NCBI RefSeq assembly: GCF_036971445.1 | Contig: NC_091477.1 | Coordinates: 81,220,001 to 81,284,000 of the forward strand | Origin: Narcine bancroftii | Taxonomy: Eukaryota | Reading direction: 5' to 3' | Length of the DNA stretch: 64,000 nt | Shown here: in pieces, positions 1 to 64,000 of the stretch | How positions within the stretch are numbered: the first letter of the stretch is position 1 | Layout: every line of letters starts with the position of its first letter | Notes under the pieces: generated by a model | Databases searched by the model: none | Told to the model about the DNA's origin: nothing | The model's input: only the letters and a program-made list of their open reading frames with translations | Made by a program: the position numbers and the translations under genes

Positions 1-375
1 AACAAGAAGGGGAGGTGTCCTTGTACTCCTGTTAGGTAAAACATCATGAGATGGGAATGTACAGGGCTGTAACAAGATGTAAATGCATCCTTGTACTTAC
101 AAGATAAGAGAGACATTGATGGATTGAGAGGCAGGAAGCTAGCAGGGAAAGGATAGCAACAGTTTTAGTCATTGGACAAGTAATGATATGATGATGTTCT
201 AAGCACGTATCCAAGGGTATAAAAAATCACCATTTTGCTGATAACGGCAGAATGCATTCTCCGACTAACTTTGTTAGTCGCAAGTGTTACAATCCGGTAA
301 TAAAGAACAAAGAACCCTGATTTCGACTCAGCCTGGTGTTTGTCTCACTCATTCATGAACAAAGCAGACCTAACA
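1..375 (+). mobile_element. 3' part of an LTR (truncated by window start)
   Basis: TATAAAAAA ~218, perfect hairpin CGACTAAC-ttt-GTTAGTCG 262-280, AATAAA ~299, ends ...CCTAACA at 375; no visible similarity to the ERV LTR at 5599-6320. Confidence 0.6.
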
Positions 376-505
376 ACCTTCACTTCCAATTTACCCATTG
401 CTCTCACTTTACATTACCCATCTCCAACACATACCTTTCCTTTCTTGAATTCTCTATCTTAAGATGTAGATTGGCAGTCAATATTAATTACAGCCCTCTG
501 AGTCC
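376..505 (+). mobile_element. Penelope-like element RT fragment
   Basis: Translation FTLPISNTYLSFLEFSI..RLAVNINYSP resembles the PLE RT motif FTxxISxTxLPFLDxSV..RLxTxIxYKPTD. Confidence 0.55.
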
Positions 506-3290
506 GTCCAAGCCCTACTGTGGCAGGGCATCATTACACCCACTGCCTTCAACAGTCCCATTTGGCCCATCTGCAAAAAGAAATGGGATGATGACAGTGG
601 ACTATAGACACCTCAACAACTGTGCCCCCCCCCCCCCCCACCTTGCTGCCACCGTGCCCAACATAGTTATCCTAGTGGAGGATTTTGTAGGGTGCCTAGA
701 TAAGCCTTGGTATGCAGTGGTGGACTTAGCCCATGCCTTCTTTGCAATTCCTCTCCATCCTGTTTCCCCAAGAGAAATTAGCATTTACCTGGGACTGGAG
801 AGAATATACCTCAAGGCTATATTCATAGCCCCTCTGCAAGGCACGTCAGACACCATTGTTTCAAAGGCTAATCTCCTCCCTCAGGGAACATGGCTACTGT
901 TAATATTGATAAGGTGCAGGGCTCCAACCAGAATATCCTGTTCCTTGAAATACAATGGCACTCAGGCCTTCTTGATACTTCCAAGACTGACACGAATAAA
1001 ATTTAGAATTTTGCCGACCCCTCAAATAACAGGCACTCAGAGCATTGTGGGCCTCCTAGGTTATTGGAGGCAGCATATACCCCATCATACCATGCTCCTT
1101 AGACTACTCTATAGGGTCTCCTGTCACATTCTTATGGGACCTGAACAACAGGCTGCTTTTGAAATAGCAAAGCTAGCTGTTGAACAGGCACTGCCACTTG
1201 CTCCTCACCAGGCAAGTGTTCCTTTTGAATTACAGGTCTCAGCCAGTGAGACAGTCAATGAAAGGACCATGTGGCAGAAGATCCAAGGGTACAGAGTCCC
1301 ACTCAGTTTCTGGACAATATCTCTGCCTAAGCCGCCGCCTGCTACAGGCCTTTTGAGTGTCAGCTGCTTGCAGGCTATCTGGTGCTCCCCGCCACTGAAC
1401 ATCAAACAGGCACCAACCCCGTTGTTCTTCACCCCCACCTACCCATAACGCAATGGTTCAAGTCTTCCGATTCCACTCACAAAGAGGGCCGTGCCCAGTG
1501 GTCCTCTACAGTAAAATGGAAGTGGTATATCACCGACTGAGCTGAACTCGGTCCGGAAAGGGTCAGCCACCTCTATGAGCAGGTCACGTCCTTCCCATAG
1601 TCCCATGACCCAGCCCCACAAATCTGAAATCCAACCAATACTTCCACTCCCTTGACCTCAAACAAAAATTGCCCAACTGGTTCACAGTCAGCTCCAGCCA
1701 ATGAAAAGGAGGGAAGAAGCAACATTGGAAAGCGGTGGCACTTCATCCCACCTTTCTGAAAATGTAACCAAATAGGGAGCAGATGGGTCCAGTTAACTTA
1801 CCAAGCTGGCAGCAGTAATGCTCAAGCTATGGGACACCACTGGGCTGGTCCACATTTATACTGACTCAATGGTATGGCAGTGTATGTAGATGGTGCAGTG
1901 GCATGAAATGGAGTGGGAAATTCATGGACATTCCCTCTAGGGACAGGAACTGGCATTTCTTTTGGGACAAGACAATCCACAGAAAAATGTCAGCGCACCA
2001 CGTGGATGCCCATACCCACAAAAATATTGAGGAGGCTATACCCAACGCTGCTGTGGACTAGGTTGCCCAAATATGCTGTGCCATTGCTTTCCCAGATGAA
2101 ACCGACCTCTGAGTTAGTTGTGTGGGCACACTGCAAAAGTGGACATCTAAGGGCTAATGGCACACAGCATTGGGCAGAGAAATTCAAGGTCACCCTGACA
2201 TTGGATCAACTCAGGACCACTGTTGCTAACTGCCGTGTCAGCAGGTGAAGCCACAGGGTTGGTCAACAGTGCCGCCGGGTCACATACGCTGTGGCACAGG
2301 AGTGGATCACGTATGGCAAATTGATTATATCAGACTGCTCCCACATCAAAATAAAAAAAAACAAGATGCCCTGATGATGGTGGACACATACTCCAGTGCC
2401 CTAGTAGCAGTGCCCTATGAGAAGGCTGGCCAGAATAACACCAAAGATTGCAGTATCTCTCTTCCATCTATGGGGGTCCCTTGGGAGGAACAATTCGATC
2501 CGGGGCTAAAGCTAAGAACTGGGGTAATGAGGCAGGGATCTCATGGCTATTCTTTCCACTTACCTTATAACCCACATTTTTTTTTCACTTCACCTGGCAG
2601 CTCATTCCTTACTCGCATGACTCTCAGTGTGAAGAGGTTCCCCCAAATGTTCCCCTTAAACTTTTCCCCATTAACCCAACACCCATGTCCTCTGGTTTGT
2701 ATCTCACCTACCCTCAGTGGAAAAAGACCTACTCTATCTATACTGCTCATAATTTTGTATACCTCTATCAAATCTCCCCTCATTCTTCTATGCTCCAAGG
2801 AATAAAGTCCTAATCTGTTTAACCTTTCTCTGTAACTCAGTACTTGCAGTCCCGGCAACATCCAACTAAATTTTATCTACGCTCTTTCAATATCCCACAG
2901 GCATAGATCTATTTGAGAGAATGAACAGCCTTCTTCAGAAAACATATGCACACCAACACCCTCCCGCACACTTCAGGGTTGATTGAGCATGTTGCAACAG
3001 GCCATTGACCAGATGAATACACAGTCCACTGGCAAAGGGAGGGGGCCCCGTTCTGTCCCATCATCTGGCACACTTCCCACCTCCTAACCTGGAAGACATT
3101 GAACCCCCCCGAGACTGAGAACTCGGGGAGAATACAGATACGACAGGCACAAACAAGGTCCAGAAGGGAGAAGTTGTTATGCGCAGTCCCAGGGATACCA
3201 GTTGGGTCGCGATTCTGGGTCAAACTAACCCGTCTTATCTGCATACCTGACAGCTGACCCAACAAGAATGAGTCTGCTCCTCAACCCCTC
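506..3290 (+). pseudogene. pol: ERV pol (RT-tether-RNase H-integrase), frameshifted
   Basis: FNSPIWP, MTVDYRHLN, WYAVVDLAHAFFAIP, QGYIHSP, GLLGYWRQHIPH, FELQVS..PLSFW, KWKWYI..GPE, VHIYTDS, zinc-finger WAHCKSGH..C, WQIDYI..VDTYS, ERMNSLL, all ERV-L/S-type wording. Confidence 0.85.
2577..2893 (-). mobile_element. CR1 LINE ORF2 C-terminal fragment inserted in ERV integrase
   Basis: MLPGL..LSYRERLNRLGLYSLEHRRMRGDLIEVYKIM..TRGH; A-tail (T-run 2577-2585); flanking direct repeat CCCACA at 2571-2576 and 2894-2899. Confidence 0.85.
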
Positions 3291-3783
3291 CACCCCCAAC
3301 AGGACAATGCCTTTACTCCAGTCATCTCTGCTGTTCAATGCAACGATCGGCATTGGGACATCAACCAACACCTTCCTCAGGGTTGCTTATAAATTTCCCA
3401 GCTCCACAAATTGACTGGACCGCTGGATTTGTGTGTGAACCCCCTGCACACACCAATGAAGCTCTGCAACTTATGCTGATCCCGCTGGATGACTTTGAGA
3501 TGAACTGTTTGCAGACTTTTCATTCCTGTGGAGTTTGGCATATCTGTTTGGGGGTGGGGGGGCCGGGGGGCAAATGGCAGTCCCCTACCACTCCCCTCAC
3601 CTCTACATAACATCTCTTCCAGCATTCCTGATGGGGTGGGTGCTTCAGGAACTGGTATTTCCCTTCTTGCAATTTGCCCTCCACCCCTGAGTTCTGACTC
3701 TCAGAGTCATTCCACAGCCAGTGAGCAGACCTAAGGAATGCTGGTGCAGGCTCCCAAATGAGCACGGTTCCAACTTTTCAGTC

Positions 3784-4048
3784 TGTGACAGTTTACGTTA
3801 TATTTTATATTCTATATAGAAATGTTTTAAAGGAGATAAATTGTGACATTTTCTTTATAGTGTAGGTCACATACAAACACTTCAAAACAGACCTCATTTA
3901 AAATGCCAGAGCTCTGCTCAAGCCAGACAGTTCAGGCTCCGGGTGCCTTTGCACAAACTTTGAAGAATGCCTATAATGACTTCACGAGTAGATGTCAATG
4001 GGACATGCTGTGGAGTAATGGATTATTGTTTTGGAAAGCAACAGATGA

Positions 4049-4087
<39 letters not shown>

Positions 4088-4751
4088 GGTGGGGGGGGAA
4101 GAGAGAATTCAGTTTCAGTTCTACAGTTCAGCAGCAGGGACTGGAACAGGACAAGCTGGCAAGCTTGTGGAAAAACCCCATTTTGAAGACAGGTTGAGAG
4201 TTCTTAGTTCAGCCTGGTCAAAGCCCTTGTGGTCCATACAAGAGGAGAGGACTGGCTGCCTAATATTTCACTTGAAATAAGGGAAACAAAAAGGAACTGC
4301 AGTGACCTGAAAGAAAGAGGTTGTCATCTGGAAAACCCTGATGGGGCAAGGTTTTTCGGCAAGACACTGAAGTGGCTGTTCAGAAGAAATCAGTTGTGGG
4401 TGACAACTGACAAGAACCTTCCTGAGCAGTAACCATTTACCTTTCAAGCCCTAAAGTCTGGTGAAATTAATAAACATTAAATTCTGTGCACAGTATAAGA
4501 CTTGCCTGATACCAGTGAACTTGGAGTGAGAAGTGAGATTGGACTGTGAATCAAAGAACTTTTCTGAACTTACACATGCATGCGCTTAGAATTAGAAGGG
4601 GGTTAAGTTAGGTTAAGTTAATAGTAATAAGATAAAGTTTGATCCTGTTTTCATGGTTAAAGATAACTAAAAGCAACTTTTGTTTAAGTAGCAATTTGTC
4701 TTGGTGAATTTTTCTCACTGTTGGGTTTTGGGGTCTTCTGGACTCATAACA
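3784..4751 (+). mobile_element. Solo LTR (~970 bp, probably Gypsy) inserted in env
   Basis: TGTGACAG...CATAACA termini, 4-bp TSD AGTC/AGTT, internal (GA)n; orientation not certain. Confidence 0.72.
4055..4086. repeat. (GA)n microsatellite
   Basis: Direct observation. Confidence 0.95.
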
Positions 4752-5598
4752 AGTTGCAGTGACTGTGAGTGAGACTGGTATCCAGATGCCCAGGACCACT
4801 GCTGATGTGCCGCTAAGCTGGGGACTCCCTGAACATTGAATGGAACCCTCTGGATTTGAGGCCACCATACCAACCCATGGTTCCCTGGGAGTTGGTACAG
4901 TTGCTGTTTTCCAGTGTTCGTGGTGCCCTACAACCTTGGGAGCACCTGGCATACAGCAGCCACCAGAGGGCCATTACAGAGGTGGAGAGGTTTTGGATGA
5001 TATCCTTTCCCAGGTATGTCATGACCCAATTGTCCCATAAAGTTATCAAGATGAACAGTGTGCTGGAGACGCTGGCCAACAAAACGGCAGTGGCACTGCA
5101 ACATACCGAAGATGCCCTAACTAAACGGCGACAGAGCTGATGGCTGTCAGGATGGTCGCCCTGCAGAATCAAATAGCCCTGGATTACCTGCTGATGGTAG
5201 TACCTGTGCAGTGATTGGTAAAGAGTGCTGCACATTTACCCCTGGTGAGTTAAAGTACATCTCCCACTTGGCTGCTAACATTCAGGACTCGATGGGTAAA
5301 ATTCAAAAATCCAGGGCCAGTTCCTCCAGTATGACATCAATTGAGTAAACTAGTGGTCGTTTGGGTATCTGGGGGGGTGGTGGGCAACTATCATCCACTG
5401 GGAGTTAGATTCTCATTGTGCTTGCTAGATTATCTAGAGCATGTCTGCCTATATATTAACATAGTTTTAAGCTTAGAAATAGTTGTAGCCATGATTTATT
5501 GGTCTGTTAAGGGCAAGACTTCTATTGCACTATGTGGGTTTTCCTTCACTGTATTCCACGTAATGATTGGTGAATGGTGTGACTTCCAAGGTGTGGAT

Positions 5599-6320
5599 TG
5601 TATCGTGGAGGGCCGTAGCGCTGCCTCCTACCTGGTCGGAAGGCACACCATCTGCCTCACCTATCAGCGCACAATTGACATTGGCCCCTGAAAGAACCTT
5701 TATATTTGGTCTTAGACCATTGGCCTTTGTAATCGACAACCTTGCTGGCACCGAGCCATTTGTACCTGTAAATTACCTGGGCAAGACAGTCCAGCCCGCC
5801 TGTACTTGGCCTTGGATCATTGGCTGTTGAGATTGATTAGTTCTTTGCTGGCACTGAGCCATTTCTCTGTAAATTACCTGGGCTGGACCCTCCAGCACTA
5901 TAAAGGTCACCAAGTGTGCTTGGCTCTTTCTCTCTTTGAGGGACCACCCTGCTTCACTCCAGACAGAGTACCGTGGAATGTTGCTGGAGAAATCATTGGT
6001 GAGGTGTGCACTGTTAAAGGGTTTTGAGCATTTTAGTTAGTGTACCTACTAATACAGAGCCGTGCCTGCAGTAAGTCAAGGGGTGGTGGGTATCATATTG
6101 TTTTTTCTCCTTGATTGTATGTACCTAGTTCGTTATGTGTGTGTATTTTATTCCTGGTGCAATTTTCCCACACTCTTCTATAAATTGTGCACGTGTGTTT
6201 TATTCTATTCCTGTTACCATTTACCCACTCTCATCTTTTATAAATAAAATGATTTACAACTAGACTGTGTTCAGAGCCCTTGCTCTGAGACCCATCAAAT
6301 CTGTTTTCTCACTCATAACA
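5599..6320 (+). repeat. ERV 3' LTR
   Basis: Begins TGTA right after the PPT, TATAAA ~5899, AATAAA ~6243, ends CATAACA; internal ~45-bp direct duplication at 5742-5787 and 5843-5888. Confidence 0.7.
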
Positions 6321-7455
6321 GCAGCACAGGCTCATGGGCTGAAATTTTAAAAAATAATACTCAAAACATGGTTTATCCAACATCTTGTACAGTTTTAAGA
6401 TGATGTCCCAGTTGTAATCTGTCACTGAAAATTATTTATTCTCAAAAGTACCTTATTCTAAGAATGTTCACATGATAGATATAATATACAGAGGCAATGA
6501 AAAAGACATGGTTCTGACAAATATTCTTTGAAGTGTCTGTTGTCAGGATCATTTCACCTTGCTAACTGTAGGTTGCAAAACAGCTTCAGAATGAAAAATA
6601 CATTTGGGCTTTGTGTCTTGAACTCATTTATAAGGATACATTATATCACAAAGACAATGGGAAGCAATATTATCCTCTTTCAGGCATCGAAAGAATGAAT
6701 ATACACCAGAGTATTGTCAGAAAATATTTTCAGTTAATACAAGGTCATGTGTCCTGTGGATAAAAATAAACATGCTGCTGTGCTTGGCTTTGTACCAGCT
6801 CCATTCGTCTTCATAAAGCAGAAAATGAATAATTGTGTAAACTGCTTTTTATCAGAACAAACCTGAATAAATAATGTTAAATTAAAATTTAATAGTAAAC
6901 CTGGGCCAACTATATATTTTTCAGAAATGATTGACCAGAAAAAGAAACAAGTGCTCTTAAAACTTTACTGGAATCTTTCTTGAATTTTTTTTAACATCCA
7001 ATAATGCACTCATCCAAATTGATGGCGAAGCTCAGCAGATAAATGCTGGACACAAAGCTGAAGCATTTACAACCATGTTCAACCAGAAATACCAAAAGAT
7101 GGCCCATCTTAGCTTCCCCAATATCCCCATCACAAAAATCAGTCTAGCCAATTCACGGACTCTATTATGGTTTTTACACATAATGATAATTTTCCTTAAT
7201 AAATTAGTATACCTCTGGAATGGTTGTTCACACTATACAAGGTTCAGATGCAATAATTTTGATGGCTGCATGTTTGGGATGGGGGTAGGTTGAATGCAGT
7301 ATAATTGAGTTTCAAAAATGTTGCACAAATATTCTCCATTTTCAGAGTACGACTCCCCCCACCCCCCAGTCGGCCCACGGACACCCTCTCTTACCATGAA
7401 AGGTGACTCTCAACCCCCAACATCCGGTGGGAGAGAAGCAGGTGGCGGTTGGCCC

Positions 7456-7595
7456 AATACGGGATCAATGGCAGTCTTCCTTACCCATGATCCCTCATGT
7501 AGCTGGAACTGCTCTGCGTATCCCTGGCTCTGGCAGAGTGGTTCTGGCTATGTGGAGGGATTATAGGTAACAAAAATGATCCTTGCTCCCGCATT
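7456..7595. repeat. Foldback hairpin repeat (second copy at 46836-46970)
   Basis: Arms GGGATCAATGGCAGTCTTCCTTACCCATGATCCCTC and GAGGGATTATAGGTAACAAAAATGATCCTTGCTCCCG; homologous to the reverse complement of 46836-46970. Confidence 0.7.
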
Positions 7596-10500
7596 GAGCC
7601 ATTGTGGCGATCTGGTGAACACCGGGCTTGGCACTGCACCTCTTCTGCCATGTCGGGAATTAGATTGGGCGGGGGGGGGGGGGGGGGGGTGTGGGGCATA
7701 TTCATTAGCATATTGTTACAGACAGCCTACAAGCTGTCCGCAAAAATGTCTGGAGCTGCCACAGGAAAAATTCCCGTCAGGAAATAGCTTCTAACTCCTG
7801 TCTGGAACTTTTAACACAGCCAGCGTTGCAGGAATTTTCTGAGAGATTCCCATCATGCAGGAGCAGTGTAAAAAGCATTTATTTTTGTTTCATCAAGAAA
7901 TAGCAAAAGCACAGGATACAACAAAGGCTGTAGGAGAAGACAAAATCTCAATACAGATTTGAAGCCCTGTGATCCACAACTATCTTAAACCATTTCATTA
8001 AAATTGCAACATTACAATACTAATATCTACCCAAAATATGGAAAATTGTCCAGGTATGGCCTATTCAAAAAAAATCAAAACAAATCCAATTACCGCTTAC
8101 GTTCCTCAAACAATTAATGATGGAAGGCATCATTGCAGTGATCTGATGGTTGGCTCCTCCCCCAGGCTCCACCCTCATCTTCCCATATATAATCCAGGTT
8201 TTCCATCTAAATCCAGAGCCCTACTGAAGACATTTGTAAGACCTTACCCTTTGTTATAAGCTAATAAAAGCGCGTGTTCTCCCTCCAGTTGTGAGAGCTT
8301 TTATTCGCGCTACAATTTTATTAGCTTATTAACAAAAAGATGGAGACACTGCTCAAACCGAGCATGACCTCTGTCCCCAAATGCTGCTGAGGAGTTTGCT
8401 TACTGGCTGGACTGCTTCCAGGCCTACCTGAACGTGACCATGACCAGGTGCGTGTTCAATACTGATGAACTTGAGGTCAGCCTTTGTTTCCAGTGTAGGG
8501 ACTAAGTGGTATGCAGTCATTCAGGACTGTGCAACCTATGATGCTGCCATTGAGGCTTTGTACTTGAAGTCGCAAAACGAGGTCCTAGTGAGATATCGAT
8601 TTGCTTTACATCACCAGCAGCCTGGAGAGACAATCGATGACTATCTGCTTGACCTGTGGACTCTTGCCAAGAAGTGCCAGTATGAAGTGGCTATCAGCCG
8701 TGTTCGTGAGGAAAAGTCACGGGGTCTGCTCGAGATATGTGAGGCAGTGACTACTTGAGTCAGGTAAGAAAGACTTGCCCAACCAAGTCCATTGAACAAG
8801 CCCAGCTCAAGGCCGACGACCTTGAGGCCAACAACAACACTCTTCCCTGTGATCCCTTCCCAGAACCGGCAGCCCTCTCTGCCCTTGACCTAATGGCAGC
8901 CACCTCCCATGCTAGAGAGCACTCCCGCACTAGGGAGTGCTTCTTCTGTGGTAGAAGCCAGCATCCTCGTGCTCGCTGCCCACCTATGGACTGCCTGCTC
9001 CAGCTGAGGGAAGAGGGGACACTGGGCAAAAGTCTGCCACGTGAAGAGAACACCTAGGAAATCCACAGTCTGCACAGATCCCAAGTCAACTCCAGCCACA
9101 AGCCATCACACTCAACCCGAAACTCACCAGAGCCTACCTGCTGCGCTACTCGCCAAAGGAGGATGGCAATGGGAAAATGGCACGAAAATCCTCGGCGGCC
9201 ATCTTGCCGCGATTTGAATTCGAATTTAGCACCATCGTCATCAGAGGAGGAGGAAGGGTGGCCACCTTGCCGAGCAACGAGGTCAACGTCATCTTGCCTG
9301 CCGGTGCATCAGTAAGGAGGAGATTGCTTGAGCAAGGAGGACTACGGAGTCTCCAGGGTCCTAGCATTGATGGTTCTGGACCAAGAAAGACCACATCAAC
9401 TAGCAACTCTATAGCGACTGTCAAGGTAAACGGACACCCAACTAGATGCTTAATTGACACTGGCTCTACAGAAAGTTTCATAGACTCTCAGACTGTTTGG
9501 GAATACAAACTTAAACTTTATCCTCGTAATTATCGTATATTTCTAGTGTCTCATTTGCACTCGACTCGTATCCAAGAACTATGTACTGCACATTTATCTT
9601 TTGAAGGGGGGAATTTTGTAAATTTCGGTTGTATGTGCTTAATGATTTCTGTGCTCCGGTACTGTTGGGACTTCTTGTGTCTCCTTAAAAGCATGACCTT
9701 GGAGTATTCTGGTCCCCTCCCTCCCATAACAGCTCAGAATGGAAGGCCATTAAAATCAAATCCCACATGCAGCCTCTCCACACTTATCGATCCCCCACCC
9801 CTCTTCCCAAACCTGTCTCCAGATTGCAAGCTGATTGCTACAAAGAGTAGGCGGTGCAGTGCCTCTGATTGGGAGTTCATAAAAATCAGTGACTCAATGC
9901 TTGTTCAATGAGAAAATCAATGAACCTATAGCTTGTGGAGAGCGCTAGTGGTTATAGTAAAAGATAAAAATAAGTTCAGGGTAGTAATTAACTAGAGCTA
10001 AACAATTAATCATTTCATACTCCTGGACGGATATCCCCTTCCTCGAATTTCAGATTGATATCTGAATTATATTGCGCAGTATTTGAGCATCAACCTGAAG
10101 CATGCCTATCACCAGCTGCCAATCCGTTCCGAGGACTGTCCCTATATTGTTTTTAAGGCAAACGGTCGTCTCTTTCAATTCCTGCGGGTCCCTCTTGATA
10201 TTACCGATGGGGTTTCTATCTTCCAGAGGCAGATGGACAGGATGGTGGATGAGTACAAGTTGAAGGCTACCTTCCCTTACCTCGATAATATCATCTGTGG
10301 CCACACCTTGGAGGATCATAACACGAACCTTCAGAGCTTTCTCCACGCGGCAAAATCCCTGAACCTACATGGTGAAGAATGGTATTATTGGCCCCAACCC
10401 CGATAGGATGCGCCCCCTTTTAGAACTCCCTATTCCAAGGACCATGAAAGCTTTGAGGAGAAGCCTGGGGTTTTTCTCATATTACGCCCAGTGGGTCCCT

Positions 10501-11436
10501 CAATACGCCGATAAGGTTCGCCTCCTTTTAAAATTCACTAGCTTTCCCCTCTTGGCTGAAGCCCAAATGGCTTTTACTTATGTCCAAAGCCACATTGCAA
10601 AAGCCACCATGCACGCAGTGGATAAGAATGTACCTTTCCAAGTGGAAAGTGATGCTTTGGATGTGGATCTGGCCGTTACCCTTAATCAGGACGGCAGGCT
10701 AGTGGCATTTTTCTCCCGGACCCTGCAAGGGCACGAGCTCTGGAATCCCTCTGTGGAGCAAGAGGTTCAAAGTCATTGTGGAAGCACTATCTGGCTGGTA
10801 TGAAATTTACACTCCTCACTAACCAGCGCGCTGTCACCTTTATATTCAATGACGTTGAGGAGCAAAATTAAAAATGACAAAATTGATAGGTGGAGGTCCA
10901 AACTCTCCACCTACAATTATGACATTGCCTTATTGAGCCTCCAGATGCCTTATCCAGAGGAAGCTGTGCCTCAGCACATACCGGCCAACTGCCATTTCTA
11001 CATAATAAGCTCTGCCATCCAGAGGATATCCAAATGGCTCACTTTGTCAAGGCACACACAATCTGCCCTACTCAATGGAAGATATCAGGGAAATGACCAG
11101 GTCCTGCCAGGTCTGCGCAGAGTGCAAGCTGTAGTTCTACCACCTCGTTAAGGCGCACCTGATAAAGTCATCCCAGCCCTTCGAATGGCTCACAAATGGG
11201 AACACATTGATGAGTACTCCCATGTCCAGATACCTCCACCTCCTCAGTTATCAAGGCCCTAGATTCTATTTTTACCCTGGTCGAGTATCCCAGCTATATT
11301 CATAACAACTGGGACTCATCATTTATGAGCAAGGAGCTACGTCAGTACCTGTTGGCAAGGGGCATCGCATCCAGCAGGACTACTAACTACAACCCCTGGG
11401 GGAATGAGCAGGTTGAAAAAGAAAATGCCATGGTCT

Positions 11437-12238
11437 TTCTTTTTTCTTTGGCTTGGCTTCGCGGACGAAGATTTATGGAGGGGGTAAAAGTCCACGTCAG
11501 CTGCAGGCTCGTTTGTGGCTGACAAGTCCGATGCGGGACAGGCAGACATGGTTGCAGCGGCTGCAGGGGAAAATTGGTTGGTTGGGGTTGGGTGTTGGGT
11601 TTTTCCTCCTTTGCCTTTTGTCAGTGAGGTGGGCTCTGCGGTCTTCTTCAAAGGAGGTTGCTGCCCGCCAAACTGTGAGGTGCCAAGATGCACGGTTTGA
11701 GGCGATATCAGCCCACTGGCGGTGGTCAATGTGGCAGGCACCAAGAGATTTCTTTAGGCAGTCCTTGTACCTTTTCTTTGGTGCACCTCTGTCACGGTGG
11801 CCAGTGGAGAGCTCGCCATATAACACGATCTTGGGAAGGCGATGGTCCTCCATTCTGGAGACGTAACCCACCCAGCGCAGCTGGATCTTCAGCAGCGTGG
11901 ACTCGATGCTGTCGACCTCTGCCGTCTCGAGTACTTCGACGTTAGGGATGAAAGCGCTCCAATGGATGTTGAGGATGGAGCGGAGACAACGCTGGTGGAA
12001 GCGTTCTAGGAGCCGTAGGTGATGCCGGTAGAGGACCCATGATTCGGAGCCGAACAGGAGTGTGGGTATGACAATGGCTCTGTATACGCTTATCTTTGTG
12101 AGGTTTTTCAGTTGGTTGTTTTTCCAGACTCTTTTGTGTAGTCTTCCAAAGGCGCTATTTGCCTTGGCGAGTCTGTTGTCTATCTCATTGTCGATCTTGC
12201 CAGTTTACCTATCTCGGCTGCACCATTTCATCAGATGC
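11437..12238 (-). mobile_element. 5'-truncated RTE (BovB-like clade) LINE with 5' inversion, inserted in Gypsy A integrase
   Basis: RLPKIVLYGEL..GAPKKRYKDCLK..C-terminal zinc finger; GAA/A-rich tail; 12-bp TSD ATGCCATGGTCT at 11425-11436 and 12235-12246. Confidence 0.93.
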
Positions 12239-12298
12239 CATGGTCTAGAAACTGTCAAATTGATCCTCAAGCCAAGAGGCCTTCCAGACTCATGCTCC

Positions 12299-12507
12299 CA
12301 GGATGTCCTACCCATAGCGCTCCACACCTTTCGGTCGCTACTCTGTACAGCGACCAATGTGACTCTTCAGGATATCCTACCCATGGCGCTCCACACTTTT
12401 TGGTCGTTACTCTGTACAGCGACCAATGTGACTCTTCATGATGCCCTACCCATGGCGCTCCACGACCTTTCGGTCGCTATTCTGTACAGCGACCAATGTG
12501 ACTCTTC
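12299..12507 (+). repeat. 69-bp x3 tandem repeat within integrase coding sequence
   Basis: Unit encodes QDVLPIALHTFRSLLCTATNVTL; three copies, the third with a 1-nt insertion. Confidence 0.92.
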
Positions 12508-13814
12508 ATGAACTTTTCCTCAATTTTGAAACGAGATCGGCATCGGGAACCACTGTCCCCACCTGGCTCACCACATCAGAAGCAAAACCGACACCCTGGT
12601 GGAGAGGGTGAGACTGCTCCATGCCAATTCCATGTACACCTACACGGAGTACCAGGACGACAGGGAAGACACCGTCTCTATCAAGGACATGGTACCCGCA
12701 GGAACAGAGAATCCATTGCCTCAGGTGACCCACGAGTTCCAGAACCCTTTCTTACCACCTCCAATCAGGACCTCAGGAGATTTGGATCAGGAGGAAGAGT
12801 CCTCCCCCTCCGTCATGGAAACAGAGCCCTAACCATCCACCATGCCTCCCCTACAAGGGGACCAGGAGACCCAAGGCCCACTGGTGCTGAGGCACTCCTT
12901 CAGGATTTCCAGACCCCTGTAACATTTAAATTGTATATATTCTGATTTTTTTTTTTACTGAGTCTGTGTTCTCTGTCTTCATTCACAGGCCATAATTTTA
13001 CAGGATGGGGTGAATGCAGTGAATGGAGATGCACTGGTGATGGGTTGTGCAAATGACAGACTCCTCCCCCAGGCTCCGCCCCCATCTACCCATAACCCAG
13101 GTTTCCAGCCTGAACCCAGAGCTCTACTGAAGACCCTTGTAAGACCCTATCCTTTGTTATAAGCTAATAAAACATGTGTTCTCCATCCAGTCGTGGGAGC
13201 TTTTATTCATGCTTCAATCAACAACACTGACATCAAAACGCAGTCGCTCACCAAAGACCTGCCCACTAAAACCACATTTGGGTTTTCTCAACACAATTCT
13301 TTTCCTGAACAGATTGCAGATTTGATCAAGCTGGGAACAAACACCTTAATTATAAAGGTTAGGCAACACTGACCTACTTTGATATCAAGACAGCAATTGA
13401 CTAAGAATGGAGTCAAGACACCCTGATAAAACTAGTCAGTGAGACAAAACTAGACAGGACATTACAATGATCAGAACCATATGTTGCACTCAGAAAGATG
13501 TTTCTATGGTTAGTGAAAGTTAATCTCAGTCTCAAGAAATTAAGTACCACATAATTACTTTAGCACAAACCCGAAAGCACAACATCTATATTTCTTTCAT
13601 CAATGACCTTTCTTCCAGGTCAGATGTAGGGTGTTGGTTGATAATTGCACTGTTAAATTTCATTTGCAACTCCTCAGAAAATGAAGCAATCTATGCGATA
13701 TTCTAGGTGTGGAGTGATAGGTGACAGCTAACACTCAGGTTACCAGTGATAGGCAATAACCATCTCCTACAACAGAGGTGAAGCACAGGATTCTGTTGAC
13801 ACCATGGTTAAGTG

Positions 13815-13956
13815 AAAAAACACACAAATGCTGAAGAAGCTCAGCAGGACAAACAGTGCCTTTATGTAGCAACCGTAAAGATACATCACTAACCTTTTGG
13901 GCTTGAGCTCTTCATCAAGGTTGCTACATAAAGGCACTGCGTAGACCTGCTAAGTA
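13815..13956. mobile_element. Penelope-derived short foldback element with degenerate hammerhead-like core
   Basis: Perfect 21-bp inverted repeat at 13854-13874 and 13919-13939; minus strand TTGATGA-AGAGCT-CA-AGCCC-AAAA-GGTT. Confidence 0.5.
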
Positions 13957-14784
13957 CCTACCACAGGGTTTAACCACCCACCATCACATTCAAGTATATT
14001 ACCATCAGAGTTCCACACCATAAAAATCTTGGGGGGGGGGGGGGGGGGGGTACAGCAATGACACATATCTGGACCAGCACATAAATACTGCAGCCACAAG
14101 AACAAGGCAAAAGCCAGGCGTATTGCTTTACGTGAATAAAGCCCTATCAACAAAACACTCACCACTAGCCTGGATAAGTGCAGTTCCAACAAATTATAGA
14201 GAGTTTAGGACCATCTAGGACAAAGCAGCCTGAAATTGGCACCATTAATAACCCTAAACACTCATTTCTTCCATCATTAACAAATCATGATTGGGTATCC
14301 CATCTACAAATGCAATCCTGGTCTTCTCTGGTAGCTTTACCAAATCCACAACCTCTACCAACAAGGACAAAGGCAGATGCATTAGAACAGCACCACCTGT
14401 GAGGTGGGTCCTGCAGATTGCATACTATCCTGACTTGGTAAATGAGGCAATGAGTATCTGAGAAATGAAGGGACAAGAGGAATGAAGAATACATTGAAAA
14501 TGAAACCAAAGGTCATAAGGGCTCTATGGAGGTTGGACATGATTCAGGGTGATTTGGAGGAGGTTACTGAGAGTAACATTGGGCTCTGGCACCACCACAG
14601 GGAGGAACAGCAGTGAGGTGTGGCTGGACTTCAGTGAAGGCACAACCAGGACCACTCAGTAAATTCAGGACCTATAGGTCGCACTGGATAGGTTTATGGG
14701 AAGGAGTGAATTAACTATAGTTGCACAAATTTGACTTTTTTTAAAAATCCCGGTAGCTGAGTGGGAAAAGAAGCTTGATGCTTA

Positions 14785-14968
14785 AGTTAGTCCAATGCTA
14801 TTACAGCACCAGAAACCCGGTTTGAATCCATCATCATCATTAAGGAGCTTGTATATACATCCCGTGACTGCGTAGGTTTCCTCCCACCCTCCTAAAAAAT
14901 ACAGGGTTTGTAGGTCAATTGGTGTATTTGGGCAGCACAGGTTTGTTACCATGCTATACATCTAAAAA
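14785..14968 (+). mobile_element. tRNA-derived SINE (V-SINE-like), decayed
   Basis: B-box-like GGTTTGAATCC, core GACTGCGTAGGTTTCCTCCCA; homologous to 25357-25600. Confidence 0.65.
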
Positions 14969-15710
14969 ATAACCTAATCTGACAGGAAACTAGTTAAGTT
15001 AATGTCCCATCTCTTGGTTGGCACCAGAATAATTATTAGCAGGGGGGGGGGGCATTAGGATAACCGCAGGGTGGGGGGAGGGGGAGAGAGACAATCTGAT
15101 ACTCGAAACTTGCTCAGTGGGTGGGGAAAAGGGGAGCACTTACCATGTTAAATGCAGCGTCACGGGGTCCGTAGGCTGTACGTGGCCATGTTTCTTCTTG
15201 CGCACATGTGCTAATGCCGGCTGGCGCATGCACAATGGATTGGAGTTCCGTTGATGGGAAGTGACACTAGTGGCCCCAGTACTCCAATCCATTGCGCATG
15301 CGCCAGCCGGCCATAGCAGGAAAATTGCTGAAATGGAGGATAAATTAACTCTGGCTCGCAGTGACACCAGACAGAGGACAGATTACTCAAAAGCTGGACT
15401 GTCTGGCCTAAAACCAGACATCTAGCCACCACCTCATTTGAGGGGCAATGCCCGTGAATGCCCCCCCTTGGCGCTGACACTGCCCCAACCTTAAAGATGG
15501 CAACCAAAAGAGGAGGAAATTAATAAAGAGTTGGAGTTCGATGCAGTTGGAGTTGCTGCAGAAATATTTAAATTAGGGCGCACGAGTTTTTTTTCCAAGC
15601 GTACATATTTCATATGCCACAAATTTAACTTCTACTGGTTTGAGAGTTGTGGCTGAGAAGAACCAAGAACACAAGAAAAGGCATCAAAATGGTTATTTGT
15701 AGCATCTTAC

Positions 15711-15732
15711 CTTCTGGTGAGTCATCTATATA
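15711..15732 (-). CDS. Candidate 22-nt host micro-exon (YIDDSPE+1 nt)
   Basis: Minus strand gcatttgccag|TATATAGATGACTCACCAGAAG|gtaaga in non-repeat DNA; gene not recognised. Confidence 0.3.
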
Positions 15733-16658
15733 CTGGCAAATGCAGTCAATTGCAGTTATTAGTTTAGTTGAGCCAATCATAACTGTGTTGTTGCTGACAA
15801 TGCCCTTGGGTGTGGCAGCAAAAATGACACAGCAGACAAATAAAATCTCATCTTACTAAGTAGTTAATACAAAAATATACACAAGCACACATGATTATGA
15901 AACTCAGTTCTGAAATTATTCCCAAATACTTGAGAAATGAAAATGATCGTCTGGATAAGGTCATAATGGGAGATGTATACATATTCCCCAATAAGCAATT
16001 ATCACAAAGTTAATTATTGAACTGGAACTATTCTAATCCAATGCTGCAGAGAATAAAGATACAAGATTCAGCTCATTAAAGTTGCTATTGACATGGTGAA
16101 CAGTGAACTTATGTACAGAAGGGAAAAGTATTTAAGACAACCTCAATTGTAAATGCATAGTCCACAGTGCATTGGGTGAAATTAGTTTTGATATCAGGGT
16201 ATCTCAATTTTTTATCTGAACAATTCTATCAATTGGGCTCTTTTTTTCTTCAAATTATCCATGTTTGGATCAGCTCCCTTGGTCACATCAGATGAACAGA
16301 TTTAAATGCGAAGAATGCAGCAGGAAACAGCTTCAACCACTTAAACATGCCCTATTTGACATCAACAAGCACCTTTGACTGTATAACCAAATGGGTTCTT
16401 TCTCACATTTTTCTGTCCTCAAAAATGCACCCCTTTGCAAAACCTCCTACATGCCAACAAACCATAATTTTTACAAATTCACCACAGAACCGAACCAATT
16501 CCTATGCAGACTGGGGATGTGTCATTGCTCCAATCCTCAAATCTTTTCCACAGTAAACTGTACCTTAACCCCCACAAACTTTTTTAAATGGAGTAGAACC
16601 AATCTACATGATAAATGGAAAAGTTTTCATCCTCTGCCTTTTCCTTTCCAGAATCAAG

Positions 16659-17516
16659 AGCCCTTTTCACACTGGCTAACCAGTATATTGGCCATTCATT
16701 GAACCAGTTAAGGAAGCAGTTTTTGATTTTCACATTGGATCACTGTTAACCGGTTCTCTGTGGCTTTTCACACTCATCACAAAGCATCACTGGGGATAGG
16801 GGATTCCATCCTCCAGAGATAACGTCTGAGTGATGGTGGACCTGCCCTAAATCTTGATCAATGTATTATGATGTTGTATTTAAACAAAATTAATCATGCC
16901 TAAATATAACAATTATTAAGTACAGCAGAGAATGAACCCTTCAGCCCCTGTTGTTGTGCCAACCTGTATAAATCTTTATAAATTTATAAAAGACCATGGG
17001 AAAGTATAGTCGCACAATTTATAAAGACTGTGGGAAAGTCCTAGCAGCAAGAGCACACAACTTATAAAAACCATTGGAAAGTGCGACAGCAGACCTGCAG
17101 CAGAGTTATGGGCTGTCTGCACAGAGCACTCATGGAGGGGTTTCTCTGCCGCACAGAATTCTGGGAGGGCAGATCCACCATTGCGCTCTCTCTTTCCTGC
17201 TGTGACTGTCCCATGGTCCTTTAGAAATTTATGAAGGTTTATAGAGGTCAGCAAAGTTTATATATTCTTTTTAATTTTTTAATCCTTTGGTTCCTTCACA
17301 TTCCTGCACTCACGCAAAAACATCATCAGCATGTCACCAATTTGTCCCAGAATACTTAGTGTCCCTTTCACATTGGGACAATCATCACGTAGGCGTCATC
17401 AGATGCTGGGGATGATACTACCTAGGTCTGATGATGCCTGCATAACAATTAAAGAGCTTTCACACTGAACCCTTAATCATCAATTACGAGGACAAGGTGC
17501 CAGTGTGAAAGGGGCC
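16659..17516 (+). mobile_element. PIF/Harbinger-like non-autonomous element, family 1 copy 1
   Basis: TIRs AGCCCTTTTCACACTGG and CCAGTGTGAAAGGGGCC, 3-bp TSD AAG/AAG. Confidence 0.8.
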
Positions 17517-18029
17517 AAGGACACTCCAATCTCAGTCACCATGCTACATGCTATATTTTAGTACTTGCATAGTCAGAAGCTGAGCTTCAATTCCAAATGC
17601 AAAGTTCTGAAAATTTGAGGGGATGGCTAGTTTCAGTCAGGCAAAAGTCCTTGTTACAAAGAATCTTCCTCACAGTTCTTGTGAGACTTGGAAAGTGCAT
17701 TGTATATTTTATCAGAAATAAATGTTGACCTCTGTGGGCTATTACAGACAGCAAAGTAACAGAAGGAGTTTGAGGGAAATAGAAGGTTGCATTCCCCAAA
17801 GCAGTGGAAATATTTTCTCTTTATTACCATTAAAGTTCCTTTTACTGTTTATAGGCATGCCCAAATCTATCTTATTGTTTCACTGCATTATAAGAATGCT
17901 TACTTGGAAGTACATCTGGCTGTGAAATCCCAAGATTAAGAAAATAAATATTTAAGCAGTTTATTCCTTACCGAACTCCCCCTGGGCTGAATATTATCAT
18001 CCAAACCCAGCCTTCATACTGACCTTATT

Positions 18030-18638
18030 AGGTTTTTTTTTAATGGTGAAACCCCAAATCAGAGCCAGCTCAAGTTAAAAAAAAAGGGTGATTTCACCTT
18101 TTATGGTGACAACCTATAATGCAGATCCTGCGCTGCCTTTAATGGAGAGCACAGTTGGGAGCCGTTTTCCAGAGCTGAGAGGGGAATGGGCGAGTGGTGC
18201 AGTATCACTGCCCGCCACTGTGACGTCAATCATACATGCTAGGAAGTGAAAGTGCCAAGTTCGCAGATGGGCCCAGCCTTGTGTCTTTACTCTATTGACT
18301 TCCTTAATTTCTCCAGCATTGTGTGTTTTTACTCTATTGACCTGCTGAGTTTCTCTAGCATTGTGTTTTCACTTTAAAAATTGCACTTGGGTCGCGGGCT
18401 GATGGCGTCATCATGACATCATCAGCCCTCTCCTTTGCAGCCGCTTTCAGCCTCATTCCTTTTATGGAGGTGGTAGAGCGACTACGCTCCACCTTTAAGT
18501 GTACCCCTCTAGGCAGATGGAAGCTGAAGCGTATTCCAGCAGTCCATCTCCCTTTGGACCTTTTATGGAGGTAAGTGCAGCGATGTAAAGACAGAGAATT
18601 TCTGTCTTTACATTAGTTTTTTTTCTATAAAAGAGCCT
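18030..18638 (+). mobile_element. Harbinger-like non-autonomous element, family 2
   Basis: Ends ...CTATAAAAGAGCCT; internal homology (CCAGAGCTGAG..GGGCGAGTGGTGCAGTA) to 46720-46820. Confidence 0.6.
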
Positions 18639-19557
18639 ACTGATACTTTATTGTCCAATTTCAGTATTAGCAAAGTTACCATGAAGAATTTAAATATTTC
18701 AGATCAAAGCCCTTTCCAAATTAAACAGAATAAATCAACAGAATCTATCTTAGTAGACACATTATTCACTGGAAATAGCTCCCAGACAGGAAAATAATCA
18801 ATAGCATATTGTGATGTTTGTGGGTATAGGAAATACATATCAATTTCAATCATTTGTCATGAATAGTGTTTTGTGGGTGTTTCTGCAACCCTTCAGGCAA
18901 AACTATAATTTTAAAAGCCCTTACAGTTAATGACTTTCACATTCAAATGTGTCCTCAAAGCTGGATATGTTCCACATTATGATTCATGAGCAGTATAAAA
19001 AAAGTTTATTTATTATCCAAATGCACAAGTACAACCCAACTAAACATATTTTCTGGTCCTTGGTGCAAAACTTACCAACACACAATTAGACACAAAACGT
19101 AAACAAGTGCAGAATAAACATACATATATAAAAATAAATAAATATTTTTCAATAAATAGTAGAGTTCAGGTGGTTAATGTAAGCAGTTCATTTAGTCGTT
19201 CAGCATTCCCACTGCCCAAAGGAAGAAGCTGTTTCTCAGCCTGGTGGTACTGGCTCTGATACCTGTTTCTCTTTCCTGATGGCAATACCTGAAAGATGCT
19301 ATGTGCAGGATGATAGGGGCCCTCAATGATTTTGCACGCCCTCTGTAGAGAACAATCCTGGTAGATCACATTGATGGGGGTGGGGAGGGATCCTCTCTGC
19401 TGCTCTTATGGTCCTGTGGATTGACCTCCAATCTAATTCTCAACAGCAACTATGTTGTGATGCAGCCAGACAGGATGCTCTCGATAGTGTTTCTGCAGAA
19501 AATTGACATGATGGTGGCTGGTAGCATTGCCTCCTCCCGTCTTCTCAGGAAGTACAG

Positions 19558-22500
19558 TCACGTGTGACGCCATAAGAACAAGACTTGGGCTTACAGATAT
19601 CGGACAGAGGATGAAGACTCAGAAGAAGAGATAAAGAGTAAACAAAGTACTAGAATTGCTATATCTATGAAAAGAAATGACTATTAGTGAGCTGTTTAAT
19701 GTGAAGGGGGAAATAAGTAGTGTTGGAGGCTGTCAACAAGACGAAGAAAAAATTAAATTAGAAAATTCAATGAAGAGAGTACAAGAGGTTATGCAGCATG
19801 TTGAAGATAGAGTTACCACTGAGGAAGATACTACTACTACCTTAACAATGAAGAATAAGAAGCTGCAACAAAAATTGGATGTATTAGAAAATTTTAGTGG
19901 GAGAAATAATGTTAAGATTGTGGGTCTTAAAGAAGGTGTAGAAAAACAAGATACTCCTGCTTTTCTTTTGGAATGGCTCTCTGAAATGTTGGGAGCTGAA
20001 AATTTTGATCATCCTATAGAGATTGAAAGAGCACAGAGCTTTCAGACGTCCAGCTCTCTAATTCAAAACTCACATTCTATACTGGTAAAATGTCTTTGTT
20101 TTCAAGATAGAGAGAAGATTTTGTCAATGATAGCAGAAGATGAGATTGGCAGGGGTTCTGCTTGAGTACGAAGGTGCAAGAGTCTTATTTTTCCTGATAC
20201 AAGTGCTGATCTACTTAAAAGAGGAAGAGAATTCAACCCAGTTAAGAACGTTTTATGGGAGAAGGGATACATATCTGTTCTGCGCCATCCAGCGATGTTG
20301 AAGATTTTTATACCGGGGTGAAGGAAACAAATTATTTATGAATATGATGGAAGCAGTAGAGTATGCTTAGAGTCTCCCAATTATTCAGAAGGAGTGAAGA
20401 ATGAGGACTTCTTTTCATCCTGGTTGATTTTTGACGAATTGCTCGCTTTGCTTTCACAGCAAGGAGTGATTTAAAATGCTTTACATTGATTTATTCTTTT
20501 CTATCCTTATATTTATCTACTATTAATGTGATGTATGTTTTTTTTAACTGAAGTTTGAAGTAAGATTTGATGGTCAAATGTATCAGAGGGTTAGGGAGAG
20601 TAGGGTTCTGACCTCTGGTGCGTCATGTGGGTAGTCGTGACTCTGGTCAAGGCCCGTAAAATATTTTCTCTCAACGCCTATTGAGAGGAATTTTTTTTCT
20701 ACTTTTTTTTTAATAGTTATATGTATTTTTATATACAAGTTTCTTTCTTTTTTCTATTGCATCTGGATTGTCGGAGGGGAGGTTCTTGAGTATGCTGGCT
20801 TTTTTCTACAATAACATTAAGGAGTGAAGAATTACAGGCAGAGGTGGAAGAAATATTGAAACAGGAAGATGAGAATGTGCTTAAACTCAAATTATATTGT
20901 TAATGGTTTAAATGGGACCGTGAAGACGAAAAGGGTTTTGAGGTATTTTTAAAAAGTTAGGTATAGATATAGTTTTTTTTACAAGAAACGCTTCAAACAG
21001 AAAAAGAACATTTGAAGTTAAAAAGAGACTGGGTTGGACATGTAGTAGCTTCCTTTAATTCTAAAGAGGAGTGGTTATTTTAATTAAAAAGAATATACCA
21101 ATTAAAATACAAAATGCAGTGCTAGATCCAGCAGAAAGCTATGTAACAGCTCATTGTCAAATACTTTCAGAATTATGGACATTTCTTAATATCTACACAC
21201 CAAATGCAGATTATGAGAGATTTATCAAAGAGACCTTTATGAATTTAGCAGAAGCACATGACAATATTTTGATAGGAGGAGATTTAAGTTTTAGTTCAGA
21301 TCAAATCTTAGATAGAACTACAAGGGGAATGTCAAGAACAAAAGCAGCAAAAGCAACCTTGGTTTAGATGAAAGATCTGAATTTAATAGATGCTTCGAGA
21401 AAAATTCATCCTAGAGAAAGAGACTATGTGGCGGCAAGCTACTAGGCAGGCGACTCAGCCCCGCTTGTAATCCACGCGGCGGGGTAGCCAGCCAAAATGG
21501 CGCCATCAGAGGTTTCCCCTTCTCAGCACCGGGCTCAGAAGCCCGTGCTGGGGGACCACATGACGCCCGAGTGACGTCGGCGCCCCCCAGCACGGTTCCC
21601 AGCCAGGTCCGGGCTGGGAGTACAAGTCCATCCCAGAAGCCAGCAATAAACCAGTTTTCTGCTCACTGAGCTCAACCCGTCTGGTTGTGTGTTCTTTCAG
21701 TAGCAGTGTAGCTGCTGCTACAACTATTCCTTTTATTCAAATAGGCATAATTCTTATTCTAGAATAGATTTGTTTTTTAATATCTGTTTAATTAAAAGGT
21801 AGGATATTGAGTATGGAATATAAAATGAAAATATTGTCAGATCATTCATCTTTGTTAATGACAATTACAAATTACAAATAAAAATTGGTATATAGATGGA
21901 GATTAAACTCAACATTATTAAAAAGGAAAGATTTTTATGACTTTGTTAGAAATCAAATTCAATTGTGTGATACGAACAAACAAGGTCGAGAATAAATTTC
22001 TAATTTGGGATGCATTAAAAGTGTATTTGAGAGGTCAAATTATAAGATGTGGAGATGAAATGGGCACTTTTTTTAAATACACACTCTATTTGGTCATGTT
22101 CAAAGGTTAGAATTTTTTGGGAGGATCAGGGAATGTTTTTGGGACAAATTACTCGTATTACTTTTCTACAAAATCCAGACCTATTTTTGTTGGGGAACCT
22201 TGCAGGAACAAGACCTAAATTTACTAATTCATCAAGATAAATTTGTTAAAATTGCTTTCGTGGTGGCAAGAAAGTGTATCAAAGTGACCTGGAAATCAGA
22301 CATATACTTAGGTATGGAAAGATGGCATTCGGAGATACAAGCATGTATTCCCTTAAAGAAAATTATTTTCAATTTAAGAAATAAATATTCTCTCCTTGTG
22401 CAGATCTGGAGCCCATATATGCAAAGGTTAGGAATAATTTTTTTTAAAAAGTACTTCTGGCCTCCTAAGTCAGTATTAATCTTCTTCCCTGAAAGTCACA

Positions 22501-22767
22501 TACATATAAATACTAAGATTCCAGTGTGTGAGCTAACCCTCTGTGCAATCCAGAAGAACATTTTATTTTTCTCTTTTGGCTTTGCTTTTATATTTTCTCA
22601 ATAATATTATATATTTACTATATTACATTTTCACATTAATATAGTTTTTGGAGGGGGGGATAAAGGAGGTAGGAGGAAGGGTTTAAACACCGTATAATCA
22701 CTATCTTAAGTTTAAGCATTTATATAAATTGTATAATTACATGGTTGAAAACTTTAAATTATCAAAA
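19558..22767 (+). mobile_element. L1 LINE with ORF1, endonuclease and C-terminus but RT deleted
   Basis: ORF1 LDVLENFSGRNNVKIVGLKEG..IEIERA; EN NIYTPN..IGGD, YSRID, SDH; G-rich 3'UTR; 11-bp TSD AGGAAGTACAG at 19547-19557 and 22768-22778. Confidence 0.88.
21427..21722 (+). mobile_element. Solo LTR of the CsRn1-like family at 61451, inserted in L1 ORF2
   Basis: TG...CA, 4-bp TSD ACTA/ACTA, closely similar to 61451-61745. Confidence 0.9.
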
Positions 22768-25356
22768 AGGAAGTACAGCTGCAGTTGCATCTTCCTGACA
22801 CCTGAGCAGATGTGTATCCAGGTTACTTGTTAAGTGGACTCCAAGGAACTTGATGCTCTCTCCACTACCAAGTTATGAATATATAATAGAGAGTAGGTGG
22901 TCATTCCTGGTCTCCTAAAGTCCACATTCATCTCCTTTGTCTTATCCACGTTGAGACTCAGGTAGTTACTTTCGCACCATATCATGAAATTTTCCACCTC
23001 TCCTCTGTAGTGTGATTCATCATTGTGCATCTGCAAACTAGATGAATCTGATGGAGCTGGATCTGGTTTTACAGAACATGAACAGGCTGAGTACATAGGC
23101 CTGAGGTGCACCAGTGTTCAGCATGATGGTGCTTGATGTTATGCTGCCAACCTGGACAGACTGTAGTCTTTCCGTTTGGAAGTCCAGAATCAAGTTACAG
23201 AGATGGCCGTTGAGTCCCAGTGAGGGCAGTTTCTCCACCAACATCTGGAGAATGATAGTATTAAATGCTGAGCTGAAATTGATGAAGAGCAGCCTGGTAT
23301 AGGAGGCGTCATTCTCCACGAGTATAAGAGTGTTGGGACAAGGGTATAGTATCATCACTACATAAAACAGTATTTAGACAGGTCAATGAGATGAGGTTAA
23401 CTAATGTTTTAGTGGTGGCAAACAGAGGGGTGCAAGTAGGGAATTTCAGAAGTTCAAGGCAAAAATTGTAATATTATGTAATTAAAACTAGATCCAGGAT
23501 AAAATTGAGTACAACAGACATCTCAGAGCTCTGTAAGGGATCAGGAAATAGGAAAACAAAAACAAAAAATCAAAACTGCCAGGACCAAAGCTATTTTTGA
23601 TATTGGTGTGATGATCTCATAATGGCACATAGTAAACCAAAAAAATATTTGGATGAACTAATTTATGAAGATAAAGAAAAGATGGAAACTTACAAGTAAA
23701 ACACTGAAATAGATGATTTCAGAGAACAAGTGGATGAGTAATGCAGGGGGAGGAAGGTGTAGAAAGAGTGTTGACCTCTGCGAATTCCCATGGTGGAACC
23801 CAGGTTGGGAAGTTGAGTACTCCATAATTGAGTTAACAAAGTGTTGAGGGAAGAACACTTCAATCTGATGGACAAGGTGATTCAGAGGGTTTCATGGGAC
23901 ACAGGACATGTACATGACTTTTTAAATGTATTATTACTTGCCAATAAAAGGAATCTTTGAACTGATTAAAGTTGCAAGACCATAATTGATGGAAATGGAA
24001 TAGACATCCACTTACTATCAAATCTCTATGTCAATGTGAGATGATTACAAAATCAGGGAATGTGTTGATCAGAAGAGGAATAAGCAGTTTATTTTCAGGT
24101 CCAGAATGACAAGAATTTGTTTAATTTTAGATTAAATTTAGTGCAGTATTAGCTTTGCAGAAGAGTATATTTATAGTCAAATTTAATAATGATTCTGAGT
24201 TTCAGCATTTGAACCTAATATTCATCCAGAAGGCAGATTATACCAGGTCATATATTTGAACTGACAACACTCTGAACCATTGCTGCAAATTCCAACAGAG
24301 GGAACATATTTGGAATGTCATGGAAAAAAAGAAACAAAAACAAATCCTATCCAAAGTCAATGCAAGGAAAAGCACAAGAGGGAACTATTTCTTGACTGGA
24401 CTCAAGGCAACAATACAGTATTGGTAATTTGCAGCAAAAAAAAAATCTGCTGGAGGAACTCGGATCGATGCTGCTCGACCCACTGGTTCCTTCATATTGT
24501 TTTTGTTCCAGATTCTAGGATCTGAAGTCTCTCGTGTGCTTTGGTAATGTGTACCTTAACTTGGGAAAAGAAAGACACTTTAACTGGCAGAGGACAACAA
24601 TGTTGAAGGCTTCCAGTCCCAAATGTTAAATATCTTTCTCCATGCAACTTTCATTTCTGTTGAGATTGTGCAAGGAAATTACTCAATAGGCACCTGTGCT
24701 TTTTTTGTCCAAATTACCATTTAAATCACACATGAGAGAGAACCACAATTAACTATCAAGCATTAATGAGTTACAACATGGCCATGGGTCTTTCCAGCCC
24801 ACTAGCCTCCACTGCCCAATACTCCCATGTAACCAATTAACCTACCAATTCCGAATGTATTTGGAATTTGGGCGGAAACTGGAGCATAATTGGTTGTGTG
24901 CAGTCTTTAAAGTGATTACATAGCAATCTAAAAAGTAGGAAATTCAAGTAATTCTTCATTTCTGAAACGCAAGAACATTGAAAATCTGAATAGCTCAGTT
25001 CAGTGGGCACAAGGAAATTCAAAATAATCCTGAGATTTTCTTTTAGTAAGAGGCAGGATTTCATAAGGATTTCCAACAAGTTTCTCTGTTGAACTTATTG
25101 TTTGACTAAAAATACACAAAATATCCATAGTGTTATGTACATAAAGGATTCTCTCTCAAAATCTAGTACCTTTATATGTATATGGTGGAACTTCAGCCCC
25201 TCTCACTTAATGCAAGATCATAATCTACAGGTAGGTTGGGAGAGAGAAAAACAAGAAATGCATCTTCTCAGACATGATTAGAAAATACAAAATATTTCTC
25301 CATAAAAATACCACTTTCTTGATCAGAAAATGGAGGAATTTGTTAAGATATAACAA

Positions 25357-25600
25357 GGGCGGCATGGTTGGCATAGCGGTTAGTGTAACATTGTTATAGC
25401 GCCAGCGATCAGGACTGGGGTTCAAAACCCATGCTGCAAGGAGTCTGTACATTCTCCCGGTGGTAGTGTGGGTTTCCCCCAGGTAGTCCAGTTTCCTCCT
25501 ACCCTTCAAAACGTATTGAGTGGGGGGGGGGGGGGGAGGTTGTAGGTCAATTGAGTGAAATTGGGCAGCACAAGTTGTTATTGTGCTGCATGTCTAAATT
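25357..25600 (+). mobile_element. tRNA-derived SINE (V-SINE-like)
   Basis: GGGCGGCATGGTTGGCATAGCGG A-box, GGTTCAAAACC B-box, core GTGGGTTTCCCCCAGGTAGTCCAGTTTCCTCC. Confidence 0.75.
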
Positions 25601-25799
25601 TTTTTTAAACATTAAACAAAATTTGTTTAACTCCCAGCAACAGAGCAGTAAGCTAATCTGGTACATATCTGGTAAATTCAGAAAAACGTATAAAATTATT
25701 TTTTATCCATGCAATTAACTCCATTATCATTTCATATGACAACTGTGGAACTGCTTCCATAGTGATTAAATGCTTTTGAGATGTTAGTTATGAAGGAAA

Positions 25800-26960
25800 T
25801 CAACTCCTGCCTCAGTTAGGATCTGAACCCACTTCAATTCACCTACTTCTACAATAGTTCAAAATAGGTCATTTCATTGCTATACAAGATCACCTGGACC
25901 AAAAGTCAGGCCATTGTGCATATACTGCAGGTCAGCATTAACATCATACCAGCAGAACTAATAATCAAACTTGGATCTGGATATCTGTTCGTCTTTACTA
26001 TTGAATCCTCTATTTCCTCATCAGAAGATCTTAATTTGTCAAGATGACCTCCTCCTTCTAATTGACCATCCACTGGTGCACCTCAAGGCTCTATGCTTTG
26101 TCTCCTGCTCGGTTCCTGCTTTTTTTCATGACTACATAGCCAAGTTCAACTCAACATAATCTATAAATTCACTGACGATACTGCCATTGTTGGGACAATA
26201 ATGGGCAATGATTAGTTAGAATATAGGCTGGAGATCAAGAATTTGGCTGTGATGTGCTAGAACAAAGTTCTTGCTTTCAGCATCAGTAAGACCAAGAAGC
26301 TGATTGTAGATTTTAGAAGGAGAGGTCAAGAGACCATGTATCTGTCTTCATTGGTAGGTTGGAGAGATCTTACAGCTTCAAATTCCTGGGTGTTCATTTA
26401 TTGGAGGACTGTTCCGGGTAAGCACATTGGGATAACCAAGGATAACCAAGCGATGACTTTTCTTTTTGTGTCTATGGAGATTTGCTTTGTCGCTTGATAA
26501 GCTACTGAATTTCTATAGGTGTCCTGTGGAAAGTATACAGGTTGTTTGTATCTGGACCTAGTTTGGAAACTTGAGTGCCCAGAAACACAGATAGCTTCAG
26601 AAAGTGGCAAACCTAGCCAAAGCATTACAATCATAAACATCGCATCAATTGAAGACATCTACCTGAGGTTTTGCCTCAAGAAACCAGCCATCCTGGTCAG
26701 AATAATTTTTTGTGCTACCTTCAGACAGAAGTCTACCACCTCCAGGTCAAGAACAGTTTTTTTTCCAAAACGTGTCAGGACTTTGAACCTTTCCGTATGA
26801 CCCTAACTGGAATACTACTCCAGAATCTGCACTGTTGTAAGATCATATTTTACACTAATTGCAAATATTATGTATTTGTTATACTACAGGTATATTTATT
26901 GTTTTTACTCTCTTGCATTAATTATTTTAGAATATTTGGCGTACCTATGCAGTTGCAGCA
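25800..26960 (+). mobile_element. Rex1/Babar LINE RT fragment (old)
   Basis: GAPQG, IYKFTDDT, SKTKKLIVDFR motifs across frames. Confidence 0.7.
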
Positions 26961-28179
26961 GTTAATTTCAAAGCATTTGTACAATTTATTAGTGTATACA
27001 AAAAACTCTCATCTCATCATGCATTTTAAAAGACTCCTAACTTGTATGGAGAAAGATACTGCATCATATAAGCCATACAAACAAGGTCCACAAAAATATT
27101 AATTGCTATTCAGGATCACAGAAGTCAGCAGATCACAGCACAGATTGTTGAAAACATCCCATTTGACTAAGTTGATGAAGGTTTTGGATGCAGCAGTGAA
27201 CCAGATTGATGAGGTCATATGTTGAGTTTCAAAAGGTATCTGACAAAAGTGAAAAATAATTGCAGGGAAAATTGAAACCCAAGGGATTAAAGGAACAGTG
27301 GCATCATAGATACAAAAACATCTACGGTACAGAGAATAAAGACTTGCACTTAAAGTTAATTTCAGAATAGTAAATTTATTTTCTCAATGATAACTTTCAC
27401 ATTATGTCCCTAAAAATTTCAAAGTGCATGGTTTATTGTATTTCAGATTTTTGTATCAATGAGCTGCTGATTTCAAAAGTAGCGGTAAGACGGCTAGATA
27501 CACGCAAAATTATAGTGTTTTATCAAACATCTTAGAAGGTGGAAAAATTTTAGAATAATAAAAAAAACATGAATTTATTTATCAATAAATGTACAGGGAG
27601 CCAAGCGTGTCACAAACTTTTATAAAAGATTATATAAACTTCAGATGGATTACTATACCCTGTTCTGGACACCACACAAAGAAATACAAGTTGCACTACT
27701 GATGAGGAACCTTAGTTACAAATGGATGTTCAAAATCATGCATGGTTTTGATATATGAAGTAAAGTGAAATTATTTCCAGATGTGAAAGAATTATCAAGC
27801 AAAGGATAAACTTTAAAAAAATCTGTTGAGATCTGTAAATCAAGGAGAGAACTCGGTCAATTGTGAAGTGCACTCAAAATCAGATAAAGACGTGGGGGTG
27901 TGGGCGAAATGCAATCCATACAGTAACCCATGTAGGCATTAAGAACCAGTAATGTTCTGTAGCAGTCTATGGCCCAGATTTCATACCTGTGTCAAAACTG
28001 CTGCCAGCCTTTACTACACCATGAATGAAAGAAAGAGATCAAGTGGAGGATAAGAGAGAAGGGGAAGAGGGAGAGGGGTTACTAAATAATCAAAGATAAT
28101 CAAAAGTAAGGAATAAAAAGAAAAAAATGACTAACACAGCACGTCACCCACACCACGTCACACATCACTGATCCCAATC

Positions 28180-28490
28180 ATTTCTCTGTTGGGAAAGTTT
28201 GTTTCATTACCCTTACTCTGAAGGGGGATAATCGTATTTGTAGACCCATATACTGCAGATAAGGTTCTCCAGGGAAATACAACTCTGCATTTCCATACAC
28301 CATTATATTTAGTTGGGAGTCAGTCTTCCACGAGACCGCTATATATTTCCTATTTACTGCCAAGACAACCTTCACAAACTGAATTTGGTATTTGGACAGT
28401 CTAAAACACATGTCAATAATGTTCTCCAGAAGGTACAATTCTAGATATTGTGAAATATCCACTGTTGTAATTTTTTTCAGAATGTCCCCC
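28180..28490 (-). mobile_element. L1 ORF2 3' fragment
   Basis: FVKVVLAVNRKYIAVSWKTDS, homologous to the L1 C-terminus at 22240-22400. Confidence 0.7.
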
Positions 28491-29594
28491 AGGTCCTCTC
28501 AGAAGCATCTCACTTGAGAGAGGGAAGGGAGAGAGGCGAGGGAAGGGGGGGGGGGGGCATGCGAGGAGATCCATGCAAGGGCGGTCCATGCGTAGGGAGG
28601 AGGGGCGCAGGAGAGAGGAGGCATGCCACAAGGGGGGGGCGCCGCAAGAGGGGGCGGGGGTGCGCCGTGAGAGGGGGAGCGCAGCCATGCAATAATCCAG
28701 TCAAGGTCAATAATTCCTTGAGCCCCTGCTGCTTTTCATTTTCTTGCATACTCATGACAAATCAATGATGTGATGAGATCCTTTGGTTTTATGAATTATT
28801 GTTGCTGTCAAGTGCAGTTAAAATACTGTTCCTCATTTCATGACTCCTCCATCTGTTTTTAAATGTATACCACACAATTAATTTTCAGCAATCTCCCGAC
28901 CTTTAATTTTACTGTAGATAAACATCTTGCATTGTGCATTGTTAAAAATGTATTTCATCTTTAATTTCATGTAAATAAGCCAACCTTTTTTATCCCACAT
29001 TCAGGTATGTCATTTAAGAATTCTTCAATGTGGTAATTTCCACTGAATACCAGAGATTGCACAGATTTAAAACTTGACACCAAAAGGGAGGGAGGGTATA
29101 GTAATCCAGGCCCCAGAATAATATCTTTATAGACAACTTTCTCTCTACTCTTAGTCACCTACTGCCAGTTCAGTCCAAATACACTATATTTTTCTTAGAT
29201 TGGCCAAACAATGGCCTTTGTGCCAGCAATTTTAAAAGAAAATGCATCATTAAGACTCCCAATTTCCAGCATAATTTGGTGAGCAACAAACAGGTTTAGA
29301 GGTTAAATAGGAAAATCAAAATCATTTGTAATTCACAGCCACAAAAACATCAAACTGAACATTTGTTTAATGATACCCAGGAACAATATCTTCATCAGCA
29401 CAATATTGTAAGTCTGCATAGAGCTTATTATCAAACTGCAAGAGGTAAAACACATTATGCCAATATCTGATCATTTCTTCCATTCTCGAATCAAGCAATT
29501 CACATGAGAGTTATTATGGCTTCTAAACATTAAATTTGTCAAATAGTAAAACAATTAGCTATCCAGCCATTTTGACATCCTGATTGTTCGACAT

Positions 29595-30086
29595 TTAAGA
29601 AATTCGGCATGTCACCGAAAACTCTCAAAAACTTCTACAGGTTGCATCACTGCTTGGTGTGGAGGCACCAACACTGAGGACAAGAATAAACTCCAAAGGA
29701 TTGTAAACTCAGCCTGCAATATCACAGGCACAAGACCTCTTCATCAAGAACATCTACATGAGGCAGTGTCTTAAAAAAGCAGCCTCTATCTTCAAAGGCC
29801 CCCACCACCTAAGCCATGCCCTCTTTACTCTGCTACCATTGGGAAAAAGGCACAGGAGCCCAAAGAAGACGAGCACTCAACAGCACAAGAACAGCTTCTT
29901 CCCTGTTGCCTTCAGATTCCTGAATAAGTGATGAACCAAAGTTGCTGCCTTACCTTTCAAGTACTAAATTTTTAAAAAATGTATAGTATGTTGTAAGATA
30001 GTTACAATATGAATGTTTGCTCTGTGACGCTGCTGCAAAACACCAATTTTCAAGACTTGTTCATGACAATAAATTCTGATTCTGAT
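29595..30086 (+). mobile_element. Rex1/Babar 3' end
   Basis: Homologous to 32250-32790; tail GACAATAAATTCTGATTCTGAT. Confidence 0.8.
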
Positions 30087-30704
30087 CTGGCACACCAGAT
30101 AATGCTTTCCACATCCCCAAATCTCACAAGTTTCCAAGCTTTCCTGAAACTTACCAAATTCAATGGAGATGTTTTTATAATGCTGTGCAACATCTTAAAA
30201 GCCAAATTAAAAGTGGGTTGGGAGCAACAGATAAACTACTGGACGACTTTAGCAGGTAAAGCATCTCTGGAGGCAAAGAGATGGTCAATGCTTTGGTTTG
30301 AGACTCGCATCAGGATAATCACAACGAATTACTGCATTTCAGCTCTGTCAAGTTTTGGAAAAGCTAATGACAGCCTCACTTCTAAATGCAGACACGATAC
30401 CAGAATTCTTTCAAATCATTTTGTGAGAACCGATATTGTAGGTTTTCGAACATAGAAAAGGTTAGGTTTCAATCAATAACAGGATAGATTTCATGTTCAT
30501 ATTTTCCTGAAATGCTTCATAGTAAGAATTTCTCAAATTAATGTAATATTTAACATCTCAGATATTCACCAAGATCATGGAAACCCAACTAATTTGTGTA
30601 CAAAAAAAATGGAAAAGTTCAGTTTCTTGATTCCAGATCAAGTTTACAGTAATTGAAGTTGAAGAAAATAGACAAAAAAAAATGGAAAAAAAAAACTTCA
30701 AGCC

Positions 30705-32790
30705 ATACCATGACCACACTTGCAGCAAGTCTGATCACCTGGCTGTACTCCTTCCTACTCCTGATGTACACAGCACCAATAGTGAAGATGGAGAAAGTGT
30801 AGTTAAAGGAGGTGGAGAAGTGTCTGTAAAACTGCTTTAAATCGGTGGACTAGAACATATTCAAGAACTCATCCATAGACTTGAATGAATATGCTCAAGG
30901 TGTCGCCAACTACATCAAGACCTGCGTGGATGAATGTGTGTCGACATGTTCATACCGGGTGTTCCCCAACCAGAAGCCCTGGATGAATCAGAGAACCTGC
31001 AGCCTGCTGAGGGAGAGAACAAGGGTGTTTAAGGATGGGGATTGAGATATTTACATCCAGGTACGACCTGCAGAAGGCCATCTCCAATAATTCCGAAGGA
31101 GGCTAGAGACAGAAAAACGCCAGCTAAGGCAGGGAGTGCAAGCCATTACAGCCTACAAAGCAAAGGCAATTGCTATAGATGGCTGTGATGCTTCACTGCC
31201 TATAAATTGAACACTTTCTATGCCCACTTTGAAAAGAAAAGCAATAGAGTGCCTACCAGAATCCCTGAAAAAGTTGAGGACCCTGTGGTATCTGTCTCTG
31301 AGGGCAACACATCATTCTATCAGAACATCATTCAAGAGGGTGAACCCTCACAAGGTGACAGATCCAGACAGTGTACCTGACAGGGTACTGAAAAACTGCA
31401 CCAACCAAGTAGTTGGTGCGTTCACAGATATTTTTAACCTCTCATTACAACAGTCGGAGGTACCAACCTGCTTTAAAAGGGCATCAATCACCCCAGTATC
31501 CAAGAAGAGCAGTGTGAGCTACCACAACGACTACCACCCAGTAGCACCAACTTCTAAGAGGCTGGTCATGGCCAGAATTAACACGTACCTACACAAAGAT
31601 CTTGACCGATTGCAGTTTGCCCATCATCACAATCTCTCCACAGCAGGTGCAATATCACTGGCCCTCCACTCAACTCTGCACCACATCAAAAACAATATTT
31701 CATATGTACGGTTTCTTTTCATCGACAACAACTTGGCCTTCAATGCTGGTCAAGAAGTTACAAACTTTTGGCCTCTGTACATCCTCTGCCACTGGATCCT
31801 TGATTTTCTCATAAGACCACAGTCAGTAAAAAATGGAAACTACGTCTCCTCCTCACTAATTATCAACACATGAGCACCCCAAGGATGTGTGCACACTCTA
31901 CACCCATGACTGAGTGGCCAGATGCAATTCCAATCCCATCTACAAGTTTGCCAATGACACCACAGTTGTTGGCAGAATGACAAATGGCAATGAAGAAGTG
32001 TACAGGAGGGAGATAGATTAGCTCGATGAATGGTGCAATATAACAACCTTGCACTCAATGTCAGCAAAACCAAGGAGATGATTGTGGACTTCAGGTGGAA
32101 GTCAGGGGAACACGACCCAGTCCTCATCGAGGGCTCAGTAGATGAGAGGGTCAAGAGCTTCAAATTTCTGGGTGTCAACATGTCCGAGGATCTGTCCTAG
32201 AGCCATCACGTTGATGCAATCACAAAGGCGGCTCGCCAGCAGCTATATTTTGTTAGACGTCTGAGGAGATTTGGCATGTCACCGGAGACTCTTACAAACT
32301 TCTATAGGTGTACCGTGGACAGTATTCAGATCGGTTGCATCACAGCTTAGTATGGAGGTGCCAACTCCTAAGACAAGAATAAAGTGCAGAAGTTTGTTAA
32401 CTTGGCCTGCAACATCACAGGCACCAGACTTCATTCCATTGGGGGACATTTACACAAGGTGTCATAAAAAAGCAGCCTCTATCCTCAAAGATCCCCACCA
32501 TCCAGGACACACCCTCTTTAACTTGCTACCATTGGGTAAAAGGTACAGGAGCTTAAAGGTGAGCACTCAGCAGCAAAAGGACACCACTTTCCCCTCTGCC
32601 ATCAAATTCCTGAAGAATCATTAGCTTTATGAACCCAAAGCAACTGTCTTGCTTCTTGTGTACTATTATCATTTATTATTTTTCCCTTACAGTGATTCAG
32701 TAAGATGGTATAAAATGAATGTACAACTGTGATGCTGCCACAAAACACCAAATTTCATGACTATTTGTGACAATAAATTCTGATTCTGAT
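30705..32790 (+). mobile_element. Rex1/Babar LINE, 5'-truncated
   Basis: FPNQKPW, FTDIFNLSLQQSEVPTCFK, YVRFLFID, KTKEMIVDFR; (ATTCTG)n tail. Confidence 0.88.
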
Positions 32791-32884
32791 GTTGCTTCCT
32801 TTGGGTATATTTCATGGATTTTGGGCCGCTGATCACGAAAATCACCTTAAAATTCTCCTATCATATATCGTTTTATTTCAGATA

Positions 32885-33817
32885 CAGACTGAGTATCCTT
32901 TATCCGAAATGCATAGGACCAGAAGTGTTTCAGATTTTGGATTTTCTCAAATTTTGGAATAATGTGTTTAGGGTAATTAAGCAGCATTGTAACATCAGCA
33001 GAATTCCTGCGTCAGCTATTGAACAACAACAAACAACGGCAGACTCTCAGTCTTCACCTACAATGCTGTGTTTTGATCAAAACGTTACAGTACACTGTGG
33101 CGGCCCTTCGGAGCTCCCCCAAGGGGCCTCACAAAATGAAGGACGATCGCGACGATCCAGCAGGCTGCACGAGGCCCGCAGCACTGCCCTCTAATTGGCC
33201 ACAACCAAAAGAGCTTAACTGGCCTATCAGGGAAAGCGGATCACAAACACAGCAATCAGTGCTGAGAGGGTTTTGACCACGCCCCTCAGCGTGAGAATAA
33301 AAGCAGGGCTGTGAGCCCAAGAAAGCTGAGTGTGTTAACTACACCCAACTGGGGTTCGTGTCATTCTTTCTGGGAACAGCGTGTGTTTTTCTAAACTAAC
33401 CTGCGTGCAGCTATAACCTCTCCTGTGCTATAGGCTCCATAGAGCCATAGCTTACAACAGTGTATTTTTTTTCCAAACGCAATATTGTTGCTGGTCATGT
33501 TACACTCAAAAAACATGGCATTTTAGGTGGAGATGAATTTCAGATTTCACATTAAAATGCTTTGTACTTACCAAAAAAAACTTGATCTCTGCTTGCAAAA
33601 GAAGATAAATGCAGCTAGAAATTCTGCTACATGGCTTTTAAAAATGTTTCCTCCAGAACCATTATAGTGAGTAATCCACCTGGGTCTGGCAGTGACAATG
33701 ACTGGTAACAAACTGGCACTAACAGAGCATCAGAGCTGCATATGGGCAAGTGAGGTGAAGTGTGGAATTTTCCACTTGTGGCATAATGTTGGTGCTCAGA
33801 ATGTTTCTGATTTCGGA
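32885..33817 (+). mobile_element. Tigger4/Zombi(MER46)-like pogo non-autonomous element
   Basis: TA|CAGACTGAGTATCCTTTATCCGAAATGC..GGACCAGAAGTGTTT 5' end and GTGTGGAATTTTCCACTTGTGGC..GTTGGTGCTCA 3' subterminal block resemble recalled Tigger4 ends; outer 3' TIR missing. Confidence 0.7.
33096..33456 (+). mobile_element. Solo LTR nested in the Tigger-like element
   Basis: TGTGGCGGC...CTTACA, TSD ACAC/ACAG, AATAAAA ~33296. Confidence 0.7.
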
Positions 33818-33952
33818 TAGAACCTATTTTTGTGATTTCCTGTATAGTGTATTGAATGCATGTTGATGCACATGTTCTTTAGGTAATAGCATAGTGAGTG
33901 CACTTAACAATAGGAGTTATTGTCTTCAGGAAGACTCAATACAGCAGAAATA

Positions 33953-34650
33953 CAAGTTGTACCTCTTTAATCTGGCGATGTTGGCCTTTGCCGGACCACA
34001 GAAAATGCCAGAAAACTGAAATTAACCCCTAAGGTAGAATAATGCTTAAAACAGGAAATATTGCTGTGGGGTCTAGGCCGTTTTGGCGGTCACAATTTGG
34101 CGCTGGACATTTTGACGCTAAGAGTAAGGCTACAACAATTTATTCACTTATTATACAGCGAGGAACGGTGTTTCAGACTGTCATGCGGTACCCTGCACTC
34201 GGGACAGAAGCTGTCGCTCTATCATGTCAAGCTGACCGACACGCACTACGGGCGCTGGAGACTTATCAGCACTTGACAGTGAGTAAGCGGCAATGGCGGA
34301 AGATGAGAGGGAACCTGTTGCTAAGCCCTTTCGGGGTAGCAGAGGCAGGATGCCCTGGGGTCGGAGACCAGACACTGCTGCCCTCATGATCCCTGATCAC
34401 CATCTGCTCCCAGTTTCTCTCTGCCACCCGATCCTCTCCACCCACCCCTGACCCCCTCTTCTCAGATACCCTGTCCTGTTGGCTAATTGACTCATTCATC
34501 AGATCTTGGTAAGCCTCCAGCACCCGTAGTGCTGTGTTGGTAAGCTTGATGTGATAGAGCGACAGCTGCTGTCCTGAGTCCAGGGTCCCGCACGACAGCT
34601 CAAAGCGCCACTCCCCACTTCATAAGTCTCATAAGTGAATAATTGAAGCT
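33953..34650. mobile_element. pogo/Tc1-like MITE remnant with long internal inverted repeat
   Basis: TA|CAAGTTGTACCTCTTTAATCTGGC start; ~130-bp inverted arms at 34140-34270 and 34505-34645. Confidence 0.55.
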
Positions 34651-34654
34651 TAAC

Positions 34655-35358
34655 TGTTTTTTTTCTAATATTTTAATTTTTTTTCCATAAATATACATAT
34701 CAAAATTTTGAAATTTTGAGGACAGATTTTTACAAAACAAAACGCCACAGCCCTTCTCCACCCGCCCCACCCCCCCCACCTACAGTATAAATCCGTACAC
34801 CATCAGGGCTTACCGTTGGGTTTTAAATAAAGAAAATCTTCACTGGGGAGAGGTCACATTTTTATAATAGCAGCACCTTTTTGTTTATTATATTTTGACC
34901 CCTATAAAGTCCAAATATAGTTTCCATATTTTTATAAATGTCATATTTGTTTTTTAAGATTGTATTTGATTTTTTTCCATAGGTATACAACTGTTCATTT
35001 CGTATTCCATCATGCTATGTGTAGAAGAGAGTTGGATTTCAAAGTAATCTTAGCACATTTTAACAAATGAAGTTTGAATTTAGTTAGTTTATTACTTATT
35101 TCAATAAAGTTGCCCAAAACATAAAGCTCCGGGTCATCTGCAAAGACTACCCTGTTATTCTTATTATTTTAGTAATATCCTGCCAGAAAGGTCTTACCTT
35201 CACACATGACCACAATGCATGTACAAATGTTCCTATTTCTATTCCACATCTAAAACACATCTCCAATATTTCCAATTTTGATTTATGTAATTTCAGTGGT
35301 GTGAGGTATAATTGGTGAAGAAAATTAAATTGTACTAATCTGTACCTTGCATTTATCA
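34655..35358 (-). mobile_element. L1 3' fragment
   Basis: INARYRLVQFNFLHQLYLTP..CFRCGIEIGTFVHALWSCVKV; T-rich tail near 34657. Confidence 0.85.
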
Positions 35359-35699
35359 AGGCAATTGGAATCCATCAATGCTGGCCAACTATTTTTGGAC
35401 ACTGACACAAGAGGCATCAGATGCTGAGTACAAATGAAAATCATTGGTAAAGCATTTTTAGGTCAGTTGAACTAATACAATGCGTCAGCATCATGATGCG
35501 ATTAAATGTACCAATAAACATTAATGTTTCCCCAATTTTCTGTGATACAGCAAATCTGAAATCAGCTTGAAGTCATCTTATAATTCCCATTTTTTTATAA
35601 AAGAAAGCAAAGCTTTTGAAAAAAATTGTTGTCCAATGAAATCAATAGACTCTGATGTTTTTGATACAGGCATGGAGCAATGAAACTTACTGCACAAAA

Positions 35700-38600
35700 G
35701 CTTAGTGAAACCACGATCTCTCATACCGGCAAAGAGAGAGGGAGCAATATTTGGTTTTTAGTTAATGGCGGCTGGTCCACAAACACTGGGGTTATGTCAA
35801 TCTCCTGTTCTACTGCCTCAGAGCAACTCTCAATTGAATGCAGACCCTTCTATCTAGCCTGTGAGTTCTCATCAGTGATTCTCACTGGAGTTTATATCCC
35901 TCCTGATGCTGATTACAAACTAACATATGCAGAGCTGCTTGATGTAGTCAGTAAACAAGAAACAGTCCATCCTGATGCAATACAAATCATAGTTTGTGAC
36001 TTTAATTAGGCTTGTTTCAGGAAAATCTTGCCCAAATTTCACTAGCACATAACCTGCTGTACAGAGATCTTAGCACAATTGATCACTGCTATACCAAGAT
36101 TAGGAAGGCAACCATTCTTACAAAAGACTGTATTTTGTCATGTCACATCACCTGGTGGTGCTCCTGCTTGCATACAGACAGAGCCTAAAAAGAGGCTCAA
36201 GAGATCAGGACAGCCAGAAGATGAATGAATTAGGGTTACAGTGCTGCATCAAGCCAGTGGATTGGGCAGAATTCAAGAACTCAGCTGAGGATCTGAATGT
36301 TTAGGCAAGCGCCAATACAGATTTTACCAAAACAGCTGTGGATGAATGTGTCCCTACCAAATCGCTCAAGGTTTTCCTCAACTAGAAACCCTGGTGAACC
36401 ACAAAATCGAGAACCTGCTGAGAGTTGGATCACAAGCATTCAAGCCCAAGATCTAGAAAACTATACAAAGAGCAGGTACAACCTTTGGAAAGACATTTCC
36501 TGGGCAAAGTGGAGATTCCGACGATAATGCAAACATCAAAGGATACCAACAGTTGTGGCAAGGTCTAAATGACAAAACCTGCTACAGAACCAAATCTAGT
36601 AAAGTTGGAGACAGCAAACCTTCACTCCCAGATGAACTCAATCCCTTCTACCCCTGATTTGATCATTAGAATAGGGTAAAACCACTGTGCACCCCCATAA
36701 TCCCTAATGATCCTCTACTGTCAGTATTCAAAGATGACTTGGGAATTGCCTTCAGGAGAGTGAATCCAAGGAAAGCATCCGGCTTGGACAGAGTACTCAG
36801 CCTAGAATCAAAAACCTTTGGTAACAACTGGCCAACCTATTCATGACTATCTTCAACATCTCACTCTGGCAGTGTGTGGTACCCACCTGCTGCAAAATGG
36901 CCTTCATCATTCTGGAGCCCAAAAAGAATGTGGTAACTTGCCTAAATGACTACTGACCCAGTGGCACTCACATCCACAGTGATGATATATTTTGAGAGGC
37001 TGTTGTTGAAGCATATCAGTTCCTGTCTGAACAGTGAAATGGATCCATTACAATTCGCCTATCGCAGCAATAAGTCTATGTCAGATATCATCCCAATGGT
37101 TCAACACAAAACCCTGAATAGGAAAGACTCATACATTGGGATGCTCTTTATCAACTGCAATTCAGCATTCAACACCATCATCCCCCAAAAATTAATCAGT
37201 AAAGTCCAAGAACTGGGCCTCAATACCCCAATGTGTAATTGGATCCTGGATTTCTACACCTTCAGACCCAGGTCAGCATGGATTGTCAAAAACATCTCCA
37301 TAATCTCCCTCACTACCTCAGAGCATTTTAGTCCCCTGCTCTACTTACTTTACATCCATGACTGGGTGGTTTTTTAATACAACAACAACACCATCTACAA
37401 ATTTGCTGATGATACCTTAGTGGGTTGTAAAAAAAAAAGGTGATGAATCAATATGCAGTAGGGAGATTGAAAACTTGTCTGAATGGTGCACTGATGACAA
37501 CCTCACACTCAATGACAAAAACCAAGGAGCTGATTGTTGACTTCAGGAAGAGAAAACCAGATATGTACAATCCAGTGATCACTGGGGGAAATCAGAGGTG
37601 GTGAGGGTGAGCAAAGTTAAATTCCTCAAAGTCACTATCTTAGAGGATGCTTCCTAGATCCACAAGTCATCGAGAAGAGAGCTTATCAGCGCCTCTATTT
37701 CCTCACGAGTTTTGGTATGACTTCTGAAACCATGGCAAATTTCCACAGGTGTGTCATGGAAAGTGTGCTGACTGGCTGCATCATAGTCTGGTACAGAGGC
37801 ACCAATGCCTTTGAATGGAAAGTCCTGAAAAAGGTGGAGAACACAGTCCAGTACATTACAGGCAAAAGTCTCCCCACCATCAAATCTACTTGAAATTCTG
37901 CCATCAGAGAGCAGCAGCAATCATCATTGATCCACACCACCCTAGACGTGCTCTGTTCTTGCTGCTACCATTAGGAAAAAGTACAATTTAAGTACCACAG
38001 GATTTGTATCACCAGGTTTAGGAAGACCTCTCCACCATTAGACTCCTAAACAACAAATTCAGACTCATTTAAGGACTCTTATTTTGCGCATTATTTATTA
38101 CTCAATATTTATTTTTATTTGTAGCATTGCTTGTTTACATTTCTTTCTTTAGCCACTTTCACACTGACACCTTGTCCTAGTAATTAATGGCCAATATACT
38201 AGTTAAAGGGCCAGTGTGAATGCTCGTGAATCAGCACGCAGGTGTCAAATCATCCCTGGGATCATCTGACGCCTTCATGCCAATTAGCCCAGTGTAAAAG
38301 GGACACTGATTATCCAGGGACAAAGTAGTGATGCATTGATAATGTTTTTGATTGAGTGCAGGAACGTGAAGGAAACAAAAGATTAAAAGGTATAAACTTT
38401 GTATTCAACTTACTAAATCCTGATCAATGTATTATGATCTTGTATTTAACCAAAATTAATCATGCCTACAAATTATAACATAATTAAGCATTATGTATAG
38501 CACAATATGAGCCCTTCAGCCCCTGTTATTGTGTCAACCGAAATAAACCTTTGTAAATTTATAAAGGACCATAGGAAAGTAGTAACGGCAATAAAACAGA

Positions 38601-39160
38601 CACACAATTTATAAAGATCGCGGGAAAGTCACAGCAGGGATGAAATACATACACACAGCGAAATGGATACATACAACAATCAAGGATAGATACATATATG
38701 TGGGAGAGAAAGAGAGACAGAGAGGGGGAGAGAAACAGAGTGTGATGGTGGACCTGCCCTCCCAGAATTCTGTGCAGCAGAGAAAGGGCTGTATGCATGG
38801 ACCACTCATGCAGGGGTTTCTCTGCCATCACTCAGACGTCACCAGTGGAGGATATGCACCCCTCTCCCCGAGGATGCCTGATGGTGAGTGTGAAAGGACG
38901 CAGAGAACCAGTTAACAGTGGTCCAGTATTAAAAGCAAAAAAAAATCTTTAACCAGTTCTTTGAACTGCCAATTTATAGGTTAGCCAGTGTGTAAAGGGC
39001 TTTTGTTTACATTTTTCTCTTTTTTATATGCATTTTTTCTTGAGCACAGATTTTTGCACTACTGATAAGTAGAAATTCTGCCTGGGCTGCAGGGAAAAAA
39101 AGAATGTGAGGGTTGTCTGTGATGTCATGCATGTACTCTGTCAACACATTTGAACTTTGA
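35700..39160 (+). mobile_element. Rex1/Babar LINE (EN+RT, decayed) with a MITE in its 3' UTR
   Basis: IECRPFYL..EFSSVILTGVYIPP..DFN, PVALTS, DPLQFAYR, KFADDT; TTTGAA-type tail near 39150. Confidence 0.85.
38151..39001 (-). mobile_element. PIF/Harbinger-like element, family 1 copy 2
   Basis: TIRs AGCCACTTTCACACTG and CCAGTGTGTAAAGGGCT, TSD TTT/TTT; arms homologous to 16659-17516 in reverse orientation. Confidence 0.8.
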
Positions 39161-39239
39161 AATAGACAAGGAGTCCAAAATCAAGTTAATCCCATTCCAG
39201 AATTCTGCAGATTACTGTTCTTTAATATAATTTTAAAAA

Positions 39240-39700
39240 TGAGGAGGAAAAGTGGGTGATTCAGCTCCTCATACCTGATCCCCTATCTATATGATTGCTG
39301 ATATTTTACTTCAGTTCTCTTTTCTTCCATTAACCCCATTTTCCTTCATATTCAAAAACCTATTGATCTCCATCTTGAGCACATTCTGAAACTGAGCCAT
39401 TACACATACAGGGTGATAAATCCATTGAATTCATTGTCTTAGGTAGTGAACTTCAAAGATTCACCCTCTAAGAGGTTTCTCCTTATTTTTGTTCTGAATA
39501 GCCAATCGTTTATTTAAAGGTTGAGTTTCGGAACCCCCAGCCAGGGAAAATATCATGTTATGCTGGCAATTTGTACATTTTAAAACAATCACCTCTCATT
39601 CTTTTAAGATCTTCTGAGCACAGGTTCAGCCTGTTTGATCTCTCATCATACAACAAATCTTCCATTTCTGGAATCACTCTAGTGAACATTTATAGATGTA
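39240..39700 (-). mobile_element. Old CR1 3' fragment
   Basis: ATCACCTCTCATTCTT..CTGTTTGATCTCTCATCATA..GGAATCACTCTAGTGAAC is the reverse complement of a CR1 ORF2 end; similar decayed CR1 pieces at ~41000-41250 and ~50770-51420. Confidence 0.55.
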
Positions 39701-41934
39701 GGCTGGTTCTGCTTTCTCCCTGTACCTCTATCTTTACAGTTCAAATGTCTTGGTCTCTGCATTGAATATATTCAGGTCCCCTCCATAAGGAGGTCGAGAA
39801 ATGCATTGTCATGAGCCTAAGAGATGAAATTTCTTTCCATTGCTGCCTTAAATGGGTTTATTTTAATTTTTAATCAAAACTTCCTTGTTGGAGATATTCT
39901 ATCCCTTCCTTTATTGTAATATAATTCCTTAGATAAGGAGATCAAGTATGTCGACAAGCAGGTTCCTACATAATTTTACTCAAATCCCTTGCAACAACAG
40001 CTAACATTCACTTTCCTCATTGTTTGTTGAACCCGGACATTAGCTCATGAAAGTGCTGTGTTCCAGATCTCTCAGGTCTCCTGATATTTCATCATTTAAA
40101 AAACTCTACATTTCAATTGTTTACACCAAAATGGGTAAGTGCATAACTTTCCATGCAAATCTGGCATATCCTTGTCCACACATCTATCTTGCTACATTAT
40201 CCTCAAGCCTCACGGCATCCCCTACTCTGTTATACTCAATTTCTTCATCACATTCATCATATAGATGATGAATAGCTGGGGCCCAAATACTGATCTTTGA
40301 ATCTACCTCTTCTTTGGTGATCTCTTTGAAGTGAGGATAATCTATTTTCATTCTTGCTTTCTGAATTGTCAAGTGGCGAATAAGGTTAGTGGGAAAAATT
40401 GTACTCTTCCATATTTGGGGCATGCCACAGCAGATGGCTACTTTGTGGGATTTCCCCCTCTGTCTGTTGCTGACACAATGTTTTATCTTCTGCTAATGTT
40501 TAGCCGAAGTTCTCAATATCATCCTGAAAGCTCCTCCTCCTCCGCTCAATCATAAGTTTGTGGCTCCCAGGAGTTGCTAGGAATGAGGCATTTCAAGGAA
40601 ATTTTAGTATATCCTTAAACCTTCTTCACAGCTTACCTGATAATAGAGACCATGTTTTGAGAATCTGAAATAGTATCCAACTGAACAAAGCCTCCCAAAT
40701 TAAAAATAACTTTTTCTGCCTGTAACCAATCCAGAATTCAAACATATGCATTGCGCCCAATACCACACACTCTAATTTGCATTTTATTGAAGGTCTTATG
40801 CAGTTAAAATACATAATTACTTGCCCCTTTCTATTCTGCTAGTTATTTCAAATGAAGATTGTCCTTTCTTTAATCTATTCCAATATTCATTTTCTTACCT
40901 CTAACTTAAAGTAAAATGTTCTAGACCACAGCACTTCAGCAAAATAACATTTTCTCAAATTTCTTCATCTTCCCATCAAACAACAAATCTCTGTCTGTTA
41001 TTAGTTCCCTGCTAAGGAAATAAATATTTTTTGCTTTCCCTCTCCAGGTCTCTCATCTTTGGACACACCAATTAAATAACAACAGTCTCCTCTGTTCTGA
41101 GGACCACTCCTTAAATTCTAAATTCTCCAGCCTTGGAAACATTCTCAAATCTCTTCTGCATATTCTCTCAACATTTATCACATCGTTCTTGGGCTGTGGT
41201 GACCAATACTGCACATCGTACTCTAGCTGTGACCTAATTATGTTTTACCTATTCTGACAATGACCTCCCACTCATTAATTCAATGCCTCCATACAATGCC
41301 TTTTCCTGAGGCAGGTGATAGGGAGATCCTTCTGCATTTACCTCAGTTAACTATTTCTCTTTTACTGACCATGTATGAAAATCCCATATATTCAGTACAA
41401 CAGACATGTGATATTCATCACACTCGAAATTCAGGAAAAGTTAAGTGACAATTCCACTGCATCAACAAACAAAATGATGGAGGAACACAGCAGGTCAAGC
41501 ACCATCCATGGAAGGCAACAGATTGCCAAATTTCAGGTTTAACCCTTCATTAGCAATACACTGTCAACCTTAGAAAAGCTTTCCACTCTATCAACCAAGT
41601 TGGTATGATGGAAATATTCAAATTTGGCTGTGCTCAGAAGTTTAACAGTACTGTACATCTACTCCATTATGACACAAGCAATAACTCAAAGGGCTACCAC
41701 GGACAAGTACAGTCAGATCAATTAGCAGAGTTCATCACCCTTTTCTCTATTTTCCTTGCTGTAAAACAAGGTTCCTAGCCAAGAGTGCAGCAAATTGTTC
41801 AACCAACATTGTTTCCACCCAGAACCAAGATTATTTTAAACTATCAATTTAGAGCATGCAAACAACTCTTGAATATAAACACATTTGTAGACTGACATTA
41901 CTGACTCTTAAATAAAATACGAGTCTTATACCAA

Positions 41935-44900
41935 AGCCCTTTTTATAGAGTGACACTGCATTGAAGCCGGCTCAATGAGGAAAAAAAAAAGGACATCCCT
42001 TTTAAGGTGAAGGTCTACAAAGCTGATTGTGGTGTACTGTTAGCCAGAATCAGACACACACAAGGTAAAGACTGGACAACAGACTTTAATCCACAAAGAC
42101 TTCCACAGAGCCAGGCTGGCTGTGGCTGCAGCAACTCTGAGTGAGGCCTCAGGAGGCCGGCGCAGGCTTATATCCCGGTGGGTGATTGACACTCGACTGG
42201 GTGGGGCTTGATCCATTCAGGCCGATTGATTGACAGCACCCGTAGTGCTGCAGGTATAGAGGTTGCCCCCTGCAGTAGGCCGGTGGTGTACCACCACATT
42301 CACCCCCTTCTTTAAAATTGTCCTGGGGAGGGGGGAGGGCAGCAACAAGGAATCGCACCCACTATGTACATACAATATTTACAGGTTGAGACGATTGGGC
42401 GGCCGCTGGGGTCTCTGTGACCGTCGTAGGACTGGCTCCTGGTCACTGGTCAGATGGGAACTGGGGGGGGGGGGGGGGAGGGGCTGGCAGCAGGGGTGTG
42501 TGGCTGGTCGTATTGGATGGGTGGGGGGGCCGGTTCATCTTGTAAGGCTGAAGTGGGCCACTGGCGGTCAAGGAGGCCCTGTGTGCCCCATAGCTGCCTG
42601 GGGACAGGGATGTATGCCCAGTCAGCGTTGAGTTGGAGGGTGGTGTGGTGTGTGCTCCTGCTGGTGACAGGTCCCTGGTTGAGACGGTGTCCTCCCTGCC
42701 ACTGCTGAACCCAACGTAAGCATAGTTATGGTTTGCATGAAGGAGGAAAATCTGCTCTACCAGGGCTTCAGCCTTGTGTGTCCGTACATGCTTACGCAGA
42801 AGCACCGATCCCGGGGATGTGAGCCATGCTGGGAATGTCATTCCAGTCGCCGACCTCCTGGGGAATGAGAACAGGCATTCGTGAGGGGTCTTGTTGGTAG
42901 CCAAACACAGCAGTGACCGAATGGCACGGAGTGCCTCGGGCAGGGCGTCCTGCTAGTACTCAACGGCCCACCCTTTTGACTTGAGAGCCAGGAGGACTGC
43001 CTTCCAGACTACCCAATTCTCACGTTCCACTTGCCCGTTGCCTCTTGGGTTATAGCTTGTCGTGCGACTGGTCGCAATGCCCCTCGCCATCAGGTACTGG
43101 TGCAGCTCGTCACTCATGAAACTAGACCCCTGGTTGTTGTGGATGAAGGTGGAGTAGCCAAACAGTGAAAATCTGCCCCAAGGCCCTGATGACGGTATCC
43201 GTGGAGGTGTCCGGACAAGGGATGGCGAAAGGGAAGCATGAATACTCGTCCACTACCGTGAGGAAGTAGACGTTTCGGTTCATGGAAGGCAGGGGCCCTT
43301 TGAAGTCCATGACAAGATGCTTGAAAGGCCGAGTAGCATTTACAACGTGGGCTTGGGTGGGGGGGGGGGGGGGGGGGGGCTGAAGAAGCGGGGTTTGCAC
43401 TCCGCACAGACCGACAGGCCTCGGTCATGTCCCTGACGGTGTACGGCAGATTTCAGGACTTAAAGAAATGGTACAACCAGGTGACGCCAGGATGGCAGAG
43501 AGAGAGACTAAAAATGCCTGCAACCTGTCATCATGAATAGCTGTATTCATGCTGTAGGTTGCCAACTGGACTCTCCAGTGCAGGATCTTGTCTTTCTTGA
43601 TCTTGCTCTTGTGGGTAGTGTTAAACATGGTCTGTGAGGAGCGTGAATCTCCTGCCGGCCAGGTAGTGGCGCCAGTGGCAGACCGCTTCCACAATTGCCT
43701 GGGCCTCCTCTTCAATGGCTGAGTTCCCTAGCTTGGAGCCGTGGGGGGTCCTGGAGAAGAAGGCGACGGGGCGTCCCCTTTGGTTGCGGGTAGCAGCGAG
43801 AGCCACCTCGGAGGTATTGCTCTCCACCTGGAAGGGGAGTCTTCATCCACAGCCTGCATTGTGGCATCCGCGATGTCTTGCCTGATGCAGGTGAAGGCTG
43901 CCTGTGCCTCAGGTGGGAGGGGAAAAAGTTGTGGCTTGAGCCAGAGGGCGGACTTTGCCCGAGAAGCAAGGAACCCACTGCGAATAATAAGAGAACAGGC
44001 CCAGGAACCTGCGGAGGGCCTTTAGCTTGAGGGGGGTGGAGGGGTAACTCCATTAATGGGCGCATCCTTTCTGGATCTGGGCCTACGAATCCATGGGCCA
44101 CGATGTATCCCAGGATGGCAAGTGGGTGGTGCTGAACACACACTTCTCCTTGTTGTAAGTGAGGTTCAGCTCCGTGGCCATCTGGAGGAATTTTTCCAGG
44201 TTAGCATCGTGGTCCTGCTGGTCACGGCCACAGATAGTGACGTTATCCAGATATGGAAACGTCACCTTCAGCTTGTGCCGGTCCACCATGTGATCCATCA
44301 CCCGCTGGAAGACAGAGACCCCGTTCGTGACCTCAAAAGGAACGTGGCGGAACTGGTACAGGCACCCGTCTGCCTCAAAGGCAATGTAGGGCTTGACCTT
44401 CGGGTGGATAGGAATTTGGTGATACGCAAACTTCAGGTCAATCGTGGAGAAAACCCGGTAGTGGGCTATCTCATTGACCATGTCGGTGATCCTTGGCAGG
44501 AGGTAGGCATCCAGCTGGGTGTACCGATTAATGGTCTGGCTGTAATCCACAACTATCCTCGGCTTACTTTCCTCTTTGACCACCAGGACTTGGGCTCTCC
44601 AAGGGCTGTTACTGGGCTCTATAACGCCTTCCGCAGGAGTCGCTGCTCCTCCGCCTTGATGAAGTCCCTGCCTGCAGTGCAATAGCGCCTACTTCTGGCG
44701 GCAATTGGCTTGCAGCCTAGCACAAGATGTGGAAAGAGTGCCAGTGGGGTGATGCGTAGTGTGGAGAGGCCGCTGGTTGGCCGGGGCTGGTAGGTTGGCG
44801 AGCTTTGCAATGTGAGTGGAGGTTGGGGTAAGGGTGACACTCTGCAGGTGGCACTGGAAATCCAGGCCCAGGAGGAGTGGTGCGCAGAGTTTGGGCATGG

Positions 44901-47494
44901 CCAAGAGCCTGAATCCTGTGTAAGTCTCCCCTCCCAACGTTATATCGACCGAGGAGCACCAACAGTCTTATCCTTGGCGGCGAGGGCGATCGAGCAGGTA
45001 GTGGGGTGGACCTTTAACCTTAGAGAGCGGGCCACGCTCAGGTGAATGAAGCTCACAGTGCTGCCACTGTCCAACAGGCACTTTGTTACCTGCCCATTGA
45101 CTCGCACGTCCATCATCGAGCGCCCGAGGTCGTGGGGAATGTCCCTGGTCAGCGTGGTGGCAGCCAGGAGCGTCTCGGAGTTGTCACTATCCGGAGGGGT
45201 GGGGAGTGTCAATAGGGCGGCCTGGTCATCGCCCGTGTTGACCACGTCGTTCTCAATGTCGTCGGGGGCCCTCCACGTCGGGTGCTATTGGCCCAAGATG
45301 GTGGGACATGTGGGGGGACGCTGCATGGCTGGCCTCCTTCCCCAGTTGTGTCCGCTGCACTGCGGGAAATGACTTCATCACGGCTGGCGACAGTGACGTA
45401 GTTACGTCAGTCAGAAGTAATGTCACGCCATGAGCTGGAAGTGATGTCGCTGTAGTTCTCAGTGAGCAGTGCCAGCGAGGGCGGGGGCTGGTGCAGATAC
45501 TCAGGGCACATGCTGTGACGGTCGCTGGTGGGGCCGGATGTTGCGTGGTCCAAGTCGGTGAAGGGGGAAGTCGTCGCGGGGACAATGGCGCCGCCCGGCA
45601 CGCACACATAGGGGGGTCCGCAGGGGAGGACATAGAAGACCGCTGAGCTGCCGGCAGGTTTACAGAGGCACACTTTTGCAAAGTGGTCTTTCTTGCCGCA
45701 TTGGGAACAATACTGGTTGCTAGCTGGGCAGTTTTGGCACGATCGTCAATCTGACCCACACCAGGACCCACAGTACTTACAGGGACGCCGGGTGCCTGCC
45801 GCAGCTACGTTCTCCTCCCCAGCTTCGCTTGGGGCTGCAGCTGGAGTGTGAGAAGCCCATGAGGGAGCCTGGGAGAACTTGGAATCGAAGGTTTTGACGT
45901 GCAGGGCTGCTGCTTCCATGGTTTGGACCACTTCCACAGTCCTGGTTAGGGCATAGATGTTGTCTTCCAGCAGCTTCTGCCGGATGGCCCTCGAGCATAG
46001 CCCTCAGATGAAGGTGTCCCAGATCAGCCTCTCAACCTCCTCTACACCTACCCCAGGTTCAGCTAGACATGGTCGGGCCAACTCTCGCAAGTGTCTCAGG
46101 TAAGACTCAGCCATCTCCCCGGGTTGCTGGGCTTGGATGTTGAGGAAGTACATTGATGGGGGGCTTGTACAAGTTCTCGAGAGTGTCCATTGCGCTCTTG
46201 TACGTAGAACAGCCTTTGGTTACCTGGAAGGCGCGGGGACCCGCTTTGAATGGAGTAGGACCAACCTCTTCTGATTGGAGTCCAGGATGTCGACCTCGTC
46301 TGCCTTGACCATGTACTGCCAGATCTCGAAGCATGACTGGGCTTCCGGGTGGTGTGGGTAAACCTTGAGGCTCCCTGAGCGCAGGAGTTTTTCCATAGCC
46401 ACCGTGGGAAAATTTGTGGATTAAATTGTGGTGCGCTGTTAGCCAAAATCAGACACGCACAAAGTAGACTGTACAACAGGCTTTAATCCACAAAGACTTC
46501 CACAGAGCAAGGCTAGCTGTGGCTGCAGCAACTCTGAGTGAGGCCTCGGGAGGCCGGCGCAGGCTTATATCCCGGAGGGTGATTGACACCCAACCGGGTG
46601 GGGCTTGATCCATTCAGGCTGACTGATTGACAACCGGCCAGGTGTTGTCCTGTCTTCTTACACTCCTGAAGGTACAGAGGTTGTCCTCTGCAGTAGGCCG
46701 GTGGTGTACCACCACACTGATCCAGTGTTGCCTTTATGGAAAGCAGCTTTGGAAGCCATCCTCCAGAGCTGAGGGAGGTGGGCGAGTGGTGCAGTAGTGC
46801 TGCCTGTCGACATGACATCAAACATATGCACCAAGCAATGGCCATCTTTGTTACCCATAATCCCCCATGCAGCTGACATTGCTCTGTCAGTGCCAGGGCC
46901 AGGGAAATGAAGAGCAATTTCAGCTGCGTGGGGGATTATGGGTAATGAAGACAGCCATTGATCCCGCATTAAAGGAAAAAGAGGTTCTCGTTATAAAACC
47001 TGAGGCTCCTTCTTCCAATCTTCTGCCCAGCATTTACAGGTGGCAGCTTGAGTTATTTGAGGTCATTTCACTTTTGTAATCAATCTGATTTTCTGCTGTT
47101 TGTGGTATTTAATGTGCTCTTGGGTATTTTAATAAAACGTGATCAACACTGAAATCAAGGCTGAGCTCCACAGTGGGACACATATGCATGGCCCTCGGTC
47201 TCTCCATAATCAGCAGCACACTAGGCTGTGACACCCCGAGCTATTCCCAGCACCAGTGAGAGCCCTGGATGGTGGCTCCTGGGTCACAGGCTGACTGCAT
47301 AATTGTGACATCATTAGCCTGCCCCTTTACAGCCACTTGCAGCTGCACTGCCTTTATGGAGGAGTGCACCCTCAGGACAGATCGGAGTTCGCGTGTAGAA
47401 TCCACCCTCTGAGCTTTAATGAAGATAAGTTAAGCAATGTAAAGGCAGAGAATATCCGCATTTACACTTGCTATTTTCTCACTATAAAAAGGCC
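41935..47494 (+). mobile_element. Harbinger-like family 2 element split by Gypsy B
   Basis: TIRs AGCCCTTTTTATAG and CTATAAAAAGGCC; the halves (41935-42027, 46717-47494) are collinear with 18030-18638. Confidence 0.65.
42028..46716 (-). mobile_element. Gypsy LTR retrotransposon B (decayed; YLDN lineage)
   Basis: 5' LTR 46427-46716, 3' LTR 42028-42298; perfect 5-bp TSD CTGAT; PPT AAAGAAGGGGGTGAA; gag MEKLLR; PR LLDSGSTVSF; RT SPWRAQV..IDLKFAYHQIP..FPYLDNVTICG; RH GRPVAFFSRT; IN MDFKGPLP..VDEYS. Confidence 0.95.
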
Positions 47495-47538
47495 GTAAAA
47501 TATCACAAAGAAAGGACCACTTCTAGTCTACCATGTTG

Positions 47539-48916
47539 TCTTCTTCTTCTTTGGCTTGGCTTCGCGGACGAAGATTTATGGAGGGGGTAAAAAGTCCACG
47601 TCAGCTGCAGGCTCGTTTGTGGCTGACAAGTCCGATGCGGGACAGGCAGACACGATTGCAGCGGTTGCAAGGGGAAATTGGTTGGTTGGGGTTGGGTGTT
47701 GGGTTTTTCCTCCTTTGCCTTTTGTCAGTGAGGTGGGCTCTGCGGTCTTCTTCAAAGGAGGTTGCTGCCCGCCAAACTGTGAGGCGCCAAGATGCACGGT
47801 TTGAGGCGTTATCAGCCCACTGGCGGTGGTCAATGTGGCAGGCACCAAGAGATTTCTTTAGGCAGTCCTTGTACCTTTTCTTTGGTGCACCTCTGTCACG
47901 GTGGCCAGTGGAGAGCTCGCCATATAACACGATCTTGGGAAGGCGATGGTCCTCCATTCTGGAGACGTGACCCATCCAGCGCAGCTGGATCTTCAGCAGC
48001 GTGGACTCGATGCTGTCGACCTCTGCCATCTCGAGTACTTCGACGTTAGGGGTGTAAGCGCTCCAATGGATGTTGAGGATGGAGCGGAGATAACGCTGGT
48101 GGAAGCGTTCTAGGAGCCGTAGGTGGTGCCGGTAGATGACCCATGATTCGGAGCCGAACAGGAGTGTGGGTATGACAACGGCTCTGTATACGCTTATCTT
48201 TGTGAGGTTTTTCAGTTGGTTGTTTTTCCAGACTCTTTTGTGTAGTCTTCCAAAGGCGCTATTTGCCTTGGCGAGTCTGTTGTCTATCTCATTGTCGATC
48301 CTTGCATCTGATGAAATGGTGCAGCCGAGATAGGTAAACTGGTTGACCGTTTTGAGTTTTGTGTGCCCGATGGAGATGTGGGGGGGCTGGTAGTCATGGT
48401 GGGGAGCTGGCTGATGGAGGACCTCAGTTTTCTTCAGGCTGACTTCCAGGCCAAACATTTTGGCAGTTTCCGCAAAGCAGGATGTCAAGCGCTTTAGAGC
48501 TGGCTCTGAATGGGCAACTAAAGCGGCATCATCTGCAAAGAGTAGTTCACGGACAAGTTTCTCTTGTGTCTTGGTGTGAGCTTGCAGGCGCCTCAGATTG
48601 AAGAGACTGCCATCCGTGCGGTACCGGATGTAAACAGCGTCTTCATTGTTGGGGTCTTTCATGGCTTGGTTCAGCATCATGCTGAAGAAGATTGAAAAGA
48701 GGGTTGGTGCGAGAACACAGCCTTGCTTCACGCCATTGTTAATGGAGAAGGGTTCAGAGAGCTCATTGCTGTATCTGACCCGACCTTGTTGGTTTTCGTG
48801 CAGTTGGATAATCATGTTGAGGAACTTTGGGGGACATCCGATGCGCTCTAGTATTTGCCAAAGCCCTTTCCTGCTCACGGTGTCGAAGGCTTTGGTGAGG
48901 TCAACAAAGGTGATGT
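47539..48916 (-). mobile_element. RTE LINE, 5'-truncated, with open RT reading frame (ORF 47601-~48915)
   Basis: FVDLTKAFDTV, GVKQGCVLAP, LLFADD, C-terminal C2H2-like motif; (GAA)n tail; nearly identical to 11437-12238. Confidence 0.95.
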
Positions 48917-50398
48917 TACCACCATCCTCTATAATCAAGATCAACAAGAAACTGTGTCGCTTTCCATTTCCTGAGTGCCACCTTTCAATAACTGCAGTCA
49001 AAGACAAAATTCTACAGTCATTCCAGTGCATGAGCACAGTCAATTAAAGCATTTGAAAACCAAGTCCTTGACATTACATCGATTTTAGTTAATTGAACAA
49101 TACCCTGCTCGTGTCTGTTTCAGACGGAAATCCTAGGCATCTCGGACCAGGTATTCCTTCTTTAGCAGGAGAGGCAAACAACCCCTACTTTAAAGTACTG
49201 ATCACACTCAACTAGCCCACCAAGTCAATCAGTTGCCTGAATTCGTACTCCTGAAACAAGAACTTTTTCTTCAACTTCCAGGAGGAATGAGCAATATCTA
49301 AAAAGTAATTATTGGTCTCAATTCAAAAAATGACATCTTCATTGAGCATGGGAATCCATTGCTCATAAATACTAAAAGAAGAGCAGAAACATCTGGAATT
49401 GAGCAAGTCCAGGCTAACAGAGATCTCATCCCATTCTTCTATAATCTGATGTGAGCATATAGAAATCATATACAAAGGATTGAAAAAATGAACCACGAAG
49501 ATATGTCACTCAACTTAGCCAAGCAGAGTGAAACACAAAAGTCTGTCGATGTTATGACTGTAGTAAAAGCACAAAGAAATGCTGGAGGAACTAAGGGCTT
49601 TGATCTGAAACTTCCTAAGGATGCTGCAAGACCAGCTGAGTTCCTCCAACATTTCTGTGTGTTCTGATCCAACAGTAGGGTCTGCAGACTCTTGGGCTAT
49701 TTAAGAACTTAAGGAAAAATTTTGTTCTGAACCACAAAGGAGTTCTGAAAAGACTTTCTGCCACCAAACCAACATTATTCCACTTTTCGTGAATCCAATA
49801 GGCTTCAACTAATAATTATATCACTTGTGACCTTGTTAAACAACTTGCTAACGATCCACATATACACTAAATGTTTTATCTTCAAACTTCCTCATTACCA
49901 AAGCTTCAATTCAGACAGATTCTTCTTTAACAAATCCAAGCGGACTGTCCTTGATCAACTGGTACCTCCCTAAATAGTGCTCTATGCCTCTCCTTATAAT
50001 GTTTGCAAATGTTTGCTCACAACCACTACAAACTAATTACCTGAATGATGAAGAGATCATTCATCTTGATAACCATGGTATCTCATCAACAATTTCAGTC
50101 TTTTGGCATCATGGTTGCTATAGATGACACTTTCCAGGTTCTAATATATCCTAATTTCAAAACGTGTTATCTTCAAGGAAACGTGGGCTACAATATTCTG
50201 AATTACTATCTTTTTAATCAACTAAACCAAACTTTGTAGATGCAGCTTTATGTGGCTTTAATTCATTGATAAAACAGATAAACATTTTGCAAAAGTTCAC
50301 ATTGAGATTTTCATAACAATGTACTGTATTTAAAACTATAACAATATTTAACTTTAGAGATATACAAGAAGAAATAAGACAAATTCAAAGAAAATTAC

Positions 50399-50436
50399 CT
50401 CATGCTCACATGAAGAATGAGATGCAAGCTCTTCGT
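50399..50436 (-). CDS. Candidate 38-nt host exon (xEELASHSSCEHE)
   Basis: Minus strand ctgtgcag|ACGAAGAGCTTGCATCTCATTCTTCATGTGAGCATGAG|gtaatt, open frame, in unique AT-rich DNA; weak polypyrimidine tract; gene not recognised. Confidence 0.35.
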
Positions 50437-51469
50437 CTGCACAGATATTATGACATATTACATCATAGTCACTATGGTAAACAATAGTCTTTCTTAAAGA
50501 GTCAAGTACAAAATTAACTAAGAATCAAAAACACAAGGTTTTAACCTTTACAGTTGTGGCCAAAGAGTAGAAAATTGTAATCAGAGACTTATTTCCATCT
50601 TTGTTTAATAAATTTCAGCGATGCCTAGCAATTTATCCACTTTGAAAAACTTAATACACCTTCTGTTTACCATTTTCAATATTTCATATTCCACTTCAAT
50701 AAAAGACCATGCCGATATTATTCCCATTTCATGAAGATTTAGGCAAGCATTTATTGAGAACACAAGATATAAGAGGTGGAATAAGTCATTTGGCTTTGAG
50801 CCTCCTGACAATCAAGATTACAGCTAATTTTTTTTTGCATGATTCCCATATCCCTCGATTCCTTTAACATCCAGAAATCTTTTTGATCTCTTTAAACATG
50901 ACCAAATCTCCAGAGCCCCTAGAGACGGAGAATGAAGGATTTTCATAATAATCCTAAATAGCTTGCTACACTTGGTTCTCAAACTGTGATCCCCAGTTGC
51001 AAAATCAGCAGCCGGCAGAAACCTGCTCCAAGCATTGAGCAAGTCCAGGCTAACAGAGATCTCATCCCATTCTTCTAAACTTAAGAGAACTTTGTCACGA
51101 TCTACTCAAGCCCTCTTCAAACAGCAGTTTGAAGATAGACTGATTTTTTCAATAGACTGATTTTCACAAAATCAGTCTATTGAAACTGTATTGTGCTTTC
51201 CTCTTATGGCAAGTGCATCCTTTCTTAACTAAGAAGCTCAATCTTGCACACATTTCAGGTGCAGTCTCTCCAAAGCCCTATATTATTGCAAGACATCTTC
51301 ACTCTAATGTTCTCATAATAAATACCAATACACCATTAGCCGAATGCTTGCAGCTGCTGCACACTGACCTTCAGTGATTTACAAACAAGAACATATTGGT
51401 TCCTTGGAACATCAAAATCATCCACACTTTTATTATTCGAAAAACTTACCAAAATGGAAATGCTTAATT

Positions 51470-51992
51470 TAACAACAACTTCGATTATCCAAAATGGTTG
51501 GGACTGGGCCTATTTCAGATAAATGATATTTTCCAATAATTGGTCATTTTTTTTTGTTTAAAAACCTAGTAGCAACAGCAAATAATTTGTAACAGTGTTC
51601 AAACAACAAACCAAAGAGGCTTTTTAACCATGATATAATGCTTAATTCCTCACCAAAAAAAACAATCTGAACAAAATAAGATAAATCCAACACCAAAAGC
51701 TTGAAATTCTACTCAGAGATTTTTCTAAAATTCTTTCAGCCAGTGATGTCAGTTCAGCTCTGAAAAAAAAAAAATTGGATAACTGAGGAGTTTGGATATC
51801 CTCATTTATCTAAATTTTTTCAGAGGTAAAATGACATCATTTTGGCTTAGAAATTTTTTGGATAAACAAGAATTTCTGATTTTTCTGAAATCCTTAATTA
51901 CCCCCAAAAAATTTCAGAGCTGAACAAACATCACTTTTGGGTTTAAAAATTTTTGGATAACTGAGGATTTTAAATAATTAGAGTTGTACTCT
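51470..51992. mobile_element. Tigger/pogo-like MITE
   Basis: ACAACTTCGATTATCC and AATAATTAGAGTTGTAC termini; internal TTTTGGATAACTGAGG subrepeats. Confidence 0.55.
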
Positions 51993-52049
51993 ACTATATC
52001 CTATCTATCATGTGGTCAAATTACTCACTTGTTCATATCCCTTGAAGCT

Positions 52050-53715
52050 TCTTTCTTCTTTTCCAATTTTTTATTGAAATTTAAATTCCACATTTAAAAA
52101 ATACACTATACTCAGATCATACTGTTTCATCCACAGTACCCCACATTCTTAATCAAACAAATTATGTTATAGTATCATAAAAAGAAAATCTAATCCCACT
52201 ACCAAACCGCAGCTATTAGGCAAAGAGAGAAAAAAATTCCCTGAAGTAGTATTAGCCAACACCTCTGCATTAATACCAAATCAAAGATTCAACAAGGGTC
52301 CCTACAGCGTTTGAAATTTTAAATTGAAATTGGATTGAGCATCGAATCTTCTCTAAATTTAAACATGACATAACATCATGTAACCATTAAGCATGAGTAG
52401 GTAGAGTAACGTCCTTCCATCTAAGCAACACTGCCCATCAAGCTAATAAAAGAAATAAAAGCTAATACATGCAAATCAAATGCAGTTAAAGTTATGCTTC
52501 TCTCTCCAACAATACCAAACAAAGCAGTTAAAGGTTTAGGCTTAAAATTTACTTTAAAAAGTACAGAAAAACTTGGAATTACTTCCTTCCAGTATTTCCC
52601 AAAACTTGGACATGTCCAAACATGTGAATTAGTGAAGCATCTCCATTGTTGCATCTACCACTAGGAGTTGATACATCCACATAAAAGCAAGATAATTTAA
52701 CTTCGGGCATGTGGGCTCTATGGACTACTTTAAATTGTAGCACATAAAGATGAGGCATTAACCAATTTAAAAATTACATTCCAAGTTTCTTCAGCAATTG
52801 ATTGAAAACTGTAGATCCTGTTCCCAGGCTTTAAAAAAATTTATCTAAAAGAGCCCCTCTTATTTCCAATAACGTGTCATAAATTTTAGCTATTGAACCA
52901 TTGTAAAAAAAAATGTTGCAAATTGAAAATTAGATCTATTAAATTCTTATCAAAGCTCTTAGGGAATGTATGTAATTGAGATTGCAAAAAAATCTAATCT
53001 GTAAATAACAGAAAAAATGAGTATTTGGTAAGCTATATTTAACTGACAGTTGTTCAAAAGAAGCAAGATTCCCTTCAATAAGTGAACCTTTAAAACATTT
53101 AATGCCTAATCTATACCATTCTTTAAAGCTATGTCAATCATGGAAGGTTTAAAGAAATAATTAGAAAAAATAGGACTAGAAAGATCCTCAAAGTATGCCC
53201 ACAGGTTGTCAGTTAATTTATTTACAGATAAGGTAAGTGACGATCCGAGAAGAGAAACAATAGAAAATTTTGTTACAGAATTCGATTCCAAAGAGACCCA
53301 CATTGGACAGTCCTGATGGTTAATATATGACCGAAACATAAGATTTTGTAGAATGACTGCCCAGTAATACAACCTAAAGTTTGTATTCTTTTTTAAATTT
53401 TTGACAGTGGACTTTATTTAGGCAATGGTGTTTGTTCTTCCATATGTAAGATAAGATTGAGTCAAGGGATTCAAAAAAAGACTTGGGAATAAAACAGGCA
53501 AGGCCTGAAAAAGGTATATAAATTTAGTTAATATTTTCATTTTAAGAGTTGATTCAACCAATCAATGATAAAGAAAGGGGCGACCAGTTTGAAAATGCCC
53601 CACTCACGTATTTTATTTATAGAAAAATTTCTAAATTTAATAAGTTTTAATAATTTTTAGTAATTGCTACACCCAAATAAGTAAATAGATTTCTTACAAT
53701 TTTAAAACGAAGTTT
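52050..53715 (-). mobile_element. L1 ORF2 3' portion, decayed
   Basis: FTYLGV, YYWAV, HVWTCPSFGKYW; T-rich tail near 52050-52075. Confidence 0.75.
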
Positions 53716-55084
53716 AGCAATGATTCTCCCTCCTGACAAATCATCCTCACTATGATTAATCAGCATTCTTGGAAATATGACAAATTGCCTCTCCTTAATC
53801 AAACTCCTCGGTGATGGCAAACTCTGGGTCTTAAATACTGAAGCCTGTGGTATCATTTATCACAGCCAACAGATCCAGGAAAGATCAGTTTATTCCCACT
53901 CTTCTTTCTACTCCGTTACTAACTTTAGATCCATGAGTATATTACTGTACCTGCAACTCTGGGTTTTCTAACTTTGAATTTCCTAAACATAAGACTTTTG
54001 AAACTGCAAATACACCACATCCACTAGGCTCCTCCTTAAAGTACTCCAAGTTACTCAAACATGATTTCTTCTCCATGCTCAATTCTATTATTCTTTCTTG
54101 CATCATTTGGCATTTTCCCAAAGATTTGAATTACTGGCAATATAGAAAATACAAGATTAAGGCTGTTATTTTTGGTCTCTAACTTGATGCACTACTTTTA
54201 AACCACCCTTGCCCTTTAAATATTCATGGAACACTCCTGGGTTTGCCTTGATTTTACTTCAAAATAATTTCATGAACCTTTTTTGTTTATCAAACTTCTT
54301 TTTTCAGTCAAATGTGACTTCTATCCTTTTCCAAGCTTTCTGCAAAACTCCAAGTATATGTTACAAGCTTCATTCAATTTTACTTATCCTACTCTTGACT
54401 TCCACAGGTGGCCTAGAATTGGGCACTCACACTTTTCATATATTAGGTACATATTTGCTTTCAACTTTCATAATCTCCTGAATGTGTGTCCCATTGATCT
54501 GAGATATGTATGCAAAATTGTTCCAAAAGATACAAATTCATTTGAGTCACTTTAACAACTGAAAAGTAAACATTTTACATCAAATAAGCATTTGATTAAC
54601 ATGTTTAGAATGTTTAATGATAAATCATTTTGTCAGTTGCTTTTCTCTGCCCCTTTTCTGATGTTCACTCCTTATTTTAGGGTAGTTCTAGGGGCTCCAG
54701 CGGAGCTTCTTAAAGCTCTGCAGAAAGGTATCATCTTCTCACACAAAGTGAATACAGACTAATTATCACAGCCTTTTTGCTCAAAGTCCACATTCAACTA
54801 GTGACTAGATTTACTGGATTATATTGGAATAAGCATTTTTGGCATCTCTTTTTCTTTCCTTCCTCTGGAACAGATTAACTATAGCAATGAAACACCCCAA
54901 ATGATATAGGCTAAATCAAAAAAGGTTTGGATAGTATCTGGGGAACCACAGAGAAACAAAAGCTGCAGATACTCATGTGTTGAGCAGACAAAAATTGTTG
55001 GAAAAACTCAACTGGTCAGAAAGCAAGCATCCATGGGTACAAATAGTCAATAAATTTTTCAGGTTGATCCCTTTATCAAGACTA

Positions 55085-55565
55085 AGTTAAAATAGGTAAA
55101 ATACCTGAGAAGAAGCTGGGATAGGGGCCCAGAGGTGATAATGGGATAGGTATCCCCATGAAAAGTGGATGGAGGAGATATAGCTGATTGTAGGATTATC
55201 TTGTTTGGTGGAAGTATCAGTGGATAATGTGTTGTATGTGGAGGAAAGTGAGGACCAGAGGGACTGTCTTTGTTCTGCCTGGAGGGAGGTGCAGCAAGAG
55301 CAGAATGATGAGAAATAAGAGATGCAGGAGTGGGCTTTAATCAATAACAATATGGGAGAATCCACTTTAAAAAAAAAGACATTTTGGCTGCCTGGGATTG
55401 AAGGACTTATCCTACGAACAAATGTGGTGGACATAGAGGAAATGTGAGAAACAGATGGCAACCTTACAAGAGACAGGATGGAAAGAGGTACAATCGAGGT
55501 AGCTATGAGAATCAGTGGGTTTGTAATATCTCTTTCCATAGATAGTTTGTCCCAGGATAGAGACA
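55085..55565 (-). mobile_element. Penelope-like element fragment
   Basis: Minus strand encodes YYKPTDSHSYLDCTSFHPVSCK (PLE RT C-terminal motif). Confidence 0.7.
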
Positions 55566-55749
55566 AAGGTCAAGGAAGGGGAGAGGAGTTTACATTTGCT
55601 TCTGTACTAACATTTTTTTTTAAATGGCCTCTCCATACTTCCACCACCCACCCCTCCCACCACTCCTGGTGGTTTCTCTCTCTTCAGTCCTATATTTAAA
55701 AAAACACATCTTTGGGCTCTTTTCCCAGTTTCTTTCATCTTATATACCA

Positions 55750-55866
55750 AAGCACCCGGAGGAAACCCATGCAGACACAGGGAGAACACAAACTCCTTAC
55801 AATGGCGGATTCAAATCCAGGTTGATGGCACTGCAATAGCATTGCACTAATTACTATGCCAACTGT
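55750..55866 (-). mobile_element. V-SINE-like 5' fragment
   Basis: Reverse complement contains GGATTTGAATCC and TGCATGGGTTTCCTCCGGGTGCT. Confidence 0.7.
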
Positions 55867-57165
55867 GATGAAGGGTTGAGATGTGAAATGTTAACTGACC
55901 ATTTCTACCCATGAGTGCTGCCTGAGCTGCTGAGTTCTTTCTACAATTCTTTGTTAACATCTTGGGAATGTTTTCTTTGAACATCTCATACCTCACTGAA
56001 AATCTGTAATATTTTTCCTTCAAACCATTATGAGCAAGTGATCTGCAATGGAAAATAAGTTGGGCAAGCACTCTGTGTAAAAAAAAAAATGCAACCATAA
56101 CTTTAGCACTTAAATTTACCAAAGTTAAAAGTCCACCTTTAAAAAATACACTGGAACTTTCAAAACTTGAGACTCGTTTATCCTCACTAAACAAATGTTT
56201 GGCCCAATCCCAATCTGCCCAAAATGAATATTCTGTTGATTTGCATAACCTGAAGACACTGGCCATTGGAAACAAACATTGGGCCATTCTCCCTTTTGCT
56301 CTATTGCAATCCTTCCATATTGCAATAGCTCAAGTAACAGAAATTCACTCTTATGGAATTTAAAATGACAACCAAATATTTGAGAAATGGGTTAGGGTTA
56401 GGCTGGCAGTGGGTCTGGCTGCCGTTACAGCAGTTCTTGCGATGCTACCATTTTTTAAAATCATGACAAATACAATTCTTACAATTCTGATTGGTTATAA
56501 ATACACAGGCTTAGTTATAATGGAATCTGCTGTAGATCCACTTATGCATTGCATCCAACAGCACATTCTTCTAATGTAAAGCGCAACTGCTCCAAAGCCT
56601 TACTACTCAGTCTTTGAAGGCATAAAAATAATAGCAAGAATTGCATGAGGAATGCAGAGAAAAAGGTGAAAAGCTTGAAGCAGTGAAACAAATAGGAATG
56701 ACTGGAGATATTAATTGGGTTTTCAGAGCTGATATTTAAGTCAAATTTACTGTATTTAAAGGTACATTAGTCAGTACTGGCAGACAAGAGTATGGGACAT
56801 CTGAGGTAATGCATTTTGATTCTGACACATGACAAAATTTATCAAAATGTTGCCCATTGTAAAATAGTATTTAGAGTGCAAACTAGAATGACTACTAATT
56901 CACTTCAACCATTACAGTACTGAGAATCAATTACACATTCAAGTAAGTGAAGAAACATTAATAATAGCAGTCCTTTGGGATTTGTTTTCTGTCTGGCTTC
57001 CATTGCTTTATATATCTGAAACAAAAATTGGCTGAATTATACTTCTGAGTATAGATACAATAGAGGTTTTATCATAGAGAAGTCGCCTTAATGCCCAACT
57101 CTTGATCTATCTACAAGGGGAATCAGAAAGGTGGATTGGGTGTTCATGCTGAAAGTGGATTGCTG

Positions 57166-57512
57166 AGACCTTTTATGTAGTGAGCCAGCTTACCAGTTCA
57201 AAAGGGGCAGAACATGAAGCAAAGCTGCGTCGCTCTTTGCCGTGGTATACAACACATGTGCCAAGAAGTTCGCAGATGGTCAATTAAAAAATTTGCGCGC
57301 TTCAGTTGCAGGCTGAGGACATCATTGTGACATCATCAGTCACCCCCCCCCCCTTGAGCCAGTTTCAGTTTATGCAGGAGGCGGTTCGACTTCACTGAGG
57401 AAACACAGAGCGGAATGGATCCGCCAATCCACCTTTTCCACGTTCATGCAAATAAGTGAAAAGTATAAAAGAGAAAGAAAAGCTGGCTTGAGGGTTCTGT
57501 ATAAAAGGGGCT
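57166..57512 (+). mobile_element. Short Harbinger-like family 2 relative
   Basis: Ends CTGTATAAAAGGGGCT; shares the ATTGTGACATCAT.AG block with 47300-47320. Confidence 0.5.
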
Positions 57513-59838
57513 AATGATTTTCATTTATGGAATAGACACAACACCAGTAATGCAAATTTTCTTGGATAGATCTGATATTCTTTGACAAGGTAGAGCTTAG
57601 CTCATTCCTTAACCACTGCAATCCTGTGGGAAAGATAATTATGCAATGCAATTAAGTAGTTTCAAGATTTAAACACTGCAGCTAAAATGCAGCAACAGTA
57701 CAAAAAGTGTGAATGAAAAAGTTTTTTGTTTGAGGGAAATGGACTTGTGCCATAGGGTACTTTGTCTGAAGAGGTGTCAAGATTGTAATATACAAAAGTG
57801 CTGGAGTTAAATGTTCTTTTGACCACACTCCTTCAAGAAGCTTGCTGTTTTCTAACACTTCTAACGTGCTAAGCAACTATTGGATGAAACAATGCCCTGG
57901 GGCTGATATAATTTGGCCATTTTTATTCAGCTCCTTGTGTCACCCTGTCAAATACTGCTTTGATCCAAGCAGCAACTTTCAAGATTCTAATGGAATTTGG
58001 CCCTTCCATTAATGTTTGGATATGAAAAACTAGTGAGTTGAGTAGCCCAGACATAATACACAAGCCAAACATCAACTAGCTGCTAAGTAGAGAACAAGTG
58101 TTACTTGACAGTGCAATTGACAACACTTTCCATCACATTAATGATTTAGTACAGACCAATATGGAGTTATCTGATCCAATCAGTCAGGATGTTGTTGGCA
58201 GCACATCCTTGGGAAATTTTTCAATTTGTCAGGAAAATGTTAATGCTGTAAAAATCTATTTGTACTGGAACAGTGTGGCTTATTCTAAAGCACATTTTCA
58301 GTACTACAGCCAGTACATTGTCTCGGCCCACTGCCTTTGTGGTATCCAGAGGAATAATCAGCATCTTCCTATAAAGTTGAGTGAATCAAATTGACTGAAG
58401 AGTGGTTTGGGATCCTCACAACAGTTTTGGTTCAAGACTCCAGTCTCACAAGCTGAGCTCCACCACTATGGAAGACAGCAATATACAATATTTCTGCTTA
58501 TCCTTCATTATTTAATCTAATACCATCATCAAATTGATATCCCAATGCTCAGCAATACCACAATCATTTGCTGTATGATTCATGTCTATTCTGCTGTGTT
58601 CCTTGACCTTGGTGTTTCTTCTAAAATGTGGTAATGTTTCAATTCTTTAGCTGAGGGAGGACACTCAGTGGTAATCAACATGGAAGGTCCTTGCCTGATT
58701 TGGCCTGAACTCATGGAGGATAGAATCAATATTAAGGTGCAGAACCACCCTCACTCCACTGTAAATTATCATACACAATCTCTAGAGAGCCTGTCCTTTT
58801 GCTGAGCAAGGAACAATCATGTTTGCTGATGAATTAGCTGAAGTTATCAATTGTCTTTGTATGACAAATAATTTATTGCTGCCCATTTAATTTGTGGGAC
58901 CAGACTGTACATCTCATTTAATTTTAAATAAATGCAATATGGACATGAGAGTCTGAAGTTTATCCCTGCAAAATCAGAACCCCGAATTTATGCTGAATAG
59001 CCTTTCTGGCACACAACACTCTGATAATCTAGAACCCTCAGGATTTTGCTGGAGCTAGACTAGTAGATATTACAGGTGAATGGATTATTATTTATACCCT
59101 CACACACACAATTCTCTTTCTACAATCTAAGACAGTAATGCAATAAGTATTCCATTGAACCAGACAGCATTAAAAGGAACACTGGGAAATTGGGGCCGAT
59201 TTAGTGAAGGAGCTTGGGAAACAAAAACTGGTGTGTCAGGTTGCAAAACATCAGGAATCCTTGAAGTTGGAGCAATTTCAAACAGTTAAGAGTCTTGATC
59301 TTAATTGTATTACTGATGATCTATTCTATTTCATTCATTTTATAAGATATGGCTGGCAAGACCATATTTAGAACATATTCGCCTCATTTCCATAAATGTG
59401 CCTGTGAGTCATATTTTTGAGGAAAAAGACACCTCCTTAGATTTTGATAGTCGCAAATAGATAGGTAGAGCGAAAAATGTAAATACATCACTGAAGGCAT
59501 AGTAACATATTACCAAATCAGCTAATAAATGCATTGGTGAGATAATAAAGGTCCTTGTAGGTGATAAAGATCCCTTGGACCACTTCCTGATAGTAGAGGT
59601 TGTGTATCTGAGAGCAGATAGTGAAGTAGATTCAAGGTGAGCACATACACCCTGCATCTACATTGTTCTCATGGTGGATGGGGTGCCAAACTAGGTTCTG
59701 GAGATTCAACGTGGAGAACATCTTCCATCATTGTTTTGAAGATTGCCAAATGTTAAATAGATTAAATTCAAAACATATTCAGCAACTTAAACACTGGCCA
59801 TCTGAAAGGCTCTGTGAATCAGCAACAAGAGATTATTT

Positions 59839-60094
59839 TGTGGCAGTGTGAGCAGTGGAAGAAATGTTGAGGGTCGTTAATGACTGTTTTTATTCAAATT
59901 CAGCACGTCCCTATAAGGGCAGCATGAGCTCAGTCACCTGGTGCATTGTCACATCATAATCACTGCCCAGGGTGCAGGCTGGAAGGGAGGCTGGAGTCAG
60001 AGAGAAACCTCTGATGACGCCATTTCCCCATGGCTGCCCTGCCACGTGGCAATACAAGCGGGGCCAGTTCACCATGAGGATGTGCGCCGCCACA
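59839..60094 (-). mobile_element. Solo LTR related to the CsRn1-like LTR
   Basis: TG...CA, perfect 4-bp TSD ATTT; reverse complement shares GCCCCGCTTGTA..AAATGGCG.CATCAGAGGTTTC with 21427-21722. Confidence 0.8.
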
Positions 60095-60163
60095 ATTTTA
60101 CAATTTCCAATCATCTTGGCCTGGAACATTCCTCACTCTATCATTATAATTAAAAGACTAGAT

Positions 60164-60545
60164 CAGTCATTCCCAAAGTGGGCGATGGAAAGATCCAAGG
60201 GTCCGGTGCAAACGTTTCTAGCAAATTCAGCCCGCAACTCTTCTCGTGCTCTCTCCGTCAGGTGGGGAGGGGGTGGGGGTGACGGCCGTGGATGGTGATT
60301 TCCCAGAGATGGGATACCTTGGGAGATGTGAATTTACCCTGCTAAATAAAATGATTTACTACAAGTTCTATTTGTGAAATATCTAATATTTGTTTATATT
60401 GTTAAATTAGTTGTTTTAAATTTGCAGTAGACCTAATACCAAGAAAGAGATGTTTGCTGTATGGGTGGTGGGGGGGGGGGGGGTCACTAGGGATATGGCC
60501 TGGGAGTCAAGGAGGCAGCAGCCAAACAATGTTTGGGAAACACTG
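60164..60545. mobile_element. hAT (Charlie-type) MITE
   Basis: TIRs CAGTCATTCCCAAA and TTTGGGAAACACTG; 8-bp TSD GACTAGAT/GACTACAT. Confidence 0.85.
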
Positions 60546-61450
60546 GACTACATCAACCCTTGTTCCATGGTGGATTGCAGGAGGGTACAGAGACCAACAC
60601 CAGACATCCTTAAAATGAGAATGTCAAAATAGCAGTCTCAAAGCAGGACTACATCATGCAAAAGCGGAAAAATTACATTTGAGAGAGCCAAGTTATCCTA
60701 CAACTAGCAGATCAAAGTTCTGCTGTCCTGCTCCATCTGATTATGAATGTTGATGGGCAACTAGAATCCACAGGTAACTGTGCTCTAAGTGTACATCCAT
60801 CGTCTTTGATGGCATGGCTCAGCACCCATGCTCCAAAGACAAAGAAATAGCATTTTATCTTTAAGCACCTTCAGCTCGAGTTGTTTGGACAATCCATCTC
60901 TGTTTCCTCCATTAATCCTCATCATCAAAAGCTAGATTAGAACTAATTCAATTCACTCCACAAGTGGAGTGCATTTGATGCAGAAAATCCAATGGAACAA
61001 GACAACAGGTCAGCTATAATACCGAACGCAAGCTCCAAAATTATATGGCCACCTAAAGCTGTCCCAGTATATTAAAACATCAACTTCCAGTTAACAATGT
61101 AAAAACTGCCAAACTACAAAAAAAGGGGAAAAAAATAAAGTAAAATAGAAGGTGCAGACAACTTAGCCTCTCATACCACATCTGTTGTCCATTAAGATCA
61201 TCATTTACCTCAGAATCAGTTTGATTATTGGTCAATTAGTACATCCTCGACCACAGAAGCCACAGGAAGTGATAGTGTTCACTCTCCAATAATGATCTTC
61301 AATGGCTTGTTTGGATTTCACCAAGTCTACTTCATCTTGTTGCAGCTTTGGTCAAAACATGGGCCAAGCTACTGAATTCTAAAAGCTACACAAGATTGAT
61401 GGTTCATCATCAAGGCAGCATTCACTGACTGTGATAAAAAGAAGCCCTTT

Positions 61451-64000
61451 TGCGGGCACACCTCTAGGCAGGTGAACCGGCCCCGCTTGTAATCCAGACC
61501 GCGGGGCAGCCTGCCAAAATAGCGCCGTAGGGGGTTTACCCTTCTTCTCAGCACAGGGTTCAGAAGCCTGTGCAGGGGGACCACGTGACACCCGGGTGAC
61601 ATCAGCACCCCTCAGCGCAGTTCTCAGCCAGGTCCGGGCTGGGAGTACAAGTCCAGCCCAGCAGCCTGCAATAAATCAGTTCTGCTCACTGAGCTCAACC
61701 CGTCTGGTTATGTGTTCTTTCAGTAGCAGTGTAGCTGCCACTACAATTGGTGACACTGACTGGTTCAAACATCTTTGAACCCATCATGAGCGAACCTGGG
61801 ATCACTGCTATAGCCGTCAAGCTGCCTGAATTCTGTGTTCAGGAGTCGGAGAGCTGGTTCGGCCACGTGGAGGCTCAGTTTCACCTCTGCCAGATTTCAT
61901 CTGACACGACCAAATTCTACCATGTGGTCGCTGCCCTGGACCAGGCCACCGCCAAGTGCATGCTGTACCTCATTCAGCACCCACCCGCCGAAGACAAATA
62001 CGAGACCATCAAGTGAGTGCTCACCAAATTCCTCGGACTAACCAGGCACCAGCGTGCCACTCGGATGCTGCACCTCGACACCCTGGGGGACAGGTCCCCA
62101 ATGGAGCTAATGGACGAGATGCTCACGCTCATGGGTGATCACACCAACTGCCCACTCTTCGAGTGCATTTTCCTCGATCATCTGCCCGAGGACATCCGGC
62201 CGTTACTGGCCCAAGAGAGCTTTACCGAGCCGAGGAAGGTTGCTCAGAAGGCCCAAGAGCTATGGCTCGAGCGATTCCCGGAGGGCTCGGCGGTCCAGCA
62301 GGTCACGAGGCACAGGCATGACCACAACAAGCACGACCCTAGCACTGAGGTAGAGCATCCGGCCCCTGCAGGGGCCACTAAGAGCATAACCAGGGTCACG
62401 GCATCCGCTCCAGGCCTCTGCTTCTACCACCAGCACTGGGGAGCCAAGGCTCAGAAGTGTCGTCAGCCCTGCTCATTCCAGGGAAACGAGCAGGCCGGCC
62501 GCTGTTAATGGCTGCGGCGGCTGGCCAAAGACACAGCCTCCTCTACCCACGGGACTCAGTCAGCGGCTGGCGGTTCCTCGTCAACAATGGGGTCCAGATC
62601 TGGAATTCTTCAGCCAGCTTCTCCGCCCACCAGAGCATAAGTATAGTGCTTTTGACTCTGAGTTACTGGGCATGTACCTGGCAGTGCGGCATTTCCACTA
62701 TTTCTTGGAGGGGAGGACTTTTACCATCTTCACTGACCACAAACCACTCATCCAGGCACTAGTGATGGCGAAGGACCCCTGGTCGGTCCACCAGCAGCGT
62801 CACCTCTCCGTGTCGGAATTTACCACCGACATTCGGCACAAGGCGGGGATGGTCAACGTGGTTGCCAATGCACTCTCACGACCGACCATCTGCGAGCTGA
62901 TGCCTGGCCTCGACTTCGACCAGCTCACCCGGGACCAGAAGACCGATGAGGAGACACGAGCCTTCAGGACTGCCATTACGGGCCTACAGTTCCGGGACCT
63001 CCCGACTCGGAGCGGTGGAAGCACCATCCTGTGTGATGTCTCCATGGGCACCCTGAGGCCAGTGGTTCCCCAGCAGTGGCGCAGGCAAGTCTTCCATCAC
63101 ATCCACGACCTTTCGCACCCTTCCATCTGGTCCACGGTCATGATGGTGGCACAGCGGTTCGTCTGGCACAGGCTGCGGAAGCAGATCACGGGCTGGGCCA
63201 GAACATGCACCCATTGGCAGATGTCCAAGGTACACAGGCACACCAAGGCGCCCGTGCATGTATTCAAGCATGTCCAGGAACGGTTCAGCCACATTCACGT
63301 GGACATAGTCGGGCCCTTACTCATTTGCCGGGGCAACCGTTACCTGTTCACGGTGGTGGACCACACCACTCGGTGGCCCAAGGAGATCCCAATGCCTCCA
63401 CGAACACCTGCTCCCGAGCACTGTTGCATGGTTGGGTCGCCTGGTTCGGTGTTCCGAATCACCTCACCAGTGATCGAGGTGCCCAGTTCACCTCTGCATT
63501 CTGGGCACAGCTCGCCAACAGGTTGGGGATCGAGCTACACCACAGCCTATCACACACAAGCCAATGGGCTGGTCGAGCGTCTGCACCGGCACCTTGAGTC
63601 AGCACTTATGGCCCCCCTTACCGGTCCCAACTGGGTGGACGAATTGCCTTGGGTGATCCTGGGCATCCGCTCCATGCCGAAGGAGGATCTGCAGGTGTCA
63701 TCAGTTGATCTGGTCTACAGCGCATCGCTGGCACTTCCTGTGAATTAATCAACGCACCTCACAACCCCCAGCAGTCTGTTTCCCCACCTCCAGACCCGCT
63801 GGGACTCCTCCGCAGAGACACGGAAAATGGCCATCTCACGTCCCCAGCGAGCTGCTTTCCGTAGAGTACGTTTTTATTCAGCGTGGCCCATCCATGGCAC
63901 CTCTGCAGAGACCTTATGAGGGGCCGTACAAGGTTGTCCAGCTTTCATGGTCTACGTTCACACTGGACATCGGCGGCAGGCAGGAACTGTTTACTGTGGA
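61451..64000 (+). mobile_element. CsRn1-like Gypsy element: 5' LTR, gag, partial PR/RH, integrase; RT deleted; runs off the window
   Basis: LTR 61451-61745; tRNA-Trp-like PBS TGGTGACACTGAC; gag AVKLPEF..WF..EAQF..TKFYHVV with CHCC finger CFYHQHWGAKAQKCRQPC; RH FTDHKPL; IN HIHVDIVGPL, YHTQANGLVER, RPYEGPYKV. Confidence 0.9.

Follow-up and report, generated by a model that had tools for sequence, protein, structure and literature searches.

The window, as we call the whole 64,000-nucleotide stretch of DNA analysed here, contains two decayed Gypsy elements, element A on the plus strand (8134-13216) and element B on the minus strand (46716-42028). Their features are as follows.

8134..8314, plus strand: 5' LTR of element A, TG...CA, placed by alignment with 13015-13216; flanking duplication ATCAT/ATCAA
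8186..8192, plus strand: TATA box (TATATAA) of element A, from the sequence, its retention in family copies and a spacing scan; inferred start site near 8215
8250..8269, plus strand: LTR arm of element A, the predicted primer; perfect core 8256-8269, AATAAA at 8263-8268
8270..8310, plus strand: post-arm stem of element A, from folding; begins at the first base after the predicted cut and recurs across families
8315, plus strand: unpaired +1 A of element A, between the LTR end and the primer site
8316..8336, plus strand: putative primer-binding site (PBS) of element A, complementary to the arm; core 8316-8329
8340..13001, plus strand: decayed gag-pol of element A (gag-PR-RT-RH-IN), RT motif YLDN, split by a LINE-like fragment
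13002..13014, plus strand: polypurine tract of element A, from the sequence
13015..13216, plus strand: 3' LTR of element A; its arm is identical to the 5' arm and has no partner downstream
46427..46716, minus strand: 5' LTR of element B; TATAAG at 46569-46564, predicted start site near 46539
46482..46494, minus strand: arm of element B, ending in ATTAAA
46413..46425, minus strand: putative PBS of element B; 13-bp core, gag ATG at 46396
42028..42298, minus strand: 3' LTR of element B; target-site duplication ATCAG

The LTR segment of element A at 8250-8269, TTTGTTATAAGCTAATAAAA, recurs as its reverse complement at 8316-8336 with one extra T, as the original prediction had stated. The two strands form about 20 bp overall with one bulge, and the uninterrupted core (8256-8269 with 8316-8329) is 14 bp long, a length reached in 0 of 5000 shuffles of the 30 nt that follow the LTR; the duplex energy was reached in 0 of 1000. 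The base at 8315 is unpaired. The gag ATG lies at 8340, as first described. This copy is dead, because its gag frame is broken, with a stop after 16 codons. The same design had been claimed for element B, and this minus-strand element does carry it: its duplex is 13 bp long, ends in ATTAAA and was matched in 0 of 5000 shuffles. Most of 30 family A copies retain the arrangement. Of positions 1-13, an average of 12.1 are paired in the 27 of these 30 copies that were scored, and 12.6 in 25 of 25 family B copies.

The pairing was also said to continue inward (AGCGCG/CGCGCT). Folding predicts a GCGCG/CGCGC stem there in element A, but its sequence is specific to the family, and other families share only some stem at that place. 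A further hairpin is predicted for family A, in which 8297-8305 in U5 complements the poly(A) signal at 8263-8271; it could form in the 3' LTR as well.

Several other features of the window were recorded. The 5' LTR of element A lacks two 13-nt stretches that are found in its 3' LTR when the two are aligned. A LINE-like fragment (11428-12260) interrupts the element, with a 97% identical stretch 36 kb away (47531-49043), and its integrase region holds three tandem copies of 69-70 nt (12299-12506). Decayed retrovirus-like pol and env fragments and LTR-like stretches, recognized from sequence alone, occupy 321-6320. A third Gypsy element, at approximately 61,450-64,000, was considered as "Gypsy B" and ruled out by its TGG site and by LTR complementarity of at most 4 bp; it was used as a negative control. 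Its gag start resembles that of CsRn1/Kabuki, and a related solo LTR lies 40 kb away, at 21430-21723. The RT catalytic motif is YLDN, not YxDD, in both A (10270-10295, plus strand) and B (44128-44631, minus strand), and in 97 of 121 proteins of collected relatives. The motif and the duplex are not tied, because relatives with YLDD (L069, L073, L090 and L098) keep the duplex. A literature search for YLDN turned up no paper with the term.

To describe variation in the duplex, we assembled 34 family representatives, one natural copy per distinct duplex, selected for showing the duplex. Mis-anchored decayed or duplicated ray copies (L141, L133, L188, L153, L195 and L148) were dropped from this set, as were L199, L152, L151, L186 and L100, and eight loci were added. 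In this set, chosen for the duplex, Watson-Crick pairs fill 438 of the 442 cells for positions 1-13, compared with 8875 of 14586 (61%) when partners are swapped between families, a statistic that is inflated by relatedness among the representatives. At positions 7-13, 234 of 238 cells pair, compared with 3955 of 7854 swapped. The PBS 13-mers are nearly all different (33 distinct among 34 families), and most columns contain three or four pair types. Arm and post-LTR stretch thus show compensatory changes across very divergent families, the covariation looked for under the original prediction. Chance as the source of the duplex is rejected by the shuffles for A and B and by the pairing in the 34 families.

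The register is as constant as the pairing. The duplex starts 2 nt after the CA of the LTR, which is where a primer normally sits. In 32 of 34 families CA terminates the LTR, and in 29 GCC or ACC comes after the arm; 31 families have A at +1, and in 33 the +1 base is unpaired. Pairing drops at position 14 (26/34) and again at position 15 (17/34). The end of the arm lies 23-69 nt before the end of the LTR. A 4-bp stem closes at the first post-arm base in 23 of 34 families, compared with 5.0 ± 1.9 (maximum 13) in 2000 shuffle runs. This significance belongs to the position-anchored test only; a per-family shuffle test for any adjacent stem was not significant. Position 10 of the duplex is G in 29 of 34 families, wherever the hexamer falls, and the base before it is usually A or T. 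It resembles an initiator, but could also act as a ruler for a nuclease or RT or contribute to stability.

The poly(A) signal is less constant. In 23 of 34 families, A and B included, the arm contains the canonical AATAAA or ATTAAA. It is missing from the arm of the other 11, of which 3 have a hexamer farther downstream, beyond the duplex. Families such as L075 (TGAAGA, with a compensated PBS), L055, L084 and L098 keep the pairing without the hexamer. The invariant is the pairing, not the poly(A) hexamer. The original description, of a design built on the poly(A)-signal segment, holds for the pairing and is weakened as regards the signal itself.

These data bear on the possibility that the duplex has no role but to mask the poly(A) signal of the 5' LTR, or to act in packaging or in the control of translation, while something else primes. 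HIV-1 primes with a tRNA and has its polyA hairpin at both ends, whereas the partner strand here is the PBS, at the 5' end only. The likeness lies in the AAUAAA held within a stem, which according to the account in PMC2645353 regulates polyadenylation. Folding also predicts an occluded hexamer at the 5' end, next to the PBS, and a more accessible one when the PBS is absent, the mean unpaired probability at the hexamer position in the 34 families being 0.06 with the PBS and 0.56 without it. Since the hexamer is predicted to be occluded, 5' masking is a plausible second role where a hexamer is present. It is at most a second function, because the 11 families without the hexamer keep pairing and register, and the fact that they still pair favours priming over masking. 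Masking would leave the fixed start at +2 and the unpaired +1 base unexplained, and a duplex with a sharp 3' edge one base from the LTR suits the need for a primer, not a masking hairpin. No alternative primer site was found in these elements. We regard masking without priming by the arm as improbable.

The original prediction also held that elements A and B dispense with a tRNA, and the screen agrees. None of the 34 families has a PBS that begins with TGG, and in all 19 of the 19 families screened an anchored match to host tRNA 3' ends, of which 11 anticodon classes were available, extends over no more than 1 nt. Behind the 5' LTRs of elements A and B there is likewise no TGG or tRNA site, with an anchored match of at most 1 nt to the same 11 classes. 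A different use of host tRNA would be priming by a tRNA fragment other than the 3' end, with the LTR arm as a copy of that fragment. One family of 19, L070, has a PBS (119-131) that complements both the D-loop of tRNA-Thr and its own LTR arm over 13 nt. The other 18 of 19 match tRNAs internally over 8 nt or less, judged against the tRNAs of the window's host, an incomplete set, and the 33 distinct PBS 13-mers each follow their own LTR. Fragment priming is a very improbable account of the group as a whole.

Whether the paired segment is the 5' end of the transcript is central to how these elements would work. In Tf1 the first 11 nt of the RNA are described as the primer, released by RNase H cleavage (PMC7175516, PMC4600332, PMC5341516). 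If the elements described here were ordinary in this respect, transcription would begin at the 5' edge of the arm, the first 11-14 nt would be cut off as primer, R would be very short and the poly(A) signal would coincide with the primer only incidentally. Of 50 gag-anchored ray copies scanned, 36 have at least 11 of the 13 positions paired. In 30 of these 36 a TATA-like motif precedes the arm end by 78-100 nt, and in one by 31-60 nt; the copies are not independent, because about 15 belong to one subfamily. An initiator-like motif is present at TATA+29 to +32 in A, B, L162, L145 and the non-ray family L062, which points to a start site 45-58 nt upstream of the arm end in these five. The motifs in the ray families thus place the probable start site some 35-45 nt ahead of the arm, which makes it unlikely that the transcript begins with the paired segment.

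Other observations are compatible with the ordinary Tf1 arrangement. In L084, an invertebrate family with an 11-bp duplex, TATATA and TTAGTT place the start at duplex position 11, which is the Tf1 geometry. Many families carry an initiator-like A/T-G-T at duplex positions 11-9, and duplex length is near the 11 nt given for Tf1 in PMC7175516. The upstream promoter motifs of the rays argue against it, as does the continued pairing at position 12 (31 of 34 families) and position 13 (34 of 34); in 24 families position 13 is T, on which transcription would rarely be expected to start. In most invertebrate-type LTRs the TATA scan gave no call. Three contig sets presumed to derive from RNA, which carry no information on transcript ends or strand, had no poly(A) end among the contigs listed and were left out of the evidence. 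We consider a Tf1-type start unlikely for the group. The claim that the paired segment is not the transcript 5' end stands, as probable, for the ray families on promoter spacing, but L084 fits the ordinary geometry.

The reading we favour, and think probable, is that these elements are a Gypsy clade with Tf1-like cut-and-prime initiation from inside the 5' R, with no tRNA. Transcription would begin about 45-60 nt upstream of the 3' end of the arm, which would place the arm inside R. The 5'-R arm would fold onto the primer site across 23-69 nt, with a second stem closing at the junction, and a nuclease, by analogy with Tf1 the RNase H of the RT, would cut after ...AAA to leave a 3'-OH one base from the LTR edge. 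Minus-strand strong-stop DNA would then copy the post-arm LTR only, and the strand jump to the 3' end would rely on the few nucleotides that separate AAUAAA from the poly(A) site. The duplex would mask the 5' poly(A) signal while the 3' copy, without a partner, would stay exposed. Cleavage and priming, and the internal origin of the primer, are deductions from the arrangement. The jump homology would be short, less than 25 nt and less than 23 nt in L081, which counts against the model.

A longer homology, 45-60 nt rather than less than 25, would be available if the arm of the 3' R were the primer. The 3' end of the RNA, cut or trimmed to ...AAA, would anneal to the PBS and loop the genome, so that initiation and first transfer become one intramolecular fold-back. 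The arm of the 3' LTR is identical, and all 34 arms end in A, like a trimmed tail. However, the 5' arm is just 23-69 nt from the PBS and would pair first, and L075 pairs GA, not pure A, at the end. A canonical hexamer with a GU-rich sequence implies cleavage downstream of the arm, so priming from the 3' R would still need an extra cut. We know of no LTR element that closes an RNA loop with a 3'-end poly(A)-signal arm as primer, and think this route marginally less probable still than the Tf1-type start. Self-priming by some route, whichever it is, we judge very likely.

If the primer templates the PBS, changes in the arm should be inherited by the PBS. A young ray family, in which 106 of 120 retrieved copies have both LTRs, is informative in this respect. 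Positions 1-14 of its PBS are unchanged in 103 of the 106 two-LTR copies, while positions 15-16 vary by sublineage (45, 36 and 9 copies) as the arm stays unchanged; this pattern limits the working duplex to about 14 bp. L051, which is 99% identical to its siblings, shows a single substitution shared by the arms of its two LTRs, together with the complementary base in the PBS, a combination to be expected if the PBS is copied from the primer. L298 and L382 have arm variants in both LTRs with an uncompensated PBS, which fits first-generation errors under the model and equally fits the absence of templating. Compensation in one of three both-LTR arm variants (L051 versus L298 and L382) is suggestive only. 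No compensated variant was found among the 106 two-LTR copies of the young ray family, and no true compensated event among the scored copies of the older families A and B (27 of 30 and 25 of 25, respectively). Five compensated events flagged in L030 proved to be a register slip.

The RT of element B matched 942 proteins in a protein search, and the labels among the 120 matches listed include rays, sharks, Trichuris, Ischnura, Oculina, Xenia and Petrolisthes. An alignment of 20 intact proteins was used to retrieve 71 loci from metagenome and MAG contigs, of which 45 contain the gag start. When the longest inverted repeat ahead of gag was sought without bias, the design was recovered in strict form in 39 of the 45; the count is 44 of 45 if one mismatch or a split contig is allowed: L041, L044 and L046 keep the register with one mismatch, and in L073 and L090 the design is visible across contig ends. 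The sole locus without it, L080, seems to lack a 5' LTR. Design-bearing loci range from 44% to 91% in RT-RH identity to the reference protein. The design is found throughout a quick tree (midpoint root, one distant outgroup, two rows omitted, no Tf1 or sushi sequence), in which the named animal proteins are nested among design-bearing loci. By this nesting alone, the Trichuris, Ischnura, Oculina, Xenia and Petrolisthes elements are predicted to share it; spread at the level of phyla is suggested to that extent, since the named proteins were placed by tree nesting and not by named DNA. Scans of viral contigs found no relatives. L093-L100 are animal-type LTR retrotransposons inside bacterial MAG contigs, probably through host contamination of the assemblies.

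The elements are abundant in the host of the window, where one LTR-PBS junction motif has 1,835 exact matches. The 112 N-terminal residues of a protein labelled Narcine bancroftii occur identically in this genome and mark the young family, G000, with at least 150 genome matches, many in long open frames. Its LTR pairs are near-identical (72 of 106 identical over 150 nt). In the G000 protein a tandem repeat rich in Ala and Thr separates gag from protease, and the ORF is not of the same length in all copies.

Classification within Ty3/Gypsy is straightforward. Elements A and B, and their relatives, have TG...CA LTRs, a 5-bp target duplication and a polypurine tract; three intact relatives show the domain order PR-RT-RH-IN in Pfam, and the best match among solved structures is Ty3 Gag-Pol (E = 3e-73). 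An integrase chromodomain was absent from all three proteins scanned (Pfam, E ≤ 0.001), and we therefore do not file these elements with Tf1/sushi, though their working would be Tf1-like. To our knowledge self-priming has been proven for Tf1 alone, and is otherwise predicted for chromovirus relatives and a few plant lineages. In the relevant passages of PMC6317226 and PMC3601003 it is attributed to Tf1/sushi or chromoviruses, Tcn1 and plant TAR copia elements.

The resemblance to Tf1 and Tf2 of Schizosaccharomyces pombe, to Tj1 and to Tf1/sushi chromoviruses, as these are described in PMC7175516, PMC4600332 and PMC5341516, is that no tRNA is used, the PBS complements the element's own LTR and a cut-and-prime step is predicted. 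Unlike in Tf1, the segment is 13-14 nt long, usually includes the poly(A) signal and, in ray families, is predicted to be internal to R. The predicted plant self-primers Tcn1 (gypsy) and TAR (copia) likewise have a post-LTR/LTR match of at least 10 nt, but belong to other lineages and hosts, and the sections of PMC6317226 that treat them mention no poly(A)-signal overlap or internal-R geometry. Cigr-1, among metazoan Gypsy elements, is of comparable size to the present ones, with short LTRs, a single ORF and a 4-5 kb element. Mag has similar proportions (short LTRs, a single gag-pol ORF, 4-5 kb) in the size data of PMC11117352, and this likeness to Mag/Cigr-1 is by description only. No statement on the PBS of the Mag/Cigr-1 lineage was found in the accessible portions of PMC11117352, PMC6238403 and PMC8556966; the supplements of PMC6238403 that were available give element names and accessions only, and a term search of the available text of PMC2774666 gave zero matches. 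We found no published account of a PBS that pairs with the poly(A)-signal segment, though subscription papers or Repbase notes could contain one.

That the structure is real and clade-wide is well supported. The original reading is partly supported: the arrangement is tRNA-free, conserved and compensated, and the arm in rays is probably not the 5' end, but the poly(A) signal is not invariant and L084 has the Tf1 geometry. What is likely new is a variant of self-priming in a chromodomain-less, non-chromovirus clade of animal Gypsy elements. Self-priming would thus be extended to an abundant animal clade, whose labels include cnidarians, a nematode, arthropods and cartilaginous fish. Its geometry is likely unlike that of Tf1, and one duplex could both supply the primer and block premature polyadenylation. 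Such elements would escape control by tRNA fragments at the PBS, and PBS finders based on tRNA miss them.

Follow-up and report, generated by a model that had tools for sequence, protein, structure and literature searches.

The active site of reverse transcriptases (RTs), with its three aspartates, is generally regarded as invariant. As the presence of YxDD commonly serves to decide whether an element is intact or dead, families with YxDN risk being scored as defective. The locus analyzed here, a 64,000 bp stretch of the Narcine bancroftii genome (contig NC_091477.1, positions 81,220,001-81,284,000, hereafter the window), contains two Gypsy-type elements in which this motif reads YLDN. It therefore raises the questions of whether the Asn was inherited or arose by decay after insertion, whether an enzyme that carries it works, and whether it is linked to the primer-binding site (PBS) of these elements, which is not of the tRNA type.

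The two elements and their clade

The features of the two elements, termed A and B, are listed in Table 1. YLDN had been annotated in both and was confirmed at both positions, the codons being TAC CTC GAT AAT in A and TAT CTG GAT AAC in B. The canonical YxDD with its three aspartates is absent from A and B, as the third position is Asn. The YLDN of a relative from the same clade (P0018) aligns to the YLDD of Ty3 RT (PDB 4OL8, E-value: 5e-43), indicating that Asn occupies the place of the second Asp of YxDD. The RT regions of A and B share approximately 69% DNA identity over the best-aligned 213 bases. Both elements are old, decayed integrated copies, with stops and frameshifts in their coding frames and LTR pairs that are approximately 83% identical. 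That both had once transposed, as proposed in the initial annotation, is borne out by these LTR pairs, by the flanks of A and by the target site duplication (TSD) of B.

Table 1. Coordinates of the features of elements A and B in the window.
Feature	Position	Strand	Details
Element A	8134-13216	+	LTRs TG...CA, purine tract, flanks ATCAT/ATCAA
A 5' LTR (TG...CA)	8134..8314	+	~83% identical to 13015-13216
A LTR arm with AATAAA, complementary to PBS; predicted self-primer segment	8256..8269	+	14/14 Watson-Crick pairs; fold z -4.25
A PBS, directly 3' of LTR, non-tRNA-type	8315..8338	+	stem of at least 10 bp in 20/30 family copies
A gag ATG	8340	+	
A decayed gag-pol (Gag, protease, RT, RNase H, integrase), RTE LINE inside	8340..12900 (3' end approximate)	+	
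A RT motif YLDN	10278..10289	+	Asn in 28/30 family loci
A polypurine tract	12995..13014	+	
A 3' LTR	13015..13216	+	flanks ATCAT (8129-8133), ATCAA (13217-13221)
Element B	46716-42028	-	LTRs TG...CA, purine tract, perfect ATCAG duplication
B 5' LTR	46427..46716	-	83.7% identity to 3' LTR
B LTR arm ending in ATTAAA, complementary to PBS	46482..46494	-	13 Watson-Crick pairs
B PBS, directly 3' of LTR	46413..46426	-	
B gag ATG	46396	-	
B open RT segment	44083..44688	-	Pfam RVT_1, E-value 4.6e-20
B RT motif YLDN	44242..44253	-	Asn in 30/30 family loci
B polypurine tract	42299..42318	-	
B 3' LTR	42028..42298	-	TSD ATCAG on both sides

Several other repeats were observed in the window. A 5'-truncated RTE-type LINE with 12 bp direct repeat flanks lies within the integrase region of A (bp 11428-12238, reverse strand) and is 97% identical to an RTE copy at bp 47531-48305, while the C-terminal region of the A integrase contains three copies of a 69 bp unit (bp 12299-12511). 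A third, different Gypsy-type element, presumably CsRN1-like, is found at bp 61455-64000 (forward strand), where it encodes RNase H and integrase domains and continues past the end of the window; a related LTR-like copy is present at bp 21433-21723 (forward strand). Degraded retrovirus-like pol pieces at bp 321-2805 (forward strand) include frames that by eye are RT-like and integrase-like, and a Pfam search with the first of these frames gave no match.

A and B are members of a single animal Ty3/Gypsy clade that occurs in cartilaginous fish, corals, nematodes and arthropods. Three features place this clade in Ty3/Gypsy (Metaviridae). First, the Pol order is protease-RT-RNase H-integrase: the Pfam domains of clade member P0052 are a protease (residues 277-366), RVT_1 (456-613), RNase H (674-799) and rve (890-986), and RVT_1 was also identified in B. 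Second, the window elements and their relatives have TG...CA LTRs, a polypurine tract and short target duplications within the 4-6 bp expected of the group. Third, the RT is nearest to the Ty3 type, with the best PDB matches being to Ty3 RT (E-value: 5e-43), above caulimoviral and retroviral RTs. Full-length members contain a single ORF of approximately 1200 aa (1191-1253 aa) that encodes protease, RT, RNase H and integrase together with a Gag containing two zinc knuckles, and clade LTRs are approximately 155-300 bp in length. The listed Pfam domains of 120 homologs did not include a chromodomain, nor did those of P0052, and no clade relatives were found in the viral contigs searched. Members with a named source are known from corals, rays, sharks, a damselfly, spiders and the nematodes Trichinella and Trichuris, the closest named homologs among those listed being from Hypanus, Mobula and Scyliorhinus. 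Three clade proteins (P0012, P0058 and P0247) are labelled in NCBI as proteins of bacterial metagenome-assembled genomes and probably represent animal DNA in metagenome bins.

We take the best name for this group to be the Cigr-1 clade of Ty3/Gypsy, going by its architecture. Cigr-1 of Ciona intestinalis, described by Simmen and Bird in 2000, reportedly has 245 bp LTRs, one 3.6 kb ORF and a Gag like that of sea-urchin SURL/Mag. The elements studied here share the short LTRs, the single gag-pol ORF of approximately 1200 aa and the Mag-like Gag, features that are not unique to the clade; on this assignment, made by architecture only, the clade is probably Cigr-1, and it could alternatively match one of the MolGy clades. 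There was no Ciona-named protein among the homolog matches listed, and the paper supplements searched contained neither a Cigr-1 sequence nor sequence motifs of the clade. A clade named Cigr-1 is reported from molluscs (PMC6238403) and annelids (PMC8556966) in the available portions of these papers, which make no mention of YxDN or of the PBS of this clade. Troyka and the Kuafuorterviruses, considered from the accessible parts of PMC12440569 and PMC11673190, were rejected: unlike the window elements, Troyka has CG..CG ends and 3 bp TSDs.

Inheritance and history of the asparagine

At the B-like loci of the genome (the best 30 of 150 scored matches, window copy included), the third active-site position is Asn in 30/30 cases, encoded by AAC in 21 and by AAT in nine, and all 30 retain the catalytic Asp that lies upstream. 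The 30 A-like loci have Asn in 28 cases, Ile in one and a gap in one. Asp is thus found at this position in 0/60 genomic loci (30 A-like and 30 B-like).

These counts bear on whether the Asn is a product of post-insertion decay, such as CpG deamination. The copies are indeed old, as seen from the divergence of their LTRs, and CpG decay is evident one codon earlier, where the first Asp codon has become AAY after CTC in 9/30 A-type loci and five loci carry the reciprocal CTT. Through this adjacent decay, nine of the 30 A-family loci (L141-L170) read YLNN or YFNN, in contrast to the fixed Asn of the next codon. We nevertheless find it hardly conceivable that decay produced the Asn itself, for three reasons. 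First, no Asp was found in any of the 60 loci. Second, the codon before the Asn codon is GAT in 30/30 B-like loci, so that CpG context cannot explain the Asn. Third, corals and rays have ORFs encoding Asn that are intact and present in multiple copies.

We therefore regard it as almost certain that Asn is the inherited state of both families. The initial annotation had reached the same view, that Asn is a lineage character and not post-insertion decay, from the different synonymous codons used by A and B. Its conclusion of inheritance stands, but the codon argument taken alone is weak because AAC and AAT both occur within each family. It had also named YLDD in the family sequences as the observation that would speak against inheritance, and none of the 60 loci has the required Asp.

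Of 356 longer homologs, 120 were listed, and in these the third position is Asn in 89, Asp in 29 and another residue in two. When 149 of 150 representatives (from 50% clustering) were scored, the 116 rows with at least 44% identity comprised 65 with Asn and 51 with Asp, and the 33 representatives with 37% identity or less, which a clear gap separates from the former, all had Asp (Asn in 0/33). Nearly all of the 116 rows carry the SPWRAQ / DYSQTIN / PFGVTNG signature where the region is covered. An RT-RNase H tree was built from the 150 of 268 proteins that were long enough, with the trait column dropped; as in the other trees, outgroup rows were unnamed and included no named reference sequences. 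The clade was recovered with a support of 100, with 80 Asn, 45 Asp and one Lys among the 126 rows inside it and Asp in 24/24 rows outside. The column is therefore D or N in 125/126 clade rows and never E. Among the homologs listed, those named as coming from nematodes and arthropods carry Asp and those from sharks and rays carry Asn; the branch holding the shark and ray proteins has Asn in all 17 rows.

The deepest branches of the clade all carry Asp, which, as read from these trees, is the ancestral state of the clade. All Asn rows fall inside a nested subclade with 96% support. The trees show approximately 10-14 changes between Asp and Asn, numbers that come mostly from FastTree and could be inflated by FastTree artefacts or by recombination between families. 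The first tree has 10 changes, 7-8 of which are forced by starred branches, and the RT-RNase H tree (150 proteins) has 14. An IQ-TREE analysis of 38 rows, hand-picked to span Asp/Asn changes, gave 10 changes (eight forced), and a one-change history was recovered in 0% of 200 bootstraps. Sister families that differ in this residue are up to 86% identical.

Activity of the asparagine-type enzyme

In six pairs among four YLDN families, whose contigs may be collapsed assemblies, dN/dS across RT-RNase H is 0.032-0.050 at a dS of 0.7-2.4. In three Asn-type elements on long contigs (L064, L071 and L073), the ORFs are intact and 1217-1253 aa in length, the LTRs are 99.0-99.6% identical and the TSDs measure 5 bp; the identical repeats of L061-L063 were excluded from this count of young LTRs because their contigs look like collapsed assemblies. 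The remaining two RT aspartates are kept in 78 and 79 of 80 Asn rows, and the RNase H acids are also kept. As the Asn families show both purifying selection and recent intact insertions, their enzyme is, as far as sequence evolution can tell, very probably functional.

The closest experimental parallel comes from Ty1. According to the available part of PMC2148107, Ty1 RT with the D211N change still polymerises, with a 223-fold lower kpol and a preference for Mn, while D211E and changes at the other two aspartates leave the enzyme dead. The same source reports that D211N abolishes transposition, which is restored to 5-10% by RNase H suppressors, and it cites similar flexibility for Ty3 RT. The initial annotation had thus described the Ty1 result correctly (polymerisation, with no transposition unless suppressed near RNase H). 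The clade column, D or N and never E, fits the Ty1 pattern in which D211N is active and D211E is inactive.

The failure of Ty1 D211N to transpose (PMC2148107, in the part available) also suggests an alternative, in which the Asn RTs are weak or dead and Asp-type relatives supply the enzyme that copies their elements in trans. Such relatives are present throughout the clade, and the recent intact Asn elements could in principle have used their RT. Speaking against it, Asn families show a dN/dS of 0.03-0.05 across RT-RNase H at high dS, whole subclades are Asn, such as the 17-row shark and ray branch, and the 60 genomic loci include no Asp-type copy. We consider this alternative quite improbable and favour an Asn enzyme that works in its own right.

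If so, the reduced kpol and lost transposition of Ty1 D211N imply that compensation is needed in the Asn families. A comparison of RNase H residues, proposed in the initial annotation, did not locate it: across RT and RNase H in eight sister pairs, no residue followed Asn beyond the permutation null, the best column scoring 5, a value reached in 460/1000 random flips in this low-power comparison. In an independent-pairs test, which had only four pairs on starred branches and no power, the matches from a naive Fisher test vanished. At twenty columns of the RT-RNase H alignment, clade members are at least 90% fixed for a state that is rare in the outgroup, examples being RAQ following SPW, Ser following DY and, after the RNase H TD, Gln in place of His. 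These clade-wide substitutions are candidates for a background that permits Asn. Under the mechanism that we propose, the two invariant aspartates would likely carry catalysis and the third position would likely need only a side chain of the size of Asp. The cost that the Asp to Asn change has in Ty1 may then have been removed by a permissive background that became fixed early, either in the clade or in its Asn-bearing subclade.

The primer-binding site and its relation to the asparagine

In both A and B, the bases 3' of the 5' LTR are not of the tRNA type. From one base past the terminal CA, the PBS is the reverse complement of an LTR stretch ending in TAAA that lies 45-55 nt upstream. A stem of at least 10 bp is formed in 28 of the 38 elements with upstream sequence (shuffle means of 3-7); among the other ten, seven are mismatched in the same arm, two have no usable LTR sequence and one (L111) is unexplained. 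Pairing between arm and PBS averages 13.1 of 14 within a family versus 9.1 across families (one locus from each of 22 families chosen by eye), a comparison in which the optimised register used for the own-family score favours own over cross-family pairing. Up to four pair types occur per position at +5 to +10, showing that arm and PBS co-vary. The paired LTR stretch is 10-19 nt in length and ends in (W)TAAA, and in nearly all families pairing begins one base past the terminal CA. At the end of the arm, AATAAA or ATTAAA is present in 13/22 families; the arms of the other 9/22 contain no canonical hexamer. Leader fold z-scores are mixed (-4.25, -1.73, -5.06, -1.31, -2.27 and -1.32).

The G-C pair at PBS +11 (bp 8325 of the window; loci L061-L139) is invariant in 22/22 families while its neighbours vary. 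Located 10 bp from the predicted primer end, it may serve RT or RNase H as a recognition point. We also considered the arm's invariant G as a transcription start giving a 10 nt primer, which is disfavoured because pairing continues through +12 to +17 in 14-20 of 22 families. A conserved hairpin directly after the LTR arm was rejected, as the mean stem was 4.0 versus 3.7 in shuffles.

The primer of Tf1 is 11 nt in length. In A and B, TATA-like motifs precede the end of the arm by 83-88 nt, a spacing seen in these two elements only, and no conserved TATA position was found across families. Because pairing is often longer than 11 nt and TATA-like motifs lie upstream, the primer may derive from a position other than the very start of the transcript, unlike that of Tf1. 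A PBS complementary to the element's own LTR is known to act in self-priming in Tf1 and has been proposed to do so in Tj1, Sushi, Tcn1 and TAR (PMC4600332 and PMC6317226, in the portions available). By analogy, the elements of this clade probably prime themselves from their own RNA in a Tf1-like manner: the duplex of LTR arm and PBS would be cut 3' of the arm, probably by RNase H as in Tf1, to give the primer for minus-strand DNA.

The arm could have another use, as the duplex may serve mainly to hide the poly(A) signal of the 5' LTR, with the primer coming from elsewhere, such as a trimmed 3' end of the element RNA. This would account for the hexamer in 13/22 families and for TATA-like motifs that, in A and B, put the start well upstream of the arm, and the 3' LTR transcript carries the same arm. 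Yet the nine families without a canonical hexamer pair equally well, and pairing that starts one base after the CA, as in nearly all families, has the register that a primer should have. One role does not preclude the other, and we consider hiding of the signal as the main function to be a minor possibility next to self-priming.

The initial annotation had suggested that the Asn enzyme co-evolved with this priming structure. In its strict form, in which the primer duplex requires or selects an Asn active site, this is unlikely. Asn is found only inside the clade with this PBS, all 17 Asn-type (YxxN) families examined have it (13-14 of 14 pairs), and the Asp families pair slightly less well (10-13 pairs, n = 5). 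However, a self-complementary PBS is present in 5/5 YxDD families, three of which (L068, L109 and L125) branch outside the subclade (96% support) to which all Asn rows belong, indicating that the priming site is older than the Asn. Asp also recurs often among Asn relatives of up to 86% identity, in approximately 10-14 interchanges over the clade, and the PBS is not lost. The motif and the PBS are thus phylogenetically uncoupled, an outcome that had been named at the outset as counting against the idea. A weaker link may exist, in which Asn is permitted by clade-wide changes that accompanied or followed the priming mode.

Taken together, we put at roughly three in four the probability that A and B are decayed copies from an animal clade in which most sampled families have Asn, that the Asn RT is functional, and that LTR-derived priming, which would predate the Asn, is independent of it. 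Within this reading, the Asn state itself is real and lineage-wide, and it is probably functional. A more far-reaching version is doubtful and is offered only tentatively: a lineage with two catalytic carboxylates and a third position free to drift between Asp and Asn, which primes on its own poly(A)-signal sequence inside the transcript, so that one duplex both hides the 5' poly(A) signal and supplies the primer, in a mode independent of that of Tf1 and built differently. The literature searched, with most subscription papers, Repbase and GyDB outside its coverage, yielded no description of natural YxDN RTs in LTR elements or of an LTR-complementary PBS in this clade.

Like Tf1, Tj1 and Sushi, the elements of this clade have a PBS that complements their own LTR and not a tRNA. 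They differ from the chromoviruses Tf1 and Sushi, which carry a chromodomain after the integrase, in that none was present among the clade Pfam domains listed. They differ from Tf1 also in an arm that ends in (W)TAAA, often with a poly(A) hexamer, that is 10-19 nt in length and that may lie inside the transcript and not at its 5' end. With its self-pairing PBS, the clade would join the few LTR elements known to be self-primed, as an animal lineage that does not belong to the chromoviruses. With regard to the RT, Ty3 provides the closest solved structure and Ty1 D211N retains polymerase activity. In contrast to these laboratory mutants, in which D211N does not transpose, Asn in the clade is the natural majority state of families that are under selection and recently inserted. 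Natural Asp and Asn sister enzymes of up to 86% identity let the role of the residue be tested without engineering, which bears on the question of why Ty1 D211N retains polymerisation but loses transposition. Given the Ty1 and Ty3 mutants, tolerance of Asn is plausible, but its repeated natural interchange with Asp is surprising.

Follow-up and report, generated by a model that had tools for sequence, protein, structure and literature searches.

A broken Ty3/Gypsy retrotransposon in the window (the whole 64,000-nt stretch of the Narcine bancroftii genome analysed here) carries, one base past its 5' LTR, a perfect 13-nt complement of a stretch of that same LTR. The duplex recurs in 42 related families, in a fixed register with the LTR end, with compensatory changes in its two arms and with no primer site of the tRNA type. 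We consider self-priming the most likely function of this site, in a new layout and in a lineage whose proteins showed no chromodomain of the Tf1/sushi kind.

The putative primer-site duplex of element B

The element, which we call B, lies on the minus strand (46716-42028) of a 3.3-Gb genome, the closest named proteins of which are those of rays and sharks, and has the TG...CA LTRs, target duplication and polypurine tract of Ty3/Gypsy elements (Table 1). Its gag-pol region is full of stops and frameshifts, with the gag ATG at 46396; the Ty3/Gypsy order of the pol domains, and Ty3 as the closest solved structure, were scored on relatives, B itself being broken and its RT confirmed. Loose contig ends accumulate at 46716, the edge of the 5' LTR. 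An Rfam search of 46300-46800 gave no match, and no relatives were found in viral contigs.

The end of the LTR was set from the LTR pair and the 5-bp ATCAG duplication, and the pairing was not used for it. The LTR ends in CA, one A follows, and the next 13 nt (TTTAATCCACAAA) are the exact complement of the LTR stretch TTTGTGGATTAAA, as the first-pass annotation had claimed; the cut is predicted between 46482 and 46481. This complement lies within the first 22 nt past the LTR, while the 817 other internal windows of B gave at most 9 nt and the longest complement in 2000 dinucleotide shuffles of the LTR was again 9 nt, so that the equally long matches at random positions that could have spoken against the pairing were not there. 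Loss of the complement from the family, the other doubt raised at the outset, was not seen either: all 13 pairs are intact in 22 of 30 copies and none has fewer than 10 (these copies, which include that of the window, are the best-scoring 30 of 40 scored among 4759 candidates, not a random sample).

The folding model favours the 13-bp duplex, with a predicted probability of 0.93 in the window copy (mean 0.67), and at above 0.5 in 35 of the 42 families. Folding the leaders of B and of its relative A (see below) had been proposed as a check, and it upheld the duplex, but the folding energy of the whole region was ordinary in B (z -1.39) and modestly unusual in A (z -2.88). Beyond a small loop, the duplex of B is predicted to extend into a second helix (46504-46497 with 46411-46404, minus strand), ca. 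25 nt upstream of the cut, which would fit an RNA that starts well ahead of the paired stretch. An inner stem, GCCTGTT/AACAG(C)GC, had also been described. It is present as sequence, since 206 of 210 cells in the 30 copies are pairable (the bulged base is C in 16 and T in 14), but its predicted probability is 0.07 in the window copy and 0.19 on average, exceeding 0.5 in four of the 30 copies. Across the families, the first three bases past the cut were paired at 0.59 versus 0.42 in shuffles (0.51 in the best shuffle set); the length of the stem beside the cut was not raised (4.3 versus 3.9, with 4.5 in the best set), and the position of the partner varies between groups, sometimes forming a local hairpin. 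These models thus lend partial support to an inner stem in B and in the clade.

It could be argued that the match arose by chance, or by a one-off local inversion within A+T-rich DNA, given that the duplex is rich in A+T and the whole-region fold of B unexceptional. We regard this as extremely improbable, as it is refuted by the family and clade controls, that is, the windows and shuffles above together with the own- versus foreign-LTR match and the covariation described in the next section.

Element A, which spans 8134-13216 on the plus strand, has the same layout. Its LTRs had been said to look unrelated to those of B, and blastn gave no significant match between the two (best E 0.85). The +1 offset, the pairing over the hexamer and the nearby gag ATG (8340 in A, 46396 in B) are nevertheless common to both, as had been noticed, and all 13 pairs are kept by 13 of 30 family-A copies, none having fewer than 10 (again the best 30 of 40 scored, from 3675 candidates). 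What has to be abandoned is the idea that the copy in B is independent: over 153 residues, the RTs of A and B share 53% identity, compared with 26-30% for other Gypsy lineages of this genome, which places them in one clade and makes the pairing a single inherited trait, not a trait with two origins. Family A has in addition a second complement of AATAAA inside U5, GCTTTTATT (8263-8272 with 8297-8305, plus strand, in both LTRs), that might be a competitor of the primer site or, at the 3' LTR, give rise to a hairpin.

Table 1. Features of elements A and B, in positions of the window.
Feature	Position	Strand	Remarks
B, target duplication ATCAG	46721-46717		beside the 5' LTR; repeated after the 3' LTR
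B, 5' LTR, 290 bp, TG...CA	46427..46716	-	from LTR pair and target duplication
B, TATA-like word GATATAAG	46564..46571	-	88 nt upstream of the duplex end
B, LTR arm of 13-bp duplex, TTTGTGGATTAAA, putative self-primer	46482..46494	-	read 46494-46482; ends in ATTAAA (46487-46482)
B, possible inner stem, 5' arm GCCTGTT	46475..46481	-	pairable; not favoured by the folding model
B, possible inner stem, 3' arm AACAGCGC	46433..46440	-	one bulged base, C/T
B, LTR end ACCACA	46432-46427	-	followed by spacer A (46426)
B, putative primer-binding site TTTAATCCACAAA	46413..46425	-	one base past the LTR end; without TGG
B, gag-pol region, broken	42313..46396	-	order protease, RT, RNase H, integrase
B, polypurine tract	42299..42312	-	ends in AA ahead of the 3' LTR
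B, 3' LTR, 271 bp	42028..42298	-	followed by ATCAG
A, 5' LTR	8134..8314	+	edges read by eye from LTR pair; duplication ATCAT/ATCAA
A, putative self-primer	8256..8269	+	with AATAAA (8263-8268)
A, putative primer-binding site, 14-nt complement	8316..8329	+	offset +1; gag ATG at 8340
A, 3' LTR	13015..13216	+	

The window also contains a third LTR element, C (61446-64000, plus strand), with a TGG-type primer site at 61749 that provides a tRNA-type contrast to the other two; by its gag and PBS features we take it to be CsRn1-like. A solo LTR of a related family is found at 21427-21724 (plus strand). A 350-bp repeat is present in two copies, 97% identical, one interrupting the integrase region of A (11428-11779) and the other just upstream of B, beside a 480-aa frame (47531-47883, the frame being 47601-49043 on the minus strand); three tandem copies of a 69-bp piece also lie in the integrase region of A (12299-12506). 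Just outside the 5' LTR of B there is an inverted repeat of 50 bp, its arms separated by 25 nt (46836-46960), which resembles a small non-autonomous DNA element and has a related copy near A (7456-7535).

Pairing and covariation across the clade

The survey comprised 90 loci retrieved by protein patterns from metagenome contigs and genome bins, whose hosts are presumably animals, 20 of the 150 gag matches in this same genome, and 40 loci picked as distinct-looking among the first 100 listed matches to a junction pattern (3430 matches, versus 288 for the reversed control), which preselects about four pairs. Some clade members (L141-L150) are filed in bacterial genome bins, probably as host contamination. 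Together with A and B, these 150 loci yielded 95 with a gag start and sufficient upstream DNA. A CA-N-TTT junction with three terminal pairs served to anchor 78 of them, which sort into 42 groups (<70% flank identity), 20 of these groups from this genome and 22 from elsewhere, related to one another and not independent. Among the 17 unanchored loci, nine had 13-14 of 14 pairs at the correct junction, L096 had 15 nt, and three were mutated copies of families already counted; no pairing was seen at four loci with a gag start (L102, L105, L115, and L140).

The 42 families carry a duplex of 13-14 bp, made from 38 different primer-site 13-mers and offset from the LTR end by +1 in 38 groups and +2 in four. 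Each of pairs 1-13 is of Watson-Crick type in 38-42 groups, pair 14 in 29-31 and pair 15 in 20. With equal search freedom, primer sites matched their own LTR at 13.3 of 14 positions and the LTRs of other families at 9.5, a sum that none of 20000 permutations reached, and the own LTR ranked first or tied in 40 of the 42 families. None of 7114 windows inside the elements had a 13-nt complement. For 31 elements the ends were set by the target duplication alone, and 24 of these (ca. half being from one young family) have a complement of at least 13 nt past the 5' LTR, against at most 8 nt in the host DNA past the 3' LTR. The same 31 elements have AA before the 3' LTR in 28 cases and AT after the 5' LTR in 25; the cDNA ends may therefore be asymmetric, with two extra bases at one end and one base before the primer at the other. 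RT homologs were found in sharks, rays, corals, a crab, a damselfly, spiders, a nematode and a sea cucumber, a host range taken from protein names only, the pairing itself having been examined in this genome and in contigs of other hosts.

The two arms change together. On a gag tree of 40 groups (all but L194 and L227; FastTree, midpoint root), pairs 4-13 underwent at most 104 changes, 93 of which hit both arms at once, while in slid controls 21-40 of 65-98 changes coincided. Seven families with an extra terminal pair were re-registered ahead of this final count; the multiple compensations that had appeared in L185 were a register artefact and were disregarded. The near-identical elements L063 and L067 are separated by five substitutions over ca. 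500 nt, and two of these make up one T-A to G-C swap. Covariation, which the first-pass annotation had proposed to check, was thus seen on this tree, and the annotation's argument that conserved pairing with changed sequence is not due to chance holds up. Wobble pairs are rare: G-U occupied eight and A-C 11 of 780 cells in the 78 copies, so that G-U was not the commoner of the two (2 and 3, respectively, in the B copies, 6 and 4 in the A copies), whereas in predicted loop pairs 65 of 453 (14%) were G-U.

Self-priming and its alternatives

In none of the 42 families is there a TGG within 6 nt of the LTR end, and some other primer is therefore needed. [quoted passage not shown] That the element primes itself, from either the 5' or the 3' copy of R, seems to us quite probable, and of the two forms we lean towards fold-back at the 5' end as in Tf1, which we judge somewhat better than an even bet. 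In this mechanism, the 13-nt stretch past the LTR would be the primer-binding site, pairing with the LTR of the element itself, and through this duplex the RNA would bend back at its 5' end. A cut directly behind the closing TAAA of the duplex, probably made by the RNase H of the element, would then free a 3' end, and minus-strand DNA would begin from it, a single base beyond the LTR. Plus-strand synthesis would copy the primer into the primer site of the next generation, which, on the standard scheme of reverse transcription, would explain the near-perfect Watson-Crick covariation.

The position of the primer within the RNA can be estimated from a TATA-like word found at -70 to -95 from the duplex end in 16 of the 20 groups of this genome, against 0 of 20 for the bins on either side, and in one of the 22 groups from other hosts, with a word list that was picked after inspection. 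In B this word predicts a transcript start near 46540. For the families of this genome the start is predicted to lie 30-50 nt upstream of the paired stretch; the primer would then be internal, inside R, and not at the cap. Contigs from four sequencing runs presumed to be RNA, a form of data in which RNA ends do not appear, show no start, end or poly(A) junction. We also considered that transcription might start at an initiator lying 11 nt upstream of the cut, with a Tf1-like primer of 11 nt, and rejected this because pairs 12 and 13 covary as well. By the established rule, poly(A) addition would take place 10-30 nt past the hexamer; the interval between cut and poly(A) site, put at 12-25 nt, would then serve as strand-transfer homology.

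The sequence itself is compatible with either copy of R and cannot tell between them. In the second form of self-priming, the 3' end of the same RNA (circularised) or of a co-packaged partner would pair with the site, be cut after TAAA, lose the poly(A) tail and prime, the whole R of 45-65 nt being used for strand transfer. Duplex and register would be identical, and this would also account for a cut site at a hexamer near the RNA 3' end and for an R that reaches well 5' of the paired stretch. We think it unlikely, since the local 5' fold, readily predicted in most families, would win during transcription, and the 5' route has the precedent of Tf1.

A different role for the duplex is suggested by the hexamer. 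AATAAA or ATTAAA closes it in 31 of the 42 groups (19 of 20 in this genome, 12 of 22 elsewhere), and in A and B the pairing probability of the hexamer is 0.95-0.99 with the primer site and 0.14-0.66 without it. In B the hexamer is found again in the 3' LTR (42090), and the complement is absent after that LTR. On the self-priming reading the duplex would conceal the 5' copy of the hexamer as well; alternatively, it might do nothing else, protecting the RNA against premature 3'-end formation while something else acts as the primer. We find this improbable. The 22 families from other hosts include 10 without such a hexamer in the duplex; L072 pairs GTTAAA, with an AATAAA found 27 nt downstream where the duplex no longer reaches, and the loops of L144 and L069 likewise contain a second hexamer. 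Hiding a signal would not need the fixed +1 register, it would leave the element without a primer, and a helix with a purely structural function should tolerate wobble, so that the scarcity of G-U fits it poorly. The pairing had originally been described as directed at the poly(A) signal, and this has to be restated: what is invariant is how the duplex is placed relative to the LTR end, together with its three terminal pairs; the hexamer, absent from the duplex of 11 of the 42 families, is not.

A host tRNA could still be involved in another way, if a 5' piece of tRNA-Thr(AGU) ending in the D-arm primed in trans and the LTR copy were a guard or a relic. The LTR arm plus 3 nt does resemble this D-arm, at a mean of 10.4 of 16 positions over the 42 families, as high as the family-to-family identity of 10.1 and reached by one of 300 shuffled tRNA sets (a post hoc comparison), and in three related families pairing with it could be complete if G-U is allowed. 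The tRNA set consisted of 27 distinct sequences with 13 anticodons from this genome (tRNA-Thr(AGU) being among loci L229-L258) and is incomplete; element C, the tRNA control, found no partner because tRNA-Trp is absent from it. The self duplex was stronger than that with any of the 27 tRNAs in 16 of the 20 groups of this genome, and stronger than that with tRNA-Thr(AGU) in 41 of all 42 families; this tRNA has two mismatches to B, and 96 of the 104 cells that break its pairing do pair with the own LTR. Priming in trans is thus disfavoured by the covariation with the LTR, and we consider it very unlikely; the D-arm likeness may hint at the origin of the motif or at a constraint on its sequence.

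One can put these elements together into a fuller scenario, in which a pan-animal, non-chromovirus Gypsy clade evolved self-priming by itself, using an internal primer whose cut site is where the hexamer ends and a single 13-14 bp duplex that both blocks premature 3' ends and supplies the primer, the motif perhaps descending from the D-arm of tRNA-Thr(AGU) by a switch from tRNA-fragment priming. As a whole we put it forward tentatively, and would rather doubt that every part of it is right.

Comparison with Tf1/sushi elements and other systems

Self-priming in Gypsy has been described as a mark of the Tf1/sushi elements, a group classed as chromoviruses (bioRxiv 10.1101/2022.12.06.519325) that includes Tf1 and Tf2 of Schizosaccharomyces pombe, Tj1, Tosmo1-3, sushi of fish and Tcn1 of plants (PMC7175516, PMC4600332, PMC6317226, PMC5341516, bioRxiv 10.1101/2022.12.06.519325). 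For Tf1 it was shown experimentally in yeast (PMC7175516; bioRxiv 10.1101/2022.12.06.519325), the primer being the first 11 nt of the RNA (PMC7175516). Like these elements, ours belong to Ty3/Gypsy, have no tRNA site and carry a primer site complementary to their own LTR, with a duplex polarity that suits a minus-strand start at the LTR end and a possible stem beside the cut. Where the Tf1 primer is the first 11 nt of the RNA, the clade has a duplex of 13-14 bp, predicted to lie within R and finishing at the poly(A) hexamer. The stem beside the cut, which Tf1 needs, is weak here; of the three-duplex "pretzel" of Tf1/sushi, one flanking stem has partial support.

The proteins also differ. [quoted passage not shown] Chromo has 16 matches in this genome; those of SH3_Tf2-1 belong mostly to another lineage, whose longest complements at the repeat ends are 5-9 nt. 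The RTs of the clade are 46-71% identical to that of B, and those of the SH3_Tf2-1-bearing elements of this genome 26-30%, on a separate branch (in a set made up of the clade and the Gypsy lineages of this genome). An abundant Gypsy lineage with SH3_Tf2-1 (L152-L160, L165) has TAATTTGG past the LTR, not directly TGG, and a self-complement of at most 9 nt. The clade probably works as Tf1 does; that it is a member of Tf1/sushi is not supported.

Cigr-1, MolGy1-16, Mag, CsRn1 and Saci-2 are also animal Ty3/Gypsy elements, and one poorly described clade among them may be the one studied here (PMC6238403, PMC3670739, PMC2582038, PMC12471100). CsRn1 relies on a tRNA-Trp site and makes duplications of 4 bp, and tRNA primers have been assigned to the families of Saci2 (PMC3670739, PMC2582038, PMC12471100); a TGG with a tRNA 3' end, as in CsRn1 or Mag, was found in none of our 42 families. 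The PBS is unmentioned in the main text of a work on animal Gypsy clades (PMC6238403), and motif searches of the Cigr-1, MolGy and Saci-2 literature and supplements gave names, with no matching sequence motif in the portions searched (PMC6238403, PMC8556966). Within the accessible open-access literature, self-priming appears only for Tf1/sushi, Tcn1 and plant TAR elements, plus the suggestion of an unknown mode for Skipper of Dictyostelium, and there is no account of this animal clade or of the hexamer link (including PMC3601003, PMC5006619, and PMC2864245). A search with gag returned automatic names only, and a candidate clade label, "Selfy", had no match in this literature and was dropped. 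Repbase entries sometimes note self-priming, and an earlier notice of the clade there is possible.

Concealment of a poly(A) hexamer that is present in both LTRs is familiar from the poly(A) hairpin of HIV-1 and the suppression of the retroviral 5' poly(A) site. In HIV-1 the hairpin is formed within R-U5 and a tRNA serves as primer, whereas in the present clade the hexamer would pair with the primer site itself, a partner that exists only at the 5' end.

Outside Tf1/sushi, self-priming has been predicted from sequence for the TAR lineage (Houba, Osr-1) of plant Ty1/copia elements, from which it was proposed that it arose more than once; these are copia elements of plants, and no link to the hexamer is described in the accessible text (PMC6317226). 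Our reading accounts for the failure of PBS-based annotation to find a primer in the clade, for which the duplex is a sequence-independent signature. If it is true, these elements might be beyond the reach of tRNA-fragment silencing at the primer site, and a second and abundant animal lineage would stand beside Tf1/sushi, in which the switch away from tRNA has occurred again.
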